A DNA stretch of 64,000 nucleotides. It comes from Dehalococcoidia bacterium (GTDB lineage: Bacteria > Chloroflexota > Dehalococcoidia > UBA2979). This document shows positions 1-64,000 of the stretch, one piece after another; position 1 is the stretch's first letter, and every line of letters begins with the position of its first letter. The notes below the pieces were generated by a model. The model was not told where the DNA came from and searched no databases. It worked only from the letters and a program-made list of their open reading frames with translations. The translations under genes and the position numbers were made by a program. The DNA is taken from the NCBI GenBank assembly GCA_963667465.2, contig CAXXDN010000002.1, positions 1,792,001 through 1,856,000 of the forward strand, in the 5' to 3' direction.

Positions 1-693
1 GCAGGGTTCGACAACCCATGCGTTCGGCCGGAGGTGAAGAGGACGCTCAGGAGCGCCACGCGAAAAGCCGGCAGGGCACAGAAGCAGGCCAAGGGGCTGA
101 CAGCAGACGGGCTCGCCGCGATCCGGTCGACAGCCTGCGAGCCGCGAGCCGGCAGGGGCGGGCGGCCGGAGAGTGCGGAGACTGCGGAGTCCCGAGGCAG
201 GCTGGACATCGCGGTAATCAGCCTCATGCGCGACGCCATGCTGAGGGTCTCAGAGGCCGCGGCCCTGACCTGGCTGGACATAGAAGAGGAACCTGACGGG
301 ACGGGGCGCCTCCTGATTCGGCGCTCCAAGACGGATCCTGAGGGTTCCGGTGTTGTCGCGTTCGTGTCCGCCCCGACCATGGAGGCGCTCGGATCGATAC
401 GAAACGGTGCCCCGACCAGCGCCAACATATTCGGGCTGCGGCCAAACCAGATGTCGAAGCGCATCAAGAAAGCCGCGCAGGCGGCGGGGCTCGGGGACGG
501 CTTCAGCGGTCACTCGCCACGGGTGGGGATGGCACAGGACCTTGTGCGGGCTGGCGTCGAGTTGCCCGGCCTCATGACGGCCGGGCGGTGGCGCACACCC
601 GCCATGCCAGCGCGCTATACCCGCAATGAGACCGCCAGCAGGGGCGCCATAGCGCAGTTCTACCGCACCTACCCCCTGGCCAGCCGAGCGTGA
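1..693 (+). CDS. Tyrosine recombinase, Cre-like (5' truncated by the window)
   Basis: Frame is open from base 1; catalytic motifs LRVSE, RRSKTD, GHSPRVG, GRW...RY (Trp at the second His position, as in Cre). Confidence 0.9.
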   Translation, partial: AGFDNPCVRPEVKRTLRSATRKAGRAQKQAKGLTADGLAAIRSTACEPRAGRGGRPESAETAESRGRLDIAVISLMRDAMLRVSEAAALTWLDIEEEPDGTGRLLIRRSKTDPEGSGVVAFVSAPTMEALGSIRNGAPTSANIFGLRPNQMSKRIKKAAQAAGLGDGFSGHSPRVGMAQDLVRAGVELPGLMTAGRWRTPAMPARYTRNETASRGAIAQFYRTYPLASRA

Positions 694-1093
694 GCGAGGA
701 CCAGGAGGAGTTTGCAGAGTATCAGTAGCCCGTAGTAGGCTCCGCCGGAGCAACCATCAATGCCGAGGAGTCAAGCGATGGATAACTGCACTTATTCTCG
801 CTTTGATTGTGAAGAACTGAACGACTAACCGCGTTCTTTAGTGACTGAAGCGGCCCCATCTTATCCTGCTCCTCGCGAAGCTGGTCGAAGACCACATAGC
901 TGCCTACTTGTATTGTACTCTTTGAGCTATTGTGTGGCAGTAATCGGACTGTAAGGAAACTGCATCAGCGCGACCGCATTTGACTCGACCTTGATGTAGC
1001 GCCGAATCCCGAGGATCCACCTCGGGGGTGCTGACTTACTGGCCCCGTGCGGGACCGTGCCTCTATCCAGGGAGGGTCCCTACCGGCCGCGAT

Positions 1094-1462
1094 TCATCGC
1101 TCGCTGCGCAGTCTCTCGCGGTGTTGAGCCCGAACGAACTTGATGAAGTTGTGAATCGACTCGACATCCTCAGGCGGGAGGCCGGTAACCGCGTCGCGGA
1201 ATGAGACCTCCGCGGCTTTGAGCAACTCGGACTCGACGACGGATTGCCCCAGGAGATGCTCGGGGCTCGTCTCGCAGTGGAACGCCACCTCGACGAGGTG
1301 TTCGTGCTGGGGCTTCATGCGCCCCGCCTCCCACGCCCAGACCGTGTGCGAAGCAACGCCGACGAGCTCACCGAGTTGGCGCTGGGTCAGGCCTACTCCC
1401 TTGCGCGCCTCACGGATGCGCGCCCCAAGGTCCTTCCAGCGGTATCCGCGATCCCTGGTCAT
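1094..1462 (-). CDS. XRE-family HTH repressor (cI-like, no S24 peptidase domain)
   Basis: LGARIREARKGVGLTQRQLGELVGVASHTVWAWEAG; ATG at 1462; divergent from the XRE trio. Confidence 0.88.
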   Translation of the reverse strand: MTRDRGYRWKDLGARIREARKGVGLTQRQLGELVGVASHTVWAWEAGRMKPQHEHLVEVAFHCETSPEHLLGQSVVESELLKAAEVSFRDAVTGLPPEDVESIHNFIKFVRAQHRERLRSER

Positions 1463-1514
1463 GCGTTGAGGGCCCCTGTCCTTCGCCCGCCGAGGGAGAT
1501 TGCGCCAACAGGAT

Positions 1515-1562
1515 AGAACGGGTGTTCTTGACATGCACTGTGGTCACGCATAGAGTACCACA
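1515..1562 (+). promoter_or_regulatory. Sigma70 promoter with LexA-type SOS box and an operator palindrome
   Basis: AGAAC-GGGT-GTTCT 1515-1528; TTGACA 1528-1533, 17 bp, TAGAGT 1551-1556; inverted repeat TGTGGT-N12-ACCACA 1539-1562 spanning the -10 box. Confidence 0.75.
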
Positions 1563-1600
1563 CTGTCCAGACGCAGATCATCGAGGAACTACGCACCGCC

Positions 1601-1843
1601 ATGCCCCGCCGTCGAGCCGTGGTCAGACTCAAGCCCGAGCCGCTCTGGGAGCGGTTGGCCGTTCTCGGTCGCTCCCAGAACTGGCTCGCGCGCGAGGCCG
1701 GGATCAGCCCCGGGTACCTGTCCATGCTCGTCAACGGCAAGCGCTCCCCATCTGGACGCCTCCGCCGGCGGTTGCAACGGATCCTCGAGGTGGAGGACTT
1801 CCATGAGCTGTTCACCTTCGGGTCCACGCCAGACGAACCGTAG
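1601..1843 (+). CDS. XRE-family HTH protein (Cro-like)
   Basis: SQNWLAREAGISPGYLSMLVNGKRSPS; GAGGA upstream. Confidence 0.85.
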   Translation: MPRRRAVVRLKPEPLWERLAVLGRSQNWLAREAGISPGYLSMLVNGKRSPSGRLRRRLQRILEVEDFHELFTFGSTPDEP

Positions 1844-1880
1844 GAGTTCGCCCCGGCTTCCGTTTCACGGCGGCGGACCG

Positions 1881-2153
1881 GTGATTGCTGGCCGTCCCGT
1901 GCCCTACCCGAGCGGCGAGTTGCCCGAGGACTTCCCGGAGCGGCTCGAACGGCTGAAGCACGCGAGTGGCCTCTCATGGGACGCCTTCGCCGAAGCCCTG
2001 GGCGTCGAACGCAAGCAGGTACTCCGCTGGCGTCGCGGCACCGAGCCCAGCGGCAGCGCCTACCACGCCCTCGTCGAGCTGGCCCGCTGGATCCCGGGCG
2101 GTATCGAGATCCTCTTCGGCGAGGACTTCTTCCCGTCCCCGGACGGGAGGTAG
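1881..2153 (+). CDS. XRE-family HTH protein
   Basis: FPERLERLKHASGLSWDAFAEALGVERKQVLRWRRG; start uncertain (GTG 1881). Confidence 0.8.
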   Translation: MIAGRPVPYPSGELPEDFPERLERLKHASGLSWDAFAEALGVERKQVLRWRRGTEPSGSAYHALVELARWIPGGIEILFGEDFFPSPDGR

Positions 2154-2156
2154 GTC

Positions 2157-2420
2157 ATGCCGCGACGTCGAGCGCGGCCCCGGCGGGTCGCCTACGCACA
2201 CCCCAACGGATTCGCCAGGAGCCTCGTCCGCATCAAAGAGGCGTCCGGTCTGACATGGGCGGCGCTCGCCCGCGAGCTCGGGACCACCACGCTCAACGTC
2301 TGGCGATGGCGGAAGGGCGTGCGCCCCAACGCGCACCACCTGCTCGCCCTCCAGGACCTGGCCCGTCGGATGGACCTCGAGCACCTACTACCGAGGGCGC
2401 ACGTGCGGCGGCGCCTGTAG
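2157..2420 (+). CDS. XRE-family HTH protein, paralogue of the upstream gene
   Basis: IKEASGLTWAALARELGTTTLNVWRWRKGVRP; GGGAGGT RBS. Confidence 0.85.
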   Translation: MPRRRARPRRVAYAHPNGFARSLVRIKEASGLTWAALARELGTTTLNVWRWRKGVRPNAHHLLALQDLARRMDLEHLLPRAHVRRRL

Positions 2421-2502
2421 GCGACAGGTCCATCATTGGAACCGCTACCAGGACGCGGACTCGGGCGACCGGTCCACTAGCGCCGACGGCCCGCTCGTCG
2501 CA

Positions 2503-5500
2503 TCAGGCTCCACTGAAGACGAACGCCGCCCAGAAGGATGGTGCGCTGTACCGTGCCGACCCATTCGAGACGCTCGACGACCGGCGGCCACGGGGCAGCG
2601 CGCGCAGTGGCGCTCGCATTGATTCATAAGCATCGAGCTCAGCTTCGTCCGCATCGCGCAGCCAGAGCTGAGCTTCGCGGAGCGCGGCCGCTGGTGGCCT
2701 CTTCGCGAGGAAGAGCTCCTCGTAGAACCTGGATACGATGAGGGCAGTTGCGAAGTCGTCCACCTCCCAGAGCGTCGAGATGACGCCTGCAGCCCCCGCG
2801 GCGACGAAAGCCGTCGCGAGGCCGAGAGCTTCATCCACCGCTTCGTACTCTTGGACCACACCTGTCTCGCACGCGGATGCGACCACGAGTCGGGCAGGGA
2901 TCTCCAGGCCGGCAACTTCGAGGGCGGAGAGTTCTTCCTCCCCTGAGAGCGACAGGGCCGCCGAGAGCAGTGGGTCCAAGAGTCCGCCTCCGCCGTGGCA
3001 GGCGAAGTGGACGTGCGTCGCTGGCGGCAGTACCTCCAACACCCGCTCCTTCGTCGCCTCTGCTCCCTTTAGCACCAGACTCTGTGCCGCCGGCACGAGT
3101 GCTTCAACGAGCTCGATCTCGAGTTCAGCTCCGTTGAGCGGGCGTGAGTGAGGGAGGGGGTTAGCGATCCCAACAAAACGAATCGGATCACTATCCTGCC
3201 GAGATGCGCGTTGCATGCAGGCGAGTTGGAGCCGAGCCGACGGGGCGAACGTCACATCGAAGTCGTCGATCAAGCACCGCTGACTCCCGGCAGGATCCCT
3301 CCAGGCAATAGCATGTAGCGGCATCAGCCCGAGGAGTCCCGCAGGGACCAGCGTGACACCGGACGCGCCGCGACCAGCCAGCGAGTCTGCGAGAGGGCGA
3401 AGCAGTTGTTCACCGATGAGGGGCGAGAGGGCCGCGATGGCTGTATCGAGATGCTCCGGCGCGTGCGCTTGGGCGGCCAGATATGCAGCCGAGCCCACGT
3501 GGGTCCCGTCCGCATCAAGACCCATCATCGCCATGCGAACGATCGCCTGCGAGTCACAATCAGGCGCGTGGATCGCCTCGACCTCTATGCCGGTATCGTC
3601 AGTTCTGTCCACGATGATCGCGAACGAGCCTCCGGGTGCGGAGCCTAGGTAGACGAGCGGCCGTTGGGGCTGTGCAACCTTGCCGATCCCATCGAGAGTC
3701 GGAGGATCAAGAGCCTTCTCGAAGGTTGGGATCTGTCGCAAAGCGGAGCGGATCCGCGCGAACCGCTCCGAGCGATCCGACGCTGAGCGGTCCTCCAAGC
3801 CGAGGATGTCCGCCCGGAACGAAGCGATCGCATTCTCAAGTTCGACACGCAGGCCCGGATCGAGGTGGGACAGCGCACCGAGATCGATGCTTTCGGCCAA
3901 CGTAAGCAAGCCGAGCTCCCTGGTTCGCCCGAGTTCCAGCGCCGTCACGGCCTTCTCTAGACGACCCGCGCGCACCAGTGCGTGTGCAGCGAAGCGAAAA
4001 TCTGTCGTGCTCTTGCTATGCTCCGACATCCGATCGTCGGCGTGCGAGTGGGTGGAGATCGCTGATGCTGCAGCCTCAATGAGGTGCTGTGCAGCATCTG
4101 CAGCGAGATCCACGTCGTCTCGCTCCTCTGCCAGCGCAATGAGGCGCCGACTGGCCTCGCGGGCCTCTGTCGGCCCCATGTCTGCCGACAAGGCGGTGAG
4201 TGCCATCTTCAGGGCTTCGATCGCGCCATCTTGATCGGCGCGTGCCGAGCGGATCTTTCCGATGGTGAACCATGCATGGCCAAAGCGGAGCGGCGACGCC
4301 CCCACCGGACTGAGTCGCACCGACTCCATGGCGCTCGCCTCGGCCCGATCTAGAAGCTCCGATTGATGAGCAGGGGCGATGCCAGCCAATTGCGAGAGCT
4401 GGTACTGCTGGGCGGCAAGATTGTGCTCGGCAGAAGCGAGGAGTGGGGCTTGGCTGGCAGAGCGCGCCCCGTCGCGCGCATTCGCGGTGTGACGGATGGC
4501 CCTACGCAGATTGGCCCCGCGATCGCCGGAGTCGGCACGCGCGTAGGCCATCCCAAGATGCAGTTGGGTGAAGGCCCAATTTCCGGGATCCCGCTCGCGT
4601 GACCGGTGATTCAGAGCAAGTTCAAGGTGTTCACGGGCCTGATCGACGTCACCTGCATCTCCGCGATTTAGAAGGAGGAGCGCGAGATTGGTCTGAGCCA
4701 TGGCCCAACTGTCGCGGTCGCCCGACTGCCATGACAGATCGATCGCGTCCCTGAGCAGTGTGATGCTCTGGGTGCGGCTCCATGCCGGATCGCCGCGCGG
4801 ACGGATCCCGAATGCCATGCTCAAGTTCATCAGAGTGGGGACTCGACGCTGCGGGTGATCGACGTCCGGGTGCGCGTCCAGGATCGAAATCACCATCCTG
4901 AGTAACTCGATGGCGCGTTCGATGTTCTGCTCGCGGTCTGCTCCCTCGCCCTCAAGGAGAGCCGCGGCTGTCCTGGCGGCTACTTCCGCCCGCCGCTCTG
5001 GATAGGTGCCCGACGGCAAGAAGTCCAGTAGATCTAGCCCGGCCTGAGCCAGTGCCTTCGGATCCGCTCCGCGCTTCGCATCCTCGAACGCGCGCTGCCG
5101 CGGAACGACCTCCTCATCCCAGAATCTGCGGATGACCGATTCGCGCACGGACCAGGCACCACTCAAGTCTCCCCGTCGGACGAGCTGCGCCGTTCGCAGC
5201 ATCGACTCGGCGAATCTCCGCCTGTCTTCAGTCGTGGCGCTTTCCAGATGCTGTCCGAGGCGCTGTTCCGCTTCGTCAGTCGCGATCTCCGGCCACCGCT
5301 CTACCACTTCGCGAAGTTGCTCCTCGCTCCCGACGAGCGCGAGGTCCTCAAGCCCACTCTCGATCCGCTGTCGCCTCTGATTGACCTCGATCGCCATCAG
5401 CAGTCTTCGATAAGCGGGTTCATGAGGAGCGGCGTCGCCTGCACCTGCTCTTAGCGCCTCGGCGTCGGCATCTATGTCCAGACCCACACCCGCCTCGAGC

Positions 5501-5850
5501 TCATCGAACGTAACCACTACGGGGGGGCCGGGGACTTCGCGAACGGCATCGCCCAACTCGTGTCGGACAACGGCGACTATATCGGCAAGGCCCTCGATTG
5601 GATCTAGATCGTCGTCGCTCGCGCGTGCCGCGATTAGAGGAGCTGCCTTCGCGAGGCGGAGCACAAGCAGCGGCATGGAGCGGTTCAGTGGCCGATCGCA
5701 ACTCGAGCACTTGGACTCGATCAGGTCCGGAAGTCGCTCAACCAGATCTGGGCGCTCAACGGCGTCGATCGCGAGCCACGTGACCTGCGAGGTCGCTTCG
5801 CCGCACCTAGCGCACTTCCAGTCCACGGTCCTGGCTTGGGATATCGGCAT
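2503..5850 (-). CDS. CpXC zinc-ribbon / TPR / CHAT (caspase-like protease) protein
   Basis: N-terminal CARC...CSSC pair; TPR-like repeats (WAMAQTNLA, WAFTQLHLGMAY); CHAT catalytic HFACHG and SACETG, LWEVDD, terminal FWAAFVFSG. ATG 5850 (upstream GTG 5886 possible). Confidence 0.9.
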   Translation of the reverse strand: MPISQARTVDWKCARCGEATSQVTWLAIDAVERPDLVERLPDLIESKCSSCDRPLNRSMPLLVLRLAKAAPLIAARASDDDLDPIEGLADIVAVVRHELGDAVREVPGPPVVVTFDELEAGVGLDIDADAEALRAGAGDAAPHEPAYRRLLMAIEVNQRRQRIESGLEDLALVGSEEQLREVVERWPEIATDEAEQRLGQHLESATTEDRRRFAESMLRTAQLVRRGDLSGAWSVRESVIRRFWDEEVVPRQRAFEDAKRGADPKALAQAGLDLLDFLPSGTYPERRAEVAARTAAALLEGEGADREQNIERAIELLRMVISILDAHPDVDHPQRRVPTLMNLSMAFGIRPRGDPAWSRTQSITLLRDAIDLSWQSGDRDSWAMAQTNLALLLLNRGDAGDVDQAREHLELALNHRSRERDPGNWAFTQLHLGMAYARADSGDRGANLRRAIRHTANARDGARSASQAPLLASAEHNLAAQQYQLSQLAGIAPAHQSELLDRAEASAMESVRLSPVGASPLRFGHAWFTIGKIRSARADQDGAIEALKMALTALSADMGPTEAREASRRLIALAEERDDVDLAADAAQHLIEAAASAISTHSHADDRMSEHSKSTTDFRFAAHALVRAGRLEKAVTALELGRTRELGLLTLAESIDLGALSHLDPGLRVELENAIASFRADILGLEDRSASDRSERFARIRSALRQIPTFEKALDPPTLDGIGKVAQPQRPLVYLGSAPGGSFAIIVDRTDDTGIEVEAIHAPDCDSQAIVRMAMMGLDADGTHVGSAAYLAAQAHAPEHLDTAIAALSPLIGEQLLRPLADSLAGRGASGVTLVPAGLLGLMPLHAIAWRDPAGSQRCLIDDFDVTFAPSARLQLACMQRASRQDSDPIRFVGIANPLPHSRPLNGAELEIELVEALVPAAQSLVLKGAEATKERVLEVLPPATHVHFACHGGGGLLDPLLSAALSLSGEEELSALEVAGLEIPARLVVASACETGVVQEYEAVDEALGLATAFVAAGAAGVISTLWEVDDFATALIVSRFYEELFLAKRPPAAALREAQLWLRDADEAELDAYESMRAPLRALPRGRRSSSVSNGSARYSAPSFWAAFVFSGA

Positions 5851-6150
5851 TTGGAACAGTCTCGGTTGCCGACGCAGCCCCGGCACTCATCCGTTGGAGG
5901 GCGGCGTTGATCGAAATCTCTTGAGCTTTGCGAATACCGCGAGGATCCCCAGCAGTCTCGCGCAACCGCGCTCCTCGACCAACCCTCCTCGCTCACCGGC
6001 TCTGACACGCCGGGGCCGTTCATGAATGAAGTCCCTTGCAGGGGACTCCGCGCGCGGGCCCGCGCCTCGACACTCCCCGCCCAGACTGTTGCACGATGCA
6101 CCCGACCCGCAGCTTCGCTGTCGCGCGCATCACACGGGCGAACAACCACC

Positions 6151-6366
6151 ATGGACCGCACACCTGACCGCGAGACTCGGGAAGCTCACGCCCCACGGAC
6201 TGCCGGAGAGCCGGCGGCCAAGGATGACGCCGTCGCGCTTGAGACCCGCTGGCGGACGGGTCCGCGAACACGGGCCTGGAGCGAACTCTGGCGCCGGCTC
6301 CTCGATGGGTTGCACGTCGCGCGGGCTAGCGATCGCCCCGCCACGGACGACGAGTCGGCATCGTAG
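6151..6366 (+). CDS. Small hypothetical protein upstream of the serine recombinase (possible directionality factor)
   Basis: Short ORF with amphipathic AWSELWRRLL motif, co-oriented with the recombinase; no clear RBS. Confidence 0.45.
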   Translation: MDRTPDRETREAHAPRTAGEPAAKDDAVALETRWRTGPRTRAWSELWRRLLDGLHVARASDRPATDDESAS

Positions 6367-6445
6367 GCGAGCCGCTGCTCAGCGAAGCTCACCCACGCGG
6401 CCGCAGTTGACGGCCGTCGTATCGTGATCCAGCGCCGGGAGGTGA

Positions 6446-8023
6446 ATGATGAAGGCGATTATCTACTCGCGCGTTTCGACGGACGCGCAGGAGCGCGACG
6501 GAACTTCGCTCGACACCCAGGAGCGTGCCTGCGCGGAGTACGCAACCGGGCAAGGTTGGGAGGTCGTCCGCCGCATCCGCGACACGGACAGCGGCGCTCT
6601 CCTCGAACGCGAAGGACTGACCGAACTGCGTGAAGCGCTCCGGCATGGGACGGCCGATGTGATCGTCGCCTTCGCCGTCGATCGCCTCTCGCGTAGCCAG
6701 AATCACATCGGCATCCTGTTCGACGAGTTCGAGGGCGCGGGCGTCACCATGGCCTTCGTGACCGAGCGCTTCGAGGACACGGCGGTCGGACGCTTCATCC
6801 TTGCCGCGCGCGCCTTCATCGCTGAGGTCGAGCGCGAGAAGATCGCTGAGCGCACGATGCGCGGCAAGGAAGAGCGCGCTCGCAGCGGTCGCATTCCCCA
6901 GGCGACAGGTCGCGGGATGTACGGCTACTGCTACGACTCCGACACCGGCCGTCGCGTCATCAACGGCGATCAGGCCGCTGTGGTCCGTCGTGTCTTCGAG
7001 GACTTCGCCGGCGGCGCGTCGATCATCGGCATTACCAACGCGCTCAACGAGGCAGGGACCCTGAGCTTCACAGGGCGAGCATGGTCGGCCTGGACCGTGA
7101 AGAACATGCTGCGCAACCCAGGGTATGCCGGGCGAACGATCTTCAAGCGCACGAAGACGGGCCACCGGCGCGATCCACTCACCGGCAAGCGGCGTCGCAC
7201 GGTCGCGCTGAGGAACGAGTCGGAGTGGATCGAGGTGCCGGACGCGACACCGGCGGTCATCTCCGAGCAGTTGTTCGATGCGGTGCAGACCCGGCTCCTC
7301 GACCCGGAGCGGCGGCGCCAGGCACAGCGTAAGAACGATTATCCCCTCCGTGGCACCGTGCGTTGCTCACACTGCCACAGCGCGATGGTGGGCCAGACGT
7401 CGATGGGCAAGTACCGCTACTACCGCTGCCGGCGGGCCTACGCGGGTCCGCGCCACGACCGCTGTCCTGCGCGGTACGTCCGCGCAGGTGACCTCGAGCG
7501 TGCGGTGGCGCGCGAGCTCACCACGGTGCTCGCCTCGCCGGAGGTGGTGCTGGCCGAGCTGGAGCATGCGTCCTCAGACGACGCGCGCGATGATGACTTG
7601 AGCGCCGCCCAGCAACTCGTCGCGTCGCTCGACGATCAGCGACAGCGGCTGCTCAAGCTCTTCCAAATGGGCGAGGTCGATGAGGCGTACCTGCAGAAGG
7701 AACTCGAGACGATCCGCGTCCGACGCTCGCCGGCCGAGGCGACCATCGCTCGACTGAACGGCTCGGGCTCGACGCCCCGCATTCCGGCGAACCCCGACGA
7801 GTTCGCCGCCACATGTGAGGCGCTGCGGGAGCGCGTCGCGGAGGAAGTCAAGGCGGGTCGGCTCAATGAAGTCGCCGAGGCGATGCAGATCTCGATCACG
7901 ATCGCGCGAACCGGCGACGGAGCGTCAGGCGCGCTCGAGGGCGTGATCCCGCACGAAATCGGTAGATTTGGCGAGGATTTTTCTCACCACTGCACGAACA
8001 TCGGCATGACGACGTGGGTGTAG
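6446..8023 (+). CDS. Large serine recombinase (integrase)
   Basis: YSRVST catalytic Ser, DRLSR, recombinase domain, zinc ribbon CSHC...YRC...C, coiled coil; GGAGGT RBS. Confidence 0.95.
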   Translation: MMKAIIYSRVSTDAQERDGTSLDTQERACAEYATGQGWEVVRRIRDTDSGALLEREGLTELREALRHGTADVIVAFAVDRLSRSQNHIGILFDEFEGAGVTMAFVTERFEDTAVGRFILAARAFIAEVEREKIAERTMRGKEERARSGRIPQATGRGMYGYCYDSDTGRRVINGDQAAVVRRVFEDFAGGASIIGITNALNEAGTLSFTGRAWSAWTVKNMLRNPGYAGRTIFKRTKTGHRRDPLTGKRRRTVALRNESEWIEVPDATPAVISEQLFDAVQTRLLDPERRRQAQRKNDYPLRGTVRCSHCHSAMVGQTSMGKYRYYRCRRAYAGPRHDRCPARYVRAGDLERAVARELTTVLASPEVVLAELEHASSDDARDDDLSAAQQLVASLDDQRQRLLKLFQMGEVDEAYLQKELETIRVRRSPAEATIARLNGSGSTPRIPANPDEFAATCEALRERVAEEVKAGRLNEVAEAMQISITIARTGDGASGALEGVIPHEIGRFGEDFSHHCTNIGMTTWV

Positions 8024-9117
8024 CGGTCGTCGCCGACGGGGCGGAGGACGCCGGGGCTTGAGGGGGAGCTGGTTTCGACGGCGACCCGGTCGGCGTCGAG
8101 GACTTGCAGGACCTCGGTCAGATAGCGGCTGTTGAAGGCGATCTTCGCCTCCTCGCCTTCGACGATGGCGTCCAGCTCACCTTCGTTGTTGCCCAGCTCT
8201 TCGGCGCGCGCGGTGATCAGCAGCCGACCGGGCGCGGCGTCCTCGCCCGGGGTGGCGACGAGCCGCACGATGCCGGATCCGTCGCGCGCGAAGATCGAGG
8301 CGATGCGCGTCTCTCGCATGAACTCGGCGACGGCGATCTCGGTCCGCGTGGCGTGCGCGCTGGGAATCAACTGGTCGTAGTTGGGGAACGTGCCCTGCAA
8401 CAGCGTGGCGCTCAGCGTCGCGTGGCCGAGGTCGAAGAGCACCTGCGTGCCGACGGCGTTGAAGCGCATCTCCACCGGGTCCTCGACCTCGGCGAGCATC
8501 CGCGCCAGTTCGCCGAGGGCGCGCGCGGGGACGATCGCCTCGCGCTCGGGGGGACTGCCTTCGAGCTCCATCGTGTGGACCGCGAGGCGAAAGCCGTCGG
8601 CGGCGGCGAGGCGCAACTGGTCACCCTTGATGCCGAAGTGGACGCCGGTGAGCACCGGCCGGGAGTTGTCCGTCGCAGCGGCGAAGACCACCTGGTTGAT
8701 TGCGCGCCGAAGCGCGGCCGGATCGAGGGTGAGCGAGTCTCCGTCCTCGACCGGGGGGATGGGCGGGAAGTCGTCCGCGCTCTGCCCGCCGATGGAGGCC
8801 TCGTTGCGGGCACAGGAGAGGCTGACCTGGCGCGAGCGTTCGGCCAGCGAGAGGTTGATCGGCTGCTGCGGGAGCGAGGCGACGAAGTCGGAGAGCAGCC
8901 GCGAGGGGAGCGTGATCGCCCCGGCTTCCTCGGTGTCGGAGGCGATCGTGTAGGTGATCGCGATCGTCTCGGCATCCGTCGCCGAGAGCGTGAGGCTCGA
9001 GTCGCCCGACTCGAGCAGGATGTGACCGGCGATGGGGAGCGAAGATCGCGCTGGTACGGCGCGCGACACGGCGCTCAGGCCGCGGTGAAGGGCTTCCTGT
9101 TGGACCGTAAGCTGCAT
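7984..9117 (-). CDS. dnaN: DNA polymerase III beta sliding clamp
   Basis: 377 aa; SRPVLTGV, AADGFRL, GTFPNY, IAFNSRYL, VVMPM. Confidence 0.97.
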   Translation of the reverse strand: MQLTVQQEALHRGLSAVSRAVPARSSLPIAGHILLESGDSSLTLSATDAETIAITYTIASDTEEAGAITLPSRLLSDFVASLPQQPINLSLAERSRQVSLSCARNEASIGGQSADDFPPIPPVEDGDSLTLDPAALRRAINQVVFAAATDNSRPVLTGVHFGIKGDQLRLAAADGFRLAVHTMELEGSPPEREAIVPARALGELARMLAEVEDPVEMRFNAVGTQVLFDLGHATLSATLLQGTFPNYDQLIPSAHATRTEIAVAEFMRETRIASIFARDGSGIVRLVATPGEDAAPGRLLITARAEELGNNEGELDAIVEGEEAKIAFNSRYLTEVLQVLDADRVAVETSSPSSPGVLRPVGDDRYTHVVMPMFVQW

Positions 9118-9728
9118 GGGCGAGCCCGACCCGCCTAATCGCTCAAGCGCTGCGCGCTTTCGCCCGCTAGGCGAGTATACGGGTGAGCACCAGCCGCGGC
9201 AATGCGGCGGATCGCATCATTGGATCTGTTACCAAGATCAGGCGGGGTGCATCAGAACGGAGTTACCGAACGGCCATAGGTTGTCGAGGTCAGTGAGTTC
9301 AGCAGCGGAGCGGCTCGTGCTCTTGCGGGGAGCAGTACCGTGACGAGCCGCAGCTAGCACTCGACGAATCCTATCGGGGAACAGCCTTTCAGTGCGCATC
9401 TCGTCAACCAATGCCGTGAGGTTGGCCCGGACTTGGCGCTGAACGGCCAGAGGGGTTGTTCCGCTGCTTCCCGCCAACGCCTGCTCGACGGCACTACGGA
9501 CCCGGGCCTGCCCTGCCTCCCGCTCAACACGGCTTCGGCAATAGCCGCACGTATCAGGGCGTCTACAATAGCGGGCAGGGGCGGTTGATCGATATCAGCG
9601 CGCCATAGGCTGGGAGTTTGCAGCCGCGGCCGTGGTCCGATGCGCTCAGTACGGCATGCCGTTGCGCGCGTCCCATCCGACTCTTCTGCAGGGAAGCGGG
9701 GTTGGCGATCCGTCAGCGTTCGAAGGCT

Positions 9729-10013
9729 GTGGCGCACGCTTTCGCCCGTTGCTCAGTCGCGCTGGCGGGCCTCGGCGGGTTCGTGCTGGCCTGGAGCCTC
9801 TGGGCCGTCGTGATCGCCCGGCGGGCCCCCGTGCCAGACGAAGCCGTACTCTGGGGAGTCCTGACTACCAGCGTGCTGGTACCTACCGTAGCCTCGGCAG
9901 CGGCCGTTTGGCGCCCATCGTTGCTCCCGGCGCTCGCGGCGCTCCTTTGCGGAGCGCTCTTGTTGATGCCCGCCTCACTGTTTTGGCTGATCCGGCTCAA
10001 CGCCTCCTCGTAG
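9729..10013 (+). CDS. Possible small membrane protein
   Basis: Three hydrophobic segments in ORF 9618..10013; start uncertain; no family recognised. Confidence 0.3.
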   Translation: MAHAFARCSVALAGLGGFVLAWSLWAVVIARRAPVPDEAVLWGVLTTSVLVPTVASAAAVWRPSLLPALAALLCGALLLMPASLFWLIRLNASS

Positions 10014-10076
10014 CCATAGCGACCGATCGCGGTGAGCCGCCACCTTACGCTCGCCGTCGCGCGCGGCTCCGCCTCC

Positions 10077-10102
10077 GTTGCCGCGTGTTCTCGCGCGGCA
10101 AC
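10077..10102. terminator. GC-rich hairpin in the intergenic region
   Basis: GTTGCCGCG-N8-CGCGGCAAC, 9-bp perfect stem; no U-tract. Confidence 0.3.
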
Positions 10103-10220
10103 CATAGAAGCGCACTGCGGCGCGGTCAGGGAAACCGATTTGTGATGCAGCGAAAGCGCGGTACGGTAACAGTTACTTCTGATGCACTGCAATGCGGCGT
10201 CACAGGGCCCACCCGGACCG

Positions 10221-11900
10221 CTACGAGCAGTAGGGCGTGAACAGCTCCGCGGCCGCGCGCACGCGGCGCACGAGCGTCGCATGGCTGGCGTGCTCGCCCA
10301 GCTCGGAACCGACGCCGGCCAGGAGCTCGGACACTGCATCGAGGCTGCCGCACTGCGCCCAGTACGACGTGCGCAGCAGCTCGGCGAACTCCGCAGCGGC
10401 GGCGGTCTGGCGGAAGTGCGGACTGGCCGCTCCGATCTCCGCGGCGATCGCGGCCACCGTGATGCCCTCCTCGATCTCGACCGGCCGCCCGCTCGAGGGG
10501 TTGAGCCAGCGCAGCCGGGCGGTCGCCAGCGCGGCGTCGGGGGCGGCGCCTTCCTGCAGGCGCAGCTCGTAGAGGGCGGTCACGTCGCGCGCGAAGCCGG
10601 GCTCGCCGAAGTCGAGCGAGTCGTCGCGGAAGTCCTCGTCGGACACGGCGCGGTTCTCGTAGCCGATCAGCCGGTACTTGCGGACCGTGGCCGGGTTGAA
10701 CTCCAACTGGATGCGGGCGTCGCGCGCGGTCTCCGTGAAGACGCCCTGGGCGCTCTCCTCCAGGAAACGGTCAGCGGCCGCGCGGTCGGCGAGGTAGTGG
10801 TACGTACCGTTGCCGCGGTTGGCGAGCGCCTCCAGCAGCACGTCGTTGTAGTTGCCGCTGATACCGACGCCGATCGAGGTGAGGGCGGCATTGCGCTGCG
10901 CCTGCACGTCGACGAGCTCCAGGATCGACTCGGGACCGGTCGCGCCGACGTTGGCGACGCCGTCCGAGAGCAGGACGATCCGGGCCTGCCGGCCGCGCTC
11001 GAGATCGGCCGCGGCGAGCCGGTAGGCGAGGCGCAGGCCTTCTTCGGCGTAGGTGCTGCCGCCCGTGGCGAGGGCACGCGCGGCGCTCGCGATCTCCTCG
11101 CGGCGATCCCCGTCCACGAAGTCGCTGACGAGGCTGGCGCGCGATCCGTAGCTGACGAGGGCGGCTCGGTCCCTCGGGCCCAGCAGCTCGACCAGGCCCG
11201 CGATCACCTCGCCGGCCACACCGATCCGGTTGTCCGCCTCCATCGAGCCGGAGACGTCCACGACGAAGATCAGCGAGACGGGGCCTCGCTCCTCCGGGGG
11301 CGCGGGGTTGCTGACGCCGACCCGCAGCAGCACGTAGTCCTCCGGCCCGAAGGGCGAAGGCGCGGCGTCCAGGTGCAGGCCCAGGGCGCCCCCGGCGGCC
11401 GGGTAGTCCTGCGGGAGGCTGTTGATGAACTCCTCGACCCGCACGGCGTCCGGTGGCGGCAGGGCGCGCTGCCCGAGGTAGAGCCCGAGGATCTCGTAGG
11501 ACGCCGTGTCGCCGTCGAGGGCGAAGGTCGAGAGCGCGTCCTCGTCGGCATCGATGAACGGATTGACACCGTGGCCCTTGAAGAACATCAGGGGCAGCGG
11601 CCGGTCGTTGGGGTTGGCCGAGCCACCGGCCTCCGGCGGGATCGCCGGCGGCGCCTGCTGAGCCGCCTGGACCGCAGCCGCCGGCGCCGCCGAGGCCGGC
11701 GCCGCCTGGCGCTCGGTGCTGGCCGCCTGCGGGGCCTCGAACTCGTCCTCGCCGCAGCCGCTGAGCACGAGGCCGGCCGCGAGCGCAGCCAGGGCGAGCG
11801 TCCCGGACACGATCCGTCCCGCCCCGCGCGCGCCCGTCGCGAGCCGGACGAGGGTCGCGAAGGACAGGACGCTGCCGATTGCGAGGACCAATGCTCTCAT
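10221..11900 (-). CDS. YfbK-like von Willebrand factor A lipoprotein
   Basis: Lipobox LSGC; STFALDGDTASY, VRVEEFIN, MIDAS DVSGSM, LLSDGVAN, YRLIGYENR, AAAEFAELLR. Confidence 0.9.
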   Translation of the reverse strand: MRALVLAIGSVLSFATLVRLATGARGAGRIVSGTLALAALAAGLVLSGCGEDEFEAPQAASTERQAAPASAAPAAAVQAAQQAPPAIPPEAGGSANPNDRPLPLMFFKGHGVNPFIDADEDALSTFALDGDTASYEILGLYLGQRALPPPDAVRVEEFINSLPQDYPAAGGALGLHLDAAPSPFGPEDYVLLRVGVSNPAPPEERGPVSLIFVVDVSGSMEADNRIGVAGEVIAGLVELLGPRDRAALVSYGSRASLVSDFVDGDRREEIASAARALATGGSTYAEEGLRLAYRLAAADLERGRQARIVLLSDGVANVGATGPESILELVDVQAQRNAALTSIGVGISGNYNDVLLEALANRGNGTYHYLADRAAADRFLEESAQGVFTETARDARIQLEFNPATVRKYRLIGYENRAVSDEDFRDDSLDFGEPGFARDVTALYELRLQEGAAPDAALATARLRWLNPSSGRPVEIEEGITVAAIAAEIGAASPHFRQTAAAAEFAELLRTSYWAQCGSLDAVSELLAGVGSELGEHASHATLVRRVRAAAELFTPYCS

Positions 11901-11989
11901 CTGGGGCCTCCCGGGATGCGAATCCGGTGCGGGCCGGCGCGGGCCGGTGCGGAGCACTTGCCCGCCGCCAACCCGCTGTTACCGATACG

Positions 11990-12015
11990 TACGTCCCGGG
12001 GCGGTGATTAGTTCC
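11990..12015 (-). promoter_or_regulatory. ECF-sigma-type promoter
   Basis: GGAACT-N16-CGTA on the minus strand, upstream of the vWA lipoprotein. Confidence 0.55.
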
Positions 12016-12085
12016 CGAAGCCCGCGCAGGCGGGTCTGCGGGAGGCGCGGACGGGGCTGGCGGTCGCGGGCGTAGGACCGGGGCG

Positions 12086-13405
12086 CTACGCCTCGGGGGC
12101 GGCCTCGCGGAGCGCGGCGGCGAGCGCCTCGACGGTGCGCTCGATCAGCGCTTCGTCGTGGGCGAGGGAGACGAACCAGGCCTCGAACTGCGAGGGCGGC
12201 AGCATGACGCCCCGCTCGAGCAAGGCGCGGTGGAAGCGGGCGAAGCGCTCGGTGTCGCTCTCGGCAGCCTCCGCGTAGTCGCCGGGCGCCCCGGCGCGGA
12301 AGAAGCCGGTCAGCGCCGACCCGGCGCGCGCGACGGCGAAGGGCACGCCCGCCGCCCGCGCCGCCTCGGTGACGCCGGCCTCGAGCTGCGCGCCGAGCGC
12401 TTCGAGGCGCGCGTACGCGGCCTCGTCGGCCTGCACCGTGCGCAGCGTCGCGAGGCCGGCGGCCGTCGCGAGCGGGTTGCCGGAGAGCGTGCCGGCCTGA
12501 TAGACGCCGCCGGCGGGGGCCATTTGCTCCAGCAGCTCGCGTGGGCCGCCGTAGGCGCCGACGGGCAGGCCGCCGCCGATCACCTTGCCGAGCGTCGTGA
12601 GGTCCGGACGCACGCCGTAGCGGCCCTGCGCGCCGGACCAGCCGACGCGGAAGCCGGTGATCACCTCGTCGAAGACGAGCAGCGCGCCGTGCGCGTCGCA
12701 GAGCCGCCGCAGGCCCTCGAGGTAGCCGTCGCGCGGCGGGACGACGCCCATGTTGCCGGCGACGGGCTCGACGATGACGGCGGCGACGGCGCCGGGGTGC
12801 GCCTCGAAGATCGCCTCGACGGCCGTGGCGGCGTTGTAGGGGGCGAGCAGCGTCTGCGCGGCGAAGGCGGCGGGCACGCCGGGCGAGTCCGGCAGCCCGA
12901 GGGTTGCGACGCCGGAGCCTGCGGCGGCGAGCAGGCCGTCCGAGTGGCCGTGGTAGCCACCCTCGAACTTCACGATCAGATCGCGCCCGGTAGCCGCGCG
13001 GGCGAGCCGCAGCGCGCTCATCACCGCCTCGGTCCCGGAGTTGACGAAACGCACCATCTCCACCGAGGGCAGCGCCTCGACGATCAGTTCGGCCAGCTCC
13101 AGCTCGGCCTCCGTCGGCGCGCCGAACGAGGTGCCGCGCGCCGCCGCCTGTCCGACCGCCTCGACCACCGCCGGGTGGGCGTGGCCGAGGATCAGCGGGC
13201 CGAACGACCCGAGGTAGTCGATGTACTCGTTGCCGTCAGCGTCGGCGACGATGGCGCCCGCGCCGCGGTCGAGCACCAGCGGGTCGCCACCGACGGCGCG
13301 GTAGGCGCGCGCCGGCGAGTTGACGCCGCCGGGAAGCACCGCCCGCGCCCGCGCCATCAGCGCGCGCGAGCGTTCGAGCGAGCGGCCGCCGGCCTCGGCG
13401 CTCAC
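12086..13405 (-). CDS. hemL: Glutamate-1-semialdehyde 2,1-aminomutase
   Basis: [44 protein letters not shown]. Confidence 0.97.
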
Positions 13406-14208
13406 GAGGCGACCGCGCTCGGCAGCAGCACGCCGAGCGCCTCCGCCAGCTCGGGGAGTGTGTCGATCGCGAGGGCCGGCGCCGGGTAGTCCTCGGCCAG
13501 CTCGGCGTCCTCGCTGCGGCGCACCCAGGCGACGGGCAACCCGGCACGGTTCCCGCCCAGCACATCGGCCTGGGGCGAGTCGCCGACGTAGAGCACCTCG
13601 GCGGGCGCGCAGCCGAGGCGGAGGCAGGTGACCTCGAAGACCGTGCGGTGCGGCTTGTAGGCGCGGAGCGACTCGGAGCTTTGAATCACGGAGAAGCGCA
13701 GCCGGTTGTGCGAGACCGCGCTCTGCAGGAAGTCCTCGTCCGCGTTGGAGAGCAGGGCGAGGCGGTAGCCCGCGGCAGCGAGGGCGTCGAGCACCTCGCG
13801 CGTGCCGGGGTAGGCGGGAGCGTGGCTCAGCACCTCGCGGAAGTGGTTCGCGCCGGCGGCCGGGTCGCCCTCGAGGCCCTGGTCCTCGAAGACCCGGGCG
13901 AACTGCCGCCGCCAGATCTCCCAGGTCGTGATGAACTCGGGCACGGGGCCGTCGAGCATGTACTCGCGGTCCGGCTTGCCCTCGTCGTCGACGCGGTCGC
14001 CCCAGGGGCTGACGCTGTTCCAGGCCTTCTCGAAGCCCTTCGCGGCCTCCTCGAAGTCCTCGACGGCGAGGCCTTGCTGGTCGAGCGCTTCGCGGAGCGC
14101 CTCGCGGAAGTCCCAGTCGAGGAGCGTGCCGTAGCCGTCGAAGGCCACGGCGCGGATGGCGCCCGCGTCGAAGGCGGGCGCCGCGGGGGCGCCGTTGTCT
14201 GTCGTCAC
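13402..14208 (-). CDS. HAD-family hydrolase
   Basis: [21 protein letters not shown]...D. Confidence 0.88.
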
Positions 14209-15203
14209 CGCGTCTCGCGTAGCCAGCGCGCCGCCTCCTTCGCGTGGTACGTCAGCAGGATGTCGGCGCCGGCGCGGCGGATCGAGGTCAGCGCCTCGAG
14301 GATCGCGCCGCGTTCGTCGATCCAGCCATTGGCGGCCGCCGCCTTCAGCATCGCGTACTCGCCGGAGACGTTGTACGCCGCGAGCGGCAGTTCGGTCGAG
14401 TCACGCACCGCGCGCACAACGTCGAGGTAGGCGAGCGCGGGCTTCACCATGACGATGTCGGCCTGCTCCGCGATGTCGATCGCGACCTCGCGCACGGCCT
14501 CGCGCACGTTGGGCGGGTCCAGCTGGTAGCCGCGCCGGTCGCCGAACTGCGGGGCGGAGTCGGCGGCCTCGCGGAAGGGGCCGTAGAAGGCGGAAGCGTA
14601 CTTCGCGCTGTAGGCCATGATCGGCAACTGCGCGAAGCCGGACTCGTCGAGCGCCTCGCGAATCGCGGCCACGCGCCCGTCCATCATGTCCGAGGGCGCG
14701 ACCATGTCCACGCCCGCCTCGGCGAGCGAGACCGAGGTGCGCGCGAGCAGCTCGATCGCGGCGTCGTTCTCCACCTCGCCGCGGGCGTTGATCGGGCCAC
14801 AGTGCCCGTGGTCGGTGTACTCGCAGAGGCAGACGTCGGCGATCACGGCCAGCGAGGGGTCGGCCTGCTTGAGCGCCTCGCTGGCGCGCTGCGTGATGCC
14901 GTCGTTCGCCCAGGCGCCACTGCCCGCGGCGTCCTTGAGGTCGGGCACGCCGAACAGCAGCACCGCGCGCACGCCGAGTTCGTGCAGCTCAGCAGCCTCC
15001 GAGGCGAGCATGTCCGTCGAGAGGCGCGCCTGCCCCGGCATCGACTCGATCGGCTGGCGGATGCCGGAGCCCTCGGTGACGAACAGCGGGTAGACGAAGG
15101 AGGCGGGGTCGAGCCGGGTCTCGCGGACCAGCCCGCGCAGCGCCTCGGAACTGCGCAGCCTCCTCGTGCGCGCGAAGTCCCGCGTACGTGTCGCGATGGT
15201 CAT
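14205..15203 (-). CDS. hemB: Porphobilinogen synthase
   Basis: [43 protein letters not shown]. Confidence 0.97.
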
Positions 15204-16192
15204 GGTGCAGCCTCCTCCGTGGTGGCGGCGAGGGCGTCGAGGTCTAGCGCGGCGATGCGGGCGTTAAACACGTCACTGAACCGGGGGAGCAGGTCCACTG
15301 CCCACTTGCGCTGGTCTTCGAGCACCTCCGCGGAAGACTCGATGCCCCCGCTGCGCGATGCGAACACAAGCGCGCTCTTGTTCTGGGGCTGCTCGTCCCA
15401 CGTCAGGCGTTCCCCGATCTGCGCCTCGATCGTCTCGCGCTCATCCCGGAGTCGCAGGAATGCAGCGGTGTTCAAGGGCTGTTCGGGCATCTCGATCCGG
15501 AGAACGACTTTGAGCCTAGACTGCGCATCGAACCACGTCTGTATCGAGAATCCCTTGTGCCTCGTGCGAGCGTACAGCCAGTTTCCAGCATAGAACTCGG
15601 GGCGGGTCGTGAAGAAGTCAGGTAGCGTCTTATCCAACTCAGCGACGAAGTCCGCATAGAAGGCTTGATACGCCTTCTCCTTGTCGCTCAACTCGCGCCT
15701 GGTCTTCTTGGCAAGTTCGCGTTGGAAGTCACTTGGCTGCTCTACAACGTTGAAGCGCAGAGCGGGAGCCGAGTCATCGATCCGCAACACCTCTAACTCG
15801 ACCGCGAAGAACGCCACCGCGTCGCTGAGCTCGTTGAGCCAGTGCACTGCTTCGCGATGCTCATCGCGCACCTCTGGGCTGATCCAGACGACGATCTTCG
15901 CGTCGAGGCCAGCGGCGTAGGCGAGCAACTGGCCGAGATGCCCGTGGTCGGTCCGGTCCAGCTGGTTCTCGACGATGACGACACGATCGCTACCCGACTC
16001 CTTGCCGAGCAGATCAAGGCTGAATGCCCCGACTGCCGCTTCGGTCTGCGTGACTTCGATGTCCATCCCGAGCGCCTCGCCGAGCGAATCGATGTGCTCA
16101 GCCAACCAGGGCGTGAAGTCGCTCGCCTCGTTCGGCCAAACATCGCGAGGGTTTACGTTCTCGATGCTGCCAAGTTCCGGCTCAACCATCAC
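15200..16192 (-). CDS. NucS-like PD-(D/E)xK nuclease + DUF4268 protein, copy A
   Basis: [21 protein letters not shown]...IVENQL...HLGQLLAY; coupled to hemB by an ATGA overlap. Confidence 0.82.
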
Positions 16193-16442
16193 GCCTCCCC
16201 CGCCGCGTATCTTCGCAGCGCCGCAACGAGTGCGTCGACCGAGGCGCGGTCGGCGACGACTTGCGGCGGCAGGCCCGCCTCGACTCGATCGGCTGGCGGA
16301 TGCCCGAGCCCTCGGTGACGAACAGCGGGTAGACGAAGGAGGCGGGGTCGAGCCGCGTCTCGCGGACCAGCCCGCGCAGCGCCTCGGAACTGCGCAGCCT
16401 CCTCGTGCGCGCGAAGTCCCGTGTACGTGTCGCGATGGTCAT
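16182..16442 (-). pseudogene. Chimeric remnant: hemB 5' fragment fused out of frame to a cobA-hemD 3' fragment
   Basis: [10 protein letters not shown]...IRQPIES is identical to the HemB N-terminus, then the DNA switches to the cobA-hemD tail. Confidence 0.88.
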
Positions 16443-17437
16443 GGGGCAGCCTCCTCCGTGGTGGCGGCGAGGGCGTCGAGGTCGAGCGCTGCGATGCGGG
16501 GTGCGAAGACTTCCCGGAATCGTGGCGTCAGATCCACAGCCCAGCGCTTGTGCTGCTCCAGCACAGGTTCGGATGACTCGACGCTCCCATCCTTGTGGGC
16601 GAACACGCGCGAGGCTTGGCGATTGTCCAGTCGCTCCCACGTGAGTTGATCGCCGATCGCCGCTTCGATGGCAGCGCTCTGGTTCTGCAGCTGATCGAAC
16701 GCGGACTTGTTCTTGGCTCGGTCGCCCGTGTCGATGGAGAGTGCGACGCGGAATTGGCCGCTCCCAGTGAACGACCACTGAACGAAGAATCCGGAACGGC
16801 CGGTGCTAAAGTCCATCCCGTTGCCGTGACGCACATTCGCAGGATCCGACTTCGTGAAGTACGGGCTTGCAGTGAGCAGGCGCTGCAGCAGGTCAGCATA
16901 GAACTCGTGGTACGCGATCTGCTTGGCGGTTCGCTCGGTCTGGGTCTCTTTGACAAGCTTCCGCTGGAACTCGCTTGGCCGCGCGACGACATTGAAGCGC
17001 GGCGCAGGTAGCGAATTGCCGATCCGCCACACCTCTAACTCGACTGCGAAGAATGCCACCGCGTCGGTGGTTTGTTCGTTGAGCCAGTGCACTGCTTCGC
17101 GATGCTCATCGCGCACCTCTGGGCTGATCCAGACGACGATCTTCGCGTCGAGGCCAGCGGCGTAGGCGAGCAACTGGCCGAGATGCCCGTGGTCGGTCCG
17201 GTCCAGCTGGTTCTCGACGATGACGACACGATCGCTACCCGACTCCTTGCCGAGCAGATCAAGGCTGAATGCCCCGACTGCCGCTTCGGTCTGCGTGACT
17301 TCGATGTCCATCCCGAGCGCCTCGCCGAGCGAATCGATGTGCTCAGCCAACCAGGGCGTGAAGTCGCTCGCCTCGTTCGGCCAAACATCGCGAGGGTTTA
17401 CGTTCTCGATGCTGCCGAGTTCCGGCTCAACCATCAC
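16439..17437 (-). CDS. NucS-like PD-(D/E)xK nuclease + DUF4268 protein, copy B
   Basis: First ~120 aa identical to copy A; C-terminal domain divergent; coupled to cobA-hemD by a GTGA overlap. Confidence 0.82.
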
Positions 17438-18975
17438 GCCTCCCTCGCCGCGTATCTTCGCAGCGCCGCAACGAGTGCGTCGACCGAGGCGTGGGCGGCG
17501 ACGACTTGCGGCGGCAGGCCCGCCTCGACCGCCGCCTCGGCGGTTTGCGGACCGATGCAGGCGACGACGGCGCCTCGCAAGGCCTCGAGGTCGCCGCCGA
17601 GCAGTTCGGCGAGGTTGCGCACCGTCGAGGACGAGGTGAACGTCACCGCCTCGATCTCGCCGGCGCGTAGTGCGGCCAGCACTCCGGGCGGCGGGTCGGC
17701 CGGCGGGGCCGCGAGGTAGAGCGTGACCTCGTCCACCGAGGCGCCCGCAGCGCGCAGGCGCTCGACCGGCGCCGGGTCGGCGCGCTCCGCTCGCGGCACC
17801 AGCACCCGCGCGCCCTCGACACCAACCCGCACCAGCAGATCGGCGAGGTCCCGGCCGCTCGCGCGCTCCGGCATCAGGTCCGGCGCTAGCCCGCGCGCTT
17901 CGAGGGCGCGTGCCGTCGCAGCGCCGACGGCGGCGATGTGCGCGCCGGCGAAGAGGCGCGCGTCCTCGCCCGCCTCATGCACGAGGTCGAACCAGGCCTC
18001 GACGGCGTTGCCGGAGGTGAAGACGACCCAGTGGTAGGCGTCATCGAGCAGTGCTTCCATGGCGGCGTCGACCGCCTCGGGGTCGGCGCGGCGCGCGATC
18101 TCGATCGCGGGCAGCAGCACCGGCTCGGCGCCCTCGGCGCGCAGCGCTTCGGCGAGACTCGATGCCTGGCGGCGCGTGCGCGTGACCAGCACGCGCCAGC
18201 CCGCCAGCGGGCGGCGCAGCGCCGGCGCGAGGCGCTCGCGCAGCGCGACGACCTCGCCGACGACGAGCAGCGCGGGCGGCTCCACCTCGGCCGTGCGCGC
18301 CGACTCGGCGATGCAATCGAGCGGCGCCTCGACCACGCGCTGGCGCGGCGTCGTCGCCTCGACGATCAGTGCGCTCGGCGTCGCGGGCGCGCGTCCGCCC
18401 TCGATCAGCGCGCGGGCGATGCCCTCGAGGCGGCCGACACCCATCAGCACGACGAGCGTGTCGACCGCCGTCGCCAGCTCCGCCCAGCGCACCTGCGCGG
18501 CGGGCTTGGTGGGATCCTCGTGGCCCGTGACGACCGCGAAGCTTACGGCGACGCCGCGGTGCGTGACGGGGATGCCGGCCGCCGCCACCCCGCCGATCGC
18601 CGAGGTCACACCCGGCACGACGGTCGCCTCGAGGCCCGCCTCGGCGAGCGCCTCCAGCTCCTCGCCGCCGCGCCCGAAGACGAAGGGGTCGCCGCCCTTG
18701 AGGCGCACGACACGCTTACCGGCGCGCGCCTGGGCGACGAGCGCGGCGTTGATCTCGTCCTGCGTCATCGCCGACCCACCCGGCGCCTTGCCAGCGTTGA
18801 TCAGCTCCGCCCCGGGCGCGCACTCCGCAAGCAGTTCGGCTGTGCCGAGGCGGTCGTAGAGCACGACCTCGGCCCCTCGCAGCGCCTCGAGGCCGCCCTG
18901 CGTCACGAGGCCCGGATCGCCCGGCCCCGCGCCGACGAGCCAGACGTGCCCGGCCTCGCGCTGCGGGGCGCTCAT
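17434..18975 (-). CDS. cobA: Uroporphyrinogen-III C-methyltransferase / uroporphyrinogen-III synthase fusion
   Basis: LVGAGPGDPGL, RLKGGDPFVFGRGGEE, VPGVTS; HemD part VLVTR, FTSSSTV, CIGPQTA. Confidence 0.95.
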   Translation of the reverse strand: MSAPQREAGHVWLVGAGPGDPGLVTQGGLEALRGAEVVLYDRLGTAELLAECAPGAELINAGKAPGGSAMTQDEINAALVAQARAGKRVVRLKGGDPFVFGRGGEELEALAEAGLEATVVPGVTSAIGGVAAAGIPVTHRGVAVSFAVVTGHEDPTKPAAQVRWAELATAVDTLVVLMGVGRLEGIARALIEGGRAPATPSALIVEATTPRQRVVEAPLDCIAESARTAEVEPPALLVVGEVVALRERLAPALRRPLAGWRVLVTRTRRQASSLAEALRAEGAEPVLLPAIEIARRADPEAVDAAMEALLDDAYHWVVFTSGNAVEAWFDLVHEAGEDARLFAGAHIAAVGAATARALEARGLAPDLMPERASGRDLADLLVRVGVEGARVLVPRAERADPAPVERLRAAGASVDEVTLYLAAPPADPPPGVLAALRAGEIEAVTFTSSSTVRNLAELLGGDLEALRGAVVACIGPQTAEAAVEAGLPPQVVAAHASVDALVAALRRYAAREA

Positions 18976-19910
18976 CGGGGCCCGGCCCCGGCGACACCGG
19001 CAGCGCCGAGCTGCTCCGCGAGGCCGCGGCCGAGCGCCTCGGCTTCGTCGGCCGGTCCAGCGGCGTCGCCGAAGCTGACCCCGCCGCCGTCGCCGCCGCC
19101 GTCCCCTGATCCATCCTCATCCGTGCCGATCATCGCGCGCAGCGCCAGCAGTCCATCGGCAAACTGCGCGTAGGCGCCGACGGGTACGGAGCAGCCGCTA
19201 CCCAGCTCGGCGAGGACGCCGCGTTCGGCCTCGACAGCCGCGCGCGTAGGTGCGTCGTCGCTGCCCGCCAGCAGCTCGCGCGTCGCCGCGTCGTCGCTGC
19301 GGCACTGCACGGCGAGCGCGCCCTGCCCGGGCGAGGGCAGGAATTCCATCGGCTCGAACAGCTGGGTCGCCTCCCCGAGCCGTCCGAGGCGCGCGAGTCC
19401 TGCCGCCGCCAGCACGACGGCGTCGTACTCGCCGCTCTCCACCTTGCCGAGGCGGGTGTCGACGTTGCCGCGGATCGGGGCGACCTCGATGTCCGGGCGC
19501 AGCGCGCGCAGCAGCAGCGCGCGGCGCCGCGATCCGCTGCCGACGCGCGCCCCCGCGGGCAGCTCGGCGAGCCGCCGCCCGCCGGAGGCGACGAGCACAT
19601 CGCGCGCGTCGCCACGGGGCAGGATGGCGGCCAGCGTCAGCTCCTCGAGGGCGGCGGTGGGCACGTCCTTGAGCGAGTGCACGGCGAGCTCCGCCCGCCG
19701 GTCGAGCAGCGCCTGCTCGACCGCGCGCACGAAGACGCCGCGCCCGCCGATCTCCGTGAGCGGCGAGCTGCGGTCAATGTCGCCCTCGGTGCGGACGCGG
19801 ACGAGCTCGATCTCGATGCCGGGGTGGGAGGCGCGAAGAGCGCCGGCGACGAGCTCGCTCTGCGCGAGCGCCAGGCGCGATCCGCGCGTGGCGAGGCGCA
19901 GCCGGGTCAA
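18972..19910 (-). CDS. hemC: Hydroxymethylbilane synthase
   Basis: LATRGSRLALAQ, AVHSLKDVP, IRGNVDTRL, GCSVPVG; TTG start overlapping the hemA stop. Confidence 0.95.
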   Translation of the reverse strand: MTRLRLATRGSRLALAQSELVAGALRASHPGIEIELVRVRTEGDIDRSSPLTEIGGRGVFVRAVEQALLDRRAELAVHSLKDVPTAALEELTLAAILPRGDARDVLVASGGRRLAELPAGARVGSGSRRRALLLRALRPDIEVAPIRGNVDTRLGKVESGEYDAVVLAAAGLARLGRLGEATQLFEPMEFLPSPGQGALAVQCRSDDAATRELLAGSDDAPTRAAVEAERGVLAELGSGCSVPVGAYAQFADGLLALRAMIGTDEDGSGDGGGDGGGVSFGDAAGPADEAEALGRGLAEQLGAAGVAGAGPR

Positions 19911-21199
19911 GGCGCCGCTGGCGGATCCGCCGGCTCGTCGAGGCGGAAGAGCTGCCGGACCGCATCCACGTAGACATCGCGGTCGCCGCGCTCGCGCAGG
20001 GCGGAGATCGGGTCGTGGAGGATGCGGCGCACGAGCGCCTTCGTCATTGCCTCGATGCGCTCGCGTTCGCCCTCGTCGAGGTCGAGCCGCCGCAGCGTGC
20101 GCTCCAGCTCGCCCTGCCGCAGCTGCTCGGCTCGCTCGCTGAGCGCGGCGATCGTGGGGGCGACCTGGAGGTGCTCCCACCACTCGAGGAAGCGCCCCGT
20201 CTCCTCCTCGACGAGCCGCTCCACGGCCTGCACCTCGGCGGCGCGGGCGTGCGCGTGGGTAGCGGCGATCTCCTGGAGGTCGTCGATGTCGCGGTAGGTC
20301 ACGCCGGGGATGGCGGCGATGCCGGGGTCGCAGGCGCGCGGCACGCCGATGTCGATGATCAGTTGCGGCGCGCCCTCGCGGCGCACGAGCGCGCTGGCGA
20401 CAGGGCCGCTGTTGAGCACGGGCTCCGGCGCGTCGGTGGCGGCGATCACCACGTCGGCCGCGGACAGCTCCGTCCCGAGGCTCTCGTAGGGCACGCTGCG
20501 CCCGCCCAGCTCCTCGGCGAGCGCCTCGGCCCTCGACTCCGTGCGGTTGCTGACGGCGATCGAACCGATGCCGTGATCGACGAGCGAGGCGGCGGCCAGC
20601 CTCCCCGCCTCGCCGGCCCCGACGACGAGCACGGCCGCGCCGGCCGGGTCGGCGCTCAGCTCCCGCGCCTGCTGCGCGGCGATCGAGGAGATCGAGAGCG
20701 CGCCGTGCCCGATCGCGGTCTCCGTGCGGGCCCGCCGCCCGAGCCGGATCGCGGTGTGGAAGAGCCGCGAGAGCAGCGCCGTGTCGGCGCCGGCCGCGAC
20801 CGTCGCCGCGAACGAGGAGCGCACCTGCCCGAGGATCTCGGACTCGCCGATCACCATCGAGTCGATCCCTGCGGCGACGGCGTAGAGGTGGCTGACCGCC
20901 TCGGCGTCGCGACGCGGCAGCAGGTAGCGGGCGCCGACGTCCGGGCCGACGCCCACGGCTTCGCAGAGGAAGCTCGTGAGTTCGGTCGGCTCGTGATTGC
21001 CCGGCACGTAGAACTCGAGGCGGTTGCAGGTGGCGACGATCGCGCCCGCGCCAAAGCGCTCGGCCACCTCGTGGCGGACGTCCGGCAGCGCCTCGGCGGC
21101 AATCGCGAAGCGTTCGCGCACGGCCAGCGGCGCGTTGCGGTGGCTGACGCCAACCATCGTGAGCATCGCGGCCGGCCCTTCGTTTCGCTCCGCCGTCAT
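19907..21199 (-). CDS. hemA: Glutamyl-tRNA reductase
   Basis: ATCNRLE, GIDSMVIGESEILGQV, GAGEAG, DIGVPR. Confidence 0.96.
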   Translation of the reverse strand: MTAERNEGPAAMLTMVGVSHRNAPLAVRERFAIAAEALPDVRHEVAERFGAGAIVATCNRLEFYVPGNHEPTELTSFLCEAVGVGPDVGARYLLPRRDAEAVSHLYAVAAGIDSMVIGESEILGQVRSSFAATVAAGADTALLSRLFHTAIRLGRRARTETAIGHGALSISSIAAQQARELSADPAGAAVLVVGAGEAGRLAAASLVDHGIGSIAVSNRTESRAEALAEELGGRSVPYESLGTELSAADVVIAATDAPEPVLNSGPVASALVRREGAPQLIIDIGVPRACDPGIAAIPGVTYRDIDDLQEIAATHAHARAAEVQAVERLVEEETGRFLEWWEHLQVAPTIAALSERAEQLRQGELERTLRRLDLDEGERERIEAMTKALVRRILHDPISALRERGDRDVYVDAVRQLFRLDEPADPPAAP

Positions 21200-21927
21200 G
21201 CCGGCTGCCCCTGCCACTCCGGGATCGCGAGCGGCCGGTCGAGGCCGAGTGACGCCACCAGACGGGCGCGAGCGGCCTCGTACTCTCCGGCGCGCAGCAG
21301 CGATCGCAGTTCGTCGTCGATAGCGGCCTGCCAGGTGTCGTTGCTGATGCGGTTCGGGCAGGCCTCGCAGAGCAGCGGGGGAGGCGGTCGCGTGCGGTCG
21401 CAGCTCGCCGCGCACTGGCGGTCGCGCTCGCGGGCCTGCACGCGCACCTCGGCGAGCAGATCGCCGAGCGCCGTCACCTCGTCGCTCAGGAACTCCTCGA
21501 GGCGCTCGCGCAGCCAGCGCGCCAGCGCCGGGCTCGCACCGCCGGTCGAGGCCGCGAGGGCGATGCGGCCGCGCTTCGCGAGCGAGGGCAGGATGAAGTC
21601 GCAGTTGGCCACGTCGTCGGCGGCGTTGACCCAGATGCCGAGCTCGCGCGCCTCGGCAGCGATGCCAGCGTTCACGGCGCCGTCGTCGGTGGCGATCATC
21701 ACGACCTCGAAACCGCGCACGTCGCCTGCCTCGTAGACGCGCGGGAGCCACGTCGCGCAGCCCTGATCGACAACCTCGCGCACGGGCGGGATCAGCTCGG
21801 GCGCGACGATCGTCACGTCCGCGCCGGCGTCGACGAGCTTGCCGAGCTTCTCGTCGGCGACGCGCCCACCGCCGACCAGCAGCACCTGCCGCCCAGCCAT
21901 CTCCACGAAGATCGGGTAGTAGCCCAC
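21196..21927 (-). CDS. sirC: Precorrin-2 dehydrogenase / sirohydrochlorin ferrochelatase (SirC/Met8/CysG-N type)
   Basis: YYPIF, LVGGGRVA, VNAADD...CDFILPS, STGGASPALA; GTG 21927 with AGGAGG. Confidence 0.88.
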   Translation of the reverse strand: MGYYPIFVEMAGRQVLLVGGGRVADEKLGKLVDAGADVTIVAPELIPPVREVVDQGCATWLPRVYEAGDVRGFEVVMIATDDGAVNAGIAAEARELGIWVNAADDVANCDFILPSLAKRGRIALAASTGGASPALARWLRERLEEFLSDEVTALGDLLAEVRVQARERDRQCAASCDRTRPPPPLLCEACPNRISNDTWQAAIDDELRSLLRAGEYEAARARLVASLGLDRPLAIPEWQGQPA

Positions 21928-21940
21928 GCCCCTCCTCGTC

Positions 21941-22582
21941 CTAGCCGTCTTGCCCATCGTCGTAGGCGGCGCTGACGCCGAGCAGGACGCGGTCGGCGAG
22001 CCCGCCGATGCGTTCCCGGGCGGCGGCGGCCTCGCGCGCGTCCATGCGGTTGCGCTCCGCCATCTGCTTCGCGGTCTCGTCGAGCGAGCGGCGGAAGAAC
22101 GTGAACGCCTCCATCGCCCGCAGCAACGGCGTATCGCGCTCGACGAGCAGCGCGCCGTAGTGGCGGCCGATCTCGTCGACCTCGTGCTCGATCCCGGCGC
22201 GCGGGCGGCGGCCCGCGATGTACTCGCCGACCAACTCGACGAGCCGGCGTCCGAGGGGGCGCAGCGCCTCGCGCTCGGACTCCTCGATCTCCTGGTACCA
22301 GCCAGTCTCGCCGCGCCCGGCGTCCAGCTTGCGGCGGATCTGCGAGACGGCCGCGCTCCGCAGATCGCCTGCGGGACCCTCGCGCGTCAGCGAGAGCAGG
22401 TCTTCCTCAGCGAAGCGGCGGTGGCCGCCGGGCGTGCGGAAGCAGCGGATCTGGCCCGAGTCCGCCCAGCGGCGCACGGTCGACTGGTTGACGCCGAGGA
22501 TTTCGCAGGCTCGGCCGAGGTTGACCCAGTTCGGCCCGGATCGCTGTCCGGAGCGCGCTGCTGCATCCTGGTTCGATACCAC
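21941..22582 (-). CDS. MerR/BldC-like (excisionase-type) HTH regulator with a helical C-terminal domain
   Basis: LGRACEILGVNQSTVRRWADSG...RTPGGHRRF; first gene of the tetrapyrrole operon. Confidence 0.85.
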   Translation of the reverse strand: MVSNQDAAARSGQRSGPNWVNLGRACEILGVNQSTVRRWADSGQIRCFRTPGGHRRFAEEDLLSLTREGPAGDLRSAAVSQIRRKLDAGRGETGWYQEIEESEREALRPLGRRLVELVGEYIAGRRPRAGIEHEVDEIGRHYGALLVERDTPLLRAMEAFTFFRRSLDETAKQMAERNRMDAREAAAARERIGGLADRVLLGVSAAYDDGQDG

Positions 22583-22729
22583 GCAAATCTACCTGTCTGA
22601 CGAGAAGACCTGAGAGGTTTCCGTTTCGGCGACCGTAGGGTAGCAACGATGCTCGGTAGGTACGAACTCCTGCCCGCAGCCCCGCGAGGTTTGCGCAGGT
22701 TCGGAGCGCCCTCGGCGGTTCTGCCCCGC

Positions 22730-23920
22730 CTACTCGCGCGGCTCCTTGCGCCCTCGCCGCAGGCCACGCCGGAGCGCCTCGCCGCCGTAGCGCCCGCGAA
22801 TCGCGTCGATCGTGTGATCGACGCTGGCGGCGCGGCGCGCCTCGGCGTCGTCGAAGCCGAGCTGCACCGCGTCCTCGACGAGGTTCGTGGCGCCGAGGCC
22901 GATCAGCCGCACGGGGCGCAGCCGCTCGCGCGCAAGCAGCTCGCCGAGCAGCGCGACGCCAACGCCGGAGAGCTCGTCGGTCAGCTGCACGGGCTGCGCG
23001 ACCGTGCGGCTGCGCGTCAGCGTCGTGAAGTCCGACCAGCGCAGTTTGAGCGTGACCGTACGCGCGCGGCGGCTCTGCTGCCGCAGGTCCGCGCCGACCC
23101 GCTCGGCGTGGGCGCGCAGCACACGGCGCAGCTCGTCGAGGTCGTTCACGTCTTCCTCGAAGGTGACTTCACGCGAGATCGATTTCGCGCCCCGGCCGCC
23201 GTCGCTGACCGGGGCCGGGTCGACGCCGCGCGCGCGGTCGGCGAGCAGCAGTCCGGCCTTGCCGAAGCGCTGCTCCAGCCAGCGCGGGTCGAGCGCCGCT
23301 GCGTCGCCGATCGTGCGCACTCCGAGCGCCGTGAGCTGCTCGCCGAGGCGCGGGCCGACCAGCGGCAGATCGCGCAGCGGCAGCGGCGCGAGGAACTCCG
23401 CGTCTTCGCCGGGCGGCACCTCGAGCAGCCCGTCCGGCTTCGCGCGATCGCTGCCGACCTTGGCGGTGGTGCGCGAGCCGGCGATGCAGGCGGAGACGGG
23501 CAGGTCCAGCTCGTCGCGGGTGCGTTCGCGGACACGCCCGGCGGCGGCCCGCGCGCCCGTGCCGCCCTCGCCGAGGCCGGTCAGGTCCGCATACGCCTCG
23601 TCGATGCCGCCGGGCTCGACGATCGGTGCGCAGTCGCGAAGGATCTCGTGGAAGGCGCGCGAGCAGGCGCTGTAGCGCTCAAGGTCCGGGGGGACGACGA
23701 CCGCCTCGGGGCAGAGCCGGAGCGCCTGCGACATCGGCTGCGCCGAATGGCAGCCGTACTCGCGCGACTCGTACGAGGCGCTGGCGACGACACCGCGCCC
23801 GCCCCGCCCGCCGACGAGCACCGGCTTGCCTCGCAGCGCGGGGTCGCGTGCCCGCTCCACGGACACGAAGAAGGTGTCGAGGTCGAAGTGTGCGATGCGG
23901 CGCGGAAGCGAGCGCTCCAC
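22730..23920 (-). CDS. dinB: DNA polymerase IV
   Basis: HFDLDTFFVSVE, VVASASYE, IDEAY, AKVGSDRAKPDG, KSISREVTF. Confidence 0.95.
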   Translation of the reverse strand: MERSLPRRIAHFDLDTFFVSVERARDPALRGKPVLVGGRGGRGVVASASYESREYGCHSAQPMSQALRLCPEAVVVPPDLERYSACSRAFHEILRDCAPIVEPGGIDEAYADLTGLGEGGTGARAAAGRVRERTRDELDLPVSACIAGSRTTAKVGSDRAKPDGLLEVPPGEDAEFLAPLPLRDLPLVGPRLGEQLTALGVRTIGDAAALDPRWLEQRFGKAGLLLADRARGVDPAPVSDGGRGAKSISREVTFEEDVNDLDELRRVLRAHAERVGADLRQQSRRARTVTLKLRWSDFTTLTRSRTVAQPVQLTDELSGVGVALLGELLARERLRPVRLIGLGATNLVEDAVQLGFDDAEARRAASVDHTIDAIRGRYGGEALRRGLRRGRKEPRE

Positions 23921-23928
23921 GGTTCAGT

Positions 23929-24382
23929 CTCCACGGGGAGCGTACCGCAACAGCGGTTGCGTGAGCGCATCTCTCTTGTGGGGGGCTGCGCCCCCCACAG
24001 CCCCCATCCCGGACGAGCGGGCGCTGCGCGCCGCTCCGGCCCACCCACCCACCCTCGGATTTTCTTTTCTGTGGGGGCTGCGCCCCCACGCCCCCTCGGA
24101 GCTTCCGAGGGCGCACCGAACCCCCCGATGACGGGCCGGCCCTCTCTCCTCCCGCGGGAGGGGGCGGGGGTGAGGGCCCCGACAGACTCCCCGAGACCGC
24201 ACCTCACCCGCGAGCGCAAGGCGCGCGTCGTTCGTGGGGGGCTGCGCCCCCTCTCCCCCCTCGGAACCATCGAGGGCGCACCGAATCCCCGAGGCAGATC
24301 CGGCCCCCTCTCCCCCCGCGGGAGGGGGCGGGGGTGAGGGGGAGCGAGCGCAGCTCGCCACTCCGACGCTCCACGGGGAGCG
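23929..24382. repeat. Patch of REP-like palindromic repeats
   Basis: Three GGGGGCTGCGCCCCC hairpins (23977, 24071, 24234); ~105-bp imperfect direct repeats 24071-24176 and 24234-24340; flanking CTCCACGGGGAGCG near 23929 and 24369. Confidence 0.85.
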
Positions 24383-24477
24383 AAACGAGCGGCGACGAAA
24401 GGTCCCCCCTCGAGGGGGGCCGCGGGCGGGCGCTCTCCCGTGGGAAAGCCAGGGCGCGGAGAATCGGGTGAGGGCGG

Positions 24478-24933
24478 CTAGAGGCCGCGCTTCGCGGGGA
24501 TCACTTCCTGTTGCACGGCTTCGTCCGGGGCGTGGCCGTTGCCGGGCGGGGCCGTCTCCAGCTCCGTCTCGATCTCTACGACGACGCCCTCGGCGACGGA
24601 CTCAGCTCCGGCTTCGGAGGTCTCTTCGTCGTCGTCGTTGCTGTTGGTCCAGGGCTCGCGCTCGTCCTTCTGGCCGGCGAGCTCCTCCTCGGTGAGGGAG
24701 GCGATCGCCTCCTCCTCGCTCTGGCCGCTGCGCAGCCGCCGCGCGATCGCGACGCCGGCGAGCACCAGCAGCGACGAGGAGACCGCCGCGCCGCCGGCGA
24801 TGAACTTGTGACGCTTCACCAGGTCCGGGAAGCGATCGAGGCCGCGGTGCGCCAGCCGCACGGCGTCGGTCGCCGTGCCCTGCAGACGTTCGCCGCCGCT
24901 GGGGTGCTTGAGTTCGTCGGGGAGCTTGCTCAT
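24478..24933 (-). CDS. Hypothetical protein (one hydrophobic segment, acidic tail)
   Basis: Good RBS-like sequence and coding-like composition; last gene after ribH. Confidence 0.65.
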   Translation of the reverse strand: MSKLPDELKHPSGGERLQGTATDAVRLAHRGLDRFPDLVKRHKFIAGGAAVSSSLLVLAGVAIARRLRSGQSEEEAIASLTEEELAGQKDEREPWTNSNDDDEETSEAGAESVAEGVVVEIETELETAPPGNGHAPDEAVQQEVIPAKRGL

Positions 24934-24977
24934 CCTCGTGTCTCCTGTGCCTGGGGCGCCGCGGCGGCGGCGAGGCC

Positions 24978-25442
24978 TCAGCCGATCTTCCGGAACAGGT
25001 TGGCCATCTCGAGCGCCGCTCGCATGGCCTCGTCGCCCTTGTTGCCCGCGGATCCGCCGGAGCGGGCCCGCGCCTGCGCCATGGTGTCGCAGGTGAGTAC
25101 GCCGAAGGCTACGGGCAGATTAAATTCCTGCGAGACCATCGTAAGCCCTCGCGCCGCCTCGCTGCACACATAATCGAAGTGCGGCGTCTCGCCGCGCACG
25201 ACCGCACCGAGGCAGACGATCGCGTCGTAGCCTCCCACGCCCGCCAGCCGTCGCGCTGCCTGCGGCAGCTCGAACGCACCCGGCACGCGCACCACGTCGA
25301 GCGCGTCGTCGCCGACGCCGCGGTCCCGAGCAGTCGCGAGCGCGCCGCGCAGCAGCGGCTCCGTCACGATCTCGTTGAAGCGCGCGACGACGACCGCGAT
25401 GCGCAGATCCGATCCGTCCAGACCGCCCTCGTAGCTGGCCAC
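24978..25442 (-). CDS. ribH: 6,7-dimethyl-8-ribityllumazine synthase
   Basis: VARFN, VPGAFELP, LGAVVRGETPHFDYV, GNKG. Confidence 0.97.
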   Translation of the reverse strand: MASYEGGLDGSDLRIAVVVARFNEIVTEPLLRGALATARDRGVGDDALDVVRVPGAFELPQAARRLAGVGGYDAIVCLGAVVRGETPHFDYVCSEAARGLTMVSQEFNLPVAFGVLTCDTMAQARARSGGSAGNKGDEAMRAALEMANLFRKIG

Positions 25443-25443
25443 G

Positions 25444-26715
25444 CTAGACCAGGTCTTCCGATTCCAGCATGTGGCCCATCTTCTCGCGCTTCGTCCGCAG
25501 GTACTCCGCGTTGTGCGCGTTCGGCTCGACCTCGATCGGCACGCGCTCGACGATCTCGAGGCCGAAGCCCTCGAGCCCGGAGCGCTTCGTCGGGTTGTTC
25601 GTCATCAGGCGCAGCTTGCGCACGCCGAGGTCGACGAGTATCTGCATACCGATGCCGTACTCGCGACTGTCGGCAGGGAGGCCAAGCGCCTCGTTCGCCT
25701 CGACGGTATCGAGGCCACTGTCCTGCAGGCGGTAGGCGCGGATCTTGTTGTGCAGGCCGATCCCGCGGCCCTCCTGGTCCATGTAGACGATCACGCCCCG
25801 GCCTTCGCTGGCGACGCGCCGGATCGCTTCCTCGAGTTGCTCGCCGCAGTCGCAGCGCAGCGAGCCGAAGACGTCGCCGGTGACGCACTGGTCATGCACG
25901 CGCGCGAGGATGGGGTCCTCGGTGTCCACGTTGCCGATCACAAAGGCCTGGTGCTCCTTCGCGTCGATCAGTGTGCGGTAGGTGACGGCGCGGAACTCGC
26001 CGTAGGCCGTCGGCAACGCCGCCTCGGCGACACGCTCGATCAGCGAGTCCATCCGCAGGCGGTAGGCGATCAGGTCGTTGACGGTGACGATGCTCATGTC
26101 GTGCTCGCGCCCGAACTCGATCAGATCAGGCATGCGCGCCATCGTGCCGTCCTCGCGCATGATTTCGCAGATCACGGCGGCCGGGTAGCGGCCCGCGAGC
26201 TTCGCGAGGTCGACCGAGGCCTCGGTCTGTCCGGCGCGCACCAGCACGCCGCCGTCACGCGCGCGCAGCGGGAACATGTGGCCCGGCTGCGTCAGATCCT
26301 CCGGGCCCGACTCGGGGTTCACGAGCACCTCGACCGTGCGAGCGCGGTCACCGGCGGAGATGCCCGTCGTGACACCCTCGGCTGCCTCGACACTGACGGT
26401 GAAGGCCGTGCTCAGCGGGGCGGTGTTGCGCGAGGTCATCAGCGGCAGGCCGAGCTTGTCGAGGCGCGCGCCGGTCATCGCGACGCAGATCAGGCCGCGC
26501 GCATGCACGGCCATGAAGTTGATCAGGTCGGGCGTGACTACGTCCGCGGGGAAGCAGACGTCGCCCTCGTTCTCGCGCCCCTCGTCGTCGACGATGATGA
26601 GCGGCTTGCCCTGGCGGAACTCCTCGATCGCGGCGCCGACCTCGATCACGAGACTCGAATCGATGGTGCTGGCGCGCGAGGACCCGCCCTCGTGGTTCGC
26701 CGGTTGCTCTGACAT
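25444..26715 (-). CDS. ribBA: DHBP synthase / GTP cyclohydrolase II
   Basis: DDEGRENEGD, RAGQTEASVDL, CVTGDVFGSLRCDCG, QEGRGIGL, MTNNP. Confidence 0.97.
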   Translation of the reverse strand: MSEQPANHEGGSSRASTIDSSLVIEVGAAIEEFRQGKPLIIVDDEGRENEGDVCFPADVVTPDLINFMAVHARGLICVAMTGARLDKLGLPLMTSRNTAPLSTAFTVSVEAAEGVTTGISAGDRARTVEVLVNPESGPEDLTQPGHMFPLRARDGGVLVRAGQTEASVDLAKLAGRYPAAVICEIMREDGTMARMPDLIEFGREHDMSIVTVNDLIAYRLRMDSLIERVAEAALPTAYGEFRAVTYRTLIDAKEHQAFVIGNVDTEDPILARVHDQCVTGDVFGSLRCDCGEQLEEAIRRVASEGRGVIVYMDQEGRGIGLHNKIRAYRLQDSGLDTVEANEALGLPADSREYGIGMQILVDLGVRKLRLMTNNPTKRSGLEGFGLEIVERVPIEVEPNAHNAEYLRTKREKMGHMLESEDLV

Positions 26716-26754
26716 CGGCCGCCGCCTTTGCCTGCTCCGCCCGGATCAAATCCC

Positions 26755-27336
26755 TTACGAGCGCGCCTCCAGCAGTTGCTCGACATACCGGGCCAGCAGA
26801 TCAGTCTCCAGATTGATGCTATCACCGGGCTGGCGGCTCGTCAGGTTCGTGTGCTCCTGCGTGTACTGCACCAGCGAGACGGAAAACGACTCCTCGTCGC
26901 GCGCCATCACGGTGAGCGAGGCGCCGTCGAGACAGACCGGGCCCTTCATCAGGATGTACGGCAGGTACTCCGCGGGCGGCCGGTAGCGGGCGATGATCGC
27001 CTCGCCCTCGGGCGTCAGGCTGTCCAGTGTGCAGGTCGTCTCCACCACGCCGCGCACGATGTGCCCGGAGAGCCGGTCCACCGGCCGCACCGAGCGCTCG
27101 AGGTTCACCCGCGCCCCGGGCGCGGCCTCGCCGAGATTGGAGCGCCGGAAGGTCTCCGGCATCACGTCGAAGCTGAGCGAGTCGTCGCCGATCGTGCGCA
27201 CGGTCAGGTCCACGCCGTTGACGGCGATCGAGTCGCCGAGCGCGACGTCTTCGAGAATCGTGCGGCAGGCGATGACCAGCGCGCCGCCCTCGCGCGCGCG
27301 GACCGCCCCGACTTCCTCGATGATTCCGGTGAACAT
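26755..27336 (-). CDS. ribE: Riboflavin synthase (alpha)
   Basis: MFTGIIEE, GDSIAVNGV, VNLER, NLETD. Confidence 0.95.
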   Translation of the reverse strand: MFTGIIEEVGAVRAREGGALVIACRTILEDVALGDSIAVNGVDLTVRTIGDDSLSFDVMPETFRRSNLGEAAPGARVNLERSVRPVDRLSGHIVRGVVETTCTLDSLTPEGEAIIARYRPPAEYLPYILMKGPVCLDGASLTVMARDEESFSVSLVQYTQEHTNLTSRQPGDSINLETDLLARYVEQLLEARS

Positions 27337-27368
27337 CGCTCGACCTCGTTCCCGCCGGGGAAAGCGTA

Positions 27369-28475
27369 CTACCCGTCGGGCCAAGCGGGCAGGCCGCTGA
27401 TCAGCGTGTCCTCGCCCAGCCGCCTGACGGTGACCTCGCGCAGCCGCGGGGCCTGCGCCATGCGTTCGACGCCGCGCCCGGCGACGGCGGCGGGCGCGGC
27501 GTCGGCGCCGATCACGAGGGGCGCGATCACCGCCTGCACGCGATCGACGAGGCGTGCGTCGAAGAGCGAGCCGAGCAGGACGCCGCCGCCCTCGAACAGC
27601 ACCGTGAGCGCGCCGCGATCGCCGAGCGCCCCGACCAGCGCGTCGAGGTCGACGTGGCCACCGGTTTCAGTCAGCACCAGCACCTCCGCGCCGCAGGCGG
27701 TCATGCGCTCGCGCCAGTCCTCGGGCGAGGCAGCGGTTGTCGCGATCAGCGTCGGCGATTCGCCGGCGAGCACGCGCGCCGCCGCAGGCGTGCGTCCGCG
27801 CGAGTCCGCGACGACGCGCAGCGGCTGGTGCGCGCCCTGAGTGCTGCCTCCCGGGCGCGCGGTCAGCTCCGGATCGTCGGCGACGACGGTCCCGGAGCCG
27901 ACCACGATCGCGTCGAGGCCCTGGCGCTGCTCGTGCGCCCATTCGCGCGTCTGCGGACCGGAGACCCAGCGCGAGTCTCCCGAGGAGGCGGCGATGCGTC
28001 CGTCGAGGGAGGCCGCGTACTTGACGATCACGAAGGGCCGGCCCGTGCGCCGCTGGTGCAGGTAACCCTCCAGTTGTGCCCTCACCTCCGTCGCGCCGTC
28101 GCCGTCCTCGACTGCGATGCCGGCGGCCTCGAGGGCGCGCCGGCCCGCTCCGCTCACCTTCGGATCCGGGTCGCCGACGGCGTAACGGACGGCTGCGACG
28201 CCGGCCTCGATCAGCGCCAATGTGCAGGGCGGCGTGCGGCCGCTGTGCGCGCAGGGCTCAAGGGTGACGAAGACCGTGGCTCCGCGCGCCCGATCGCCGG
28301 CCTCGCGCAACGCGCCGACCTCCGCGTGGTCGCCGCCCGGCGGCTGCGTGCGGCCCGCGCCGACGACCTCGCCATCGCGCACGACGACGGCGCCAACGGC
28401 TGGATTGGGCGAACTCCAGCCGAGGGCGCGGCGACCCTCATCGAGGGCCTGTTGCATGTGTTCTGAGATCGCCAC
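27369..28475 (-). CDS. ribD: Riboflavin biosynthesis deaminase/reductase
   Basis: SPNPAVG, HAE, TLEPCAHSGRTPPC, ASLDGRIA, EGGG; start approximate. Confidence 0.95.
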   Translation of the reverse strand: MAISEHMQQALDEGRRALGWSSPNPAVGAVVVRDGEVVGAGRTQPPGGDHAEVGALREAGDRARGATVFVTLEPCAHSGRTPPCTLALIEAGVAAVRYAVGDPDPKVSGAGRRALEAAGIAVEDGDGATEVRAQLEGYLHQRRTGRPFVIVKYAASLDGRIAASSGDSRWVSGPQTREWAHEQRQGLDAIVVGSGTVVADDPELTARPGGSTQGAHQPLRVVADSRGRTPAAARVLAGESPTLIATTAASPEDWRERMTACGAEVLVLTETGGHVDLDALVGALGDRGALTVLFEGGGVLLGSLFDARLVDRVQAVIAPLVIGADAAPAAVAGRGVERMAQAPRLREVTVRRLGEDTLISGLPAWPDG

Positions 28476-28566
28476 CGCGGCGCCTCGCCTCCCGCGTTCG
28501 AGCACTTGGGCGGCGATGGTACCGCGCCCGCGCGGCCGGAGCCGCACGGGCCGATCGGCTAGTCGA

Positions 28567-29373
28567 TTAGTCGATCCCGAAGACGATGTAGACGTTGACC
28601 GAGACCTGGCTCTCACCGGGAGAGACCGGCGAGGAGGAGGGCGAGGAGGAGTCGAAGGCAAACGCCGCCTCGGCATCCGCGAATCCGCGCGTCGCGAATC
28701 CGCCGGACGACTCGGAGATGGCACGCGCCTTGCCCAGCGTGACGCCCGCGAGGTCCGCGAGTTGCTGCGCACGCGCGCGTGCGTCCTCGACGGCAAGCTT
28801 GCGCGCCTCGTCGGTGTACTGCTCCGGCTCGTCGACGCGGAAGGAGATGCCGCCGACGCGGATTGCGTCGCCGCCCGCGGTCAGAGCGTCGTCGAGGACC
28901 TCCGAGATCCGGTCGATGTCGCGGACCTTGACCGCGACCCAGTTGTTCACCGTGTAGCCGATGATCTCTGGCGGGCCCTCTTCCCTGGCGTAGTCGTACT
29001 GCGGGTAGATGTTGAAGGAGCGGGTCGAGATGTCACGCTCCTCCACGCCACTGGCGAGCACGGAGTCGCGGACCTGCTGCATCGCCTCGGCCGCGCCGCT
29101 GCGAGCGAGCGCCACAGTCTCCCCGGTCACCTCGACGCCGATGTCGAACACGCCGATGTCAGGCGTCACGGTGACGCTGCCCGTCCCGTTGACGGAGATG
29201 CCGCCGTCCACTTCGGACGCCACCTGATCGAGGACTGCCTCGATAGCCGCGACCGTGACGCCGCTGTCCTCGGGCGGAGGCGCGGGCTCGACGGTGACGT
29301 CGTAGCAGGCGGCAGCTGCCAGGGTCAGCAGGGCAAGGGCCGCGAGGCCCACGATCGTGATCGCTCGTCTCAT
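28567..29373 (-). CDS. SIMPL (DUF541) domain lipoprotein
   Basis: Lipobox AAAC; ISVNGTGSVTVTPD, AVEDARARAQQLA, PGE. Confidence 0.9.
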   Translation of the reverse strand: MRRAITIVGLAALALLTLAAAACYDVTVEPAPPPEDSGVTVAAIEAVLDQVASEVDGGISVNGTGSVTVTPDIGVFDIGVEVTGETVALARSGAAEAMQQVRDSVLASGVEERDISTRSFNIYPQYDYAREEGPPEIIGYTVNNWVAVKVRDIDRISEVLDDALTAGGDAIRVGGISFRVDEPEQYTDEARKLAVEDARARAQQLADLAGVTLGKARAISESSGGFATRGFADAEAAFAFDSSSPSSSPVSPGESQVSVNVYIVFGID

Positions 29374-29417
29374 GTCCGCTCCTCCTCGCTCAGACCTTCA
29401 TTGGGTGCACATCCAGT

Positions 29418-29445
29418 TAAACGCCGGTGCGCGGCGCACGGTTCC
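29418..29445 (-). promoter_or_regulatory. ECF-sigma-type promoter
   Basis: GGAACC-N16-CGTT upstream of the SIMPL gene. Confidence 0.55.
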
Positions 29446-29449
29446 ATCG

Positions 29450-30541
29450 TCACACCGCGCCACCCCGGCGTCTCCACAGGCCCAGCAGCAGCGTGAGACC
29501 GACGAGGGCGAGCGCGGCCACCAGCAGACCCTGTTCGGCTCTCCGCAGCGCTCGCGCGGCGTCGTCACCATCCCCGGCCTCGACCTGTACGGACTCGTCG
29601 GGGATCGCTGGCGTCACGGTGGCCGTGGCGGCGGGGACCGCCTCCGCTGCCGCGGCAGGAGTCGCCGCCTCGGAGGCGGCGCCGGCTTCGCCGGAGCCGT
29701 CCGCCGACTCGTCCGCAGCGGGAGTGGCAGCGGGAGTGGCAGCAGGCGCTTCTTCGGCGCTCGCCTCGGGCGCCCCGGCGGCGGCCTCCGGCAGCTCCTC
29801 GGCTGCGGGGGCGGCGGCGGCTTCATCCGGCTCGGCGCTGCGCGCAGCAACGCGGGATTCCCTTGTCACCGTCGGCAAGGCCGGCGCTGCGAGCGCGCTC
29901 GCAGCTGCGGTCGCCTCGGCAGTGGCCGCGGCGACCGCCGCGACGGTGGGCTGAGGCGTGGGGGCCGCTGCGACGGTGTCCGCCGCAGCCGGCGGCTGCG
30001 CGGTCGGGGCAGTCGAGGCGGCCTGCGTCGCCACAGATGTCGCCGTGGCGGCGGTCGCCGCCTGGCGGACCGCAGCCGGCGCGGCCTGTGGCGCGGCGCT
30101 TGCCTGCTCGCTCTCGCCGCTCCCGAAGCCAGGGCGAACCCCCCAGCCCTCGACGCCCTCGCCGCCGAGGCCCGCGATGTCGCCTGTGAGGACGATCGCG
30201 AAGGCCACGGCGGCCGCCACGGCGCCCATGCGGAACACCAGCTCCAGCCTGCCCGGCGTGCGGCGCGCGGCGGTGGGCGGCGCTTCCAGCGTGAAGGGGC
30301 GCGGCGCGCGCACCTCGCCCAGCGAGCCGAGCGCGTCGCGAACCGCCGCCAGCTCGTTGAGGCGGACCGCGAGCGTGGGATCGGCCTCGATGGCTTCATC
30401 CACGACGGCGGCCTCGTGCTCGTCGAGCTCGCCGTCGAGGTGGGCCGAAAGCTGTTCATCCCAGACCGCGGACACGTCGAGCGGCTCGGGGCATTCCTCG
30501 TCCCCGGCATCGCTACGGCGTCGCCAGCCCCAGAGGCGCAT
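29450..30541 (-). CDS. Membrane anti-sigma factor
   Basis: QLSAHLDGEL (zf-HC2-like, Cys ligands absent), TM helix, Ala-rich linker, C-terminal TM. Confidence 0.8.
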   Translation of the reverse strand: MRLWGWRRRSDAGDEECPEPLDVSAVWDEQLSAHLDGELDEHEAAVVDEAIEADPTLAVRLNELAAVRDALGSLGEVRAPRPFTLEAPPTAARRTPGRLELVFRMGAVAAAVAFAIVLTGDIAGLGGEGVEGWGVRPGFGSGESEQASAAPQAAPAAVRQAATAATATSVATQAASTAPTAQPPAAADTVAAAPTPQPTVAAVAAATAEATAAASALAAPALPTVTRESRVAARSAEPDEAAAAPAAEELPEAAAGAPEASAEEAPAATPAATPAADESADGSGEAGAASEAATPAAAAEAVPAATATVTPAIPDESVQVEAGDGDDAARALRRAEQGLLVAALALVGLTLLLGLWRRRGGAV

Positions 30542-30554
30542 CAGTTCACCTCTC

Positions 30555-31151
30555 TCAGCTCTTCCGACGCTGCGCGAGCCCGGGAAGTTCCCCGGACTCG
30601 ATCAGCAACTGGCGCAAACGCGCCCGCGCGCGGCTCAGCCGCGACTTCACGGTGCCGAGCGGCGCGTCCACGGCATCGGCGATCTCCTCGTAGGACATGC
30701 CATGCACGTCCGAGAGCAGCACCACCATCCGCCACTCCTCGGGCAGCTCGGCGATCGCGCGCTCCAGCACCCCTCGCAGCTCCGTCTGCTCCGCCCGCTC
30801 CTGCGGTCCCAGGCCCGGCTCGACCGGATCGATCGAGGCCATGTCGGCGTCGTCCCACGTCTCGTCGAGCGAGCGCTGCGGGCGGCGCTTGCGCCGTCGC
30901 AGTTCGTCGCGCGCCGCGTTGGCGACGATACGGAGCAGCCACGAGCGGAAGCGCTCGCCCCGGAAGGTGTCGATGGCGCGCCAGGCGCGGAGGAACGCCT
31001 CCTGCGTCACGTCCTCGGCGGCCTCGCGCGTGCGCAGAAAGCGGAGGGCGAGCGAGTAGGCGGCGTTCTGGTGGCGGATCACGAGCGTGTTGTACGCCGC
31101 GATTTCGCCACGCTGCGCCCGCCGGACGAGGTCCGGAACGTCGTCGCCCAC
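30555..31151 (-). CDS. ECF RNA polymerase sigma factor
   Basis: AEDVTQEAFLRAW, FRSWLLRIVAN, SYEEIA...LGTVKSRLSRAR; start uncertain. Confidence 0.93.
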   Translation of the reverse strand: MGDDVPDLVRRAQRGEIAAYNTLVIRHQNAAYSLALRFLRTREAAEDVTQEAFLRAWRAIDTFRGERFRSWLLRIVANAARDELRRRKRRPQRSLDETWDDADMASIDPVEPGLGPQERAEQTELRGVLERAIAELPEEWRMVVLLSDVHGMSYEEIADAVDAPLGTVKSRLSRARARLRQLLIESGELPGLAQRRKS

Positions 31152-31275
31152 GTGGTGTCGTTGCGCCGCCAAGGGTCGGTTCGTGTTCGCTCCATCCCGC
31201 CTCGGCGAGCCTAGCACGCGTCCGCCCTCATGGCCCCGCGCACCGCGCAGCGGCGATCCGTGTGAAGATCGGCGC

Positions 31276-32106
31276 ATGACGCTTGCCGGAGGCCGCGAGT
31301 TGCTGGCCGATGCGGAACGGGGCGGCTACGCCGTGCCCGGCTTCAACGTCTCCAACCTCGAACTCGCGCTCGGCGTGCTCGACGCCGCCGAGGCGCGCCG
31401 CTCGCCGGTGCTGCTGCAGTTCAACCCCGGCAACCTCGAGCACTTCGGAGGCGTCGCCGTCGCCGCCGCGACCGCGCGCACGCTTGCCGATCGGACGCGC
31501 GTGCCCGTAGCCGTGCATCTCGACCACGGCCACGATCTCGAACTGGTGCGCGAGGCCGCGCGCGCCGGCTTCAGCTCGCTCATGTACGACGGCTCAATCA
31601 AGCCGCTGGACCTCAACATCCGCGAGACGCGCGAAGCCGCCGTGGTCGCGCTCGAGCACGGCGTCGCCCTCGAGGCCGAACTCGGCCACGTCGGCGGGCG
31701 CGAGCCGGGCGTCGTCACCTCGGAGTCCGTGCTCACGGACCCCACGGCGGCGCGCCGCTTCGTCGAGGAGACGCAGGTCGACGCGCTCGCCGTCTCGGTC
31801 GGCACGGCGCACGGGCTGGCCGGCGCCGTCGACCTGGCGCTGCTGCGCGAGCTGCGGGCGGCGGTGCGCGGGCTGCCGCTGGTGCTGCACGGCGGCTCCG
31901 GCGTGCCGCCCCGACAGCTGCGCGACTGCGTGCGCGCGGGCATCCGCAAGCTCAACGTCAGCACGGAGATCCACGCCGCCTTCGCACGCGCCATCGCCGC
32001 ATCCGGCGATCGCGATCCGCGGCCGGCGTTGCTGGAGGGGCGCGCCGCCGTCGCCGCCGTGGCGGGGGAGCGAATGGACGCCCTCGGCTCAGCCTTGCGG
32101 GCCTGA
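31276..32106 (+). CDS. fba: Class II fructose/tagatose-bisphosphate aldolase
   Basis: VHLDHG, SLMYDGS, EAELGHVGG, VGTAHG, LVLHGGSG, KLNV. Confidence 0.9.
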   Translation: MTLAGGRELLADAERGGYAVPGFNVSNLELALGVLDAAEARRSPVLLQFNPGNLEHFGGVAVAAATARTLADRTRVPVAVHLDHGHDLELVREAARAGFSSLMYDGSIKPLDLNIRETREAAVVALEHGVALEAELGHVGGREPGVVTSESVLTDPTAARRFVEETQVDALAVSVGTAHGLAGAVDLALLRELRAAVRGLPLVLHGGSGVPPRQLRDCVRAGIRKLNVSTEIHAAFARAIAASGDRDPRPALLEGRAAVAAVAGERMDALGSALRA

Positions 32107-32191
32107 GCGGGTCTGAGCAGGCACGAGGCGGGAGCCGGTTCGCGATTCCCGTGCGGCTTCCTGTAGAGGGTGCGTGGGTATACTCGATGCG

Positions 32192-33007
32192 ATGGTGAAT
32201 CAGCCGCCGGCGGACCCGGGCAGGCCTCCCCAGCACCTCGATCCGCGCGAGCCGGCCGGCGCGCGGCCACCTGTCCGCGCCCTCAGCTTCGCGCACGCGC
32301 CCAGCCACGGCGGCCTTGCGGAGCGCGACCCCTGGGCTCCGCCGCTCGAGCCCCCGGACCCGGCTCCCGACGAGCGCAGCACGCTGCAACGAATCTGGCC
32401 GTTCGGGCTGCGCGGCCTCAGCGAAACCCTCGAGGTGATCGCGCTCGCCCTGCTGATGTTCATCGTCGTGCGCGGCGTCGCGCAGAACTTCATCGTCGAC
32501 GGCGGCTCGATGGAGCCGAGCTTCCAGCACGCCGACATGGTTGTGGTGAACAAGCTCGCCTATCGCACCTTCGACTTCTCCTGGCTGCCCCTCGTCGAGG
32601 AGAACGCCTGGCAGCCCTTCGGCGCGATCGAGCAGGGCGACGTCGTCGTCTTCGCCTTCCCGCTCGGCCAGGACCGTGACTTCATCAAGCGCGTGGTCGC
32701 GCTGCCCGGACAGACCGTCGAGGTAAGCGATGGGAGCGTGATCGTGGACGGGGCCATACTGGACGAGCCCTATCTGCTGCACGCCCCCAGCTACTCGTTC
32801 AGCCCGCAGACGGTCCCCGCTGGCCACGTCTTCGTCCTCGGCGACGCGCGCAACAACTCCTACGACTCGCACTCCTGGGGGATGCTCCACCAGGGCCTGA
32901 TCGTCGGCCGTGCCGAGCTGCGCTACTGGCCGCTCGGCCGCTTCGGCATCGTCGGCCACGAGGAGCCCGTCGCACAGCTCGGCGTCGAAGTGAGTTACTC
33001 CCCGTGA
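32192..33007 (+). CDS. lepB: Signal peptidase I
   Basis: GSMEP, FIKRVVALPG, GDARNNSYDSH; TATACT 7 nt before ATG (leaderless-type). Confidence 0.93.
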   Translation: MVNQPPADPGRPPQHLDPREPAGARPPVRALSFAHAPSHGGLAERDPWAPPLEPPDPAPDERSTLQRIWPFGLRGLSETLEVIALALLMFIVVRGVAQNFIVDGGSMEPSFQHADMVVVNKLAYRTFDFSWLPLVEENAWQPFGAIEQGDVVVFAFPLGQDRDFIKRVVALPGQTVEVSDGSVIVDGAILDEPYLLHAPSYSFSPQTVPAGHVFVLGDARNNSYDSHSWGMLHQGLIVGRAELRYWPLGRFGIVGHEEPVAQLGVEVSYSP

Positions 33008-33582
33008 CGACCGACGAGGCGTCCGACCCCGCGGTGATCGCCGCCTTCGAGGAGAGCGGCGCCTTCCTCGACGGTCACTTCCAGCTCGCCTCCGGCCGCC
33101 ACGCCGGCCGTTACGTCGAGAAGTTCAACCTGCTGCAGTGGCCGGACCGCACCGCCGAGATCTGCGCGCGCCTCGCCGACGCGGCGCGCGACCTGGACCC
33201 GCAAACCGTGGCCGGCCCCACCACCGGCGGCGTGATCCTCGCCTACGAGCTGGCCCGCCAGCTCGGTGTGCGCGGGATCATCGCCGAGCGCCGCGAAGAC
33301 GGGCCCGGCCGCGCGATCCAGCGCGACTTCCGCCTCAGCCCCGGCGAGCGCGTGCTGATCGCCGACGACGTGGTCACCAGCGGCGGCTCCGTCCACGACA
33401 CGATCGAGGCCGTGCGCGAGGCCGGCGGCGAGCCCGTCGGCGTCACCGTGCTGGTCGACCGCTCGAGCGGGCGCGCCGACTTCGGCCTGCCTTTCTTCGC
33501 CGCCGCCACGCTCGACATCGAGAGCTGGGCGCCCGCCGACTGTCCGCTTTGCCCCGAAGGCGTCCCGCTCACGATCACCTAG
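33004..33582 (+). CDS. pyrE: Orotate phosphoribosyltransferase
   Basis: GHFQLASGRH, VLIADDVVTSGGS, VDRS, CPLC. Confidence 0.93.
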   Translation: MTTDEASDPAVIAAFEESGAFLDGHFQLASGRHAGRYVEKFNLLQWPDRTAEICARLADAARDLDPQTVAGPTTGGVILAYELARQLGVRGIIAERREDGPGRAIQRDFRLSPGERVLIADDVVTSGGSVHDTIEAVREAGGEPVGVTVLVDRSSGRADFGLPFFAAATLDIESWAPADCPLCPEGVPLTIT

Positions 33583-33648
33583 CCGCGCGCAGGCCGCGCT
33601 CGTACGCCCTCGCCTGCTAGAGTGCCGCTCGCGAGGACGGAGGCAGCG

Positions 33649-34572
33649 GTGCGATTCAGCGTCCAGACCGGGCAGCAGAACATCGAGTGGGACGAGCTCT
33701 CCGAGTCATGGCAGCGCATCGAGGCGCTCGGCTACGACGGCGCCTGGACGATCGACCACTTCCTGCCGACCGGCACACGCGACACCGAGGGGCCCTGCAT
33801 GGACGGCTGGGTGGTGCTCGCAGCGCTCGCCGCGGAGACGGAGCGGCTGCGCTTCGGCACGCTGGTGACGGGCAACCTGTTCCGCAACCCCGCGCTGCTC
33901 GCCAAGACCGCGACGACGATCGACCAGATTTCGGGCGGGCGGCTGGAGTTCGGCATCGGCGCGGGCAACAACCCGCTCGAGCACGCGGCCTACGGCTGGC
34001 CGTTCCCCTCCGCGCGCGAACGCCTCGATCGCCTCGACGAGGCACTGCAGCTGATCCGGCTGCTCTGGTCGGACGAGGAGGAAGTCTCCTTCGAGGGCGA
34101 GTACTACAGCCTCAGCCAGGCCCCGTTCCGTCCTGCCCCGGTGCAGCGGCCGCACCCGCCGATCCTCGTAGGCGGCGCGGGCGAGCGGCGCACGCTCAAC
34201 ATCGTCGCTCGCCACGCCGACGCCTGGAACGGCGTCGGCGCCGCCGCCGACCTCGCCCCGAAGGTCGAGGTGCTGAAGCAACACTGCAACGACGTGGGCC
34301 GGCGCTTCGAGGAGATCCGGCTGACCGCAGGCACGCCGCTGATCCCGGACGCGATCTACGAGCGCTGGACGGAGCGCACCGCCGGGCGGCGCGGCATCTC
34401 CGTCGAGGAGCAGCGCGCCCAGACCATCGGCGGCCCGCCCGAGTCGATGCAGGCAGCGGTGCAGAGCTACGCCGACGGCGGCTTCGACGAGGTGATCCTC
34501 ATGATGAACACCCCCTACGACTGGCCCGCCATCGAGCGCTTCGCCTCGGAGGTCGCTCCGGCGTTCCGGTAG
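33649..34572 (+). CDS. LLM-class (probably F420-dependent) oxidoreductase
   Basis: DHF, LVTGNLFRNPALLAK, SGGRLEFGIGAG, PPILVGGAGE. Confidence 0.9.
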   Translation: MRFSVQTGQQNIEWDELSESWQRIEALGYDGAWTIDHFLPTGTRDTEGPCMDGWVVLAALAAETERLRFGTLVTGNLFRNPALLAKTATTIDQISGGRLEFGIGAGNNPLEHAAYGWPFPSARERLDRLDEALQLIRLLWSDEEEVSFEGEYYSLSQAPFRPAPVQRPHPPILVGGAGERRTLNIVARHADAWNGVGAAADLAPKVEVLKQHCNDVGRRFEEIRLTAGTPLIPDAIYERWTERTAGRRGISVEEQRAQTIGGPPESMQAAVQSYADGGFDEVILMMNTPYDWPAIERFASEVAPAFR

Positions 34573-34579
34573 CCGGCGG

Positions 34580-35044
34580 CTATCGAGACGTATCCGATCG
34601 GCCGCCTGTTCCACTGCTGAGCGCCGATTCTTGCGCCGGAGCGGCAATCACCTGCAAGCGCTTCCCGATCGCTCCGAGGGCGGCGTCCATCTGATCCAAT
34701 CGCGAGTGGTGGTTCACGTCGAGCACACGGTCCACTTGCGGCATGTGCCAGCCCAGGCGACGTGCAAGTTCCGCCTTACCGACCCCCTGATCCCGCATTC
34801 CCTGGTAGAGCATCACCTTGACCGAGGTGAGGGTCGGCAGCACGGCAGAGATTTCGCCTCGAGAGGGTGCGGGAATGTCCCTCCGGTCGTGGATGCGGGC
34901 AGCGATTGCCTCTTCGAGCGCGTCTCCGGCGCGAGCGAGGGCTTCCTCGCGGTCGTCGCCGAACGTGGTCAGTTCCGGGAAGTCGGGCGACGTAGCCAGC
35001 ACGGCGCCATGATCGTCCTCAAGTACGATCGGGTAGGCGAGCAT
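34580..35044 (-). CDS. hicB: HicB-family antitoxin
   Basis: PDFPELTTFGDDREEAL, C-terminal HTH KAELARRLG. Confidence 0.9.
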   Translation of the reverse strand: MLAYPIVLEDDHGAVLATSPDFPELTTFGDDREEALARAGDALEEAIAARIHDRRDIPAPSRGEISAVLPTLTSVKVMLYQGMRDQGVGKAELARRLGWHMPQVDRVLDVNHHSRLDQMDAALGAIGKRLQVIAAPAQESALSSGTGGRSDTSR

Positions 35045-35232
35045 CAGTTAAGCCCCAGGTCCTTCTTGATCTTGGCGACGAGCCCCCGGCCCAACTCCTT
35101 GCGGCCGCCGTGCATCGGCAACTGGCTGGTCCGGTCGCCCCGCCGGACGGTGAGGTGGCCGCTGCCGCCCTTGTGGGTATGAAACGTGCAGCCCTGCCTG
35201 CTCAGCCAGCGGCGGAATTCCCGCGCGTTCAT
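35044..35232 (-). CDS. hicA: HicA-family toxin
   Basis: GGSGH, LPMHG, IKKDLGL; 62 aa; stop overlaps the hicB start. Confidence 0.9.
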   Translation of the reverse strand: MNAREFRRWLSRQGCTFHTHKGGSGHLTVRRGDRTSQLPMHGGRKELGRGLVAKIKKDLGLN

Positions 35233-35239
35233 CGATCAG

Positions 35240-35269
35240 ACCGTACACAACACTTCTGTTGCTTGTCAA
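35240..35269 (-). promoter_or_regulatory. hicAB promoter with operator (leaderless-type)
   Basis: TTGACA-N18-TACGGT, 7 nt before ATG; palindrome CAACA-N4-TGTTG 35248-35261. Confidence 0.7.
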
Positions 35270-35434
35270 TCCACCTGCTGCACCCCACCCGGCAGCAAGC
35301 ACACCCGGCCACTCCGACCCCTCCCCCGCTTGACGCGCCGCGCGCGGGCGCACCACCATCGGGCGCAGCCATCCCGCGCGTGGAGGGCGGTGCGCTTGAG
35401 CGGGTCGAACGGACAGCGACCGGATGCGGACGCC

Positions 35435-36613
35435 GTGGGCGAGACGCCCGCAGCCATCGAGGGCGTGCGCGTCGTCGAGATCGCGGCGGGGCGCGCCGTC
35501 GCCTACTGCTCGCAACTGCTCGCACAGTTCGGCGCCGAGGTGATCCGCATCGAGCCGCCCGGCGGCGATGCGATCCGCCTCGCGGGCCCGTTCACCGGCG
35601 ATGAGCCCGACGCCGACGGCGGCGGACTGCACGCCGCCATCAACCGCGGCAAGCGCAGCGTCGTGCTCGACCTCGAACGCGACGAGGAGGCGGCGCTCGC
35701 GGCCCGGCTGATCGAGGGCGCGGACCTGCTGCTCTCCGACTGGCGCGAGGGCGAGCGGGTGTCCTCGGAGCTGCCGCTCGGCGATCCGGATCGCTGGGGC
35801 GAGCGCTTCCCGGAGACGACCTTCGTCTCGATCTCCGACTTCGGCATGACCGGGCCGTACGCCTCCTGGCACGCCGACAGTCACATCATCGAGGGCCTCG
35901 CCGGGTTCTCCTACGTGAGCGGCGACCCGGACCGCGAGCCGCTCAGCGCGGGCATCGAGATCAGCGACTACTTCGCGGCAACGCACGCGACCATCGCTGC
36001 GCTCGCCGCCGTCGCCGCGGCGCGGCGGGGCGAACGGGCACACGTCGTCGACATCTCCGCGCACGAGGCACTGACGATGACGGACGACCACAACCTCGTG
36101 GTCTGGCTCGGCTCGGGCGTGGTGCGGAAGCGCTACTACTCGCGGATCCTGCCCGGCTACCCGAACGACATCATGGCCTGCAAGGACGGCTACATCGCCT
36201 TCGTGCCGGTCGGCACGGGTCACCACGACTTCGCCGGGGTGATCTCGACGCTGCTCGAGCGGCCGGACATGAAGGACAGCCCGATCTTCACGGAGACACA
36301 GACGCGCAACCTCCGCTGGCGCGAGTTCGACGCCGTCGCCCTGCCCTGGCTGGCCCGCCACACCCGCGAGGAGATCTTCCAGCGCGCCGGCGAGCTGGGG
36401 CTCGGCTTCGGCACCGTCCCGGACGTCGAGGACCTGCTCGGCGACCACCACCTCGCGGAGCGCGACTACTGGGATGACGGGCCGGATGGCGCGAAGCTGA
36501 CCGGCGCGGGCGCGATTATGTCGGCTACGCCCCAGCGCTTCGGACCCGCGCCCGCCCTCGACGCCGACGGCGAGGCGCTGCGCGCGAGCGCGGCGGCGGA
36601 GGGAGCGGACTGA
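35435..36613 (+). CDS. Family III CoA-transferase (CaiB/BaiF)
   Basis: GAEVIRIEPPGGD, NRGKRSVVLDL, ISDFGMTGPY; start approximate. Confidence 0.9.
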   Translation: MGETPAAIEGVRVVEIAAGRAVAYCSQLLAQFGAEVIRIEPPGGDAIRLAGPFTGDEPDADGGGLHAAINRGKRSVVLDLERDEEAALAARLIEGADLLLSDWREGERVSSELPLGDPDRWGERFPETTFVSISDFGMTGPYASWHADSHIIEGLAGFSYVSGDPDREPLSAGIEISDYFAATHATIAALAAVAAARRGERAHVVDISAHEALTMTDDHNLVVWLGSGVVRKRYYSRILPGYPNDIMACKDGYIAFVPVGTGHHDFAGVISTLLERPDMKDSPIFTETQTRNLRWREFDAVALPWLARHTREEIFQRAGELGLGFGTVPDVEDLLGDHHLAERDYWDDGPDGAKLTGAGAIMSATPQRFGPAPALDADGEALRASAAAEGAD

Positions 36614-36614
36614 G

Positions 36615-37955
36615 ATGCGCTTCTTCGACGAGCTCAAGGTCGTCGCGCTGACGCAGGGCTGGGTCGGGCCGCTGGCGACGCGCATCCTCTCCGACCTCGG
36701 GTCGAACATGGTGCGCGTCGAGCGGGCGTTCACGCCGGGCGGGAACTACGGCAACCGCACGCTCTTCCCGCCTCGCAACGACATCACGGGCGAGGTCTGG
36801 AACCGCAACATCTACTTCACTGTCCGCAACGCCGGCACGCGCTCTGCGATGATCGACCTCGGGCAGGAGGAGGGCCGCGCGCTGGTGCGGCGGCTCATCT
36901 CCCAGGCCGACGTGGCCGTCGAGAACTTCATGCCCGGCGTCGTCGCCCGCCTCGGCTTTGACTTCAAGGAGCTGCACGAGGAGTTCCCGAGCCTGATCCT
37001 GCTCCACCTGAGCGGCTTCGGGCAGACCGGCCCCAACGCCTTCCGCCCGGCCAACGGCATGACGATGGAACCCGCCTCGGGCGTGCCGACGGTGACCGGC
37101 TACCGCGGCGAGGGCCCGACCAAGACCGGCCAGACCTGGGTCGACCCCTACTCGGGGCTGCACGGGGCGGCCGCCCTCGTCGCCGCACTGATCCACCGCG
37201 ACCGCACGGGCGAGGGCCAGATCATCGATGTCTCGATGCAGGAGGCGACGCTGCCGGTCCTCGAGTCGCAGTTCGCCGACTACCAGCGCAACGGCCGCCA
37301 CCAGACGCGCGATGGAAATCGCCGGCCGGGCATGGTGCGCGGCGCCTACCCCTGCGCGGGCGACGACGACTGGGTGGCGATCTCGTTGCGCGACGAGGCC
37401 GAGTGGCAGGCCTTCTGCCGCGCGAGCGGCCACGCAGCCTGGCTGAACGACCCGCGCTTCGCCGACGCCGCCTCGCGCACGGCGCACCACGACGCCCTCG
37501 ACGAGCTGATCGCGGCCTGGACGCGGGGGCGCGACAAGTTCGAGATTGCCGCCCTGCTGCAGGCGGCGAGCGCTCCGGCAGGTCCGGTCCTCAAGGCCGA
37601 CGAGTTGACCGCGGACCCGCACCTGGCCGCGCGCGAGTTCTTCGACGACCTGCAGATCGGCGACTTCGGGCGGGTGCCGATCCAGCGCTACCTGCCGGCG
37701 AAGTTCGACGGCGAGGGCGTCCCCGCCAGGGGACCGGCGCCGCACCTCGGGGAGGACACGGACGCGGTGCTGGCGGAGTTGGGGCTGAGCGAAGCGGAGA
37801 TCGAGGACCTGCACGAGCGGCGCATCGCCGACCGCGCCTCCGACCTGCACTCGGACCCCGTCGCACGCGAGGGCACGCAGCTCCCGTTCGAGGACTACGA
37901 GGCGATGGGCTCGGTCCTGCGCATCGACCGCGACTACGCGCCGAAGCCGCTGTAA
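36615..37955 (+). CDS. Family III CoA-transferase
   Basis: WVGP, ENFMPG, SGFGQTGP, WVDPYSG, APHLGEDT. Confidence 0.9.
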   Translation: MRFFDELKVVALTQGWVGPLATRILSDLGSNMVRVERAFTPGGNYGNRTLFPPRNDITGEVWNRNIYFTVRNAGTRSAMIDLGQEEGRALVRRLISQADVAVENFMPGVVARLGFDFKELHEEFPSLILLHLSGFGQTGPNAFRPANGMTMEPASGVPTVTGYRGEGPTKTGQTWVDPYSGLHGAAALVAALIHRDRTGEGQIIDVSMQEATLPVLESQFADYQRNGRHQTRDGNRRPGMVRGAYPCAGDDDWVAISLRDEAEWQAFCRASGHAAWLNDPRFADAASRTAHHDALDELIAAWTRGRDKFEIAALLQAASAPAGPVLKADELTADPHLAAREFFDDLQIGDFGRVPIQRYLPAKFDGEGVPARGPAPHLGEDTDAVLAELGLSEAEIEDLHERRIADRASDLHSDPVAREGTQLPFEDYEAMGSVLRIDRDYAPKPL

Positions 37956-38035
37956 CGTCCGGCAGGCCACAGCCTGTCGTTCCGCGATTCACTTACCGGC
38001 CGCAGCCTGTACATGGCCCTCGGAGCGCCGCGCGC

Positions 38036-39268
38036 TCAGACGATGTTGCGCTGCCGGAGGATCACCACGTCCTCGGGCGTGTAGCCGAGCTCGGAGGTCA
38101 ATACCTCGCTGGTGTGCTCGCCGAGCAGCGGCGCGCGGCGCAGCGCGCCCGGCGTGCCGTGCATGCGAATGGGCAGTCCGGGGAACTCGAAGGCTCCAGC
38201 CTCGGGGTGCTCGATCGTGGTGATGAACTCGCGCTCGCGGAGGTGGGGGTCGGCGAAGACGTCCGCCATCGTGTTGATCGCGCCGACGGGGAGGCCCACT
38301 TCCTGCGCCTCCTCCATCACCTGTTGCTTCGTGCGCTCCAGCAGCCACGGGTAGACCAGCGCGTCGAGGTCCCCGCCGTGCTCGATGTGCTCGAGCCGCG
38401 CGAGCGTCTCCTCGTCGTCAATCAGGTCGGGGCGTCCGATCATGCGGCAGAAGCGGTCCCACCACTGCAGCGTGCCGTTGATGAACACGTAGCCGTCCTG
38501 GCAGGGGTAGACGCCTCGCGGGATGGCGTTGCGCCGCAACTCGCGCATGCGCAGGTGCATCAGCGAGCCCGAGTACTGCCAGGCGACGAGGTTCGGCCCG
38601 CCTCGATCCATCGAGGCGCTGAGCACGTCCTGGATCGAGACGTCGACGGTCTGCCCTTCGCCGTCGCGGTCCGCCGCCAGCAGCGCGCCGAACGCCATCG
38701 CCGCGGCGACGGCCCCCGCAAGAAAGAGCGGCGCGTAGAGCCCGATCTTGATCGGCTCGCGCTCCGGCACGCCCGTGATCTGCAGCACCCCGCCCGTGGC
38801 GTAGAGCAGCATGTCGTCGGCCTCGAAGTCCCGGTACGGGCCGTACTGCCCGAAGTTGGAGATGCGAATCAGCGAGGCCCCCGGACGCAGCGCGGCGAGC
38901 CGCTCCTCGTCGAGCCCGAGCCGTTCGAGGGCGCCAGGCCGGAAGCTCTCGACGACGAGGTCCGCGCTCGCGGCGAGGCGTTGCAGGATGCGCTGCCCGC
39001 TCGCGGTCTTGAGGTTGAGCGTGACGCTGCGCTTGCCTGTGTTGATGTGGAGGAAGACGCCGCCCCGCTCCGGATGCGGCTCGTCGTCCGGGAAGGGACC
39101 GCTGCGGCGCGCGGGATCACCGCCGTCCGGGCGCTCGATCTTGATCACGTCCGCGCCGTAGTCGGCATAGAGCTTCGTCGCGTACGGCCCGGCCACACCC
39201 TGCGTCAGATCGAGGATGCGCAGGCCCTCGAGGGGCGGTCCCTGCGCCTCGCGTTCGGAGTCCGCCAT
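38036..39268 (-). CDS. Family III CoA-transferase (catalytic Asp apparently absent)
   Basis: VAGPYATK, GADVIKIE, NTGKRSVTLNL, APLLGEHT. Confidence 0.9.
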   Translation of the reverse strand: MADSEREAQGPPLEGLRILDLTQGVAGPYATKLYADYGADVIKIERPDGGDPARRSGPFPDDEPHPERGGVFLHINTGKRSVTLNLKTASGQRILQRLAASADLVVESFRPGALERLGLDEERLAALRPGASLIRISNFGQYGPYRDFEADDMLLYATGGVLQITGVPEREPIKIGLYAPLFLAGAVAAAMAFGALLAADRDGEGQTVDVSIQDVLSASMDRGGPNLVAWQYSGSLMHLRMRELRRNAIPRGVYPCQDGYVFINGTLQWWDRFCRMIGRPDLIDDEETLARLEHIEHGGDLDALVYPWLLERTKQQVMEEAQEVGLPVGAINTMADVFADPHLREREFITTIEHPEAGAFEFPGLPIRMHGTPGALRRAPLLGEHTSEVLTSELGYTPEDVVILRQRNIV

Positions 39269-39392
39269 CGCCGCCGCCGCCTCCCGACCCGCGCCGCGCG
39301 AGGCTAGCCGGTCGCCGCCCAGGCTGTCGACCGGCGCGCACCCGCTAGAATCGCAGGGACGCGGCAGCGCGGAGCAGAAGAGGCGGGCGGCG

Positions 39393-40610
39393 ATGGCGCA
39401 GCAACGGGTGGATGCGGTGTTCATGCGCGGCGGCACCAGCCGCGGCATCTTCTTCCAGCGCGCCTGGCTGCCCGCGGCCCGCGAGGATTGGGACCCGATC
39501 TTCCTCGGCGCACTCGGCAGCCCGGACCCCTACGGCCGCCAGCTCGACGGCCTGGGGGGCGGCGTCTCCTCCCTCTCCAAGATCGTCGTCATCGAGCCGT
39601 CGGCGAGGGCGGACGCGGACGTCGAGTACACCTTCGGCCAAGTCGCCGTCCGCGAGGCGGCGGTTGCCTACCGCACCAACTGCGGCAACCTGACATCCGC
39701 CGTCGGCCCGTTCGCCGTCGATGAGGGCCTTGTGACGCCCTCGGTCGGCTCGGACGGCGGGGCGGCGGTGCGGCTCTACAACGTGAACACGCAGAAGCGG
39801 ATCGTGGCCCGCTTCCCGCTCGACGGCGCGAGCGCCGCCGTCGAAGGCGACTTCCCCTTGCTCGGCGTCGCCGGCCAGGGAGCGCCGATCCGCCTCGAGT
39901 TCCAGGACCCCGGCGGCGCGGTGACGGGCGAACTGCTGCCCGGCGGCGCGCCGGCGCAGACGCTGGCCGTCCCCGGCCTCGGCGACCTGCGCGTCTCGAT
40001 CGTGGACGCGACGACGGCCATCGTCGCCGTCAACGCCGCAGACCTCGGCCTGGCCGGCAGCGAGCTGCCCGACGCGATCGAGGCCGACGCCGGGCTGCTC
40101 GCGCGCCTCGAGGCGGTGCGCGGGGCAGCGGCGCTGCGGCTCGGGCTCTCGCCGAGCGTAGAGGAGGCGAGCGCCTGCTCGCCGCAGAGCCCGTTGATCG
40201 CGATCGTCGCCGCCCCGCAGCCCGCGACAACCCTCGCGGGCGAGGCCGTCGCGCCCGAGGCGGTCGACCTCACGGCGCGCGTGATGTCGATGGGGCAGGC
40301 GCACCGCGCGCTGCCGCTGACGGCCGCGATGTGCCTCGCCGTCGCCGCGCGCATCGAGGGCAGCGTGGTGCACGAGCTGACGCGGCCCGGCAATCCGGCC
40401 GCCGACCTGCGGCTCGGCAACCCCTCGGGCGTCCTGCCCGTGGCTGCCAGCGTGCGGCACGAGGGCGGCGGCGAGGGCGATTGGATCGCCGACGACGTAG
40501 TGGTCTACCGCACCGCCCGGCGACTGATGGAGGGCCGCGTGCTGGTGCCCGCCTCGCGCCTCGCAACGCCCGCGGTGGCGACGGCCGCGGCGGCAGGAGC
40601 CACGCCGTGA
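39393..40610 (+). CDS. prpF: PrpF-family isomerase
   Basis: MRGGTSRG, GSPDPYGRQLDGLGGG, NCGNLTSAVG, RTARRLMEG. Confidence 0.9.
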   Translation: MAQQRVDAVFMRGGTSRGIFFQRAWLPAAREDWDPIFLGALGSPDPYGRQLDGLGGGVSSLSKIVVIEPSARADADVEYTFGQVAVREAAVAYRTNCGNLTSAVGPFAVDEGLVTPSVGSDGGAAVRLYNVNTQKRIVARFPLDGASAAVEGDFPLLGVAGQGAPIRLEFQDPGGAVTGELLPGGAPAQTLAVPGLGDLRVSIVDATTAIVAVNAADLGLAGSELPDAIEADAGLLARLEAVRGAAALRLGLSPSVEEASACSPQSPLIAIVAAPQPATTLAGEAVAPEAVDLTARVMSMGQAHRALPLTAAMCLAVAARIEGSVVHELTRPGNPAADLRLGNPSGVLPVAASVRHEGGGEGDWIADDVVVYRTARRLMEGRVLVPASRLATPAVATAAAAGATP

Positions 40611-41488
40611 GCGCGACACAGGCGACGATCCCCGCGGCCGCACGGCTGCGCGAGCTAATCGCGGGTGACGGGGTCGTCGTCGCGCCGGGCGTCTTCGACG
40701 GGCTCTCGGCGCGGCTGGTCGAGCAGGCGGGCTTCCCCGCCGTCTACGCCAGCGGTGGCGCGATCGCACGCAGTGCCGGACTGCCGGACCTCGGCCTGCT
40801 CGGCCTCGGCGAGGTCGTCGACCGCCTCCGCCCGATCGTCGAGGCGGTCGCGATCCCGGTGATCGCGGACGCGGACACGGGCTACGGCAACGCGCTCAAC
40901 ACACGTCGCGCCGTGCAGGAGTTCGCACGCCTCGGCGTGGCCGCGCTGCACCTCGAGGACCAGACGTTCCCCAAGCGCTGCGGCCACCTCGACGACAAAT
41001 CGCTCGTCCCGGTGGAGGAGATGGCGCAGAAGCTGCGCGCGGCCAGCGAAGCGCTGGAGGGCAGCGGCGTGGTGCTGATCGCGCGCACCGACGCGATCGC
41101 CGTCGAGGGCCTCGAGGCTGCCCTCGAGCGCGCCGAGCGCTACGGCGAGGCGGGAGCGGATGTGCTCTTCGTCGAGGCGCCGGAGAGCGAGGCGCAGATC
41201 AAGGCGATCGCGGAGCGGCTGCCGGGGCCGAAGCTGATCAACATGTTCCAGGGCGGCAAGACGCCGCTCGTCCCCGCCGGGCGGCTCGCCGCGCTCGGCT
41301 ACCGGATCGTGATCATCCCCTCGGACCTCCAGCGCGCGGCGGTGTGGGCGATGCAGCGCACGCTGGAGGCGATCGGCGAGGACGGCAGCAGCGCAGCGCA
41401 GGCCGAGCGCATGATCTCGTTCAACGAGCGCGAGGAGATCGTCGGCACGGCGGGCTACCTCGATCTTGGTGAGCGCTACGGGGCGTAA
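40607..41488 (+). CDS. Isocitrate lyase / PEP mutase family lyase (PrpB/Dml-like)
   Basis: DADTGYG, EDQTFPKRCGH, ARTDA, FVEAP. Confidence 0.9.
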   Translation: MSATQATIPAAARLRELIAGDGVVVAPGVFDGLSARLVEQAGFPAVYASGGAIARSAGLPDLGLLGLGEVVDRLRPIVEAVAIPVIADADTGYGNALNTRRAVQEFARLGVAALHLEDQTFPKRCGHLDDKSLVPVEEMAQKLRAASEALEGSGVVLIARTDAIAVEGLEAALERAERYGEAGADVLFVEAPESEAQIKAIAERLPGPKLINMFQGGKTPLVPAGRLAALGYRIVIIPSDLQRAAVWAMQRTLEAIGEDGSSAAQAERMISFNEREEIVGTAGYLDLGERYGA

Positions 41489-41537
41489 CCCGCCGCGTAG
41501 CAGGCGCTGCTAGCATCGGCGTCGCGGGGAGCGCAAC

Positions 41538-41903
41538 ATGACCATCACCGTCGTCCGTCTGCAGCGGGAACGGCAGCGCGCCAGTGCGGCGGGCACGCGC
41601 GGCGGACGCGCGTTCGACATCGAGGCGGCGATGGCGGAGATGCGCGAGCAGGGCTACGACCCGCACCGTGAGGTGGTCGAGCTGGTCTTCGGCCCGGCCC
41701 CCGTGCAGAGCGCTTACGACGAGCGCCTCGATCGCTTCATCTTCCGCATCGCGGGTAGCAAGCCGACGATCGAGATCGAGGTCGAGCTGCCGCCCGGGCA
41801 GCTCGCCGAGGCGGAATGGGCGCCGCTGATCGCCGCCGGCTGGGTGCGGGACCGCATTCGCCCGCCGATCCCCGAGTTCTACCCGGCCGGCCACGGCCTG
41901 TAA
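41538..41903 (+). CDS. Hypothetical protein
   Basis: GGGGAG RBS, upstream TAGCAT -10 box, coding-like composition. Confidence 0.65.
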   Translation: MTITVVRLQRERQRASAAGTRGGRAFDIEAAMAEMREQGYDPHREVVELVFGPAPVQSAYDERLDRFIFRIAGSKPTIEIEVELPPGQLAEAEWAPLIAAGWVRDRIRPPIPEFYPAGHGL

Positions 41904-41913
41904 GGAGCCGCCG

Positions 41914-42336
41914 ATGCCCGTGATCCGCTTCGACCACGCCTCGGTCCCGACGGACCACCCCGAGGAGTTGATGGCCTTCTACGAGAGCATGGGCTTCGAG
42001 ATCCTCGACGCCGAGGCGTTCCGCAGCGGGGAGCGGCCGATCTTCTCGATCGCCTTCGGCGACAACAAGATCAACGTGCATGGCCCGAACTTCTGGCCGC
42101 GCGAGGACTTCACGCTGCGCGGACCGACGGCGAAGCCTGGCTGCGGCGACCTCTGCTTCGTCTGGGACGGCGGCCTCGAGGACCTGCAAGCCGCCCTCGA
42201 GGCGACCGGCGCACCGATCGAGGAGGGCCCGGTGCCGCGCGAGGGCGGCCGCGGCGGCGGTCGCGACATGGGCGTGAGCATCTACACGCGCGACCCCGAC
42301 CACAACCTGCTGGAGTTCATCGTTTACGAGGACTAG
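41914..42336 (+). CDS. VOC/glyoxalase family protein
   Basis: FDH, KINVH, PGCGDLCF, EGPVPREG, SIYTRDPDHNLLEF. Confidence 0.88.
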   Translation: MPVIRFDHASVPTDHPEELMAFYESMGFEILDAEAFRSGERPIFSIAFGDNKINVHGPNFWPREDFTLRGPTAKPGCGDLCFVWDGGLEDLQAALEATGAPIEEGPVPREGGRGGGRDMGVSIYTRDPDHNLLEFIVYED

Positions 42337-42383
42337 CGCGGCCCGAGGCCGCCAGCATCGCTGCGTGACGACGGGAGGGTGCG

Positions 42384-43646
42384 ATGGACTGGGCAGACTC
42401 AGCAGAGCAGGCGGCGTTCCGTGCGAAGGTGCGGGCCTTCTTCGAAGACAACCTGCCCCAGCGCTACCGCGAGGACCTCGGGCCACTCCGCCCGCACATG
42501 ATCCGCGCCTCCAATGGCGAGGAGATCTTCGCCACGCACGCTGACTGGGGCATCGACCGCTACTCCGAGGACCCCGCGGTCAAGGGCGCCGCCGACGACT
42601 GGGCGAAGGCACTCGCCGACGAGGGCTACGTCGCCTCGTCCTGGCCAAAGCCCCTCGGTGGCGCGGGCTTCACGACCATCGAGCAGTTCATCTTCAACGA
42701 GGAGCGCGAGCGCGCCGGCGCGCCCCGCGTCGGCGGCAGCGGCGCGATGTTCCTCGGCTCGCTGCTCATGGTCTACGGCAGCGAGGAGCAGAAGGCGAAG
42801 TACATGCCGGCGATCGCCCGAGGCGAGATCGACTGGGCGCAGGGCTACTCCGAGCCGGGCAGCGGCTCCGACCTCGCCTCGTTGCAATGCCGCGCCGTCC
42901 GCGACGGCGACGAGTACGTGGTAAACGGGCAGAAGCTGTGGTCGCAGCCGCTGACCTCGGACGCGATGTACACCCTCGTGCGTACCGATCCCGAGGCGCC
43001 AAAGCATCGCGGCATCTCGTTCCTGATGATCGAGGACCTCAACGACCCCGGGATCACGATGGCGCAGCTACCGAGCATGGCGTTCCACTACCCGGGGAAC
43101 GGCGAGACCTTCTTCCACGACGTCCGGGTTCCGGTCGCCAACCTGATCGGCGAGGAGAACCAGGGCTGGTACGTCGCCATGACGCTCATGGACTTCGACC
43201 GCGGCAGCCTCTCCGACACCGGCGAGGACCGTCAGAACCTGGACCACCTCCTCGACTTCCTGCAGACCGAGGAGGGTGAGCGCGTCTCGCGCGGGTCCGA
43301 GTTGCCGTCCGTGCGGGCAGAGATCGCCGACCGCTTCATCGAGGCGCGGGTCGGGCAGAACCTCGCGCAGCGCGTCGCCTCGATGCAGGCGGCGGGGCTG
43401 ATCCCGAACTACGAGGCGTCGATCGGCAAGTGCTTCTCGACCGAGCTGCACCAGCGCCTCGCGCGCACGGGGACGAAGACGTTCGGGCTCTACGCGAACC
43501 TCTGGCCGGGCGACGAGCGGGCCCCGCTGCACGGTCAGCACACCCACGACTACGCGCGCACCGTGGCGTTCACGATCTACGGCGGCAGCAGCGAGATTCA
43601 GCGCAACGTGATCGCCACGCGCGGCCTCGGCCTGCCGAGGGGGTAG
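42384..43646 (+). CDS. Acyl-CoA dehydrogenase family protein, copy 1
   Basis: QGYSEPGSGSDLASL, NGQKLW, TIYGGSSEIQRNVIA. Confidence 0.93.
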   Translation: MDWADSAEQAAFRAKVRAFFEDNLPQRYREDLGPLRPHMIRASNGEEIFATHADWGIDRYSEDPAVKGAADDWAKALADEGYVASSWPKPLGGAGFTTIEQFIFNEERERAGAPRVGGSGAMFLGSLLMVYGSEEQKAKYMPAIARGEIDWAQGYSEPGSGSDLASLQCRAVRDGDEYVVNGQKLWSQPLTSDAMYTLVRTDPEAPKHRGISFLMIEDLNDPGITMAQLPSMAFHYPGNGETFFHDVRVPVANLIGEENQGWYVAMTLMDFDRGSLSDTGEDRQNLDHLLDFLQTEEGERVSRGSELPSVRAEIADRFIEARVGQNLAQRVASMQAAGLIPNYEASIGKCFSTELHQRLARTGTKTFGLYANLWPGDERAPLHGQHTHDYARTVAFTIYGGSSEIQRNVIATRGLGLPRG

Positions 43647-43718
43647 TGCGGCGCGGGCGGGCGATCCGGCGCCGCGCGAGGCTGCTAGCATCGCTCCCGC
43701 GACGACGGGAGGGGAGCG

Positions 43719-44981
43719 ATGGACTGGGCAGACTCGCCAGAACAGGCGGAGTTCCGCGCGAAGGTGCGGGCCTTCTTTGAGGACAACCTCCCCCAGCGCT
43801 ACCGCGAGGACCTCGGGCCACTCCGCCCGCACATGATTCGCGCGACCAACGGCGAGGAAATCCTCGCCACCAGCGCCGAGTGGGGCACGGACCGCTACTC
43901 CGAGGATCCCGCGGTCAGGGGCGCCGCCGAGGAATGGGCGAGGGCGCTGGCCGCCGAGGGCTACGTCGCCTCCTCCTGGCCGAAGGATCTCGGCGGCGCC
44001 GGGTTCACCACCCTCGAGCAGTTCATCTTCAACGAGGAGCGCGAGCGCGCCGGCGCGCCGCGCGTCGGCGGGACCGGCGCGATGTTCCTCGGCTCGCTGC
44101 TCATGGTCTACGGGACGGAGGAGCAGAAAGCGAAGTACATGCCGCCGATCGCGGCGGGCGAGATTGACTGGGCGCAGGGCTACTCCGAGCCCGGCAGCGG
44201 CTCCGACCTCGCCTCGTTGCAGTGCCGCGCCGTCCGCGACGGCGACGAGTACGTGGTGAACGGGCAGAAGCTGTGGTCGCAGCCGCTGACCTCGGATGCG
44301 ATGTACACGCTCGTCCGCACCGACCCGGAGGCGCCCAAGCACCGCGGCATCTCGTTCCTGATGATCGAGAATCTGAACGACCCCGGGATCACGATGGCGC
44401 AGCTGCCGAACATGGCCTTCCACTACCCCGGCAACGGCGAGACGTTCTTCCACGATGTGCGCGTACCCGTCGCCAACCTGATCGGCGAGGAGAACCAGGG
44501 CTGGTACGTCGCCATGACGCTCATGGACTTCGACCGTGGCAGCCTCTCCGACACCGGCGAGGACCGCCGGGCGCTCGCACGTCTCATCGACTTCGTGCAG
44601 ACCGCTGAAGGCAGTCGCATCTCGCGCGTCGCGGAGTTGCCGTCCGTGCGGGCGGAGATCGTCGACCGCTTCGTGGAAGCGCGCGTCGGCCAGAGCCTCG
44701 CACAGCGTGTCGCCTCGATGCAGGCGGCGGGGCTGATTCCGAACTACGAGGCATCGATCGGGAAGTCCTTCTCGACAGAGCTTCACCAGCGCCGATCGCG
44801 CACGGGGACGAAGGCGTTCGGGCTCTACGCGAACCTCTGGCCGGGCGACGACCGCGCGCCGCTGCACGGCGAGTTCACCCACGAGTACGCGCAGACGGTC
44901 GCCTACACGATTTACGGCGGGAGCAGCGAGATCCAGCGCAACGTGATCGCCACGCGCGGCCTCGGCCTCCCGCGGGGCTAG
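43719..44981 (+). CDS. Acyl-CoA dehydrogenase family protein, copy 2
   Basis: Same motifs; about 90% identical to copy 1 by manual count. Confidence 0.93.
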   Translation: MDWADSPEQAEFRAKVRAFFEDNLPQRYREDLGPLRPHMIRATNGEEILATSAEWGTDRYSEDPAVRGAAEEWARALAAEGYVASSWPKDLGGAGFTTLEQFIFNEERERAGAPRVGGTGAMFLGSLLMVYGTEEQKAKYMPPIAAGEIDWAQGYSEPGSGSDLASLQCRAVRDGDEYVVNGQKLWSQPLTSDAMYTLVRTDPEAPKHRGISFLMIENLNDPGITMAQLPNMAFHYPGNGETFFHDVRVPVANLIGEENQGWYVAMTLMDFDRGSLSDTGEDRRALARLIDFVQTAEGSRISRVAELPSVRAEIVDRFVEARVGQSLAQRVASMQAAGLIPNYEASIGKSFSTELHQRRSRTGTKAFGLYANLWPGDDRAPLHGEFTHEYAQTVAYTIYGGSSEIQRNVIATRGLGLPRG

Positions 44982-45002
44982 GCGCGAGCCGAGCCCGCAG
45001 CG

Positions 45003-46385
45003 ATGAGCTCGCAAGACAGCGGACAGCCGGACTCCGCGGCGGCGACGAACGAGACGGCGCCGCGGCGCCTCCCGCTCGAGGGCGTGCGCGTGCTCGCGCA
45101 GGCGATCGTCTGGGCGGGACCGTTCGCCACCGCGCTGCTGTCCGACCTCGGCGCCGAGGTGATCGAGGTCGAGTCGATCCAGCACCTCAACCCGACGCGC
45201 ACGAACTCGCGCCACCCGAGCGAGGTGATGCTCGCCGGGACGGTCGGCACCTACTACGTGGACCGCGACGGCAGCGAGGGCTTCTGGGACCGCCAGGCCT
45301 GGTTCAACTACGGCAAGCGCGGCTGCAAGTCGATCACGCTCGACCTCTCGCGCGAGCGCGGCCGCGAGCTGTTCTACGAGCTGGTCCGGCACTCGGACGC
45401 GTTCATCGAGAACGGCGCCGCCGACGTCGTCGACAACCTCGGCATCGACTGGGAGACGCTCTCGGCGATCAACCCGAGGCTGGTGATGGTGCGCTTCCCG
45501 GGCTTCGGGCTCGACGGGCCGTACGAGCACTACAAGGGCTACGGCAACGTCATGGAGGCGGTCGTCGGCCACACGATGCTGCGCGGCTACACCGACGCCG
45601 ACCCCTCGCTGACGCCCGCCTCGCTGCACGGCGACCCGAACGCGGGCGCGATGGTCGCCTTCTCGCTGCAGGCGGCGCTCTGGGCGCGCAAGCGCAGCGG
45701 ACGAGGGCAGCTCATCGAGATCTCGCAGGCCGAGGCAGTGATGCAACACCTCAGCCACGCCTTCATGGACTACTCGATGAACGGCCGCGCGCACGGGCAC
45801 GCCGGCAACACGCACCCCTCGATCGCGCCGTACGGCATCTTCCCCTGCGCGCCCTCGCCCTCGCCGGCCGGTCCCGATGACGCGGCCGACCGCTGGATCG
45901 CGATCGCCGCGCCGACGGACGAGGCGTTCGCAGCGCTCTGCGCGGAGCTGGGCCGGCCGGAGCTGGCCGCCGACGAGCGTTACGCCGACGTCGTCTCACG
46001 CCAGCGCAACCGGGACGCCATCGAGGCGGAGATCGGCGCCGGGACCGCCGGGCACGAGGCGCAGCCGCTGATGGAGCGGCTGCAGCGCGCGGGCGTCCCG
46101 GCGGCGGCGCTGCTGCACCAGCCGGAGATGACCGGCGATCCGCAGCTCGTCGAGCGCGGCTTCTTCCAGGAGCTCACGCACCCGGCAGCGGGCACTCACC
46201 CCTACCCCGGGCCGGTGGCGCAGTTCTCGCGCACCTCGCTGACCCCGGTGCGCGGGCCGGCGCCGACGCTCGGGCAGCACAATGAGGAGCTGATCTGCGG
46301 GCTCATCGGCCTCAGCGAGGCCGAGTACCAGCAACTCGTCGAGGACCAGGTCGTCGGGACCGTCTACCTCGAGAACGCGCGCTGA
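45003..46385 (+). CDS. Family III CoA-transferase
   Basis: WAGP, LGAEVIEVES, GFGLDGPY, HGDPNAG, APTLGQHN. Confidence 0.9.
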   Translation: MSSQDSGQPDSAAATNETAPRRLPLEGVRVLAQAIVWAGPFATALLSDLGAEVIEVESIQHLNPTRTNSRHPSEVMLAGTVGTYYVDRDGSEGFWDRQAWFNYGKRGCKSITLDLSRERGRELFYELVRHSDAFIENGAADVVDNLGIDWETLSAINPRLVMVRFPGFGLDGPYEHYKGYGNVMEAVVGHTMLRGYTDADPSLTPASLHGDPNAGAMVAFSLQAALWARKRSGRGQLIEISQAEAVMQHLSHAFMDYSMNGRAHGHAGNTHPSIAPYGIFPCAPSPSPAGPDDAADRWIAIAAPTDEAFAALCAELGRPELAADERYADVVSRQRNRDAIEAEIGAGTAGHEAQPLMERLQRAGVPAAALLHQPEMTGDPQLVERGFFQELTHPAAGTHPYPGPVAQFSRTSLTPVRGPAPTLGQHNEELICGLIGLSEAEYQQLVEDQVVGTVYLENAR

Positions 46386-46410
46386 CGCGAGAGCGCAGGG
46401 AGGGCCGCTG

Positions 46411-47322
46411 ATGTCCGAACGAGAGCAGATCGGCGTCGTGGGGACGGGCATCATGGGCGCGCCCATGGCCCGCAACCTCGCCCAGGCGGGCTTCAGCGTC
46501 GTGGCCTGCAACCGCACGCCCGCGAAGGCCGAGGCGCTGCGCGAGCACGGAGTCGCCGTCGCCGCCTCGCCCGCCGAGGTCGGACGCGTGGCGAGCATCG
46601 TGATCACGATGGTGCCGGACACGCCTGACGTGCTCGCCGCCGTCGAGGGCGAGGACGGCCTCGCCGGGGCGCTCGCCGAGGGCTCGGTGCTGATCGACAT
46701 GAGCACGATCGCGCCGGGCGAGACGCGCGCCCTCGCGGGACGGCTCGCCGAGCGCGGCATCGCGATGCTCGACGCGCCGGTCAGCGGCGGCTCGTGGGGG
46801 GCGGAACAGGGCACGCTGACGATCATGGTCGGCGGCGAACAGGAGACCTTCGATCGCTGCCTCCCGGTGTTCGAGGCGATGGGCGCCAGCATCACGCTGA
46901 TGGGCCCGTCCGGCATGGGCCAGACGACGAAGCTCGTGAACCAGATCCTCGTCGCCGGCACCTGCGCCGCGGTCGCGGAGGCGCTGGTCTTCGCGGCCGC
47001 GCAGGGCGCGGACCTGCTGAAGACGGTGGAGGCTGTCTCCGGCGGCGCGGCGGGCTCCTGGCAGCTCGCCAACCTCGGGCCGCGCATGGCGCAGCGCGAC
47101 TTCGCGCCCGGCTTCATGGTGAAGCTGCAGCAAAAGGACCTGCGCCTGATCCTCGAGGCGGCGCAGGAGCGCAGCGTCCCACTCGCCGTCACTTCCGTCG
47201 CGCGCCAGTACCTCACCGCCACCGAGGCGATGGGCCTCGGCGAGGAGGGCACGCAGGCGATCGTGAAGGCGATGGAGCGCCTCGCGGGCGTCGAGGTGCG
47301 GCGGGACGGCGGGGAGGGGTAG
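46411..47322 (+). CDS. NAD-dependent 3-hydroxyisobutyrate dehydrogenase / tartronate semialdehyde reductase family
   Basis: GTGIMGAPMA, DAPVSGG, KLVNQ, KDL. Confidence 0.9.
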   Translation: MSEREQIGVVGTGIMGAPMARNLAQAGFSVVACNRTPAKAEALREHGVAVAASPAEVGRVASIVITMVPDTPDVLAAVEGEDGLAGALAEGSVLIDMSTIAPGETRALAGRLAERGIAMLDAPVSGGSWGAEQGTLTIMVGGEQETFDRCLPVFEAMGASITLMGPSGMGQTTKLVNQILVAGTCAAVAEALVFAAAQGADLLKTVEAVSGGAAGSWQLANLGPRMAQRDFAPGFMVKLQQKDLRLILEAAQERSVPLAVTSVARQYLTATEAMGLGEEGTQAIVKAMERLAGVEVRRDGGEG

Positions 47323-47352
47323 CGCCGCGGGCGATCGGCCTCACGCCCCGGC

Positions 47353-47598
47353 TCACCTTCCGTCGAACGGGTCGACCAGTTCGTTGGGAAGTGGGTCGAA
47401 GAAGGACTCGGGGATATCAGCGAGGCCCTTGCCCAACCCCACGGGCCGGGGCTCGTCGAGCCGCTCACCCAGGGGCCGAATCTCGGCCACGGGGCGATCG
47501 TGACTCCAGAGAATGATGCGGTCGCCCGGCTTGAGCGCCGCGATGCGCGCGGACAGGATTGTCCCCGCGTCATGCGTGTTGAGTCGCGTCGTCGTCAT
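47353..47598 (-). CDS. Phd/YefM-like antitoxin, orphan
   Basis: IILWSHDRPVAEIRP...RPVGLGKG...FFDPLP; palindrome TGAACC-N8-GGTTCA 47609-47628 upstream. Confidence 0.72.
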   Translation of the reverse strand: MTTTRLNTHDAGTILSARIAALKPGDRIILWSHDRPVAEIRPLGERLDEPRPVGLGKGLADIPESFFDPLPNELVDPFDGR

Positions 47599-47645
47599 GA
47601 TCCGAGTATGAACCATGCGTCGGGTTCACTGCCCAGTCGGACCCG

Positions 47646-48989
47646 ATGCTCGACGGAGGAGCCCAGCCCGTGACGCCAGCCCCCGGCCGCGACGCCGCAG
47701 TCCAACTGCTGCTCGACCGCGCCGAGATTCACGACGTGCTGATGCGCTACGCGTGGGCCTGCGACCGCCGCGAGTTCGACGTGCAGGCTGCGTGCTTCGT
47801 TCCCGACCTCGGCGGTACGTGGGGCTTCGGGCCGATCCCGGACCGCGACACGATGATGGACTACATCCGCCAGGTGGCGCGCTTCCACACGACCATGCAC
47901 TTCCTCGGCAACGAGTTCATCGAGGTCGACGGCGACCAGGCAAGCCTGCAGGCCCACGCGATGCTGATGCATCGCGCGACGCGGCGCGACGGCTCGACAT
48001 TCGAATACAACGCCACCGACCGGCGCTACTCGGAGCGGCTCGAACGCCGCGAGGGCCGCTGGATCATCGCGGAGCGCAACGTCGAGCCGCGCTGGGCGCC
48101 GACGGGTGTGACCGGCGTCGAGACGAGCGACCCCGCCGTCCAATGGCTGCTCGACCGCGCCGAGATCCGCGACCTGATGGCGTCGTACGCCCTCGGCGTC
48201 GACCTGCGCGACTACGACCGCGTCCGCGCCTGTTTCGCCCCCGGCTTCCGCGCCGTCTACGGCGACCACGAGTTCCGCGACCTCGATCCGCTGATCGAAT
48301 ACATCAGCGGCGTCGAGCACTTCGTCTCCACCCTCCACTTCATGGGCTCGCAGCTGATCGAGGTCGACGGCGACGAGGCGGGGATGCGGACCGCCGCGAT
48401 CATCAGCCAGCGCGATCCTCCCGACGGCGAGACGGAGTGGGCCATCGCCGGCAGGCGCTACACCGACCGGCTCGTCCGCCACGAGGGCCGCTGGCGCTTC
48501 GCGGAGCGCAGCCCGGACGCCGCGACGGTCCCGAGCGCGAACCCGCCGCGCCCGGCCTCGGACGACCCGGACGTGCGCTACCTGCTCGACCGCGCGGAGA
48601 TCGAGGATCTGACAGCGACGTTCGCGGTCGGCCTCGACCGGCGCGACTTCGAACTCGTGCGCTCCCGCTTCGCCCCGGACGCCGGCGAGCACGCCGAGCG
48701 CCTGATCGCCTCGCTGCGCGAGGAGCTGGAGCCGTGGCGGCGCAGCACTCACCTGCTCGGCAACCAGCGCGTCGCGATCGACGGCGACCGGGCGAGCGTC
48801 GAGACGTACGCCTACGTGAACTACCAGCGCGCCGGCGAGCGCGAGGCGACCCACTGGAGCAACGGCGCGCGGCGCTACCGCGACGACCTCGTGCGCATCG
48901 AGGGCCGCTGGCGCATCGCCCGGCGGCGCATCGAGGGGCCGTACTACCGCGACCCGGCGGAGCACTACGAGCGCTCGCCGAGGGACTGA
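47646..48989 (+). CDS. Triple SnoaL-like / NTF2-fold protein
   Basis: Three repeats of LLDRAEI...D.R....H..G...I..DGD.A...RY.D...R.EGRW. Confidence 0.88.
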   Translation: MLDGGAQPVTPAPGRDAAVQLLLDRAEIHDVLMRYAWACDRREFDVQAACFVPDLGGTWGFGPIPDRDTMMDYIRQVARFHTTMHFLGNEFIEVDGDQASLQAHAMLMHRATRRDGSTFEYNATDRRYSERLERREGRWIIAERNVEPRWAPTGVTGVETSDPAVQWLLDRAEIRDLMASYALGVDLRDYDRVRACFAPGFRAVYGDHEFRDLDPLIEYISGVEHFVSTLHFMGSQLIEVDGDEAGMRTAAIISQRDPPDGETEWAIAGRRYTDRLVRHEGRWRFAERSPDAATVPSANPPRPASDDPDVRYLLDRAEIEDLTATFAVGLDRRDFELVRSRFAPDAGEHAERLIASLREELEPWRRSTHLLGNQRVAIDGDRASVETYAYVNYQRAGEREATHWSNGARRYRDDLVRIEGRWRIARRRIEGPYYRDPAEHYERSPRD

Positions 48990-48998
48990 GCCCCGACG

Positions 48999-49415
48999 CT
49001 ACTCGAGGGCGTACAGCTCGTAGGTCATGACCTCGTCGCTGAGCGTGCCTTTGCCGACGACCTGGGTGGCGTTGAGCCAGTCGTAGCGCTCGTCCGGGGT
49101 TTCGATGCGGCCCGCCATCATCACCGGGCCGCCCTCGGAGCCCATCAGCATGGGGCGGAAGCGCCCGAAGTAGTCGAGGTAGAGCAGCGCGCCGTCGTCG
49201 GTTTCGAGCATCGCGCGGACGTTGACCTCGGCGATCTCGCGGCCGGAACGGTAGGTGCCATTGATCCACGCGGCCTCGGCGCGCACGCGCTCGCTCTCCC
49301 AGGTCGCGCCGGGGAGGATGCTCGTGGAGCGCCCGCCGAGCGGGCCGCGCGAGAAGCGCCAGGAGTCGCCGGTGCGGACGGCCAGCGTGCCGAGGTCCGT
49401 CAGTGCGAGTGACAT
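48999..49415 (-). CDS. DUF3237-like protein
   Basis: VRAMLETDDGALLYLDYFG, ETPDERYDWLN. Confidence 0.8.
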   Translation of the reverse strand: MSLALTDLGTLAVRTGDSWRFSRGPLGGRSTSILPGATWESERVRAEAAWINGTYRSGREIAEVNVRAMLETDDGALLYLDYFGRFRPMLMGSEGGPVMMAGRIETPDERYDWLNATQVVGKGTLSDEVMTYELYALE

Positions 49416-49477
49416 GCGAAGCTCCCTTCCGAAGTCCAGCCGGAGCGTACACTTGCCTCCGCGCAAGGGGGCCGCTG

Positions 49478-50167
49478 GTGGAGAAGCTGATCTACGTCCT
49501 CGAGGGCGGGAGCGTGCCGCCCGCGGAGCGGCGGGCGCGGCTGGCCGAGACTGCGGTGCCCGCGGCGCGCGCCGCCGGCGCCTCGCAACTTGCGTTGCTG
49601 ATCCCGGACCTGACGGACGAGATCCGCGAGCGGGCGCCGGCGCGCATCCAGGGGGAGTTCGAGCGGGTCGCCGCCGCATTCGAGTGCTGGCTGCCGAACC
49701 TCGACGATCGCGCATCGATCGAGGAGGCGCTACGCGCCGGGAGCGACGGCGCCGCGCTGTGGGGCTACCTCGTGACCGAGTCGACGGTGCAGGCCTGCCC
49801 ACACTCACCCGGCGAGGGCGGGCGCGTCCCCGGCGTTACGCAGTTCGCGATCAACGACAAGCCGGCGGACGTCAGCCTCGAGGACTTCTATCGCGCGTGG
49901 CAGGAGGCGCACTCGCCGCGCACCTTCGCCCTGCACCCGCTGCGCGAGTCCTACATTCGCCACGCTGTCACGCGGCGGCTCACCGCCGAGGCGCCGGAGT
50001 ACCTCGCGATCGTCTACGAGCGGTTCCCGAGCATGGACGTGTTCACGGACGACGCCCGCTACGCGGGCGACCACGCCGCGATTCGCGAGGTGTTCAGGAA
50101 CCTGCCGCAGTTCTGGGAGCCCGCGACGGCGATCGTGGGCGCGCTCAGCGAGTACCGCTTCGCCTGA
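49478..50167 (+). CDS. EthD-like domain protein
   Basis: FYRAWQEAH, SYIRHAV, AIVYERF. Confidence 0.7.
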   Translation: MEKLIYVLEGGSVPPAERRARLAETAVPAARAAGASQLALLIPDLTDEIRERAPARIQGEFERVAAAFECWLPNLDDRASIEEALRAGSDGAALWGYLVTESTVQACPHSPGEGGRVPGVTQFAINDKPADVSLEDFYRAWQEAHSPRTFALHPLRESYIRHAVTRRLTAEAPEYLAIVYERFPSMDVFTDDARYAGDHAAIREVFRNLPQFWEPATAIVGALSEYRFA

Positions 50168-50176
50168 GGGAGGTGC

Positions 50177-50989
50177 GTGATGGAGATCCAGCCTAGAGAC
50201 GTTGCGGTCATCACCGGCGCGGGGAGCGGCCTCGGCGAGGGGCTCGCGCAGGTCTGCCACGAGGCTGGCATGCGTGTGGTCGTCGCCGACATCGAGCTCG
50301 CCGAGGCCGAGCGTGTGGCCTCGGCGATCCGGGAGGCCGGGGGCGAGGCGATCGCCGTCGAGACGGACGTCTCCGACGCGGCCTCGGTCGAGGCGCTGGC
50401 GGCGCGTGCCTACGAGGAGTTCGGCGAGGTGCGCCTGCTCTGCAACAACGCGGGCGTGCAGATCTTCAAGGGGCTTGTCGACACCTCGGCGCACGACTGG
50501 AGCTGGGTGCTGGGCGTGAACGTGCACGGGGTGATCCACGGCATCAGCGCGTTTGTGCCGAGGATGCGAGCGCAGGCCGGCGCCGCGCACATCGTGAACA
50601 CCGGCTCGATCAGCGGCTGCGCCCCGTACCCGCGGCCCAGGACGATGCTGGCGGGGGCGTACATCACCTCGAAGTACGCGGTCGTGGGCATGACGGAGTC
50701 GCTTCGCGACGAGCTCGAGCCCGACGGGATCGGTGTCACGGCGCTCTGCCCGGCCGGCATCCGCTCGCGCATCTTCGATGCCGAGCGCAACCGCCCCGGG
50801 GCGCTCGGTGGACCGGCGCCGGCGCCGGTGGAGCAATGGGAGGGCATGGAGCCCAGGGAGATCGGGCGGATGGTGCTCGATGGCGTCCGCGAGGACCGTC
50901 CCTTCGTCTTCACGGAAGCCTGGCCCCGGGGCTTCATCGAGCGTCGCCACGAGCGGATGCTGGCCGCCCTCGACATGCTGGAGACGTAG
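50177..50989 (+). CDS. SDR oxidoreductase
   Basis: TGAGSGLG, CNNAGV, YITSK. Confidence 0.92.
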   Translation: MMEIQPRDVAVITGAGSGLGEGLAQVCHEAGMRVVVADIELAEAERVASAIREAGGEAIAVETDVSDAASVEALAARAYEEFGEVRLLCNNAGVQIFKGLVDTSAHDWSWVLGVNVHGVIHGISAFVPRMRAQAGAAHIVNTGSISGCAPYPRPRTMLAGAYITSKYAVVGMTESLRDELEPDGIGVTALCPAGIRSRIFDAERNRPGALGGPAPAPVEQWEGMEPREIGRMVLDGVREDRPFVFTEAWPRGFIERRHERMLAALDMLET

Positions 50990-50997
50990 CGCCGCCG

Positions 50998-52236
50998 GTG
51001 ACGCTCAGCCTCGAGCCCAGCGGTACAGGGGCGGGCGGCGTGTTCGCCTCATTCCACGCGCCCCGCTTCCGGCGGGTGTGGCTCGGCGCGGTGCTGTTCG
51101 CGCTCGGCTTCTGGATGGAGCGCCTCGCGGTCGGCTGGTTCGTGCTCGACGTGACGGGTTCGGTGCTGCTCGCCGCACTCTCCCTTGGCATCCGCGCGAT
51201 TCCCAACCTCGTGCTCGGCCCCATCGGCGGGGCGGTTTCCGACCGCCTCCCGCGAGGCCGCGTGCTGACGGTGACCGCGCTCGTGCGCGCCGGCGCCGTC
51301 GCCCTGATGGCGCTCGTCGTGATCGTCGACGTGGCGACGGTCCCGCTGCTGCTCGGCCTCGTGCTCGTAACGAGCTCCACGCTGGCGTTCCATATCACCT
51401 CGCTGCAGGCGCTCCAGGCGGAGATCGCGGGAACGACCCGCCTCGGAAACGCGATCAGCCTGACCACGTTCGGTGAGCGCGCGGTGGGCGCCGTTGGCGC
51501 GCTCGGCGGCGGCGTGCTGATCGGCTGGCTCGGGCCGGAACCGGCCTTCCTCGTCGCAGCGTTACCGCTCGCCTGTGCCGCCGCCGTCTTCGCCGGTCTG
51601 CGTCCCCCGGCGCGGTTGCCCGTGGCGCGGGCGCACCTCTTCCGCGATGTCCTGGATGGCCTGCGCCTGCTCGCGCGAACGCCGACGGTGCGGCTGCTGC
51701 TGGGGATGATGATCGCCGTCGAGATCCTGGGCATCTCGTTCGCAAGCATGCTGCCCGCGGTCGCCGAGCGCGTCCTCGAGGTCGGCCCGGAGCGCCTTGG
51801 TGTGCTCACCGCGGGGGTGGCCGCGGGCGCGATGTGCGGCACTGCGCTGCTCGTGTTCACAATCGATCGGCTGCCGCACGGGCTGATGCTGGTCGGCGTG
51901 TTCGTGGCGTTCGGTCTGCTCGTGGTAGCGCTCGGCAACTCTACGATCTTCTGGCTCTCGGTCGCCGTGACCGTCGGGATCGGCGCTGCGGCGGCGACGG
52001 TCGATGCGCTGCAATGGATCATGCTGCAGCTCAACGTGCGCGCCGAGGAGCGCGGGCGCGTCCTCGGTGGCTGGCACTTCGCGATCGGCTGGGGCTGGAT
52101 CGGTCCGCTCACGCTCGGCGCGGTGGCGGAGGCGACGAGCGTGCCGCTGGCGCTGACGCTCAACGGGACGCTGCTCGTGGTCGTCGCGGTGGTGGCGTTC
52201 ATCGCATCGAAGACGCTGCGCGAGCGGCGGCGCTGA
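50998..52236 (+). CDS. MFS transporter
   Basis: About 12 hydrophobic segments, GGAVSDRLPR, ERGRVLG; start approximate. Confidence 0.88.
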   Translation: MTLSLEPSGTGAGGVFASFHAPRFRRVWLGAVLFALGFWMERLAVGWFVLDVTGSVLLAALSLGIRAIPNLVLGPIGGAVSDRLPRGRVLTVTALVRAGAVALMALVVIVDVATVPLLLGLVLVTSSTLAFHITSLQALQAEIAGTTRLGNAISLTTFGERAVGAVGALGGGVLIGWLGPEPAFLVAALPLACAAAVFAGLRPPARLPVARAHLFRDVLDGLRLLARTPTVRLLLGMMIAVEILGISFASMLPAVAERVLEVGPERLGVLTAGVAAGAMCGTALLVFTIDRLPHGLMLVGVFVAFGLLVVALGNSTIFWLSVAVTVGIGAAAATVDALQWIMLQLNVRAEERGRVLGGWHFAIGWGWIGPLTLGAVAEATSVPLALTLNGTLLVVVAVVAFIASKTLRERRR

Positions 52237-52335
52237 GGGCGAATGGCGGCGCGCTACGGGGTGGCGCTACCCTCGCGGCAGCCGATCGGCGCGGCCGGGC
52301 GGGCCTGGGCCGGGCGATCAGGGAGGACAGCGCGC

Positions 52336-52626
52336 ATGCCTCGATACGTCGTGCTCTACCGCTTCACCGACTCCGGGCGGAAGCATCTGAAGGAGACGGT
52401 GCACCGCGCCAGCGAAATCCGCGAGCTGAATGAGGCCGCGGGCTTCGACGTGCTCGCCCACTACTGGACGCAGGGCCACTACGACCTCGTGACGGTGGTG
52501 GACGCGCCAAGCGAGGAGGCGATGATGAACGGCCTGTTCAGCATCGCCGAGTCGGGCAACGTCTCCAGCGAGACGCTGCGCGCCTTCACGGACGAGGAGA
52601 TGCAGCGGATCATCGGCCCCGCGTAG
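52336..52626 (+). CDS. GYD-domain protein
   Basis: YWTQGHYDLV, GNVSSETLRAF; GGGAGG RBS. Confidence 0.85.
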   Translation: MPRYVVLYRFTDSGRKHLKETVHRASEIRELNEAAGFDVLAHYWTQGHYDLVTVVDAPSEEAMMNGLFSIAESGNVSSETLRAFTDEEMQRIIGPA

Positions 52627-52831
52627 CACGGCGGCCGGGGGCGGCGCGGGCCGGGCAGCGTGGCCATGCGGCAGTGTGGTCGGTCCTCACCGGAAATCGA
52701 AGCCCGGATCTCTTCCGCGCTTCACCGACCCGGAGTCCTCTGCACGCCCTGCCCGCAACAACAGATCCCTGTTACCATGGGTTCTCTTTGGGAGCGTATT
52801 ACCTGTACGCATTAGCGTAGGTTGCTAATCT

Positions 52832-53125
52832 GTGCGTATACTGTCCAAACGGACATTGCGAGAGTTCTGGGAGCGACACCCTGATGCCGAGCATGCGCTC
52901 CTCGCTTGGTACCGCGAGGTCGAGAAGGAGGATTGGAGTACACCTGCACAGCTGATGGACGGGTATCCAGCCGCCAGCATCGTCGGCACCGACAGGGCAG
53001 TCTTCAGGATCAAGGGCAACAGCTACCGGCTGGTGGCGCGGATCAACTACCGGAAGCGCATCGTCTACGTGCGATTCATAGGGACGCACGCGGCATATGA
53101 CCGTGTAGACGTGGAGGAGGTGTAG
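52832..53125 (+). CDS. higB: HigB-family toxin
   Basis: LREFWERHPDAE..L..W, VFRIKGNSYRL, FIGTHAAYD. Confidence 0.92.
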   Translation: MRILSKRTLREFWERHPDAEHALLAWYREVEKEDWSTPAQLMDGYPAASIVGTDRAVFRIKGNSYRLVARINYRKRIVYVRFIGTHAAYDRVDVEEV

Positions 53126-53129
53126 GAAC

Positions 53130-54365
53130 ATGCAGGCCATCGCACCAATCCGCACCGAGGAAGACCTCGAGCGAGCCCTCGCTCGGATCGACGAGATCTT
53201 CGACGCCGCAGCCGGCACTCCGGAGAGCGACGAGCTCGACGTGCTCGCCGATCTCGTCGAGTTGTACGAGTCCCGGGACGAGCCGTTCGGCTACCCCGAT
53301 CCGATCGCTGCCATCGAGTTCCGCATGGAGCAGGCGCAGTTGAACCGCCGCGACCTGATCCCCCTCATCGGGAGTAGCGCAAGGGTCGCCGAGGTGCTCG
53401 CTGGCAAACGCACCATCACGATGGCGATGGCGCGTGCGCTGCACCAGCATCTCGGAATCCCTGCCGATGTTCTGCTCCGGGAACCGCGCAGGGATGCCGG
53501 TGTCGTCGACTTTTTGAAGTTCCCGCTGAAGGAGCTGGCGAAGCGCAATTGGATCCGGGATATCCCCGACCTGAAAGGCAGCGCCGAGGAACTGATCCGC
53601 GAGTTGATGAGGCGGGCGGAAGTGCGGGAAGCAGCACTCTCAGCCAGCTACCGCAAGAACGACCACCAGCGAGTCAACGCAAAGACCGACGAATACGCGC
53701 TCAGGGCGTGGTGCTGGCAAGTAATGGCCGAGGCCAATGCTCGCCTACCCGAGAGCCCCTACGAGCCCGGGACGGTAACGCCGGACTTCCTCAGACAGGT
53801 GGCGCGCCTGAGCCCGCACGAGGACGGACCCAGGCGGGCCAGGGACTTCCTTGCGGAACACGGCATCGCCCTCGAAGTCGTGAAGCACCTACCTCGTACG
53901 CATCTCGACGGTGCGGCGCTGCGTCTCGCCGACGGCCGCCCGGTGATCGGCCTCACCCTCCGCTACGACCGGATCGACAACTTCTGGTTCACGCTCCTGC
54001 ACGAGCTTGCGCATGTCGGCCTGCACTTCGACGGCGGGGAGGACATTTTGTTCGTCGACGACCTCACGCTCCGCTATGAGCAGGGTGGCGACACCCATCC
54101 GAAAGAGACGCAGGCCGACGAGCGGGCCAGCGAGGCGCTCATCCCACAAGCCGACTGGGACGGCAGCCGCGCTTGGGAGAAACCGACCGGGATGGCAGTT
54201 CTCAGCCTCGCACACAGGGCCGGGGTCCACGCAGCCGTCGTGGCAGGCCGGATTCGCCACGAGACGGGGAACTACCGACTGCTCTCTCAGTTCGTCGGGG
54301 CCGGCCAGGTTCGGACTCAGTTCGAGTCGACCGAGGAGATGCAGCGGATCATCGGCCCCGCGTAG
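53130..54365 (+). CDS. higA: HigA antitoxin fused to an ImmA/IrrE-type zinc metallopeptidase
   Basis: PDPIAAIEFRMEQ HTH; RYDRIDNFWFTLLHELAH (HExxH), downstream E..AD. Confidence 0.88.
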   Translation: MQAIAPIRTEEDLERALARIDEIFDAAAGTPESDELDVLADLVELYESRDEPFGYPDPIAAIEFRMEQAQLNRRDLIPLIGSSARVAEVLAGKRTITMAMARALHQHLGIPADVLLREPRRDAGVVDFLKFPLKELAKRNWIRDIPDLKGSAEELIRELMRRAEVREAALSASYRKNDHQRVNAKTDEYALRAWCWQVMAEANARLPESPYEPGTVTPDFLRQVARLSPHEDGPRRARDFLAEHGIALEVVKHLPRTHLDGAALRLADGRPVIGLTLRYDRIDNFWFTLLHELAHVGLHFDGGEDILFVDDLTLRYEQGGDTHPKETQADERASEALIPQADWDGSRAWEKPTGMAVLSLAHRAGVHAAVVAGRIRHETGNYRLLSQFVGAGQVRTQFESTEEMQRIIGPA

Positions 54366-54380
54366 CGCGGCCGGGGCCGC

Positions 54381-54809
54381 TCAGCCAGACTGCGACGGAG
54401 CCTGGTCGCAGTTGAATTGCCAGTTGATGCCGAACTTGTCCGTGCAGGATCCGAAGTAGGCGCCCCAGAACATCTCCTCGAGGGGCATCGTCACGACGCC
54501 GCCCTCGGAGATCTTCGCGAAGAACTGGTCCGTCTCCTCCCTGGTGGCCGGCATGCAGGAGATCGAGAAGTTGTTGCCCGGCTGCGTCGGCTCGGGCGAC
54601 CAGGATGGCGTGTCGCTGCCCATCAGCACACTCGACCCGATCGGGTACGAGACGTGCATGACGAGGTCACGCTCGCCCTCGGGAACCGGCATGTCGTCGG
54701 GCCCGTCGCCGAAGGTCATCAGCTCGAACTCTCCGCCGAAGACGGAGCGGTAGAACTCGAAGGCCTCCCGGCAGTCGCCGTTGAAGCGCAGGTAGGTGTA
54801 GAGCGTCAT
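54381..54809 (-). CDS. PhnB-like VOC family protein
   Basis: YLRFNGDCREAFEFY, LMGSD, MPLEEMFWGAYFG..TDKFGINW. Confidence 0.9.
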   Translation of the reverse strand: MTLYTYLRFNGDCREAFEFYRSVFGGEFELMTFGDGPDDMPVPEGERDLVMHVSYPIGSSVLMGSDTPSWSPEPTQPGNNFSISCMPATREETDQFFAKISEGGVVTMPLEEMFWGAYFGSCTDKFGINWQFNCDQAPSQSG

Positions 54810-54921
54810 GTATGCACCCCGTTCCCGGATGGCCTGGCGGGCCGACTCGCGACCGCTGGCACAGCGATGTTACTCCGGCCGTCCCGATAGTAACCAGCAC
54901 CAATCCTCAGCGCCGCGTTGG

Positions 54922-54949
54922 TTGGCAGACGCTGCGGCCCCCGTATAAT
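54922..54949 (+). promoter_or_regulatory. Sigma70-type promoter of the MaoC operon
   Basis: TTGGCA-N16-TATAAT. Confidence 0.55.
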
Positions 54950-55018
54950 CCGGCCCACGAGGCGTCAGGGCCGCGCTCCCGCCAGACGGGGCGCATCGCA
55001 AGCTTCGGGGAGGCGTGG

Positions 55019-55594
55019 ATGAGCGAAGCACGAGACACGAGCTGCCGCGATGAGTGCGCGCCGCACTTCGGCCAGCGAGGGCCATCCAGGTTCTCGCGCG
55101 CGGAACTGAACGCGCCGATGATCTGGAACTTCGCGGAGTCCGTCCACGACGCCAACCCTGTCTACTGGGACGAGACCTACGCGAAGCAGACGCGATTCGG
55201 CCGCATCATCGCCCCGCCGCACTCGATCATGACGATGTCCGGCGGCCACTGGTGGGCGCCCGACTACATCCTCGAGCGCGAGGAGCAGGAGATCGAGGCG
55301 CAGGGCGACGACCCAACCGAGACGATTCGCGAGATCGTCGCGAAGTATGGCTACACGACCGCCACCAACGTCACCCGCGAGGACGAGTTCCTGCAGCCGT
55401 ACGGCCCGGGCGACGGCCGCATCAAGCAGACCAGCTACGTCGACGACGTCAGCGAGGAGAAGCAAACGGCCGTCGGCAAGGGCGTCTTTATCATCACGAT
55501 CATCGAGTATCGGCGCGAGGTTGACGACGAGTTGATCGCCCGCGCCCGCAACGTGCTGCTGATGTACGACTCGAGCCAGCCGCGGGACAGCTAG
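55019..55594 (+). CDS. MaoC-like (FAS1-type) hot-dog dehydratase subunit
   Basis: FAESVHDANPVYWD...IIAPP. Confidence 0.82.
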   Translation: MSEARDTSCRDECAPHFGQRGPSRFSRAELNAPMIWNFAESVHDANPVYWDETYAKQTRFGRIIAPPHSIMTMSGGHWWAPDYILEREEQEIEAQGDDPTETIREIVAKYGYTTATNVTREDEFLQPYGPGDGRIKQTSYVDDVSEEKQTAVGKGVFIITIIEYRREVDDELIARARNVLLMYDSSQPRDS

Positions 55595-55619
55595 CCCGCC
55601 AGCGCCAGGGAGGAACACC

Positions 55620-56051
55620 ATGGCCTTCTTCGAGGACCGCGATTGGGACACCGTGTTCGAGGGCGCCAGCCTGCAGGCGCTTGAGTTCGGGCCGATCACC
55701 ATGACCACCCAGGTCATGGACGCCTCGGGCACGCGCGACCTCTACCCGATCCACCACGACCGGGAGTTCGCGAAGGCGAACGGAGCGCGCGACATCTTCC
55801 TCAACACGATGTGGTACCAGGGTCTGCTCGGACGCTTCGTGAACGAGTGGGGCGGGCCGGAGTCCTTCATCCGCAAGCTCAGCTTCGACATGCGGGCGAC
55901 GAACTGCCCGGGCGACCTGCTGACCGTGCGCGGCACGGTGACGAAGAAGTACGAGCAGGAGGGCCAGAAGCTGGTTGACCTGGACGTGCGGATCGACAAC
56001 CAGATCCAGCCTGACACCGTGACCGCCCGGATCACACTTGAGCTCGTCTAG
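55620..56051 (+). CDS. MaoC-family dehydratase
   Basis: DLYPIHHDREFA, PGDLLTVRG. Confidence 0.85.
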   Translation: MAFFEDRDWDTVFEGASLQALEFGPITMTTQVMDASGTRDLYPIHHDREFAKANGARDIFLNTMWYQGLLGRFVNEWGGPESFIRKLSFDMRATNCPGDLLTVRGTVTKKYEQEGQKLVDLDVRIDNQIQPDTVTARITLELV

Positions 56052-56105
56052 CCTCGCCGGGCGTGTTGACCAGCCGCCCGCGGGCTTGAGCCGGGACCGC
56101 TCGCC

Positions 56106-58481
56106 ATGAGCATCCTCGCTGGCGTCCGCGTCGTCGCGATCCCGGGCGCGATGGGCAGCGCCGCCTGGACAGCGAAGCACCTCGCCGACTGGGGCGCGGA
56201 CGTCACGCTGCTCGAGCCGCCCGAGGGCGCGGCGCTACGCGAAGCGCCACCGTGGTACGAGCTGGCCGGCGAACGCCGCAGCGCGACCTGGACGTGGGTC
56301 TCGCGCGGGGCGACCTCCGTGCGCGTCGGCGAAGGTCTGGCGACCACGCCGCCCGACGCCCGCACCGCCTGCGAGCAGGCGGACGTGGTAGTCGTCGACG
56401 CGGACATGACCGAGCGCATGCTGGGACTCGCGCCCAACGCGCTGCGCGGCGCCCTCGAGGGCCGGACGACCGTCCTGCTGATCACGCCGTTCGCACTGGA
56501 CGGTCCGTACGCGGACTACCGCGCGTCCGACCTCGGAGTGAACTCGCTCGGCGGCTGGACGGGGATGCTCGGCGAACCGGACCGCGAGCCGCTGCGGCCG
56601 GGCGGGGACATGAACCCGCGCGTGACCGGCGTCTACGGCTTCGACTCGTTACTGGTCGCGCTGCACCACCAGGCGCGCGGCGCGGCCCCCGCGTACATCG
56701 AGCTCTCGCAGCAGGCGGTCGCGGCCGCGAGCCTGACCGCGCCGTGGATGGTCTACAGCATGACCGCGGGCGCGGGGGCGATGCAGCGGCGGCCCTCACA
56801 GTGGCCGCACAGCGTGCTGCCCTGCAAGGATGGCTGGGCGGCGATCTCTCCGCTCACCTTCCAGCACTGGGAGCTGCTCTGCCAACTGCTCGGGATCGAC
56901 GACATCCTCGAGGAGTCGTGGGGGCGCGACCCGGCGTGGCGGCAGGAGCACGGCAACGATCTGCTGCCGCGCGTGGAGCCCTGGTTCGCGGCGCGCACGC
57001 GCGAGGAGATCTACACCGAATCGCAGGCCTGGCGCCTGCCGGCCGGCCCCGTCGACACCGTCGCACAGCGCGAGGACTGCCCGCAGCTCAACGCGCGCGG
57101 CTTCTTCCTCGAGCAGGAAATCGACGGCGCAACGGTGAAGGCGCCGCGCGTCCCCTACCTGCTCAGCGCCGCCGACCCGAGCGAGCGCGGCGACCTGGCC
57201 GAGGCGGAGCGGCCCGCCCTCGATGGTGGTGAGAGCGCGTCCGGCGGCGAGGGGCCTGCGCTGCCTTTCGAGGGCATTCGCGTGGTCGATTTGACGTGGT
57301 TCTGGTCGGGTCCGCACTGCACGATGACGATGGGCGCGCTCGGCGCCGACGTGATCAAGGTGGAGTCGATCCAGCGGCCGGACTCCTACCGCTACACCGC
57401 CGTCGACGCCTCGGCGGAGCGCTGGTATGAGCGCGGGGCGCTCTGGAACGACACCAACCCGAATAAGCGCAGCGTCACGCTGAACCTGGACAGCGAGACG
57501 GGGATGGCGTTCCTCGTGCAGCTGCTCGAGCAGGCAGACGTGGTCATCAGCAACTTCTCGAACCGTGTGCTGCCGAACCTCGGGCTCACGGTCGAGCGCT
57601 TCCACGAGATCAACCCGCGGCTGATCGTCGCGCTGCTGCCCGGCTACGGACCGGACGGGCCGTGGGGCCACTTCGTCGGCTACGGCGTGAGCTTCGAGCA
57701 GGCCGTGGTCGCACAGCTGACCGGCTACCCCGACGACCGCCCGCTGATCAACGGCGGCTTCTCAGACACGCTCGTCGGCATGCACGCGCTCGCGGCGATC
57801 ACGCTCTCGCTGCGCGACCGGGAGCGCACCGGCCAGGGCAGCTACGCCGAGGTGCCGCAGTGCGAGGTGCTCGACAGCCTGCTCGGCCCGGAGCACATCG
57901 CCGTCGGCCACGGCGAGCCCTCGCGGATGCGGATGGCGAACCGCCACGAGTCGATGGCGCCGCACAACGTCTACCCGGTCGCCGGGCAGGACGAGTGGAT
58001 CAGCATCGCCGTGGCCAGCGACGAGGAGTTCGCCGCCCTCGCGACGGCGATCGATGCGCCGCACATCGCCGAGGACGCGCGGTTCGCGACGGCCGCCGGT
58101 CGCAAAGAGCACGAGGACGCCCTCGACGCCGCGATCGCGGCGGCCGTCCGCGATCGCGACCTGGTGGACCTGGAGCGTGCCCTCCAGGCGGCCGGTGTGA
58201 TGGGCTGCCGCGTCTCCAAGCCTTACCTGCTCACCGAGGACGAGAACCTCGTCCACCTCGACTTCTTCCAGAAGCTGGACCGCGAGCTGACGGGCACGCA
58301 CCCGTTCAAGACCTTCCCCTTCCGCTTCAGCACCTTCGACCTGCGCCACCGCATGCCGCCACCGCTGCTCGGCCAGCACAACCACGAGGTGCTGGCCGAA
58401 CTCGGCGTGGACGACGACGCGATTCGCGCGCTCGAGGAGCAGCAGGAGATCGGCAGCGAGCCGCTCGGCTTCAACGCCTGA
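56106..58481 (+). CDS. Fused double-domain family III CoA-transferase
   Basis: Two CaiB-like halves; second half has WSGP, NPNKRSVTLNL, FSD. Confidence 0.9.
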   Translation: MSILAGVRVVAIPGAMGSAAWTAKHLADWGADVTLLEPPEGAALREAPPWYELAGERRSATWTWVSRGATSVRVGEGLATTPPDARTACEQADVVVVDADMTERMLGLAPNALRGALEGRTTVLLITPFALDGPYADYRASDLGVNSLGGWTGMLGEPDREPLRPGGDMNPRVTGVYGFDSLLVALHHQARGAAPAYIELSQQAVAAASLTAPWMVYSMTAGAGAMQRRPSQWPHSVLPCKDGWAAISPLTFQHWELLCQLLGIDDILEESWGRDPAWRQEHGNDLLPRVEPWFAARTREEIYTESQAWRLPAGPVDTVAQREDCPQLNARGFFLEQEIDGATVKAPRVPYLLSAADPSERGDLAEAERPALDGGESASGGEGPALPFEGIRVVDLTWFWSGPHCTMTMGALGADVIKVESIQRPDSYRYTAVDASAERWYERGALWNDTNPNKRSVTLNLDSETGMAFLVQLLEQADVVISNFSNRVLPNLGLTVERFHEINPRLIVALLPGYGPDGPWGHFVGYGVSFEQAVVAQLTGYPDDRPLINGGFSDTLVGMHALAAITLSLRDRERTGQGSYAEVPQCEVLDSLLGPEHIAVGHGEPSRMRMANRHESMAPHNVYPVAGQDEWISIAVASDEEFAALATAIDAPHIAEDARFATAAGRKEHEDALDAAIAAAVRDRDLVDLERALQAAGVMGCRVSKPYLLTEDENLVHLDFFQKLDRELTGTHPFKTFPFRFSTFDLRHRMPPPLLGQHNHEVLAELGVDDDAIRALEEQQEIGSEPLGFNA

Positions 58482-58499
58482 GCAGCGGAGGGCCAGCCA

Positions 58500-58943
58500 A
58501 TGGTCGTCGACGAGTCCGGACCAATGCGCCCGCTGCCCCTCCCGACGGATGACTCCGCCCCCTACTGGGAGGCGATGAACCGCCACGAGCTGCTGCTGCA
58601 GCGCTGCCTCGACTGCGACCGCGTCGTCTACCTGCCCGCCCCGATGTGCGACGAGTGCCAGTCGTTCAACCTCGAGCACTTCGTCTCCAGCGGACGCGGC
58701 CACATCTACAGCTGGACAGTGGTGCACAACATGGGACACCCGGCCTTCGTGCCGCCCTACGCGGTGCTGCTGGTGGAGGTCGAGGAGGGCCCACGCATCC
58801 TCGCGCAACTGCACGCGCCCGACGGCGACGAGTGGGAGCGCCTGGAAGTGGGCCTGCCGGTGCGCGTTGCCTGGGACGAGAGCGAGCCGGAGCAGACCTT
58901 CGCGATCTTCGAGATCGACACCGGCGCGAGCGAAGCAGCCTGA
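58500..58943 (+). CDS. DUF35 zinc-ribbon / OB-fold protein
   Basis: QRCLDC...CDEC, SGRGHIYSWTVVH, PY. Confidence 0.9.
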   Translation: MVVDESGPMRPLPLPTDDSAPYWEAMNRHELLLQRCLDCDRVVYLPAPMCDECQSFNLEHFVSSGRGHIYSWTVVHNMGHPAFVPPYAVLLVEVEEGPRILAQLHAPDGDEWERLEVGLPVRVAWDESEPEQTFAIFEIDTGASEAA

Positions 58944-59001
58944 TCGGCGCGCCCGGCGCGCACGCCCGGGGGCGCCCGCAGACCCATTCCGGGAGGACCG
59001 C

Positions 59002-59967
59002 ATGCACGTCCTGATCATCGGCGGCACACGCTTCGTCGGGCGCCACATCGGCGAGGAACTGCTGGAGCAGGGACACACCATCACGCTGCTCAACCGCGGC
59101 ATCACGCCGGACAGCTTCCCGGCCGAGGTGGAGCGGCTGCGCGCGGACCGCAACGAGCCGGAGCAGGTACGCAGCGCCCTCGAGGGCCGCGAGTTCGACG
59201 CGATCGTCGACTGCATCGCCTACCAGCAGGCGGAGGCCGAGCTGGTGATCGAGCTGTTCGCCGGCCGGATCGGGCGCTACGTCTACATCAGCAGCAGCTC
59301 CGTCTACCGGCCGAGCGAGCTGCTGCCGATCGAGGAGACACACCCGCTGAACGACGGCACGGGCTGGGACTACGCCCGTGGCAAGATCGCGGTCGAGCGG
59401 CTGCTCGAACGGACCGCGACGGACACGTTCCCCTGGGTAAGCCTGCGGCCCGCCTACATCTTCGGACCCTACAACAGCGCCGCGAACGCCGAGTTCTCGC
59501 TGTTCCAGCGGATCGAGCAGGGGCGGCCCGTGCTGGTACCGGGCGACGGCTACTTCTTCTTCCACCAGAGCCACGGCCGCGACCTGGCGCATGCGACGAT
59601 CGCGGCCATCGAACGCAACGAGGCCGTCGGCAACGCCTACAACATCACGGGGCGTTACGCGCAGTCCGGCAACGAGCTCGTGCAGGCGGCCGCGGCGGCC
59701 GTGGGCCGGAAGGCGGAGATCGCCTACCTGCCCGGCGCCACCCGGCGCAGCGAGGTGGGGCGCTACTTCTACTGGCAAACGCGTCCGGCGCAGGTCTACT
59801 CGACGGAGGCGGCGCGGCGCGACCTCGCCTGGCAGCCGCGCTTCGGCATCCGTGAGGGCATGCGCGACGCCTATCGCTGGTACCTCGAGAGCGGCTACGC
59901 GGAGGCGCAGCCATACGACTTCAGCGCCCACGACGAGTTGCTGGAGCGCATGGCCGCCGAGGGATAA
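59002..59967 (+). CDS. NAD-dependent epimerase/dehydratase family protein
   Basis: IGGTRFVG, ISSSSVY, YARGK, RPAYIFGP. Confidence 0.88.
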   Translation: MHVLIIGGTRFVGRHIGEELLEQGHTITLLNRGITPDSFPAEVERLRADRNEPEQVRSALEGREFDAIVDCIAYQQAEAELVIELFAGRIGRYVYISSSSVYRPSELLPIEETHPLNDGTGWDYARGKIAVERLLERTATDTFPWVSLRPAYIFGPYNSAANAEFSLFQRIEQGRPVLVPGDGYFFFHQSHGRDLAHATIAAIERNEAVGNAYNITGRYAQSGNELVQAAAAAVGRKAEIAYLPGATRRSEVGRYFYWQTRPAQVYSTEAARRDLAWQPRFGIREGMRDAYRWYLESGYAEAQPYDFSAHDELLERMAAEG

Positions 59968-60059
59968 CCAGCGCAACACACGCAGTTCACATCATCCGGT
60001 CCGGTCGAGGGCGGGCCCGCGCTTGCGCGGGCGGCAGCGTGTCGTTCAGACCTCGGCGG

Positions 60060-60989
60060 CTACTCGGTGCCTCGCAGGCGCGGGTCCAGCACGTCGCGGA
60101 GGGCGTCGCCGAACATGTTGAGAGCGTAGACGGAGACCGCGATCGCGAGGCCGGGGAAGAGCGCCAGGTAGGGGTGCAGCTTCATGTCCTCCTGCGCCTC
60201 CTGAAGCATTCGCCCCCACGACGGGAACGGCGGCTGCACACCGAACCCGAGGAACGACAGCGCCGATTCAATCAGGATCACCGCGCCGAGCTGCACGGAG
60301 ATGTTGATGATGATGACGGTGAACACATTGGGGAAGACGTGCCGCAGCATGATCCGGTTGTCGGTGGCCCCGACCACCCGCGCGGCCTCGACGTAGGTGT
60401 TCTGCACCGTCGAGATCGTCTGGCTGCGCACCACGCGCGAGGAGCCGGCGCTGAACAGGAAGCCGAGCGTGAGCGCGAGCACGATCTGGCTGGCAAGAGA
60501 GCCGGGAACCGTCGCCGTGAAGATTGAGAACAGGAAGATGATGAAGATCAGTCCAGGGAAGGCCTGCACGATGTCCACGAAGCGCTGGAAGGTGAGGTCC
60601 CACTTCCCTCCGTAGTACCCCGAAGAGATGCCGACAATACTGGAGAGCACTGCGGCGATGCTGACCGCAGCGAACCCGATCGTGACGGAAGTGCGCGCGC
60701 CGAACAGCACGCGGCTGAGCACGTCGCGGCCCTGCTTGTCGCTGCCGAAGAGGTGATCGAGTGTCGGCCCCTGCAAGCGGTTCAGCAGGTCGATCTCATC
60801 GAACGTGGCGGGGGCGAAGGTGCTCGGCGAGATCGCAACCGCGAACAGAGCGATCAGGACCAGCGCCGCCACGGCCCCGAGCGGTTTGCGGCGGATGAAC
60901 CTGAGCGTGCCGCCAAGCGCCCGCGTGAGCACGCCCTCGCTGGATCCGGAGAACCCGATCGGTCCGTTTGCGGTCTCGTTCGCCGCCAT
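60060..60989 (-). CDS. Peptide/nickel ABC permease (DppC/OppC-like)
   Basis: GSDKQGRDVLSR, YVEAARVVGA, ESALSFLGFG. Confidence 0.93.
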   Translation of the reverse strand: MAANETANGPIGFSGSSEGVLTRALGGTLRFIRRKPLGAVAALVLIALFAVAISPSTFAPATFDEIDLLNRLQGPTLDHLFGSDKQGRDVLSRVLFGARTSVTIGFAAVSIAAVLSSIVGISSGYYGGKWDLTFQRFVDIVQAFPGLIFIIFLFSIFTATVPGSLASQIVLALTLGFLFSAGSSRVVRSQTISTVQNTYVEAARVVGATDNRIMLRHVFPNVFTVIIINISVQLGAVILIESALSFLGFGVQPPFPSWGRMLQEAQEDMKLHPYLALFPGLAIAVSVYALNMFGDALRDVLDPRLRGTE

Positions 60990-61939
60990 TAGCTGTACCG
61001 GATCCGCGGATCGATGAATGCGTACGAGAGGTCCACGAGGAGGTTGGTGATCAACACAAGCATCGCCGCCAGCAGCACGATCGCCTGCACCGTCGGATAG
61101 TCGCGCCGTTCGAGCGAGAAGAGCAGCAAGGTTCCCATGCCCGGGAGCGTGAAGATCCGTTCGAGCACCACCGTGCCGCTGATCAGCACGCTGACCTGCA
61201 ACCCAATCACCGTGATCACGGGCAGCACCGCGTTACGCAGTGCATGACGGGTAACGACCAGCCGGTCCGTCAGGCCCTTGGCGCGAGCCGTCCGCACGTA
61301 GTCCTGTCGCATCACCTCCAGCATCGTCGAGCGGGTCAGGCGCATCACCGAGCCGGACAGGAAGGAGCCGAGAATGATCGCCGGCACCCACGTGGTCTTG
61401 AGATTACTGAGCGGATTCTCCCAGAACAACTCGTAGGTGAGCGGTGGGGTCCAGCCAAACCAGGCGAAGCCGTAGACGATCGCCATCTGGCCGGCCCAGA
61501 AGCTGGGAACAGCCAGTGCCGCGATCGCGAAGCTGCGCATGATGTAGTCGATCAGCGAGTCCTGTTTGATGGCGGAGAGCACCCCAATCGGGATCGCGAT
61601 AGCAATCGAGTAGATCATCGCCATGATCCCGAGCTGGAAGGTCACGGGGATCCGGTTCGTCAACTGCTCCGTGACCGGCCGCCCGCTCACAAAGGAAGAG
61701 CCGAAGTCGAACTGGGCGAGCGCGATCAGCCACTCCGCGAAGGCCTGCGGGACGCCCTGATTCAGCTCCAGCCGCTCTTCAACGGAGGCTCGGAACTCGG
61801 GCGTCGGCTCGGCCTGGTCCGAGATGATCTGATCGATGATGTCGCCCGGCAGCAGCCGCACGACGATGAACACAGCGAACGTGACCCCGAGGATCGTCGG
61901 GACGAGCAACAATATGCGGCGCAGGATGTAGACGTGGAT
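60989..61939 (-). CDS. Peptide/nickel ABC permease (DppB/OppB-like); start ATC 61939 or TTG 61912
   Basis: YILRR, QDYVRTARAKGL, HALRNA, DPRIRY. Confidence 0.92.
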   Translation of the reverse strand: MHVYILRRILLLVPTILGVTFAVFIVVRLLPGDIIDQIISDQAEPTPEFRASVEERLELNQGVPQAFAEWLIALAQFDFGSSFVSGRPVTEQLTNRIPVTFQLGIMAMIYSIAIAIPIGVLSAIKQDSLIDYIMRSFAIAALAVPSFWAGQMAIVYGFAWFGWTPPLTYELFWENPLSNLKTTWVPAIILGSFLSGSVMRLTRSTMLEVMRQDYVRTARAKGLTDRLVVTRHALRNAVLPVITVIGLQVSVLISGTVVLERIFTLPGMGTLLLFSLERRDYPTVQAIVLLAAMLVLITNLLVDLSYAFIDPRIRYS

Positions 61940-62058
61940 CTGCTCGTCCCCTGTCGTTCGCTGGGTCGTTCGCTGGCGCGCCGCCGCATTCTAGCGAATC
62001 GCGGCGCGGCGCGCGCAAGTGATGAGGGTCCGGCGGCGCAGCGCTTGCTCCAGATACA

Positions 62059-62088
62059 ACTCGGCCCCCGGTGATCCGGGGGCCGAGT
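62059..62088 (-). terminator. Strong hairpin downstream of the binding-protein gene
   Basis: ACTCGGCCCCCGG-N4-CCGGGGGCCGAGT, 13-bp perfect stem. Confidence 0.65.
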
Positions 62089-62111
62089 AGCCTTTAGCGA
62101 CGGACTGCGGG

Positions 62112-63953
62112 TTAGGCGCTCTCGTCGATCCACCACCACGGCCAGGCGAAGACGGCCTCGCCGCCTCGGCCGTTCCCGTGCCAGGCATCAGGCGTCCGGA
62201 GACGCTTGTTGAAGCCCTGCCAGTTGAGCTGCCACGCCACCGAGGGGACGTACCACAACGGCTCGATCAGCAGGTCGCGCTGGATGCTCTGGATCTTGTC
62301 GTTGCGCTCTTCCGCATCGACCGTGCTGTTGATGTCCAGCACGGCGTCGACGATGGTCTGGTCCTCCACCTTGCTGTGGTTGCGGCCGGCGCCGGGGCGG
62401 TACATCTCGGAGAGGTAGTCGCCGAGGTCCGGGAAGGCCTGCAACTGGAAGGCAACACCATCGAAGTCGCCGCGGAACGTCATCGGCGTGTACACCGAGG
62501 CGAAGTCGTCGATGTTGATCTGGAAGTCGATGCCGATCTCCTTCATGAAGGTCGGGATGATCTCGGCTTCCAGACTCCAGGCCGTGCCATAGCGGGTGGT
62601 GTAGTGGTACGGCACGCTGAAGCCATCGCCCTGGCCCGCGGCCTGCATCAGCTTGTTCGCCTCCTCCAGGTTGTACTGGATGGCTGCGCCGGTGACCGCA
62701 TCCTGTCGCGGGTCGATCGACTGGCCCGCGTAGCCGGCCGGCAGCACGTTGTGCCAGCCCACGCGGCTGGAGACGTCGAGTCCAACGCCTTCGAGCTGCT
62801 GGACGTTGTAGAGCCCCTCGATCATCGTCTCGCGGTCGAGGGCGAGCGACATGGCGTGGCGCACGCGCGGGTCGTCCCACGGAGCGGAACCGTCGCGCGG
62901 CTCGCCGCGCGAGATGTAGCCGAAACCGAGCGACTTGCGCGGCTCAATCCGGCCGTCCGGGAAGTCACTGATCAGCCCCGGTACGGCGTCCGGCGCGATG
63001 GTGTTGATGTGATCGATGTTGCCTGCCTGGAACTGGGTCAGGGTCGTCGCCCGGTCCAGCACGATCTCCTCGACCTTGTCGAAGTAGGGCAGTGGCGCGT
63101 TGTGCCACTCCGGATTGCGCTGGACGGTCCAGCTCACGCCGTCCTTCAGCTCTTCCCACATCCAGGCGCCGCTGCCGATCATCGTCTGCGTGGGGTCGTA
63201 GGCGGTCCCCGTCTCGCGCGGGAGGACTGCCATGTTGAACACGTCCGCCATCCGCCAGAGGGCGCGCGCGAAGACGCGGTTGAACCCGAGCGTCACGGTC
63301 CCGGCGTCGGGCGTCTCCACCGTGTCGATGAAGTCGAGCTGCACCGCGTTGGGTGCGCCCTCGCTGCCATCGGTGCCGAGGAAGCGAGCGATCGAGAACT
63401 TCACGTCCTCGGAGTCGACCGCGCGGCTGATCGGCGCGGTGTACCTGGCATCGTCGCGAAGCTCGATGTTCAGCGTGAGCCCGTCCGGGGTGAACTCCCA
63501 GGCGCGGGCGAGGTCACCGTCCATCTGCGCGTTCGGTGCGTTCTCGAACGTGGATGCGATCTGCTTGAACAGGAAGCTGTGGATCTGCGCCGACACACCC
63601 TTGGTGGTGTTGCTCTGCGTGCGGTGCGGGTCAAGCGTTTCCGGTGTGCCGGTGATGGCGCGCCGGTAGCTGCCGCCGGGAATGCCCTGCAGCGCCTCCG
63701 CCTCCTGGGTAGCGGCGGTCCCGACCGGGGCGGCCGTCGGCCTCGCGGTCGCTTCCTCGGTCGGCGCGGCAGTCGGGGCCGTCGTCGGCGCGGCGGTGGC
63801 TGCCGGAGCCGGGGCCTCCTCGTCGTCGTCGCCGCAGCCGATCAGCGCTGCCGCCGCAAGGCCGGCGCCTCCGATGACGCCTCCGCGCAGCGCGGCGCGG
63901 CGTGAGATGCGCGTCCGCAAGAAACTGCTCACGTGGTCAGATCCTTCTGTCAT
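62112..63953 (-). CDS. Family 5 ABC substrate-binding lipoprotein with Tat signal
   Basis: SRRAALRG, lipobox LIGC, LDPH, DLARAWE, DPRVRHAMSLALDR. Confidence 0.92.
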   Translation of the reverse strand: MTEGSDHVSSFLRTRISRRAALRGGVIGGAGLAAAALIGCGDDDEEAPAPAATAAPTTAPTAAPTEEATARPTAAPVGTAATQEAEALQGIPGGSYRRAITGTPETLDPHRTQSNTTKGVSAQIHSFLFKQIASTFENAPNAQMDGDLARAWEFTPDGLTLNIELRDDARYTAPISRAVDSEDVKFSIARFLGTDGSEGAPNAVQLDFIDTVETPDAGTVTLGFNRVFARALWRMADVFNMAVLPRETGTAYDPTQTMIGSGAWMWEELKDGVSWTVQRNPEWHNAPLPYFDKVEEIVLDRATTLTQFQAGNIDHINTIAPDAVPGLISDFPDGRIEPRKSLGFGYISRGEPRDGSAPWDDPRVRHAMSLALDRETMIEGLYNVQQLEGVGLDVSSRVGWHNVLPAGYAGQSIDPRQDAVTGAAIQYNLEEANKLMQAAGQGDGFSVPYHYTTRYGTAWSLEAEIIPTFMKEIGIDFQINIDDFASVYTPMTFRGDFDGVAFQLQAFPDLGDYLSEMYRPGAGRNHSKVEDQTIVDAVLDINSTVDAEERNDKIQSIQRDLLIEPLWYVPSVAWQLNWQGFNKRLRTPDAWHGNGRGGEAVFAWPWWWIDESA

Positions 63954-64000
63954 GTTTCTTCCCTTCCCGGGTGGCGGCGACGGACTTTCGCCGTCAGTAG

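Follow-up and report, generated by a model that had tools for sequence, protein, structure and literature searches.

The window analysed here is a 64,000-nucleotide stretch of contig C2 of the genome G000 (window coordinate = C2 coordinate minus 1792000). The following features lie at its left edge, in window coordinates:

1–693, plus strand: C-terminal half of a Cre-like tyrosine recombinase gene (whole gene C2:1791353–1792693, 446 aa)
1094–1462 (longest frame to 1534), minus strand: XRE-family repressor, HTH_31 match at 37 bits
1515–1528: LexA-type box, an exact GAAC-N4-GTTC palindrome abutting/overlapping the -35 element
1528–1556, plus strand: rightward promoter TTGACA-17-TAGAGT, facing the large serine recombinase
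1601–1843, plus strand: HTH gene, 80 aa
1803–2153, plus strand: HTH gene, 116 aa
2157–2420, plus strand: HTH gene, 87 aa
2399–6025, minus strand: single-gene insertion carrying the CHAT gene
2503–5886 (ORF), minus strand: CHAT protease gene, PF12770 at 2e-51
6151–6366, plus strand: conserved 71-aa gene, found upstream of the large serine recombinase in 13 loci with a shared motif
6446–8023, plus strand: large serine recombinase (LSR), 525 aa, with Resolvase, Recombinase and Zn_ribbon_recom matches
7984–9117, minus strand: dnaN (beta clamp, 377 aa), with all three clamp domains
7998–8009 (C2:1799998–1800009): attR core

The LSR has the catalytic, recombinase and zinc-ribbon domains of a large serine recombinase (E values of 2e-32 to 9e-15), and its gene ends at the attachment core. 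Residues R9, S11 and the zinc-ribbon Cys residues are invariant in 10 relatives, S11 being by its position the probable nucleophile, and the best NCBIfam rows, CcrB, XisF and CcrC, all score far below cut-off. The last 13 LSR codons run antisense to dnaN with a gene overlap of 40 bases, while dnaN itself is intact and single-copy. Homology breakpoints in G001, G014, G018 and G013 map the probable crossover to 8 bases (7997–8004) within the Pro-Met-Phe codons of dnaN. In this view, the LSR joined the final dnaN codons to an attachment site located at the 3' terminus of its own gene; the element brings its own copy of these codons, so that the clamp stays whole. The target codons presumably encode conserved C-terminal residues of the clamp, which would explain how one site serves hosts whose dnaN genes are only about 50% identical. 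A conjugative element inserted by an LSR is a known kind of mobile element, but we found no literature report of the dnaN end as an insertion target.

Position 1 is the edge of the window and not an element end. The element extends 76.7 kb further left, and window positions 1–8023 are its right-hand tenth. Extending the analysis leftwards, as the original prediction had proposed, reached the other attachment core, and the contig (C2) coordinates of the features up to the window are as follows:

1715243–1715254: attL core
1715255–~1724240: cassette A, with DUF6791-ThiF and AbiEii/AbiEi
~1724260–~1730120: cassette B, with a KAP NTPase and Fic
1724259 and 1730140: left-arm copies marking two fossil inner junctions, which delimit cassettes A and B
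1730140–1759209: cargo, with helicases, SMC-like ATPases, an IS21-type element and an Ssp-like cluster
1761117–1770321, minus strand: backbone, with an SNF2-like helicase, a DUF6094 methyltransferase-like protein and a DnaG-like primase
1772916–1783533, plus strand: conjugation module, with VirB6-like, pilin, VirB4-like, coupling and Replic_Relax proteins
1783829–1784368 and 1790706–1791191, both minus strand: two ImmA-like genes
between the two ImmA-like genes: a 303-aa cadherin-like gene
1785488–1790416, minus strand, between the two ImmA-like genes: a low-GC gene for a 1642-aa repeat protein

The conjugation module supplies the mating-pair-formation component of an ICE. Specifically, a 758-aa VirB4-type ATPase matches P-loop_TraG, AAA_10 and TraC_F_IV, an 864-aa coupling protein matches TrwB_AAD_bind, and TrbL and T4SS_pilin matches are also present, all above the curated cut-offs. 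The relaxase candidate has a modest Replic_Relax match of 30.4 bits (cut-off 25.3). The order of these genes and the primase is also found in ICE-2 of G000 and in G001, G012, G013 and G018, and the backbone is kept in relatives in several copies per genome. The 1642-aa surface-type protein is accessory cargo. Inside the window the original prediction was right to see no conjugation genes, but the T4SS module, the primase and the Replic_Relax protein lie 8–31 kb to its left; with these genes so close by, the element is an ICE and not the phage satellite that had been considered, and an architecture thought to lack a named counterpart proves to be of a known kind. We put at roughly 85% the probability that window positions 1–8023 are the regulation, cargo and integration end of an ICE in a Tepidiformaceae-like Dehalococcoidia genome; related records bear out Dehalococcoidia as the host. 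The mobile unit measures 84.8 kb (G000:C2:1715255–1800004) and consists of a ~70-kb ICE to whose left end two small cassettes are fused. Another complete ICE of this family, ICE-2, precedes it in tandem.

The ends defined by attL and attR agree with G001, which is without the 85 kb at the dnaN site. The dnaN of G001 is 99% identical to that of G000, but the adjacent LSR is a different one (56% identical), whose counterpart in G000 lies 85 kb away at 96% DNA identity; the junctions of the two genomes have a common core, at which the flanking sequences change over. The G013 and G018 elements begin, on their left, with the same left-arm sequence that follows the attL core here. Among 41 related genomes searched for dnaN/LSR adjacency, 37 had a dnaN match, and 12 of these have a convergent LSR whose end lies no more than 150 bp from the dnaN stop, with a remnant in one more. 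Homologous recombinases also adjoin dnaN in other Chloroflexota, namely in 17 of the 21 loci with at least 300 LSR residues matched (across all 30 LSR loci, 22 had dnaN), and the dnaN-abutting LSRs include ones only 30–35% identical. This recurrence and the G001 junction bear out the earlier claims of an integrative element whose serine enzyme integrates at dnaN, and its right end was correctly placed there. Additionally, contigs of four public runs cross the LSR|dnaN junction without a difference; the runs come from three studies, and one of these studies may contain the source sample. The runs bearing this junction are labelled sponge metagenomes.

The control region combines one minus-strand repressor with three small plus-strand HTH genes. 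This is the arrangement of the "four-XRE" switch proposed originally, but only two of the four proteins pass Pfam cut-offs, the 116-aa and 87-aa products falling below. The latter two are mutual paralogues and occur in all family members examined, and the 80-aa gene in some only. The repressor, which probably starts at 1462 (122 aa), matches capH (1.3e-10) and RstR-family proteins (9e-13) and is conserved in 9 loci. The SOS-type box noted in the first reading of the sequence is real; its exact form has its sole match in the window here and is 1 of 20 in the 2.97-Mb genome. Control regions were in hand for nine family members, seven of which have the exact box beside the -35 element; the half-sites are kept and the spacer varies, and ICE-2 and L026 are without the exact box. 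That recA, ruvB and a dnaE2/Y-family polymerase pair are preceded by the same motif, and that the box lies over the -35 element, make the suggested control by DNA damage plausible and point to a LexA-type operator of the host SOS-gene type at this promoter. Alternatively, the box may serve as operator for the repressor that the element itself encodes. The rightward promoter would be held down by LexA and probably also by the XRE repressor, and would read through the small HTH genes towards the 71-aa gene and the LSR; DNA damage would lift the repression and lead to excision and conjugative transfer. The ImmA-like proteins do not form an ImmR/ImmA-type switch with the repressor: they have H-A-x-x-H, with the catalytic Glu of HEXXH absent in 9 of 9 distinct copies, which makes an ICEBs1-type proteolytic switch doubtful, and a recombinase gene also separates the repressor from the ImmA-like gene here.

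This intervening gene, which begins 647 bases left of the window, encodes a tyrosine recombinase catalytic domain (Pfam Phage_integrase, 7.9e-11) nearest to Cre, the subject of 17 of 18 PDB matches at E values of about 1e-12. Homologues occupy the same position in G012 and G018:C2 and are absent from the G013 and G001 elements and from ICE-2, and no lox-like inverted repeat was found near the gene. The Cre-like recombinase is accessory. Since it lies inside the element and not in a separate adjacent one, the earlier view that a tyrosine and a serine recombinase share one element holds.

The CHAT gene sits in a slot between the XRE/HTH genes and the LSR, where G012 has 49 bp. Its product consists of a Cys4 N-terminal domain, helical repeats and a CHAT domain, whose His/Cys dyad is invariant in 30 relatives. 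The fold model (pLDDT 84) matches Csx29, DdvA, separase and TPR proteins, with 8eey_B as the top Foldseek match (E 5e-13, TM 0.52 by target), and places TPR-type repeats before the His/Cys CHAT domain, as in TPR-CHAT proteins. Thus, of the label CpXC-TPR-CHAT given originally, the CHAT part stands, TPR repeats are not seen in the sequence but are in the fold model, and CpXC falls short at 20.6 bits against a cut-off of 25.4. As a separate candidate, Csx29 proper was rejected, the NCBIfam Csx29 row reaching 49 bits against a cut-off of 300 and the type III-E association being lacking; no CRISPR genes were found near the CHAT gene, whose neighbours are ICE genes. The protein has no real PADLOC match (only BovA, E 0.0031, 14 bits) and was not assigned to a known defence system, and no conserved partner gene was found across the 8 loci compared. 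We read the CHAT protein as a stand-alone caspase-like protease, carried as accessory cargo and possibly acting in defence. The slot had been proposed as a defence hotspot. It is indeed variable, being filled in 4 of 10 elements, but three of the four filled slots hold insertion-sequence-like DNA and only two hold possible defence genes.

The 71-aa protein is predicted to be an LSR-binding factor, and hence a candidate directionality factor. The model of its complex with the LSR scores 0.75, versus 0.17 for the best of 3 controls; 58 of the 80 solved complexes and 2 of the 110 mismatched pairs score this high, counts that hold only roughly because they are applied here to models built from our own alignments. 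Between runs, at least 77% of contacts agree, and the partner pLDDT is at least 56. The attachment site lies inside the last LSR codons, and the integrated LSR copy ends in five residues read antisense from dnaN. The circular form would instead carry a 19-residue tail with a conserved Cys-x3-Cys core; in all 6 left arms examined, which represent three lineages or more, this tail is equally long and stops at the same place, and it shows synonymous changes. It is conceivable, if rather doubtful, that this tail swap and the 71-aa partner, predicted to bind the adjoining C-terminal region of the LSR, act as a built-in sensor of the integrated versus the free state, which would set the direction or stability of recombination. 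Integration-dependent immunity exists in mycobacteriophages, and we know of no comparable device in serine-recombinase elements.

The mobility of the element bears on the foremost alternative, which we regard as unlikely, namely that a past insertion at dnaN has left a fixed, decaying ICE remnant that has lost excision and transfer. Between the promoter and the LSR stands the inserted CHAT gene, which is read in the opposite direction, and an IS21-type element lies within the cargo, so that mobility may be impaired; furthermore, the two internal attachment junctions have decayed, the ImmA-like genes lack the HEXXH Glu, and no excised circle or circular junction, same-strain empty site or transfer was seen, the public runs being available as contigs only. 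Against decay, the LSR and the backbone genes used as queries are full-length and without stops, and the outer attL and attR cores are intact. The comparison with G018 also argues against it. Its dnaN has 77–78% DNA identity to that of G000, but LSR2 is 96% identical, cassette A matches G018:C2 over 7.65 kb at 98% identity, and the backbone is 90–93% identical between the two genomes. Segments that are 90–98% identical in a species with dnaN only 78% identical point to recent transfer. The GC content of the window bins in 1–8000 (58–71%, mostly 63–69%, versus 70.5% for the genome) fits horizontal transfer.

It is very unlikely that the LSR, HTH genes and cargo form a separate small integrative mobilizable element beside a T4SS block that belongs to a different one. 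The right-hand 15 kb does have a GC content below that of the T4SS block, and duplicated ImmA-like genes and a second recombinase stand between the blocks, but the T4SS, Replic_Relax, ImmA-like, XRE, HTH and LSR genes follow in the same order without the insert in ICE-2, G001 and G013, the attachment core is absent between the blocks, and the matching left arm lies beyond the T4SS block. We give still less credence to the idea that a prophage or phage satellite has entered at dnaN. Temperate phages often carry LSRs and XRE/Cro-like switches, and this LSR has phage relatives at 25–32% identity; yet none of 44 scanned gene products between attL and attR (38 from the ICE-1 unit and 6 PADLOC queries, covering part of the small ORFs) matches capsid, portal, terminase or tail families, and a full conjugation module is present. 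That the LSR is an old, vertically inherited neighbour of dnaN has a negligible chance, for although the adjacency is common in the genus (10 of 19 genomes, G000 included), LSR and dnaN identities are discordant (in G001 dnaN 99% vs LSR 56%, in G018 dnaN 77% vs LSR 96% DNA), no LSR was found within 1.5 kb of dnaN in G011, G017 and L042 (3.1 kb flank), and the junctions are repeated in tandem arrays.

As an ICE inserted at dnaN, the element resembles several known systems. The SCC/SCCmec cassettes of staphylococci, with their CcrAB/CcrC LSRs, likewise enter a conserved housekeeping gene at its 3' end and leave it intact. SCC cassettes build up in tandem, repeating their junctions, and carry genes for defence (PMC11470126), and LexA represses SCC ccr promoters, DNA damage raising excision (PMC5397144). 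By contrast, SCC has no conjugation genes and targets the 3' end of rlmH instead of dnaN, whereas the present element has a single LSR with the 71-aa candidate partner and belongs to another host phylum. Within the same bacterial class, the ssrA-specific islands of Dehalococcoides are described as carrying a CcrB-like serine recombinase of about 540 aa at the island edge, integrating at an essential single-copy gene whose 3' end is repeated, and forming tandem arrays that include recombinase-less cassettes, read by the authors as accretion (PMC3146451). The edge recombinase, the essential-gene 3' repeat and the tandem arrays are all features of our element as well. The ssrA islands differ in their tmRNA gene target, their size of about 12 kb, a mobilizable character without T4SS and a second small serine recombinase (PMC3146451). 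Our element, in turn, sits at the 3' end of a protein-coding gene and, judged by its genes, is self-transmissible. In Bacillus subtilis, ICEBs1 integrates at a tRNA gene by means of a tyrosine integrase. ICEBs1 shares with our element a Gram-positive-type T4SS, SOS induction, and an XRE-family repressor that neighbours an M78 (ImmA-like) gene and diverges from the promoter of the excision functions (PMC5812530). The present element differs in its LSR at dnaN, in ImmA-like genes without the HEXXH Glu, and in a LexA-type box on the promoter itself. For the CHAT cargo, the modelled order of helical repeats followed by a caspase-like CHAT domain resembles that of Csx29 ("Craspase", type III-E CRISPR), DdvA and separase; unlike Csx29, the protein has an extra Cys4 N-terminal domain and no CRISPR genes nearby.

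Together, these findings give recombinase biochemistry and tool-building a set of LSRs whose attachment sites can be read, along with a candidate small partner protein. They also add an element family, self-transmissible by gene content, to the Chloroflexota, a little-studied phylum mostly known from uncultured genomes. The 3' codons of dnaN emerge as a recurrent landing site with tandem accretion, paralleling rlmH in staphylococci and ssrA in Dehalococcoides, and, since the element carries many defence-type genes, it would offer a route for their spread in the lineage.

The source genome (G000) comprises 2.97 Mb in two contigs (C1 and C2) with 70.7% GC. The window corresponds to G000:C2:1792001-1856000. 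The stretch described at dnaN is cut off by the window edge at base 1, and 100 kb of DNA to the left of the window was also read. Every gene listed in the original prediction is present at window 1-8023, and the features of this part and of the adjoining dnaN are the following.

Features at the right-hand end of the element (window coordinates)
1-693, C-terminal half of a Cre-like tyrosine recombinase gene (whole gene 446 aa, start 647 bases left of the window)
1094-1462, minus strand, XRE repressor, divergent from the three small HTH genes
1601-2420, plus strand, three small HTH genes
2503-5886, minus strand, CHAT gene
6151-6366, small ORF of 71 aa directly upstream of the LSR, with a conserved Trp/Arg-rich motif
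6446-8023, plus strand, large serine recombinase (LSR) of 525 aa, overlapping the end of dnaN by 40 bases
7984-9117, minus strand, dnaN, intact and single-copy

The label Cre-like is fair, since Cre chains make up 17 of the 18 PDB matches of the tyrosine recombinase. The description of four XRE genes stands in part: two of the four pass the Pfam cut-offs, whereas the 116-aa and 87-aa genes, paralogues of each other, match only weakly. dnaA lies on the other contig (G000:C1:423712-424188), so dnaN is not adjacent to dnaA in this assembly.

The element that ends at dnaN (ICE-1, 84.8 kb) is an ICE. Left of the window, the plus strand carries conjugation genes for a TrbL/VirB6-like protein, a T4SS pilin, a 758-aa VirB4/TraC-like ATPase, an 864-aa coupling protein and a 543-aa Replic_Relax protein, and further left lie genes for an SNF2-like helicase, a DUF6094 methyltransferase-like protein and a DnaG-like primase. 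A phage satellite had been suggested from the window; the conjugation module and the primase overturn that reading in favour of an ICE. Among plasmid VirB4 proteins, those of the Gram-positive 'CD1110' type come closest (25-38% identity). Directly left of ICE-1 lies ICE-2 (G000:C2:~1688000-1715254), a second member of the family that is both compact and complete, which has its own LSR (56% identical to that of ICE-1) and a LexA_DNA_bind-type small gene (C2:1711272-1711433). ICE-1, ICE-2 and relatives share one module order, namely helicase, primase, T4SS, Replic_Relax, ImmA-like, XRE, HTH genes, small ORF and LSR. The backbone also occurs in a third, decayed copy at G000:C2:470349-480694, where an SNF2-like gene (89% identity) is accompanied by coupling-protein and LSR fragments.

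Extension to the left revealed the other attachment site. A 12-base core is found at both junctions in G000 (C2:1715243-54 and 1799998-1800009), at which the flanks change among the LSR end, dnaN and the left arm of the element; the left ends of the elements in two related genomes (G013 and G018) likewise show the core followed by the same left arm. In the relative G001, whose dnaN is 99% identical to that of G000, an ICE-2 type LSR sits directly at dnaN, and this LSR lies 85 kb from dnaN in G000 (96% DNA identity). Variant bases that travel with the flanks, together with homology breakpoints in G014 and G018, place the probable crossover within 8 bases, window 7997-8004, which are the antisense of dnaN Pro-Met-Phe codons. 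The last four or five codons of dnaN and its stop, past the crossover bases, would then be element DNA, and the protein end is kept, as FVQW in G000 and FVQWS in G001. LSR sites consist of two arms with an inverted repeat about the core; in the joined site, inspected by eye, a 13-base T-rich motif recurs in both arms as an imperfect inverted repeat, about equally far from the core on either side. Since the replaced part of dnaN amounts to only about 8 codons, the ends were located by comparison with relatives, and tblastn and blastn searches found no displaced dnaN 3' fragment in G000. Displaced fragments occur in two relatives, one of 94 aa beside an LSR pseudogene (G003:C4:1583-3406) and one of 27 aa located 500 bp past the full gene (G032:C131:4546-4626); we take them as traces of separate integrations in which longer pieces of dnaN were duplicated.

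Collecting recombinases that abut dnaN corroborated the proposal that the serine enzyme integrates there. In the 41 genomes searched (G000 and 40 relatives), dnaN was matched in 37 and an LSR in 25 (E no higher than 1e-20). An LSR ends at most 150 bp from the dnaN stop, in convergent orientation, in 12 genomes (G000, G001, G002, G003, G010, G012, G013, G015, G016, G018, G020 and G021), while in G022 the LSR tail alone remains at dnaN. Loci of other genomes, found by LSR peptide patterns, have dnaN at the LSR end in 22 of 30 cases. Because one of these patterns is coded antisense by dnaN itself, we added a stricter count of loci with at least 300 LSR residues matched, which gives 17 of 21, several of these being the same genomes as in the search of relatives. 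Among these loci are one Anaerolineaceae record, one Thermoflexus record and LSRs that are only 30-35% identical. The LSR alignment used ten rows and left out one locus (L027) that contains a stop codon. The identities of LSR and dnaN are discordant, which argues for repeated integration at dnaN rather than inheritance. dnaN occurs without an LSR within the flank examined in G011 and G017 (1.5 kb each) and in locus L042 (3.1 kb). Additionally, the sequence that follows the dnaN stop is the same in G009:C1 and G014:C4 (loci L006, L010 and L054), and there 21-23 kb without an LSR separate dnaN from an LSR-bearing element; this stretch may be another kind of element using the same site.

The control region contains the SOS-type box that had been proposed, as an exact 14-base palindrome of the GAAC-N4-GTTC type at window 1515-1528, which abuts the -35 of a promoter (TTGACA-17-TAGAGT) directed at the HTH genes. 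Exact GAAC-N4-GTTC sites number only 20 in the G000 genome, and of these one stands 78 bp ahead of recA, another 165 bp ahead of ruvB, and a third between the genes of an error-prone DnaE2-type polymerase and a Y-family polymerase-like protein. Seven of the nine family members whose control region was compared keep the half-sites by the -35 with a varying 4-base spacer, and the exact box was not found in the other two, ICE-2 and L026. The sites near recA, ruvB and dnaE2 and the conserved half-sites support a predicted LexA operator. The element's own repressor could alternatively use the box; it resembles capH/RstR-type repressors and, among the HTH genes, is the only one with PADLOC rows (capH/RmrA-type). 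If the box is a LexA operator, the damage-controlled promoter probably serves the LSR as well, since in elements with an empty slot (the region between the small HTH genes and the LSR) the HTH genes are followed by the LSR on the same strand. ICE-1 also carries two M78 'ImmA-like' genes (L001:11829-12368 and L001:18706-19191), with homologues in loci L016, L017, L018, L026, L047 and L053. All nine distinct genes have H-A-x-x-H in place of HEXXH, and as the Glu is missing we dropped the assignment to an ImmR/ImmA switch; with Ala instead of the catalytic Glu, the M78 proteins may bind rather than cut.

The 71-aa ORF lies upstream of the LSR in 13 loci, including ICE-2 and an Anaerolineaceae element. 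A model of the LSR in complex with the 71-aa protein scored 0.75, as compared with 0.17 for the best of three controls; as high a score was attained by 58 of the 80 solved complexes and by 2 of the 110 mismatched pairs used for comparison, counts that are only rough, own alignments having been used. The model runs agree in at least 77% of contacts, with a partner pLDDT of at least 56. Specifically, the modelled contacts fall on LSR residues 345-375 and 444-505, which we take to be the region where directionality factors bind serine integrases. The modelling thus supports the 71-aa protein as a candidate LSR-binding partner. The attachment site lies inside the LSR gene, so the integrated LSR ends in residues from the dnaN antisense strand, and an LSR read into the left arm would gain a 19-residue tail. 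This tail has equal length and stop position in all six left arms that adjoin an LSR end or remnant (the three G000 copies and those of G018, G013 and L034), with a conserved Cys-x3-Cys core and synonymous changes. A seventh match to the motif (L041) is not at an LSR end and lacks such a stop, and the LSR of ICE-2 stops at the core in a different frame. The conservation of the tail may simply reflect a DNA-binding half-site, and a functional swap of tails between the integrated and the free enzyme would be the more novel but unlikely reading.

The accessory genes vary among family members. In G000, G012 and G018:C2 the Cre-like gene is flanked by an ImmA-like gene and the repressor, and it is absent from G013, G001 and ICE-2; no lox-like inverted repeats were found around it. 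It may act in multimer resolution or be left over from another element. Comparison of cargo in ten elements shows that the slot, envisaged earlier as a defence hotspot, is indeed variable (four of ten filled) but not clearly a defence hotspot. It is empty in G013, G018:C2, G002, L018, L026 and ICE-2. In G000, G004 and G014 the inserted DNA separates the 87-aa HTH gene from the small ORF, and in G012 it separates the small ORF from the LSR.

Slot contents in the filled elements
G000: CHAT gene
G014: DndB-like gene, 856-aa gene, DNA methylase, IS
G004: transposase-like ORFs (IS-like by repetition only)
G012: IS21-type element and unknown ORFs (transposase-like ORFs called IS-like by repetition only)

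The CHAT gene is a clean single-gene insertion, as the same interval measures 49 bp in G012 versus 3.6 kb in G000. Its near-full-length relatives number 42, and those with a source name are Chloroflexota MAGs; only 2 of the 41 related genomes have matches. In G018, the CHAT gene again adjoins an 87-aa HTH gene, within a 17-kb insertion in another ICE copy. No partner gene is common to the eight CHAT loci compared, where the 87-aa HTH gene is shared by G018 only and a coupling-protein gene occurs at L062 only. Four Cys of the N-terminal domain and the His/Cys dyad are conserved. In the structural model (pLDDT 84.4, pTM 0.75), a small beta domain is followed by helical repeats over about 560 residues and then by the CHAT domain, and the model best matches Csx29, DdvA, separase and TPR proteins; in Pfam the helical middle gives weak Sel1/TPR_2 rows only, and PADLOC returned no usable system match for the protein. 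A role as a stand-alone protease in conflicts with phages is a tentative and rather doubtful prediction.

ICE-1 is a composite within a tandem array. Three copies of its left arm are present in G000, one at attL (the left end of the element) and two further inside, at C2:1724259 and C2:1730140; both inner copies come after decayed remnants of LSR gene ends. These inner copies mark off two small recombinase-less cassettes fused to an ICE of about 70 kb: cassette A encodes DUF6791-ThiF and AbiEii/AbiEi, and cassette B encodes Fic and a KAP NTPase. A stretch of 7.65 kb in G018:C2 matches cassette A at 98% identity; there too the cassette stands ahead of a related ICE, whose LSR is about 80 kb away, and thus the composite seems to move as one unit. 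Other cargo includes helicase genes, SMC-like ATPase genes, an IS21-type element (G000:C2:1739885-1742325, L046:7885-10325; 251-aa and 502-aa genes), which has at least 20 copies in G012 at 91% identity, and an Ssp-like cluster (G000:C2:1745342-1751744, L046:13342-19744). The latter encodes a PAPS-reductase-type protein, a 1126-aa unknown protein, DUF4007 and a class-V aminotransferase of the cysteine desulfurase type; we presume that this combination resembles an Ssp-type DNA phosphorothioation module. Left of the window, a minus-strand gene of markedly low GC (54-65% in 500-base bins; L001:13488-18416) encodes a 1642-aa protein with many tandem repeats of about 90 residues, for which PADLOC gave no match. 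It adjoins a 303-aa cadherin-like gene of a family that is multi-copy in relatives.

In public data, contigs of four sequencing runs from three studies, one of which may include the source sample, bridge the LSR-dnaN junction unchanged. Loose contig ends at window 7986 occur in runs X15 (four contigs) and X16 (three contigs) and seem to stem from relatives in which dnaN is followed by different DNA. Among the loose ends listed, 22 fewer than the full set, none at the core had the element's left arm; contigs drop rare forms, so these data say nothing on excision. Contig depth peaks at window 6642-6962, the conserved catalytic part of the LSR, by several-fold to about 40-fold in X15, X16 and X19, with just a small rise in X2, and the peak is consistent with numerous related LSR genes being present in these samples.

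The nearest parallels are the SCC elements at rlmH, with tandem cassettes carrying defence genes (PMC11470126) and LexA control of ccr (PMC5397144), and the ssrA islands of Dehalococcoides are likewise close (PMC3146451). For the control layout, ICEBs1 comes closest as a model, and the source on it mentions dnaN only as a replication factor (PMC5812530). The literature search found no report of dnaN as an attachment target of a serine recombinase or integrase; LSR catalogues may list dnaN-like targets. Together, our data describe a well-supported new member of an ICE family with dnaN as its apparently undescribed target; the element is of an ordinary kind, and its details are useful.

What the first reader, a model, noticed from the sequence alone, without database searches (positions are those of the whole stretch)
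7975..8023. Integrase borrows its C-terminus and stop codon from the antisense strand of dnaN
Seen: the convergent ORFs overlap by 40 bp (7984-8023); the last residues HHCTNIGMTTWV* are the reverse complement of dnaN ...YTHVVMPMFVQW*. Known: phage Mx8 has attP inside its int gene, so integration changes the integrase C-terminus. Inference: attP lies inside this recombinase gene, so integrated and excised forms encode different tails, which could switch activity or stability. The target is the 3' end of an essential, conserved gene.
Basis: partly seen in the sequence, partly recalled or inferred. Interest (0 to 1): 0.72.

Follow-up and report, generated by a model that had tools for sequence, protein, structure and literature searches.

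The report
Recombinase gene that spans its attachment site
A mobile element sits in the last codons of the essential gene dnaN, and because its recombination site lies inside its own recombinase gene, insertion swaps the enzyme's tail for a few codons read from dnaN's opposite strand.

Summary
A 525-aa large serine recombinase (LSR, 6446-8023 +) and dnaN (7984-9117 -) converge and overlap by 40 bp. The LSR belongs to a roughly 70-kb conjugative element inserted in the dnaN 3' end.

Comparison with the nearest relative (empty for this insertion), with tandem junctions in five genomes, and with the dyad symmetry of rebuilt attP sites places the crossover at GG 8003-8004. That is the CC of the Pro codon in dnaN ...VMPMFVQW*, 20 nt inside the LSR frame. 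The element's own arm re-supplies dnaN's last five codons. dnaN supplies the LSR's last five codons (MTTWV) and its stop.

In the excised form the frame would instead run 19 codons into the far arm of attP. Far arms of three sequence families show a coding signature in the frame of their cognate LSR, which is frame A, B or C. This suggests the long form is the selected protein. The signal is strong for two families and modest for the window's own.

At least 104 of 120 homologues end in dnaN-derived codons. The closest precedents are Dehalococcoides ssrA islands (DsiB) and phage Mx8. What the tail swap does remains untested. I rate this a new variant of a known kind.

The parts
6446..8023 (+). 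Large serine recombinase gene, integrated-state form (525 aa). The last 19 nt are host DNA.
   Evidence: ORF. Pfam Resolvase, Recombinase and Zn_ribbon_recom, E 2e-32 to 9e-15. AF2 model has mean pLDDT 80.4, with residues 506-525 below 50.
7984..9117 (-). dnaN (beta sliding clamp), 377 aa. Its last five codons and stop (7984-8001, plus base 8002) are supplied by the element.
   Evidence: It is the single dnaN match in the genome. The C-terminus MPMFVQW occurs in 19 of 20 loci of relatives. The last ~12 nt co-vary with the type of neighbouring element.
7977..8002 (.). Recombinase-side arm of attP (26 nt). It has three roles at once: LSR codons ...FSHHCTNI, the recombinase half-site, and an antisense copy of the dnaN tail.
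   Evidence: It mirrors the far arm (16 of 26 positions complementary at the GG centre, against 2-13 at the other 12 offsets tested). The same arm with the same LSR type occurs in G002, G012, G013, G010, G014 and G018.
8003..8004 (.). Inferred central (crossover) dinucleotide GG. This is CC of the Pro codon of dnaN.
   Evidence: It is the dyad centre of 6 rebuilt attP sites. It is bracketed by a T/C polymorphism on its right, with T at three independent tandem junctions, and by a C/G polymorphism on its left that goes with the LSR type. Inferred, not shown biochemically.
8005..8023 (+). Host-derived end of the LSR frame: third base of the Gly codon, MTTWV and TAG, read from the antisense of dnaN codons R-Y-T-H-V-V-M.
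8005..8030 (.). dnaN-side arm of the junction (host half-site).
   Evidence: It is identical in G001, G009, G010 and G004 at the dnaN junction whatever element is inserted.
1..8004 (.). Right-hand 8 kb of the integrated conjugative element. Its probable left end is genome contig C2:1730128, about 61.9 kb to the left of the window.
   Evidence: An a-type far arm lies at C2:1730129. A type IV secretion / relaxase module lies at C2:1766137-1784208, by 76-86% nt identity to the Pfam-annotated module of the older element. GC is 0.58-0.71 in 1-8000, against mostly 0.69-0.78 for 8001-20000 (four 500-nt windows fall to 0.59-0.64).

Best explanation
The ORF is the large serine recombinase (LSR) of an integrative conjugative element of about 70 kb inserted in the 3' end of dnaN, in a Chloroflexi-type genome.

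The element's attP is built into the end of the LSR gene. The last roughly 26 nt before the crossover form the recombinase-side half-site and also carry, on the other strand, a copy of dnaN's last five codons and stop. The remaining 19 codons of the LSR lie on the far arm of attP.

Recombination at the central GG (window 8003-8004) therefore does two things. It rebuilds dnaN exactly (...VMP|MFVQW*). It also replaces the LSR's own 19-codon tail with five codons and a stop read from the antisense of dnaN.

Far arms are conserved as protein in the frame of their cognate LSR. So the long, excised-state protein is the one under selection, and the chromosomal copy makes a tail-swapped isoform.

Shown: the overlap, the family-wide pattern, the empty/occupied comparison, the dyad centre, and the coding signature of the far arms. 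Inferred: the exact crossover dinucleotide, that the element still excises, and that the tail matters. My guess for its role is that it tunes integration versus excision, or protein stability, so that the enzyme changes once the element is in the chromosome.
For: Empty versus occupied. G001 (dnaN 99% identical) has dnaN directly joined to an LSR 96% identical to the second LSR of this genome. Relative to that, G000 carries an 84,755-bp block between two copies of the core AACATCGG.

Tandem copies of the dnaN tail lie downstream of dnaN in G000 (2), G001 (3), G009 (3), G010 (3) and G013 (2). There are 46 such sites in 17 of 19 genomes of the genus, and 0 for the reversed-pattern control.

Dyad symmetry of rebuilt attP peaks at GG: 13-16 of 26 positions in 6 pairs, against 2-13 at the 12 other offsets.

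Tails: 5 codons in the integrated form against 19 (type A) or 30 (type B) with the element's own far arm.

Coding signature beyond the half-site, measured as the synonymous fraction of differing codon pairs:
- d-type arms (16): 0.44 in frame B, against 0.09-0.19 in the other forward frames and 0.10-0.34 in reverse frames. 0 of 500 column shuffles reach it.
- c-type arms (4): 0.39, against 0.04-0.12 in the other forward frames and 0.06-0.24 in reverse frames. 1 of 500 shuffles reach it.
- a/b-type arms, the window's own kind (13 distinct): 0.46-0.50, against 0.09-0.18 in the other forward frames (reverse frames not tested). 17 of 500 shuffles reach it, and the stop is kept in 12 of 13.

The motif LPFRRTFAR sits in frame B in c-type arms and in frame C in the two e-type arms whose LSRs read in frame C. 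In my manual pairing, the conserved frame of the far arm equals the frame of the LSR in 9 of 10 elements with an intact LSR.

Family-wide, 37+3+20+4+40 of 120 homologues end in dnaN-derived codons in four reading modes.

Conjugation genes: TrbL/VirB6, a VirB4-like ATPase, a coupling protein and Replic_Relax, with the paralogous module in this element.
Against: There is no direct evidence of excision or of a circular form. All runs that hold the locus are kept as contigs only.

The coding signal for the window's own arm type is modest (17 of 500 shuffles). Most a-type copies are close relatives, so the counts are not independent.

Three homologues of the same LSR type stop ten codons earlier, at ...HH. 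The last 30 residues are the least conserved part of the family. AF2 gives no structure for the tail in either form (pLDDT below 50: residues 506-525, and 499-546 of a natural read-through ORF). A dispensable tail is therefore still possible.

One of 10 pairs (G014 site 1) breaks the frame rule.

The dnaN-side site has its own best dyad 3 nt away from GG.

The junction I take as this element's left end (C2:1730129) has a decayed partner arm, so the element may no longer excise on its own.
Confidence: 0.7

Rival explanations
1. Neutral by-product. attP does lie in the end of the LSR frame, but the residues after the last structured hairpin (about residue 498) are a dispensable linker. Any tail will do, and the apparent conservation of far arms reflects DNA-level constraints (half-site, terminator hairpin, recent common descent).
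For: The att core is crossed in all three frames and in both orientations across the family. Three type-A homologues stop at ...HH before the core. Column conservation is lowest in the last 30 residues. AF2 predicts both tails disordered. The first ~25 nt of each far arm must be conserved as a binding site anyway. McMurdie et al. judged the DsiB overlap unlikely to encode a functional region (PMC3146451, passage read).
Against: Beyond the half-site, substitutions are concentrated at third positions of the LSR's own frame. The synonymous fraction is 0.39-0.48 there and exceeds nearly all column shuffles. The same peptide motif follows the LSR into frame C in two elements. Stop positions are conserved: 30 codons in 4 c-type and 2 e-type arms, and 19 codons in 12 of 13 a/b arms.
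Confidence: 0.2
2. The far arm encodes an independent small protein (19 aa, MKLRSCEKGCARLYLALSF in the a-type) and not the end of the LSR. The LSR's true end would then be irrelevant.
For: The a-type frame starts with ATG right after the core. At two decayed junctions in this genome and one in G014, GGAGG-like stretches lie 6-9 nt upstream. At the far junction the older LSR's TGA overlaps this ATG (ATGA), an arrangement that allows coupling.
Against: c-, d- and e-type arms have the coding signature but no start codon at their beginning, so they can only be read as continuations of an upstream frame. The frame of the conserved peptide tracks the frame of the LSR (9 of 10 pairs).
Confidence: 0.07
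3. Chance convergent overlap or an ORF-calling artefact, unrelated to recombination.
For: High-GC genomes have many long spurious frames.
Against: The LSR has full domain architecture and 544 homologues at E<=0.001. The overlap recurs in 10 of 20 loci and in most homologues. The junction coincides with an insertion boundary relative to G001.
Confidence: 0.01

Closest known systems
Dehalococcoides ssrA-specific genomic islands and their large serine recombinase DsiB (McMurdie et al. 2011, PMC3146451; passages read)
   Same: Same phylum. An LSR sits at the edge of the island and reads outward. [quoted passage not shown] The islands form tandem arrays bounded by a ~20-bp copy of the target's 3' end within about 100 kb, and include LSR-less islands. 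The authors raised the idea that the enzyme may be fully functional only on the circle.
   Different: The target here is the 3' end of a protein-coding essential gene (dnaN), so the arm must also encode five exact amino acids on the other strand. The elements carry a type IV secretion module, whereas the authors considered ssrA-GIs mobilisable but not conjugative. No small DsiA-like second recombinase was looked for. They reported divergent tails, whereas here the far-arm codons show purifying selection. Homology of this LSR to DsiB was not tested.
Myxophage Mx8 integrase with attP inside int (review PMC6070905, passage read)
   Same: attP lies within the integrase coding sequence. Integration creates a recombinant gene with a new 3' end, and the altered protein remains active with changed properties.
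   Different: Mx8 Int is a tyrosine recombinase. Its targets are attB sites in the M. xanthus chromosome (recalled to be tRNA genes; the passage read does not say), not dnaN. In Mx8 the functional difference has been shown experimentally; here it has not.
Classical phage large serine integrases such as phiC31, Bxb1 and A118/LI (recalled, not looked up here; PDB relatives)
   Same: Same domain plan: resolvase catalytic domain, recombinase domain, and zinc ribbon with a coiled coil. attP is about 50 bp with dyad arms around a non-palindromic central dinucleotide.
   Different: In those phages attP lies beside the int ORF, not inside it (recalled), so the protein is the same in both states. Sequence similarity to solved structures stops at residue ~366.
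Islands that split and rebuild a target's 3' end, such as tRNA/tmRNA islands and SGI1 at trmE (abstracts of PMC4383910 and PMC8409611 seen in the listing)
   Same: The element carries a replacement for the displaced 3' end, so the essential target stays intact. Copies of the fragment mark island borders.
   Different: Those elements mostly use tyrosine integrases with long identity blocks. Here an LSR uses a 2-bp centre, and the shared core is about 8-13 nt.
Lambda sib retroregulation (recalled)
   Same: Sequence on the far side of attP from int is joined to int only in the non-integrated state and changes int expression.
   Different: sib acts at the RNA level, outside the ORF. Here the far arm is read as protein. 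A hairpin in the a-type arm is only weakly supported.

Membership tests
Large serine recombinases | N-terminal resolvase-type catalytic domain with the conserved Ser/Arg residues | tested here: met
   PF00239, E 2e-32, residues 4-149. R9, S11, R83 and others are invariant in 57 aligned homologues.
Large serine recombinases | Recombinase domain followed by a zinc ribbon domain with a coiled-coil insertion | tested here: met
   PF07508 and PF13408. Four invariant Cys: C307, C310, C328, C340. Long helices 378-407 and 413-439 in the AF2 model; the coiled coil rests on that prediction only.
Large serine recombinases | attP of about 50 bp with imperfect dyad arms around a non-palindromic central dinucleotide shared with attB | tested here: met
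   Rebuilt attP sites have 13-16 of 26 arm positions complementary at centre GG in 6 pairs. The core AACATCGG is shared by both junctions. The dnaN-side site has a better dyad 3 nt off-centre, which is unexplained.
Large serine recombinases | Cleavage and exchange at the 2-bp centre; directionality set by an RDF | not testable with these tools
   No biochemistry was possible, and no RDF candidate was sought.
Integrative conjugative elements | Integrase plus a type IV secretion system, coupling protein and relaxase in one integrated block | tested here: met
   In the older element: TrbL/VirB6, TraG P-loop/AAA_10 (VirB4-like), TrwB and Replic_Relax. This element has a collinear module at 76-86% nt identity, C2:1766137-1784208; its proteins were not scanned separately.
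Integrative conjugative elements | Excision to a circle and transfer | not testable with these tools
   Only contigs of public runs were available. No circular junction of this element was seen.
Elements with attP inside the integrase gene (Mx8 int, Dehalococcoides dsiB) | Crossover inside the ORF, so that the stop codon of the integrated copy comes from the target or from a neighbouring element | tested here: met
   The stop TAG at 8021-8023 lies in dnaN antisense. At tandem junctions the same LSR types end in the neighbour's far arm.
Elements with attP inside the integrase gene (Mx8 int, Dehalococcoides dsiB) | The two isoforms differ in activity | not testable with these tools
   The only evidence is indirect: purifying selection on far-arm codons.
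Dehalococcoides DsiB clade | Sequence membership in the DsiB/CcrB-like clade | not tested
   No DsiB sequence was at hand from a tool. Named homologues are only 'recombinase family protein [Chloroflexi / Dehalococcoidia bacterium]'.
Target-restoring genomic islands | A displaced original 3' fragment of the target at the distal border | tested here: inconclusive
   Copies of the dnaN tail mark internal junctions. In all five genomes inspected the most distal copy still follows an LSR 3' end. No distal border with host flank was found in G000.

The most novel reading that the evidence does not exclude
The gene's topology is itself a state sensor. Only the circular element encodes the full-length recombinase, whose short basic/hydrophobic C-terminal peptide is needed for (or restrains) one direction of recombination or sets protein half-life. 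Integration into dnaN clips it off. That would give a large family of dnaN-targeting serine recombinases (antisense classes A/B/C and a sense-oriented marine class) a built-in, RDF-independent layer of directionality control.
Probability: 0.3. Interest if true: 0.8.

Novelty: new variant of a known kind. Interest (0 to 1): 0.6.

Why it matters
Large serine recombinases are the main tools for one-way insertion of large DNA, and how they set direction is a central question.

This family has its attachment site written into the last codons of the enzyme. One 26-nt stretch must simultaneously be a recombinase half-site, the enzyme's C-terminal linker, and (on the other strand) the last five codons of the sliding clamp. 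The comparative data turn an old speculation about DsiB, that the enzyme may be fully functional only on the circle, into a testable claim with defined isoforms (525 aa versus the long form) and defined sites.

The work also identifies the dnaN 3' end as a hot spot. Conjugative elements and LSR-less cassettes with defence-type cargo pile up there in arrays of up to about 200 kb. I found no paper naming dnaN as a serine-recombinase target (searches; library limits apply).

Tried and rejected
Rfam scan of the far junction: no family matched.

Terminator idea for the a-type arm hairpin. One copy has z -3.05; two other copies have z 0.07 and -1.55. I kept it only as a weak candidate.

Zinc-knuckle idea (HHC ... 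CxxxC across the core): rejected. HHC is forced by the antisense of the dnaN codons Q-W-stop, and it is HHW in some homologues.

AF2 of a natural read-through ORF (L117:127-1764:-, alignment A2): the whole tail 499-546 has pLDDT below 50. The alignment is shallow there, so this says nothing either way about docking.

PDB sequence search: matches reach only to residue ~366.

Search for the distal border of the array in this genome: no third copy of the core and no c-, d- or e-type far arm.

Public runs: 20 rows hold the stretch or part of it, from 8 studies, and all are kept as contigs. No RNA holder is listed. One contig of run X8 joins an LSR end like the window's, at 8008, to a c-type far arm. 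That could be a tandem junction or an attP, so it is not decisive. Many contigs match only 7986-8022.

The search for related loci in genome contigs with P0050: one distant locus (33% identity), not used.

The genome search with P0050 in relatives: only the antisense-class LSRs of the genus were found, in 13 of 31 genomes. None were found in the 12 genomes of other families at E<=1e-60.

Literature on LSRs with attP in the gene, beyond DsiB (listing only): nothing relevant.

Supplements of PMC3146451 (DsiB alignments) could not be seen and may bear on how variable DsiB tails are.

The arm families (a/b, c, d, e), the LSR frame types and the tail regexes were defined by eye after seeing the data. 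The 9-of-10 pairing is my manual reading. It leaves out sites on fragmented contigs (G002, G006, G012, G016, G018 C1) and elements whose LSR is a remnant.
Full report
**What is there.** The window is G000:C2:1792001-1856000. ORF 6446-8023 (+) encodes a 525-aa protein with Resolvase, Recombinase and Zn_ribbon_recom domains. ORF 7984-9117 (-) is dnaN, with all three beta-clamp domains. The two converge and share 40 bp. The recombinase ends ...HHCTNIGMTTWV-TAG and dnaN ends ...YTHVVMPMFVQW-TGA. dnaN is the only copy found in the genome. Its C-terminus MPMFVQW is kept in 19 of 20 loci of relatives, down to 52% overall identity. Integration has therefore not altered the clamp.

**The surroundings.**
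- The genome holds a second recombinase of the same family at C2:1713653-1715251, 54% identical in protein. It also ends in a 23-nt copy of the dnaN tail.
- The nearest relative, G001 (dnaN 99% identical), has a 96%-identical copy of this second recombinase directly against dnaN.
- The G001 junction equals the left half of the G000 far junction plus the right half of the window junction. So G000 differs by an 84,755-bp block inserted (or G001 by its loss) within the shared core AACATCGG.
- Inside that block, three copies of a ~60-116-nt unit mark left ends, at C2:1715251, 1724248 and 1730129.
- The first two intervals are short cassettes with no recombinase. They carry DUF6791-ThiF, AbiEii/AbiEi, a KAP NTPase and Fic.
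- The third interval (C2:1730128-1800004, about 70 kb) ends with the window's recombinase. It contains a module collinear with, and 76-86% identical to, the type IV secretion / coupling protein / relaxase module of the older element.
- Both large elements are therefore integrative conjugative elements stacked at dnaN.

**Generality.**
- In 10 of 20 dnaN loci a long convergent frame enters dnaN. The overlap is 40 nt (frame A, 4 loci including this one), 26 nt (frame B, 4 loci) or 78 nt (frame C, 2 loci).
- A degenerate 19-nt pattern for the dnaN tail finds 46 sites in 17 of 19 genomes of the genus, and none for the reversed control.
- The sites lie in arrays that reach 218 kb downstream of dnaN in G001 and about 200 kb in G014.
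- Of the 120 best database homologues, the tails read the dnaN end as follows: antisense frame A in 37, stopping just before the core in 3, frame B in 20, frame C in 4, the sense strand shifted by one base in 40, and none of these in 16 (regexes written after seeing the tails).
- The sense class was checked at DNA level. In 7 of 7 marine metagenome loci that include a recombinase 3' end, a 22-nt dnaN-tail-like stretch (0-2 mismatches) sits in sense orientation at the end of a recombinase frame.
- Close homologues are labelled Chloroflexi. The runs that hold the window are sponge metagenomes or sponge-labelled runs.

**Where the crossover is.** Three observations agree on the dinucleotide GG at 8003-8004, which is CC of the Pro codon of ...V-M-P-M-F....
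- (i) Identity between the two G000 junctions is limited to AACATCGG plus (C/T)ATGA.
- (ii) The base after GG is T at three independent tandem junctions with three different upstream recombinases (G000, G012, G018). It must be C wherever dnaN follows, because that position is the Met codon. So T belongs to the incoming far arm. The base before GG (C or G, giving I or M in the recombinase) goes with the recombinase type.
- (iii) When each element's recombinase-side arm is joined in silico to its own far arm, complementary positions peak at that centre. The counts are 16, 16, 14, 16, 13 and 14 of 26 in six pairs, against 2-13 at the 12 other offsets. Three pairs with d-type arms are weaker, at 9-11.

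The dnaN-side site has its own best dyad 3 nt to the right (11-14 of 20). I cannot explain this.

**Consequence for the two genes.** The element supplies base 3 of the Pro codon, M-F-V-Q-W and the stop of dnaN (7984-8002). The last ~12 nt of dnaN indeed co-vary with the type of neighbouring element and not with the host. dnaN supplies base 3 of the recombinase's Gly codon, MTTWV and TAG (8005-8023). With the element's own far arm the frame would instead continue for 19 codons. The natural translation of the arm at C2:1715251 is MKLRSCEKGCARLYLALSF, and the arm at C2:1730129 differs at three residues. Frame-B recombinases of G001 and G010 would gain 30 codons each, ending at the same position.

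**Is the long tail real protein?** The far arms fall into families by sequence:
- a/b-type: 13 distinct copies.
- c-type: 4 copies.
- e-type: 2 copies.
- d-type: 16 copies.

Beyond the first ~25 nt, which must be conserved as a half-site, substitutions follow a codon pattern in one frame only.
- d-type: the mean pairwise difference per site is 0.29, 0.17 and 0.41 at codon positions 1, 2 and 3 of frame B. The synonymous fraction of differing codon pairs is 0.44, against 0.09 and 0.19 in the other forward frames and 0.10-0.34 in reverse frames.
- c-type: the synonymous fraction is 0.39, against 0.04-0.12 in the other forward frames and 0.06-0.24 in reverse frames.
- a/b-type: the synonymous fraction is 0.46-0.50 in frame A, against 0.09-0.18 in the other forward frames (reverse frames not tested).
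- Column shuffles reach the observed value in 0, 1 and 17 of 500 trials respectively.

The d-type peptide reads like ...F-R-x-D-K-I-E-R-V-P-V-V-V-T-V-A-L.... The c-type peptide contains LPFRRT(I/F)xR. In the two e-type arms the same LPFRRTFAR lies one base further from the centre, in frame C, which is the frame of the recombinases those arms belong to. Pairing each intact recombinase with the far arm of its own element, the frames agree in 9 of 10 cases. The exception is G014 site 1 (manual pairing, and the elements are related). c-, d- and e-type arms have no start codon at their beginning, so they can only be read as continuations of an upstream frame.

**Limits.**
- The signal for the window's own arm type is the weakest.
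- Three homologues of its type stop before the core.
- The family's conservation is lowest in the last 30 residues.
- AlphaFold places the last structured element at a hairpin, residues 483-498. It gives pLDDT below 50 for 506-525 of the window protein and for 499-546 of a natural read-through ORF of G001.
- The tail is therefore, at most, a short linear motif.
- No read evidence for a circle or an empty site could be obtained, since only contigs are held.
- The left junction of this element has a decayed partner arm, so its present mobility is open.

**Comparison with what is known.**
- McMurdie et al. 2011 (PMC3146451, passages read) described tandem islands at the 3' end of ssrA in Dehalococcoides, also in the Chloroflexi. 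Their large serine recombinase gene dsiB always overlaps attL, with its stop codon in ssrA or in the neighbouring island. They raised the possibility that DsiB is fully functional only on the circle, and noted divergent tails.
- The present case is the same kind of arrangement with four differences. The target is an essential protein-coding gene whose last five codons must be copied exactly. The carrier is conjugative. The family is large and crosses the core in four reading modes. There is comparative evidence that the codons beyond the core are selected.
- I found no paper naming dnaN as a serine-recombinase target.

**Verdict.** This is a new variant of a known kind, of moderate to good interest.

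Noticed in passing
window 1-693 (+): The 3' part of a tyrosine recombinase gene (Phage_integrase, E 2e-11) lies inside the conjugative element. It could be a second integration system or a nested element.
   Followed up: no
window 2503-5886 (-): A 1127-aa CHAT-domain protein (E 2e-51) is encoded next to the recombinase, divergently transcribed from it across a 560-nt spacer.
   Followed up: no
G000 C2:1715250-1730127 (left of the window; L023:2250-17127): Two short cassettes without a recombinase are each bounded by an a-type far arm and a decayed recombinase 3' remnant. They carry DUF6791-ThiF, AbiEii/AbiEi, a KAP NTPase and Fic. This is defence-type cargo accreted at dnaN.
   Followed up: partly
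window 7990-8025 and the same site in G001, G009, G010, G013: The dnaN coding sequence itself has an imperfect palindrome centred on AT of CATG (11-14 of 20 positions), 3 nt from the inferred crossover.
   Followed up: partly
L023:11220-11250 and 17100-17130; L029:1470-1500: At decayed junctions the stretch before the ATG of the 19-codon far-arm frame has become GGAGG-like. The peptide might be translated on its own once the recombinase is gone.
   Followed up: no
G018 contig C2:1916040 and 1997331 (L097, L053): Two att-like sites 81 kb apart, with recombinases of this family, lie on a contig other than the one carrying dnaN. This is either an array away from dnaN or an assembly effect.
   Followed up: no
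G026:C131:4546-4626: In a genome of another family of the class, a copy of the last 27 dnaN codons (85% identity) lies about 0.5 kb downstream of dnaN. The site may also be used outside the genus.
   Followed up: no
L065 and L072 (marine metagenome contigs): Two recombinase genes converge on a single dnaN-tail-like site, one reading it in sense and one in antisense. This is expected if elements of the two orientation classes sit side by side.
   Followed up: partly
window 9118-10220: No dnaA lies next to dnaN. The next gene upstream is a VWA/YfbK-type protein (10221-11957, -).
   Followed up: no

Follow-up and report, generated by a model that had tools for sequence, protein, structure and literature searches.

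PDC-S11 was renamed "Madara" in a preprint whose available part describes a modification-dependent, Type IV-like nuclease of E. coli ECOR34 that blocks T4 with glucosyl-hmC, not T4(C), and that loses its defence in a D63A mutant (bioRxiv 10.64898/2026.09.05.749240). MdgA and MdgB, which both contain DUF4268, are modification-dependent anti-phage nucleases; as far as the accessible sections report, they have homologues in many phyla, MdgA degraded T4 DNA more than T4-GT7 DNA in vitro, and its E77A variant was inactive (bioRxiv 10.1101/2025.02.28.640651). The family and its Type IV-like defence role were known before the present analysis; what goes beyond them here is an operon slot in two MAGs, discordant trees for the two protein halves, and stacked or orphan cassettes at two other loci. 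In HsdS of Type I restriction-modification systems, conserved stretches flank a variable domain that recombination reshuffles, and alternative alleles may stand side by side. Orphan 3' cassettes of Rhs/CdiA and T6SS effector-immunity arrays are ascribed, in the available part of the source, to homology-facilitated illegitimate recombination, where a conserved anchor and an illegitimate join leave displaced cassettes stacked downstream (PMC5361080).

The window, by which we mean the whole 64,000-nucleotide stretch that was analysed, contains two intact nuclease genes on the minus strand, at 15200-16192 (copy 1) and 16439-17437 (copy 2), within a tandem unit of ~1.24 kb that also includes a fragment of each neighbour, namely the hemB 5' end (163 nt) and the cobA-hemD 3' end (92 nt). 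Both genes were identified as ORFs and by Pfam and PADLOC; copy 1 (type A DUF4268) encodes 330 aa from the GTG at 16192, and copy 2 (type B DUF4268) encodes 332 aa. Note that the stored copy 1 protein, P0033, has 329 aa because it begins at the ATG one codon after that GTG. Their place is in an operon for tetrapyrrole (heme) biosynthesis, with cobA-hemD on one side and hemB on the other. Specifically, the full-length cobA-hemD fusion (TP_methylase and HEM4) lies at 17434-18975 and the full-length hemB (porphobilinogen synthase; Pfam ALAD, E 1.1e-145) at 14205-15203, and the downstream operon genes encode a HAD-family hydrolase (13402-14208) and HemL (12086-13405), all being minus-strand ORFs with Pfam matches. 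The hemB ATG overlaps the copy 1 stop codon by 4 nt, the probable ATG of copy 2 overlaps the cobA-hemD stop codon, and neither promoter-like nor terminator-like sites were found on the minus strand of 15200-17437, in agreement with the earlier note's view of an operon-embedded gene.

DNA alignment placed the motif TCGAC in hemB (15041-15045) and in cobA-hemD (17525-17529), where it marks the lower and upper limits of the duplicated unit, respectively, and at the junction (16280-16284), where hemB codon ~55 is joined to the cobA-hemD 3' end through this 5-bp microhomology. The junction lies in a chimeric minus-strand ORF of 86 aa (16182-16442; Pfam ALAD, E 3.5e-10), which consists of 54 HemB N-terminal residues followed by 32 out-of-frame residues and stops just past the copy 1 start. 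The hemB' fragment in this ORF (16280-16442) carries 3 SNPs, all synonymous. The duplicated cobA-hemD 3' end (minus strand, 16193-16284) differs from 17438-17529 at 3 of its 92 positions, all non-synonymous, and provides the ribosome-binding region of copy 1. Neither nuclease ORF is disrupted, nor is the ribosome-binding region of either, and the two units lie in one orientation and in exact register.

We then scored the pairwise DNA alignment of the two units segment by segment. The hemB 5' fragment (15041-15199 vs 16280-16438) showed 3 differences in 159 columns, and the nuclease gene's 3' tail (15200-15262) showed 4 in 63. The variable DUF4268 core on the minus strand (15263-15712 in copy 1 vs about 16502-16954 in copy 2) was only 54% identical over 453 columns, and the middle stretch (15713-15830) was 75% identical. 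The 5' block (15831-16192 vs 17076-17437, minus strand) had a single difference in 362 positions, at 16172/17417, which is silent in Leu7. At the protein level, the identity between the copies was 100% for residues 2-119, 72% for 120-159 and 37% for 160-304, and the C-terminal 19 residues were identical. The constant-variable-constant pattern, the few SNPs in the duplicated hemB and cobA fragments and the TCGAC junction were thus all as the earlier note had described them. Its "constant" catalytic half holds within the present genome and does not hold beyond it, since L001, a relative with the same synteny, shares 69% identity in that half. Note that the identical block stops at codon ~121, which is within the nuclease fold (modelled strands extend to residue ~152) and not in a domain linker.

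Both copies matched the PADLOC PDC-S11 profile PDLC04911, with E 1.5e-98 for copy 1 (residues 5-314) and 1.2e-105 for copy 2 (residues 5-316), covering profile positions 3-313 of 318, i.e., its full length. DUF4268 (Pfam PF14088) was found above its gathering score in both (E 9.7e-11 and 1.9e-19, respectively). AF2 models of copies 1 and 2 had pLDDT of 89.8 and 92.7, and their N-domains matched EndoMS/NucS (5gke, 2vld) with a Foldseek probability of 1.00 and an rmsd of 2.2-2.5 Å over ~100 columns. Across 120 aligned sequences, D60, E75-N76-Q77, H83, H85 and Y92 were invariant and Q88 nearly so. The motif spacing of the copies is of the D...ExK...QxxxY type, like that of NucS/EndoMS. The catalytic-domain fold is shared with NucS/EndoMS (2vld, 5gke), whereas the ExK lysine was not found, its position being Q77 in 120/120 aligned sequences, nor was the N-terminal mismatch-binding domain found in either copy; the NucS/EndoMS equivalog NF003270 scored 12.9 bits, short of its cutoff of 216, with residues 39-97 aligned to profile positions 142-199 only. 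Each copy is accordingly modelled as an N-terminal NucS/EndoMS-like PD-(D/E)xK nuclease domain followed by a C-terminal DUF4268 domain, and by sequence the copies are assigned to the PDC-S11 ("Madara") family, whose members are anti-phage nucleases that act as single proteins and depend on DNA modification (Type IV-like). The idea of a restriction-like defence gene gains support from the full-length match of both copies to PDC-S11 and from the anti-phage activity that the available preprint sections report for PDC-S11/Madara and MdgA/MdgB.

As far as the available part of its preprint describes it, Madara resembles the copies in its full-length profile match and in being a single gene for a NucS-like nuclease, a linker and a C-terminal domain; its catalytic Asp, D63, corresponds to D60 here by residue number only. 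Madara differs in adjoining BREX in an AT-rich, H-NS-silenced island, whereas the present genes form two stacked alleles with start/stop overlaps in a tetrapyrrole operon. MdgA/MdgB also combine DUF4268 with a nuclease, and MdgA E77 corresponds to E75 here, again by residue number only; the accessible text on MdgA/MdgB describes neither stacking nor allele exchange.

The nuclease genes are compositionally foreign in this GC-rich genome, which is probably of class Dehalococcoidia, with a GC content of 62% vs 72-77% in the flanks and a GC3 of 78% vs 91-96%. A nuclease gene occupied the slot between cobA-hemD and hemB at two of the 80 loci listed, L001 and L028, both from related Dehalococcoidia MAGs, and each has a single copy of a different, far more divergent allele. 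L001 is 92%, 95% and 88% identical to the window in HemB, HemL and CobA-HemD, respectively, and its nuclease is only 69% identical in the N part and 31-43% in the C part. Taken over both relatives, the flanking proteins are 88-95% (L001) and 56-75% (L028) identical to those of the window, and identity of the nucleases is no more than 29-69%, according to which half and copy are compared. These comparisons support a turnover of alleles at this position. A defence gene here resides in a core biosynthetic operon, at the same position in three genomes and translationally coupled on both sides, while its alleles still turn over. Defence islands are the more usual setting, and an operon-embedded nuclease hints at a way in which small genomes poor in mobile elements may keep and diversify immunity. 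Among the other nuclease loci, only 9 of the 26 examined had a PADLOC match within three ORFs.

To compare the histories of the two halves, N- and C-half trees were built ("quick" LG+G4, 118-145 columns), with 78 relatives compared. The N and C identities correlated only at r = 0.38 (7260 pairs from 121 sequences), and many pairs had N identity of at least 0.9 and C identity of 0.3-0.5. Mapping eight C-domain clades onto the N tree took 21 changes where 7 would be the minimum, and AU tests on the N data rejected C-clades B and G (p 5.1e-5 and 9.4e-6, respectively), indicating, as far as such trees tell, that the N and C halves have discordant histories and recombine across the family. The copy 2 C-domain was 96% identical to P0001, and the nearest to the copy 1 C-domain was P0061 at 71%, each grouping having SH-aLRT support of 100%. 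Because the two C-domains thus fall into separate clades, plain duplication fails to explain the pattern, as the earlier note had argued. Other arrangements were seen at L013, where a solo DUF4268 ORF accompanies two full genes, and at L079, where such an ORF accompanies a single full gene. The solo ORFs of both loci begin at profile position 170-173, and that of L079 is ~95% identical to its full gene over the last ~115 nt and ~50% identical over the core.

The segment identities, AU tests and L079 cassette make the family HsdS-like, in that a variable domain with discordant histories lies between conserved recombination stretches. The parallel drawn with HsdS is nevertheless no more than an analogy: no methyltransferase or restriction partner occurs among hemB, cobA-hemD, the HAD hydrolase and hemL, there being no HsdM/HsdR, invertase or inverted repeats, and the variable part is the nuclease's own, in a Type IV-like system. 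Judging from the part of the source available, the Rhs/CdiA arrays share with these loci a constant 5' and variable 3' part, orphan downstream cassettes (here the DUF4268 ORFs in L013 and L079) and an illegitimate junction (here the 5-bp join in the window). Unlike those arrays and the T6SS ones, the present genes encode defence nucleases and not toxins with immunity genes, and both stacked units in the window are complete.

As to how two alleles came to be stacked, we lean towards the reading that recombination exchanges the C-terminal cassette and that an illegitimate join stacked two alleles from diverged strain haplotypes. All of the three hemB' SNPs are synonymous (chance 0.022), so that each unit derives from a strain haplotype of its own, and derived states occur on both copies when the SNPs are polarised against L001. 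The route and the expression of the copies we infer as follows. Two haplotypes with the same nuclease 5' part and with DUF4268 cassettes from old, separate lineages would have been put in tandem at TCGAC, either through homology-facilitated illegitimate recombination or because a circularised fragment integrated, and the join would have preserved both ribosome-binding regions. Co-transcription would then yield two nucleases that share a catalytic core and differ in their C-terminal module, which would widen recognition, most plausibly to different phage DNA modifications. As to the proposal that heme genes serve as recombination anchors, the visible breakpoints are intragenic, at codon ~121 and within the last ~60 nt, which makes the conserved ends of the nuclease gene itself no less likely in that role. 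Stacking by homologous exchange does not agree with the junction, an illegitimate 5-bp join.

Template switching at short microhomology makes chimeric molecules, and such a join could have arisen in this way if two strains with one allele each had been fused in the library or mis-joined during assembly, the genome being truly single-copy. The hemB' and cobA' fragments do resemble functional genes of a second strain, as the synonymous SNPs would have it, the related records are MAGs, and the exact copy 1 protein is recorded on one contig only. We nevertheless regard an artefact as unlikely, given that the 5 bp shared at the join is far below the overlap that assemblers need, that the units share their orientation and exact register and have intact ORFs and ribosome-binding regions, that family members are stacked in two other genomes, and that copy 1 lies on a 1.9 Mb contig. 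Far less probable still is an old in-place tandem duplication whose 3' halves diverged through point mutations under diversifying selection and whose 5' halves were homogenised by gene conversion. Conversion is common in tandem repeats, and the 5' block is closer between the copies than the flanking fragments are (1/362 vs 6/255, Fisher p = 0.02), and conversion after stacking may well have sharpened it. However, the non-functional hemB' and cobA' fragments are only 2-3% diverged from their originals and hemB' still translates identically to HemB, indicating that the junction is young, and despite this ~1.7 substitutions per site separate the C-domains, each of which groups with other outside proteins than its counterpart does. 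L001 and L028 are, moreover, single-copy.

We infer that DUF4268 sets specificity. The best PDB fold matches of the C-domain were YbjN/AmyR and type III secretion chaperones (including 6vu7, 5fr7, 1jyo, 1xkp, 3kxy and 3tu3), with probability 0.9-1.0 and TM 0.4-0.5; the Madara preprint, in its available part, calls the corresponding domain distantly EVE-like, whereas the models here point to the YbjN/chaperone-like fold. No EVE/PUA-type reader was among the matches listed for the models of both copies, although a distant resemblance may exist, so that the fold gives no independent support to the modified-base reading. It is somewhat unlikely, yet conceivable, that with the same anatomy DUF4268 is a protein-binding or regulatory module, which could sense a phage protein, control oligomerisation or be the target of a phage inhibitor, its diversity then meaning inhibitor escape or an altered trigger. 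The top fold matches are indeed of proteins that bind proteins, which together with the lack of a PUA/EVE-like protein among the matches listed suits such a module, as does the loss of the near-invariant R269 and R277 in type A (copy 1 and P0061). On the other hand, purified MdgA, in the accessible part of its preprint, is reported to tell T4 DNA apart from that of T4-GT7 in vitro when phage proteins are absent, DUF4268 fusions to GmrSD-type Type IV enzymes exist, and in the representative search DUF4268 lay at the C-terminus of most matches listed (proteins of about 100 to 670 aa), all of which is consistent with a substrate-recognition module.

Going further, we suggest with some doubt, at less than an even chance, that PDC-S11 nucleases evolve by DUF4268 cassette swaps between strains, the cassettes being sometimes stacked or orphaned, that core operons are stable, always-expressed landing sites, and that DUF4268 alone sets the modification attacked. 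Already on the favoured reading, the stretch from codon ~121 to ~313, mainly DUF4268, acts in this family as an exchangeable cassette, flanked by the conserved nuclease 5' part and the conserved 3' tail and repeatedly reshuffled by recombination. The two alleles in the window, identical to codon ~121 and differing almost only in DUF4268, form a natural domain-swap pair, so that any difference in the phages or modifications that they attack would map to residues ~122-313; if cassettes are swapped as suggested, the pair is a natural chimera experiment on DUF4268 specificity. The conserved 3' boundary of the swapped cassettes measures ~60-115 nt. In streamlined Dehalococcoidia-type genomes, the landing sites would be core metabolic operons, such as the tetrapyrrole operon here and a carboxylase cluster in L002.

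The two nuclease genes were located in a minus-strand tetrapyrrole operon in which hemA and hemC are followed by cobA-hemD (17434-18975), nuclease copy 2 (16439-17437), a hemB 5′ fragment (16280-16442), a cobA-hemD 3′ fragment (16193-16284), nuclease copy 1 (15200-16192), hemB (14205-15203), a HAD-family hydrolase gene (13402-14208) and, last of the operon genes listed, hemL (12086-13405). Adjacent reading frames of the operon share few-base overlaps, and no promoter-like or terminator-like site was found on the minus strand within the nuclease pair. The repeat is a tandem unit of ~1.24 kb with TCGAC at each end as well as at the junction (16280-16284). An 86-codon ORF begins in the hemB fragment; its first 54 residues are those of HemB, the remaining 32 are out of frame, and it stops just past the copy 1 start, so that the upstream ribosome-binding region is retained in each unit. 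Along 15200-17437, GC falls to 56-64% over both nuclease genes and is 71-79% in the surrounding operon. The HAD hydrolase at 13402-14208 (minus strand) is conserved in two loci from relatives' genomes, L001 (85% identical) and L028 (56%).

We compared the two units segment by segment. At the DNA level, the 5′ block of the nuclease gene had 1 difference in 362, which was silent; identity was 75% in the middle stretch and 54% in the variable core (453 columns), and there were 4 differences in 63 in the 3′ tail, 3 in 92 in the cobA-hemD fragment and 3 in 159 in the hemB fragment. The two proteins are 100% identical over residues 2-119; their identity drops to 72% over 120-159 and to 37% over 160-304, and the final 19 residues do not differ, indicating that the constant-variable-constant pattern described for the two stacked alleles in the earlier note is real. 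The same note had described a constant catalytic half with a swapped C-terminal domain; the identical 5′ block agrees with this, but the block ends at codon ~121, which in the AF2 model lies within the nuclease fold and not at the linker.

DUF4268 was the sole Pfam domain seen in both proteins, and PADLOC PDC-S11 profiles matched both end to end (E 1e-98 and 1e-105). These full-length matches, together with the slot between cobA-hemD and hemB, bear out the proposal of a restriction-like defence gene inside the heme operon. The AF2 models are of high confidence (pLDDT 92.7 for copy 2 and 89.8 for copy 1) and have a topology common to both copies. In fold searches, the N-domain models matched EndoMS/NucS (probability 1.00, rmsd 2.2-2.5 Å), and the C-domain models matched YbjN/AmyR and type III secretion chaperones (probability 0.9-1.0, TM 0.4-0.5). 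Residues D60, E75, N76, Q77, H83, H85 and Y92 were invariant across 120 sequences; modelling of the active site had been proposed before, and the models gave this NucS-like fold. NucS itself, or NucS-type mismatch repair, was rejected as an identity: the NCBIfam score of 12.9 bits falls below the cutoff of 216, and the N-terminal mismatch-binding domain is absent. Searches of the copy 2 sequence against solved structures, by single sequence and by profile, gave chance-level matches only (E ≥ 0.2). The predicted complex of copies 2 and 1 scored 0.02 against a mark of 0.32, which speaks neither for nor against heterodimers.

Relatives of these proteins are reported to act on phage DNA. According to a 2026 preprint (bioRxiv 10.64898/2026.09.05.749240), in which PDC-S11 was renamed "Madara", T4 with glucosyl-hmC was restricted by Madara and T4(C) was not, and D63A abolished defence. 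A 2025 preprint (bioRxiv 10.1101/2025.02.28.640651) describes two DUF4268 nucleases, MdgA and MdgB, with purified MdgA degrading T4 DNA better than T4-GT7 DNA and MdgA E77A being inactive. DUF4268-GmrSD enzyme fusions were found by an older survey. Note that the window proteins are linked to Madara and MdgA through the PADLOC family and the domain in common. From the literature and the cassette-like evolution of the family we infer that DUF4268 sets specificity; its fold showed no likeness to known modified-base readers among the matches listed in the fold searches.

The N and C parts, i.e., the nuclease and DUF4268 halves, have separate histories. The sequence search returned more than 2,000 relatives, and across 121 of them N and C identities correlated with r = 0.38 only. 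When 8 well-supported C-domain clades, defined from the C tree alone, were placed on the N-domain tree (78 rows), 21 changes were required, compared with a minimum of 7 and ~40 for shuffled labels, and AU tests on the N data rejected two C-clades (p 5.1e-5 and 9.4e-6); these are quick LG+G4 trees from short alignments. The C-domain of copy 2 was 96% identical to that of the related protein P0001. The nearest relative of copy 1's C-domain was P0061 (71%), whose N part is likewise only 71% identical to that of copy 1, and a query with the copy 1 C-domain against the representative library gave none at E ≤ 1e-30 among 410 matches. Type A DUF4268 (copy 1 and P0061) is without the near-invariant F210, G213, R269 and R277. 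At residues 121-124, P0001 carries the "ELSD" indel variant of copy 1 and thereafter the sequence of copy 2, which is one more sign that the alleles are mosaic.

Two other accounts of the stacked pair were considered, namely an old in-place duplication and an assembly chimera. The translation of the hemB fragment does not differ from HemB, since each of the 3 SNPs in it is a synonymous third-position change (chance 0.022), and derived SNP states are present on both copies; the fragments thus have a past as functional genes of two strains ~2-3% apart. The stacking junction is young and the C-domains are old, separate lineages, a combination that excludes simple duplication and divergence, as the earlier note had argued. 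It also seems rather unlikely to us that the join at 16280-16284 is chimeric rather than genomic. Stacking of two strains' alleles probably originated by illegitimate recombination, with which the 5-bp join is consistent. For Rhs orphan cassettes and for arrays of T6SS effector and immunity genes, PMC5361080 proposes a join that is anchored in conserved sequence on one side and illegitimate on the other.

Parallels to the Rhs/T6SS arrays, in the form of stacked genes and solo DUF4268 ORFs, were found at two loci of the PDC-S11 family. Specifically, an array in a Dehalococcoidia MAG (L013, 10001-13222) has two family genes and, between them, a solo DUF4268 ORF (11027-11500). The first is a full PDC-S11 gene; the other encodes 516 aa, with a degenerate ENQ motif (QSR) and a long acidic, Ser/Tyr-rich tail. 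A signal peptidase gene adjoins this array. At L079 (10001-11628), a full gene is followed by a solo DUF4268 ORF that is ~95% identical to it over the last ~115 nt and ~50% in the core, and looks like an orphan cassette.

Copies 1 and 2 have 62% GC and 78% GC3, and the flanking genes 72-77% and 91-96%; the nuclease gene is foreign, yet fixed in position. Among the 80 loci listed (one genome per species, best locus 60% identical; the genomes that encode the nearest related proteins, at 76-94% identity, lie outside this set), the slot between cobA-hemD and hemB was occupied in two, L001 and L028, both Dehalococcoidia MAGs with one nuclease copy each. L001 flanking proteins were 88-95% identical to those of the window. 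Identity of its nuclease to the window copies varied along the protein: the N part reached 69%, the middle ~80% and the tail 81-85%, against 31-43% for the C part. In a third relative, L002 of the Tepidiformaceae, the family member is placed between carboxylase genes, a second case of embedding within a metabolic gene cluster. The order at L002 8455-13235 is a carboxyl-transferase gene, the family member, an HMGL-like/PYC_OADA gene and a biotin-carrier gene. Contexts of the other loci were mixed, with a PADLOC match at most three ORFs away in at least 9 of 26; neighbour counts are lower bounds, since ORF picking in high-GC loci took some antisense ORFs. At L031 (11057-15194), the family member is adjoined by a Type I restriction subunit and by a fragment of another PDC-S11 subfamily, which matches the HMMs PDLC04913 and PDLC04909. 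Plasmid records carried family members in 66 of 72,556 cases, phage records in 4 of 50,697. Our literature search found no account of a phage-defence gene inside a housekeeping operon. The pair belongs to a known defence family, one in which cassettes are exchanged family-wide, but its arrangement is new, with two different alleles stacked inside an operon, and it offers a direct experimental handle on the role of DUF4268.

Other repeats were also present in the window. Tandem 420-aa acyl-CoA dehydrogenase paralogues (42384-43646 and 43719-44981, plus strand) are 87% identical over the first 300 nt; no gene fragments were seen flanking this pair, which looks like ordinary tandem genes. A 447-aa ORF (47646-48989, plus strand) encodes three SnoaL_4 domains and contains three direct DNA repeats at ~435-nt spacing with 62-74% identity.
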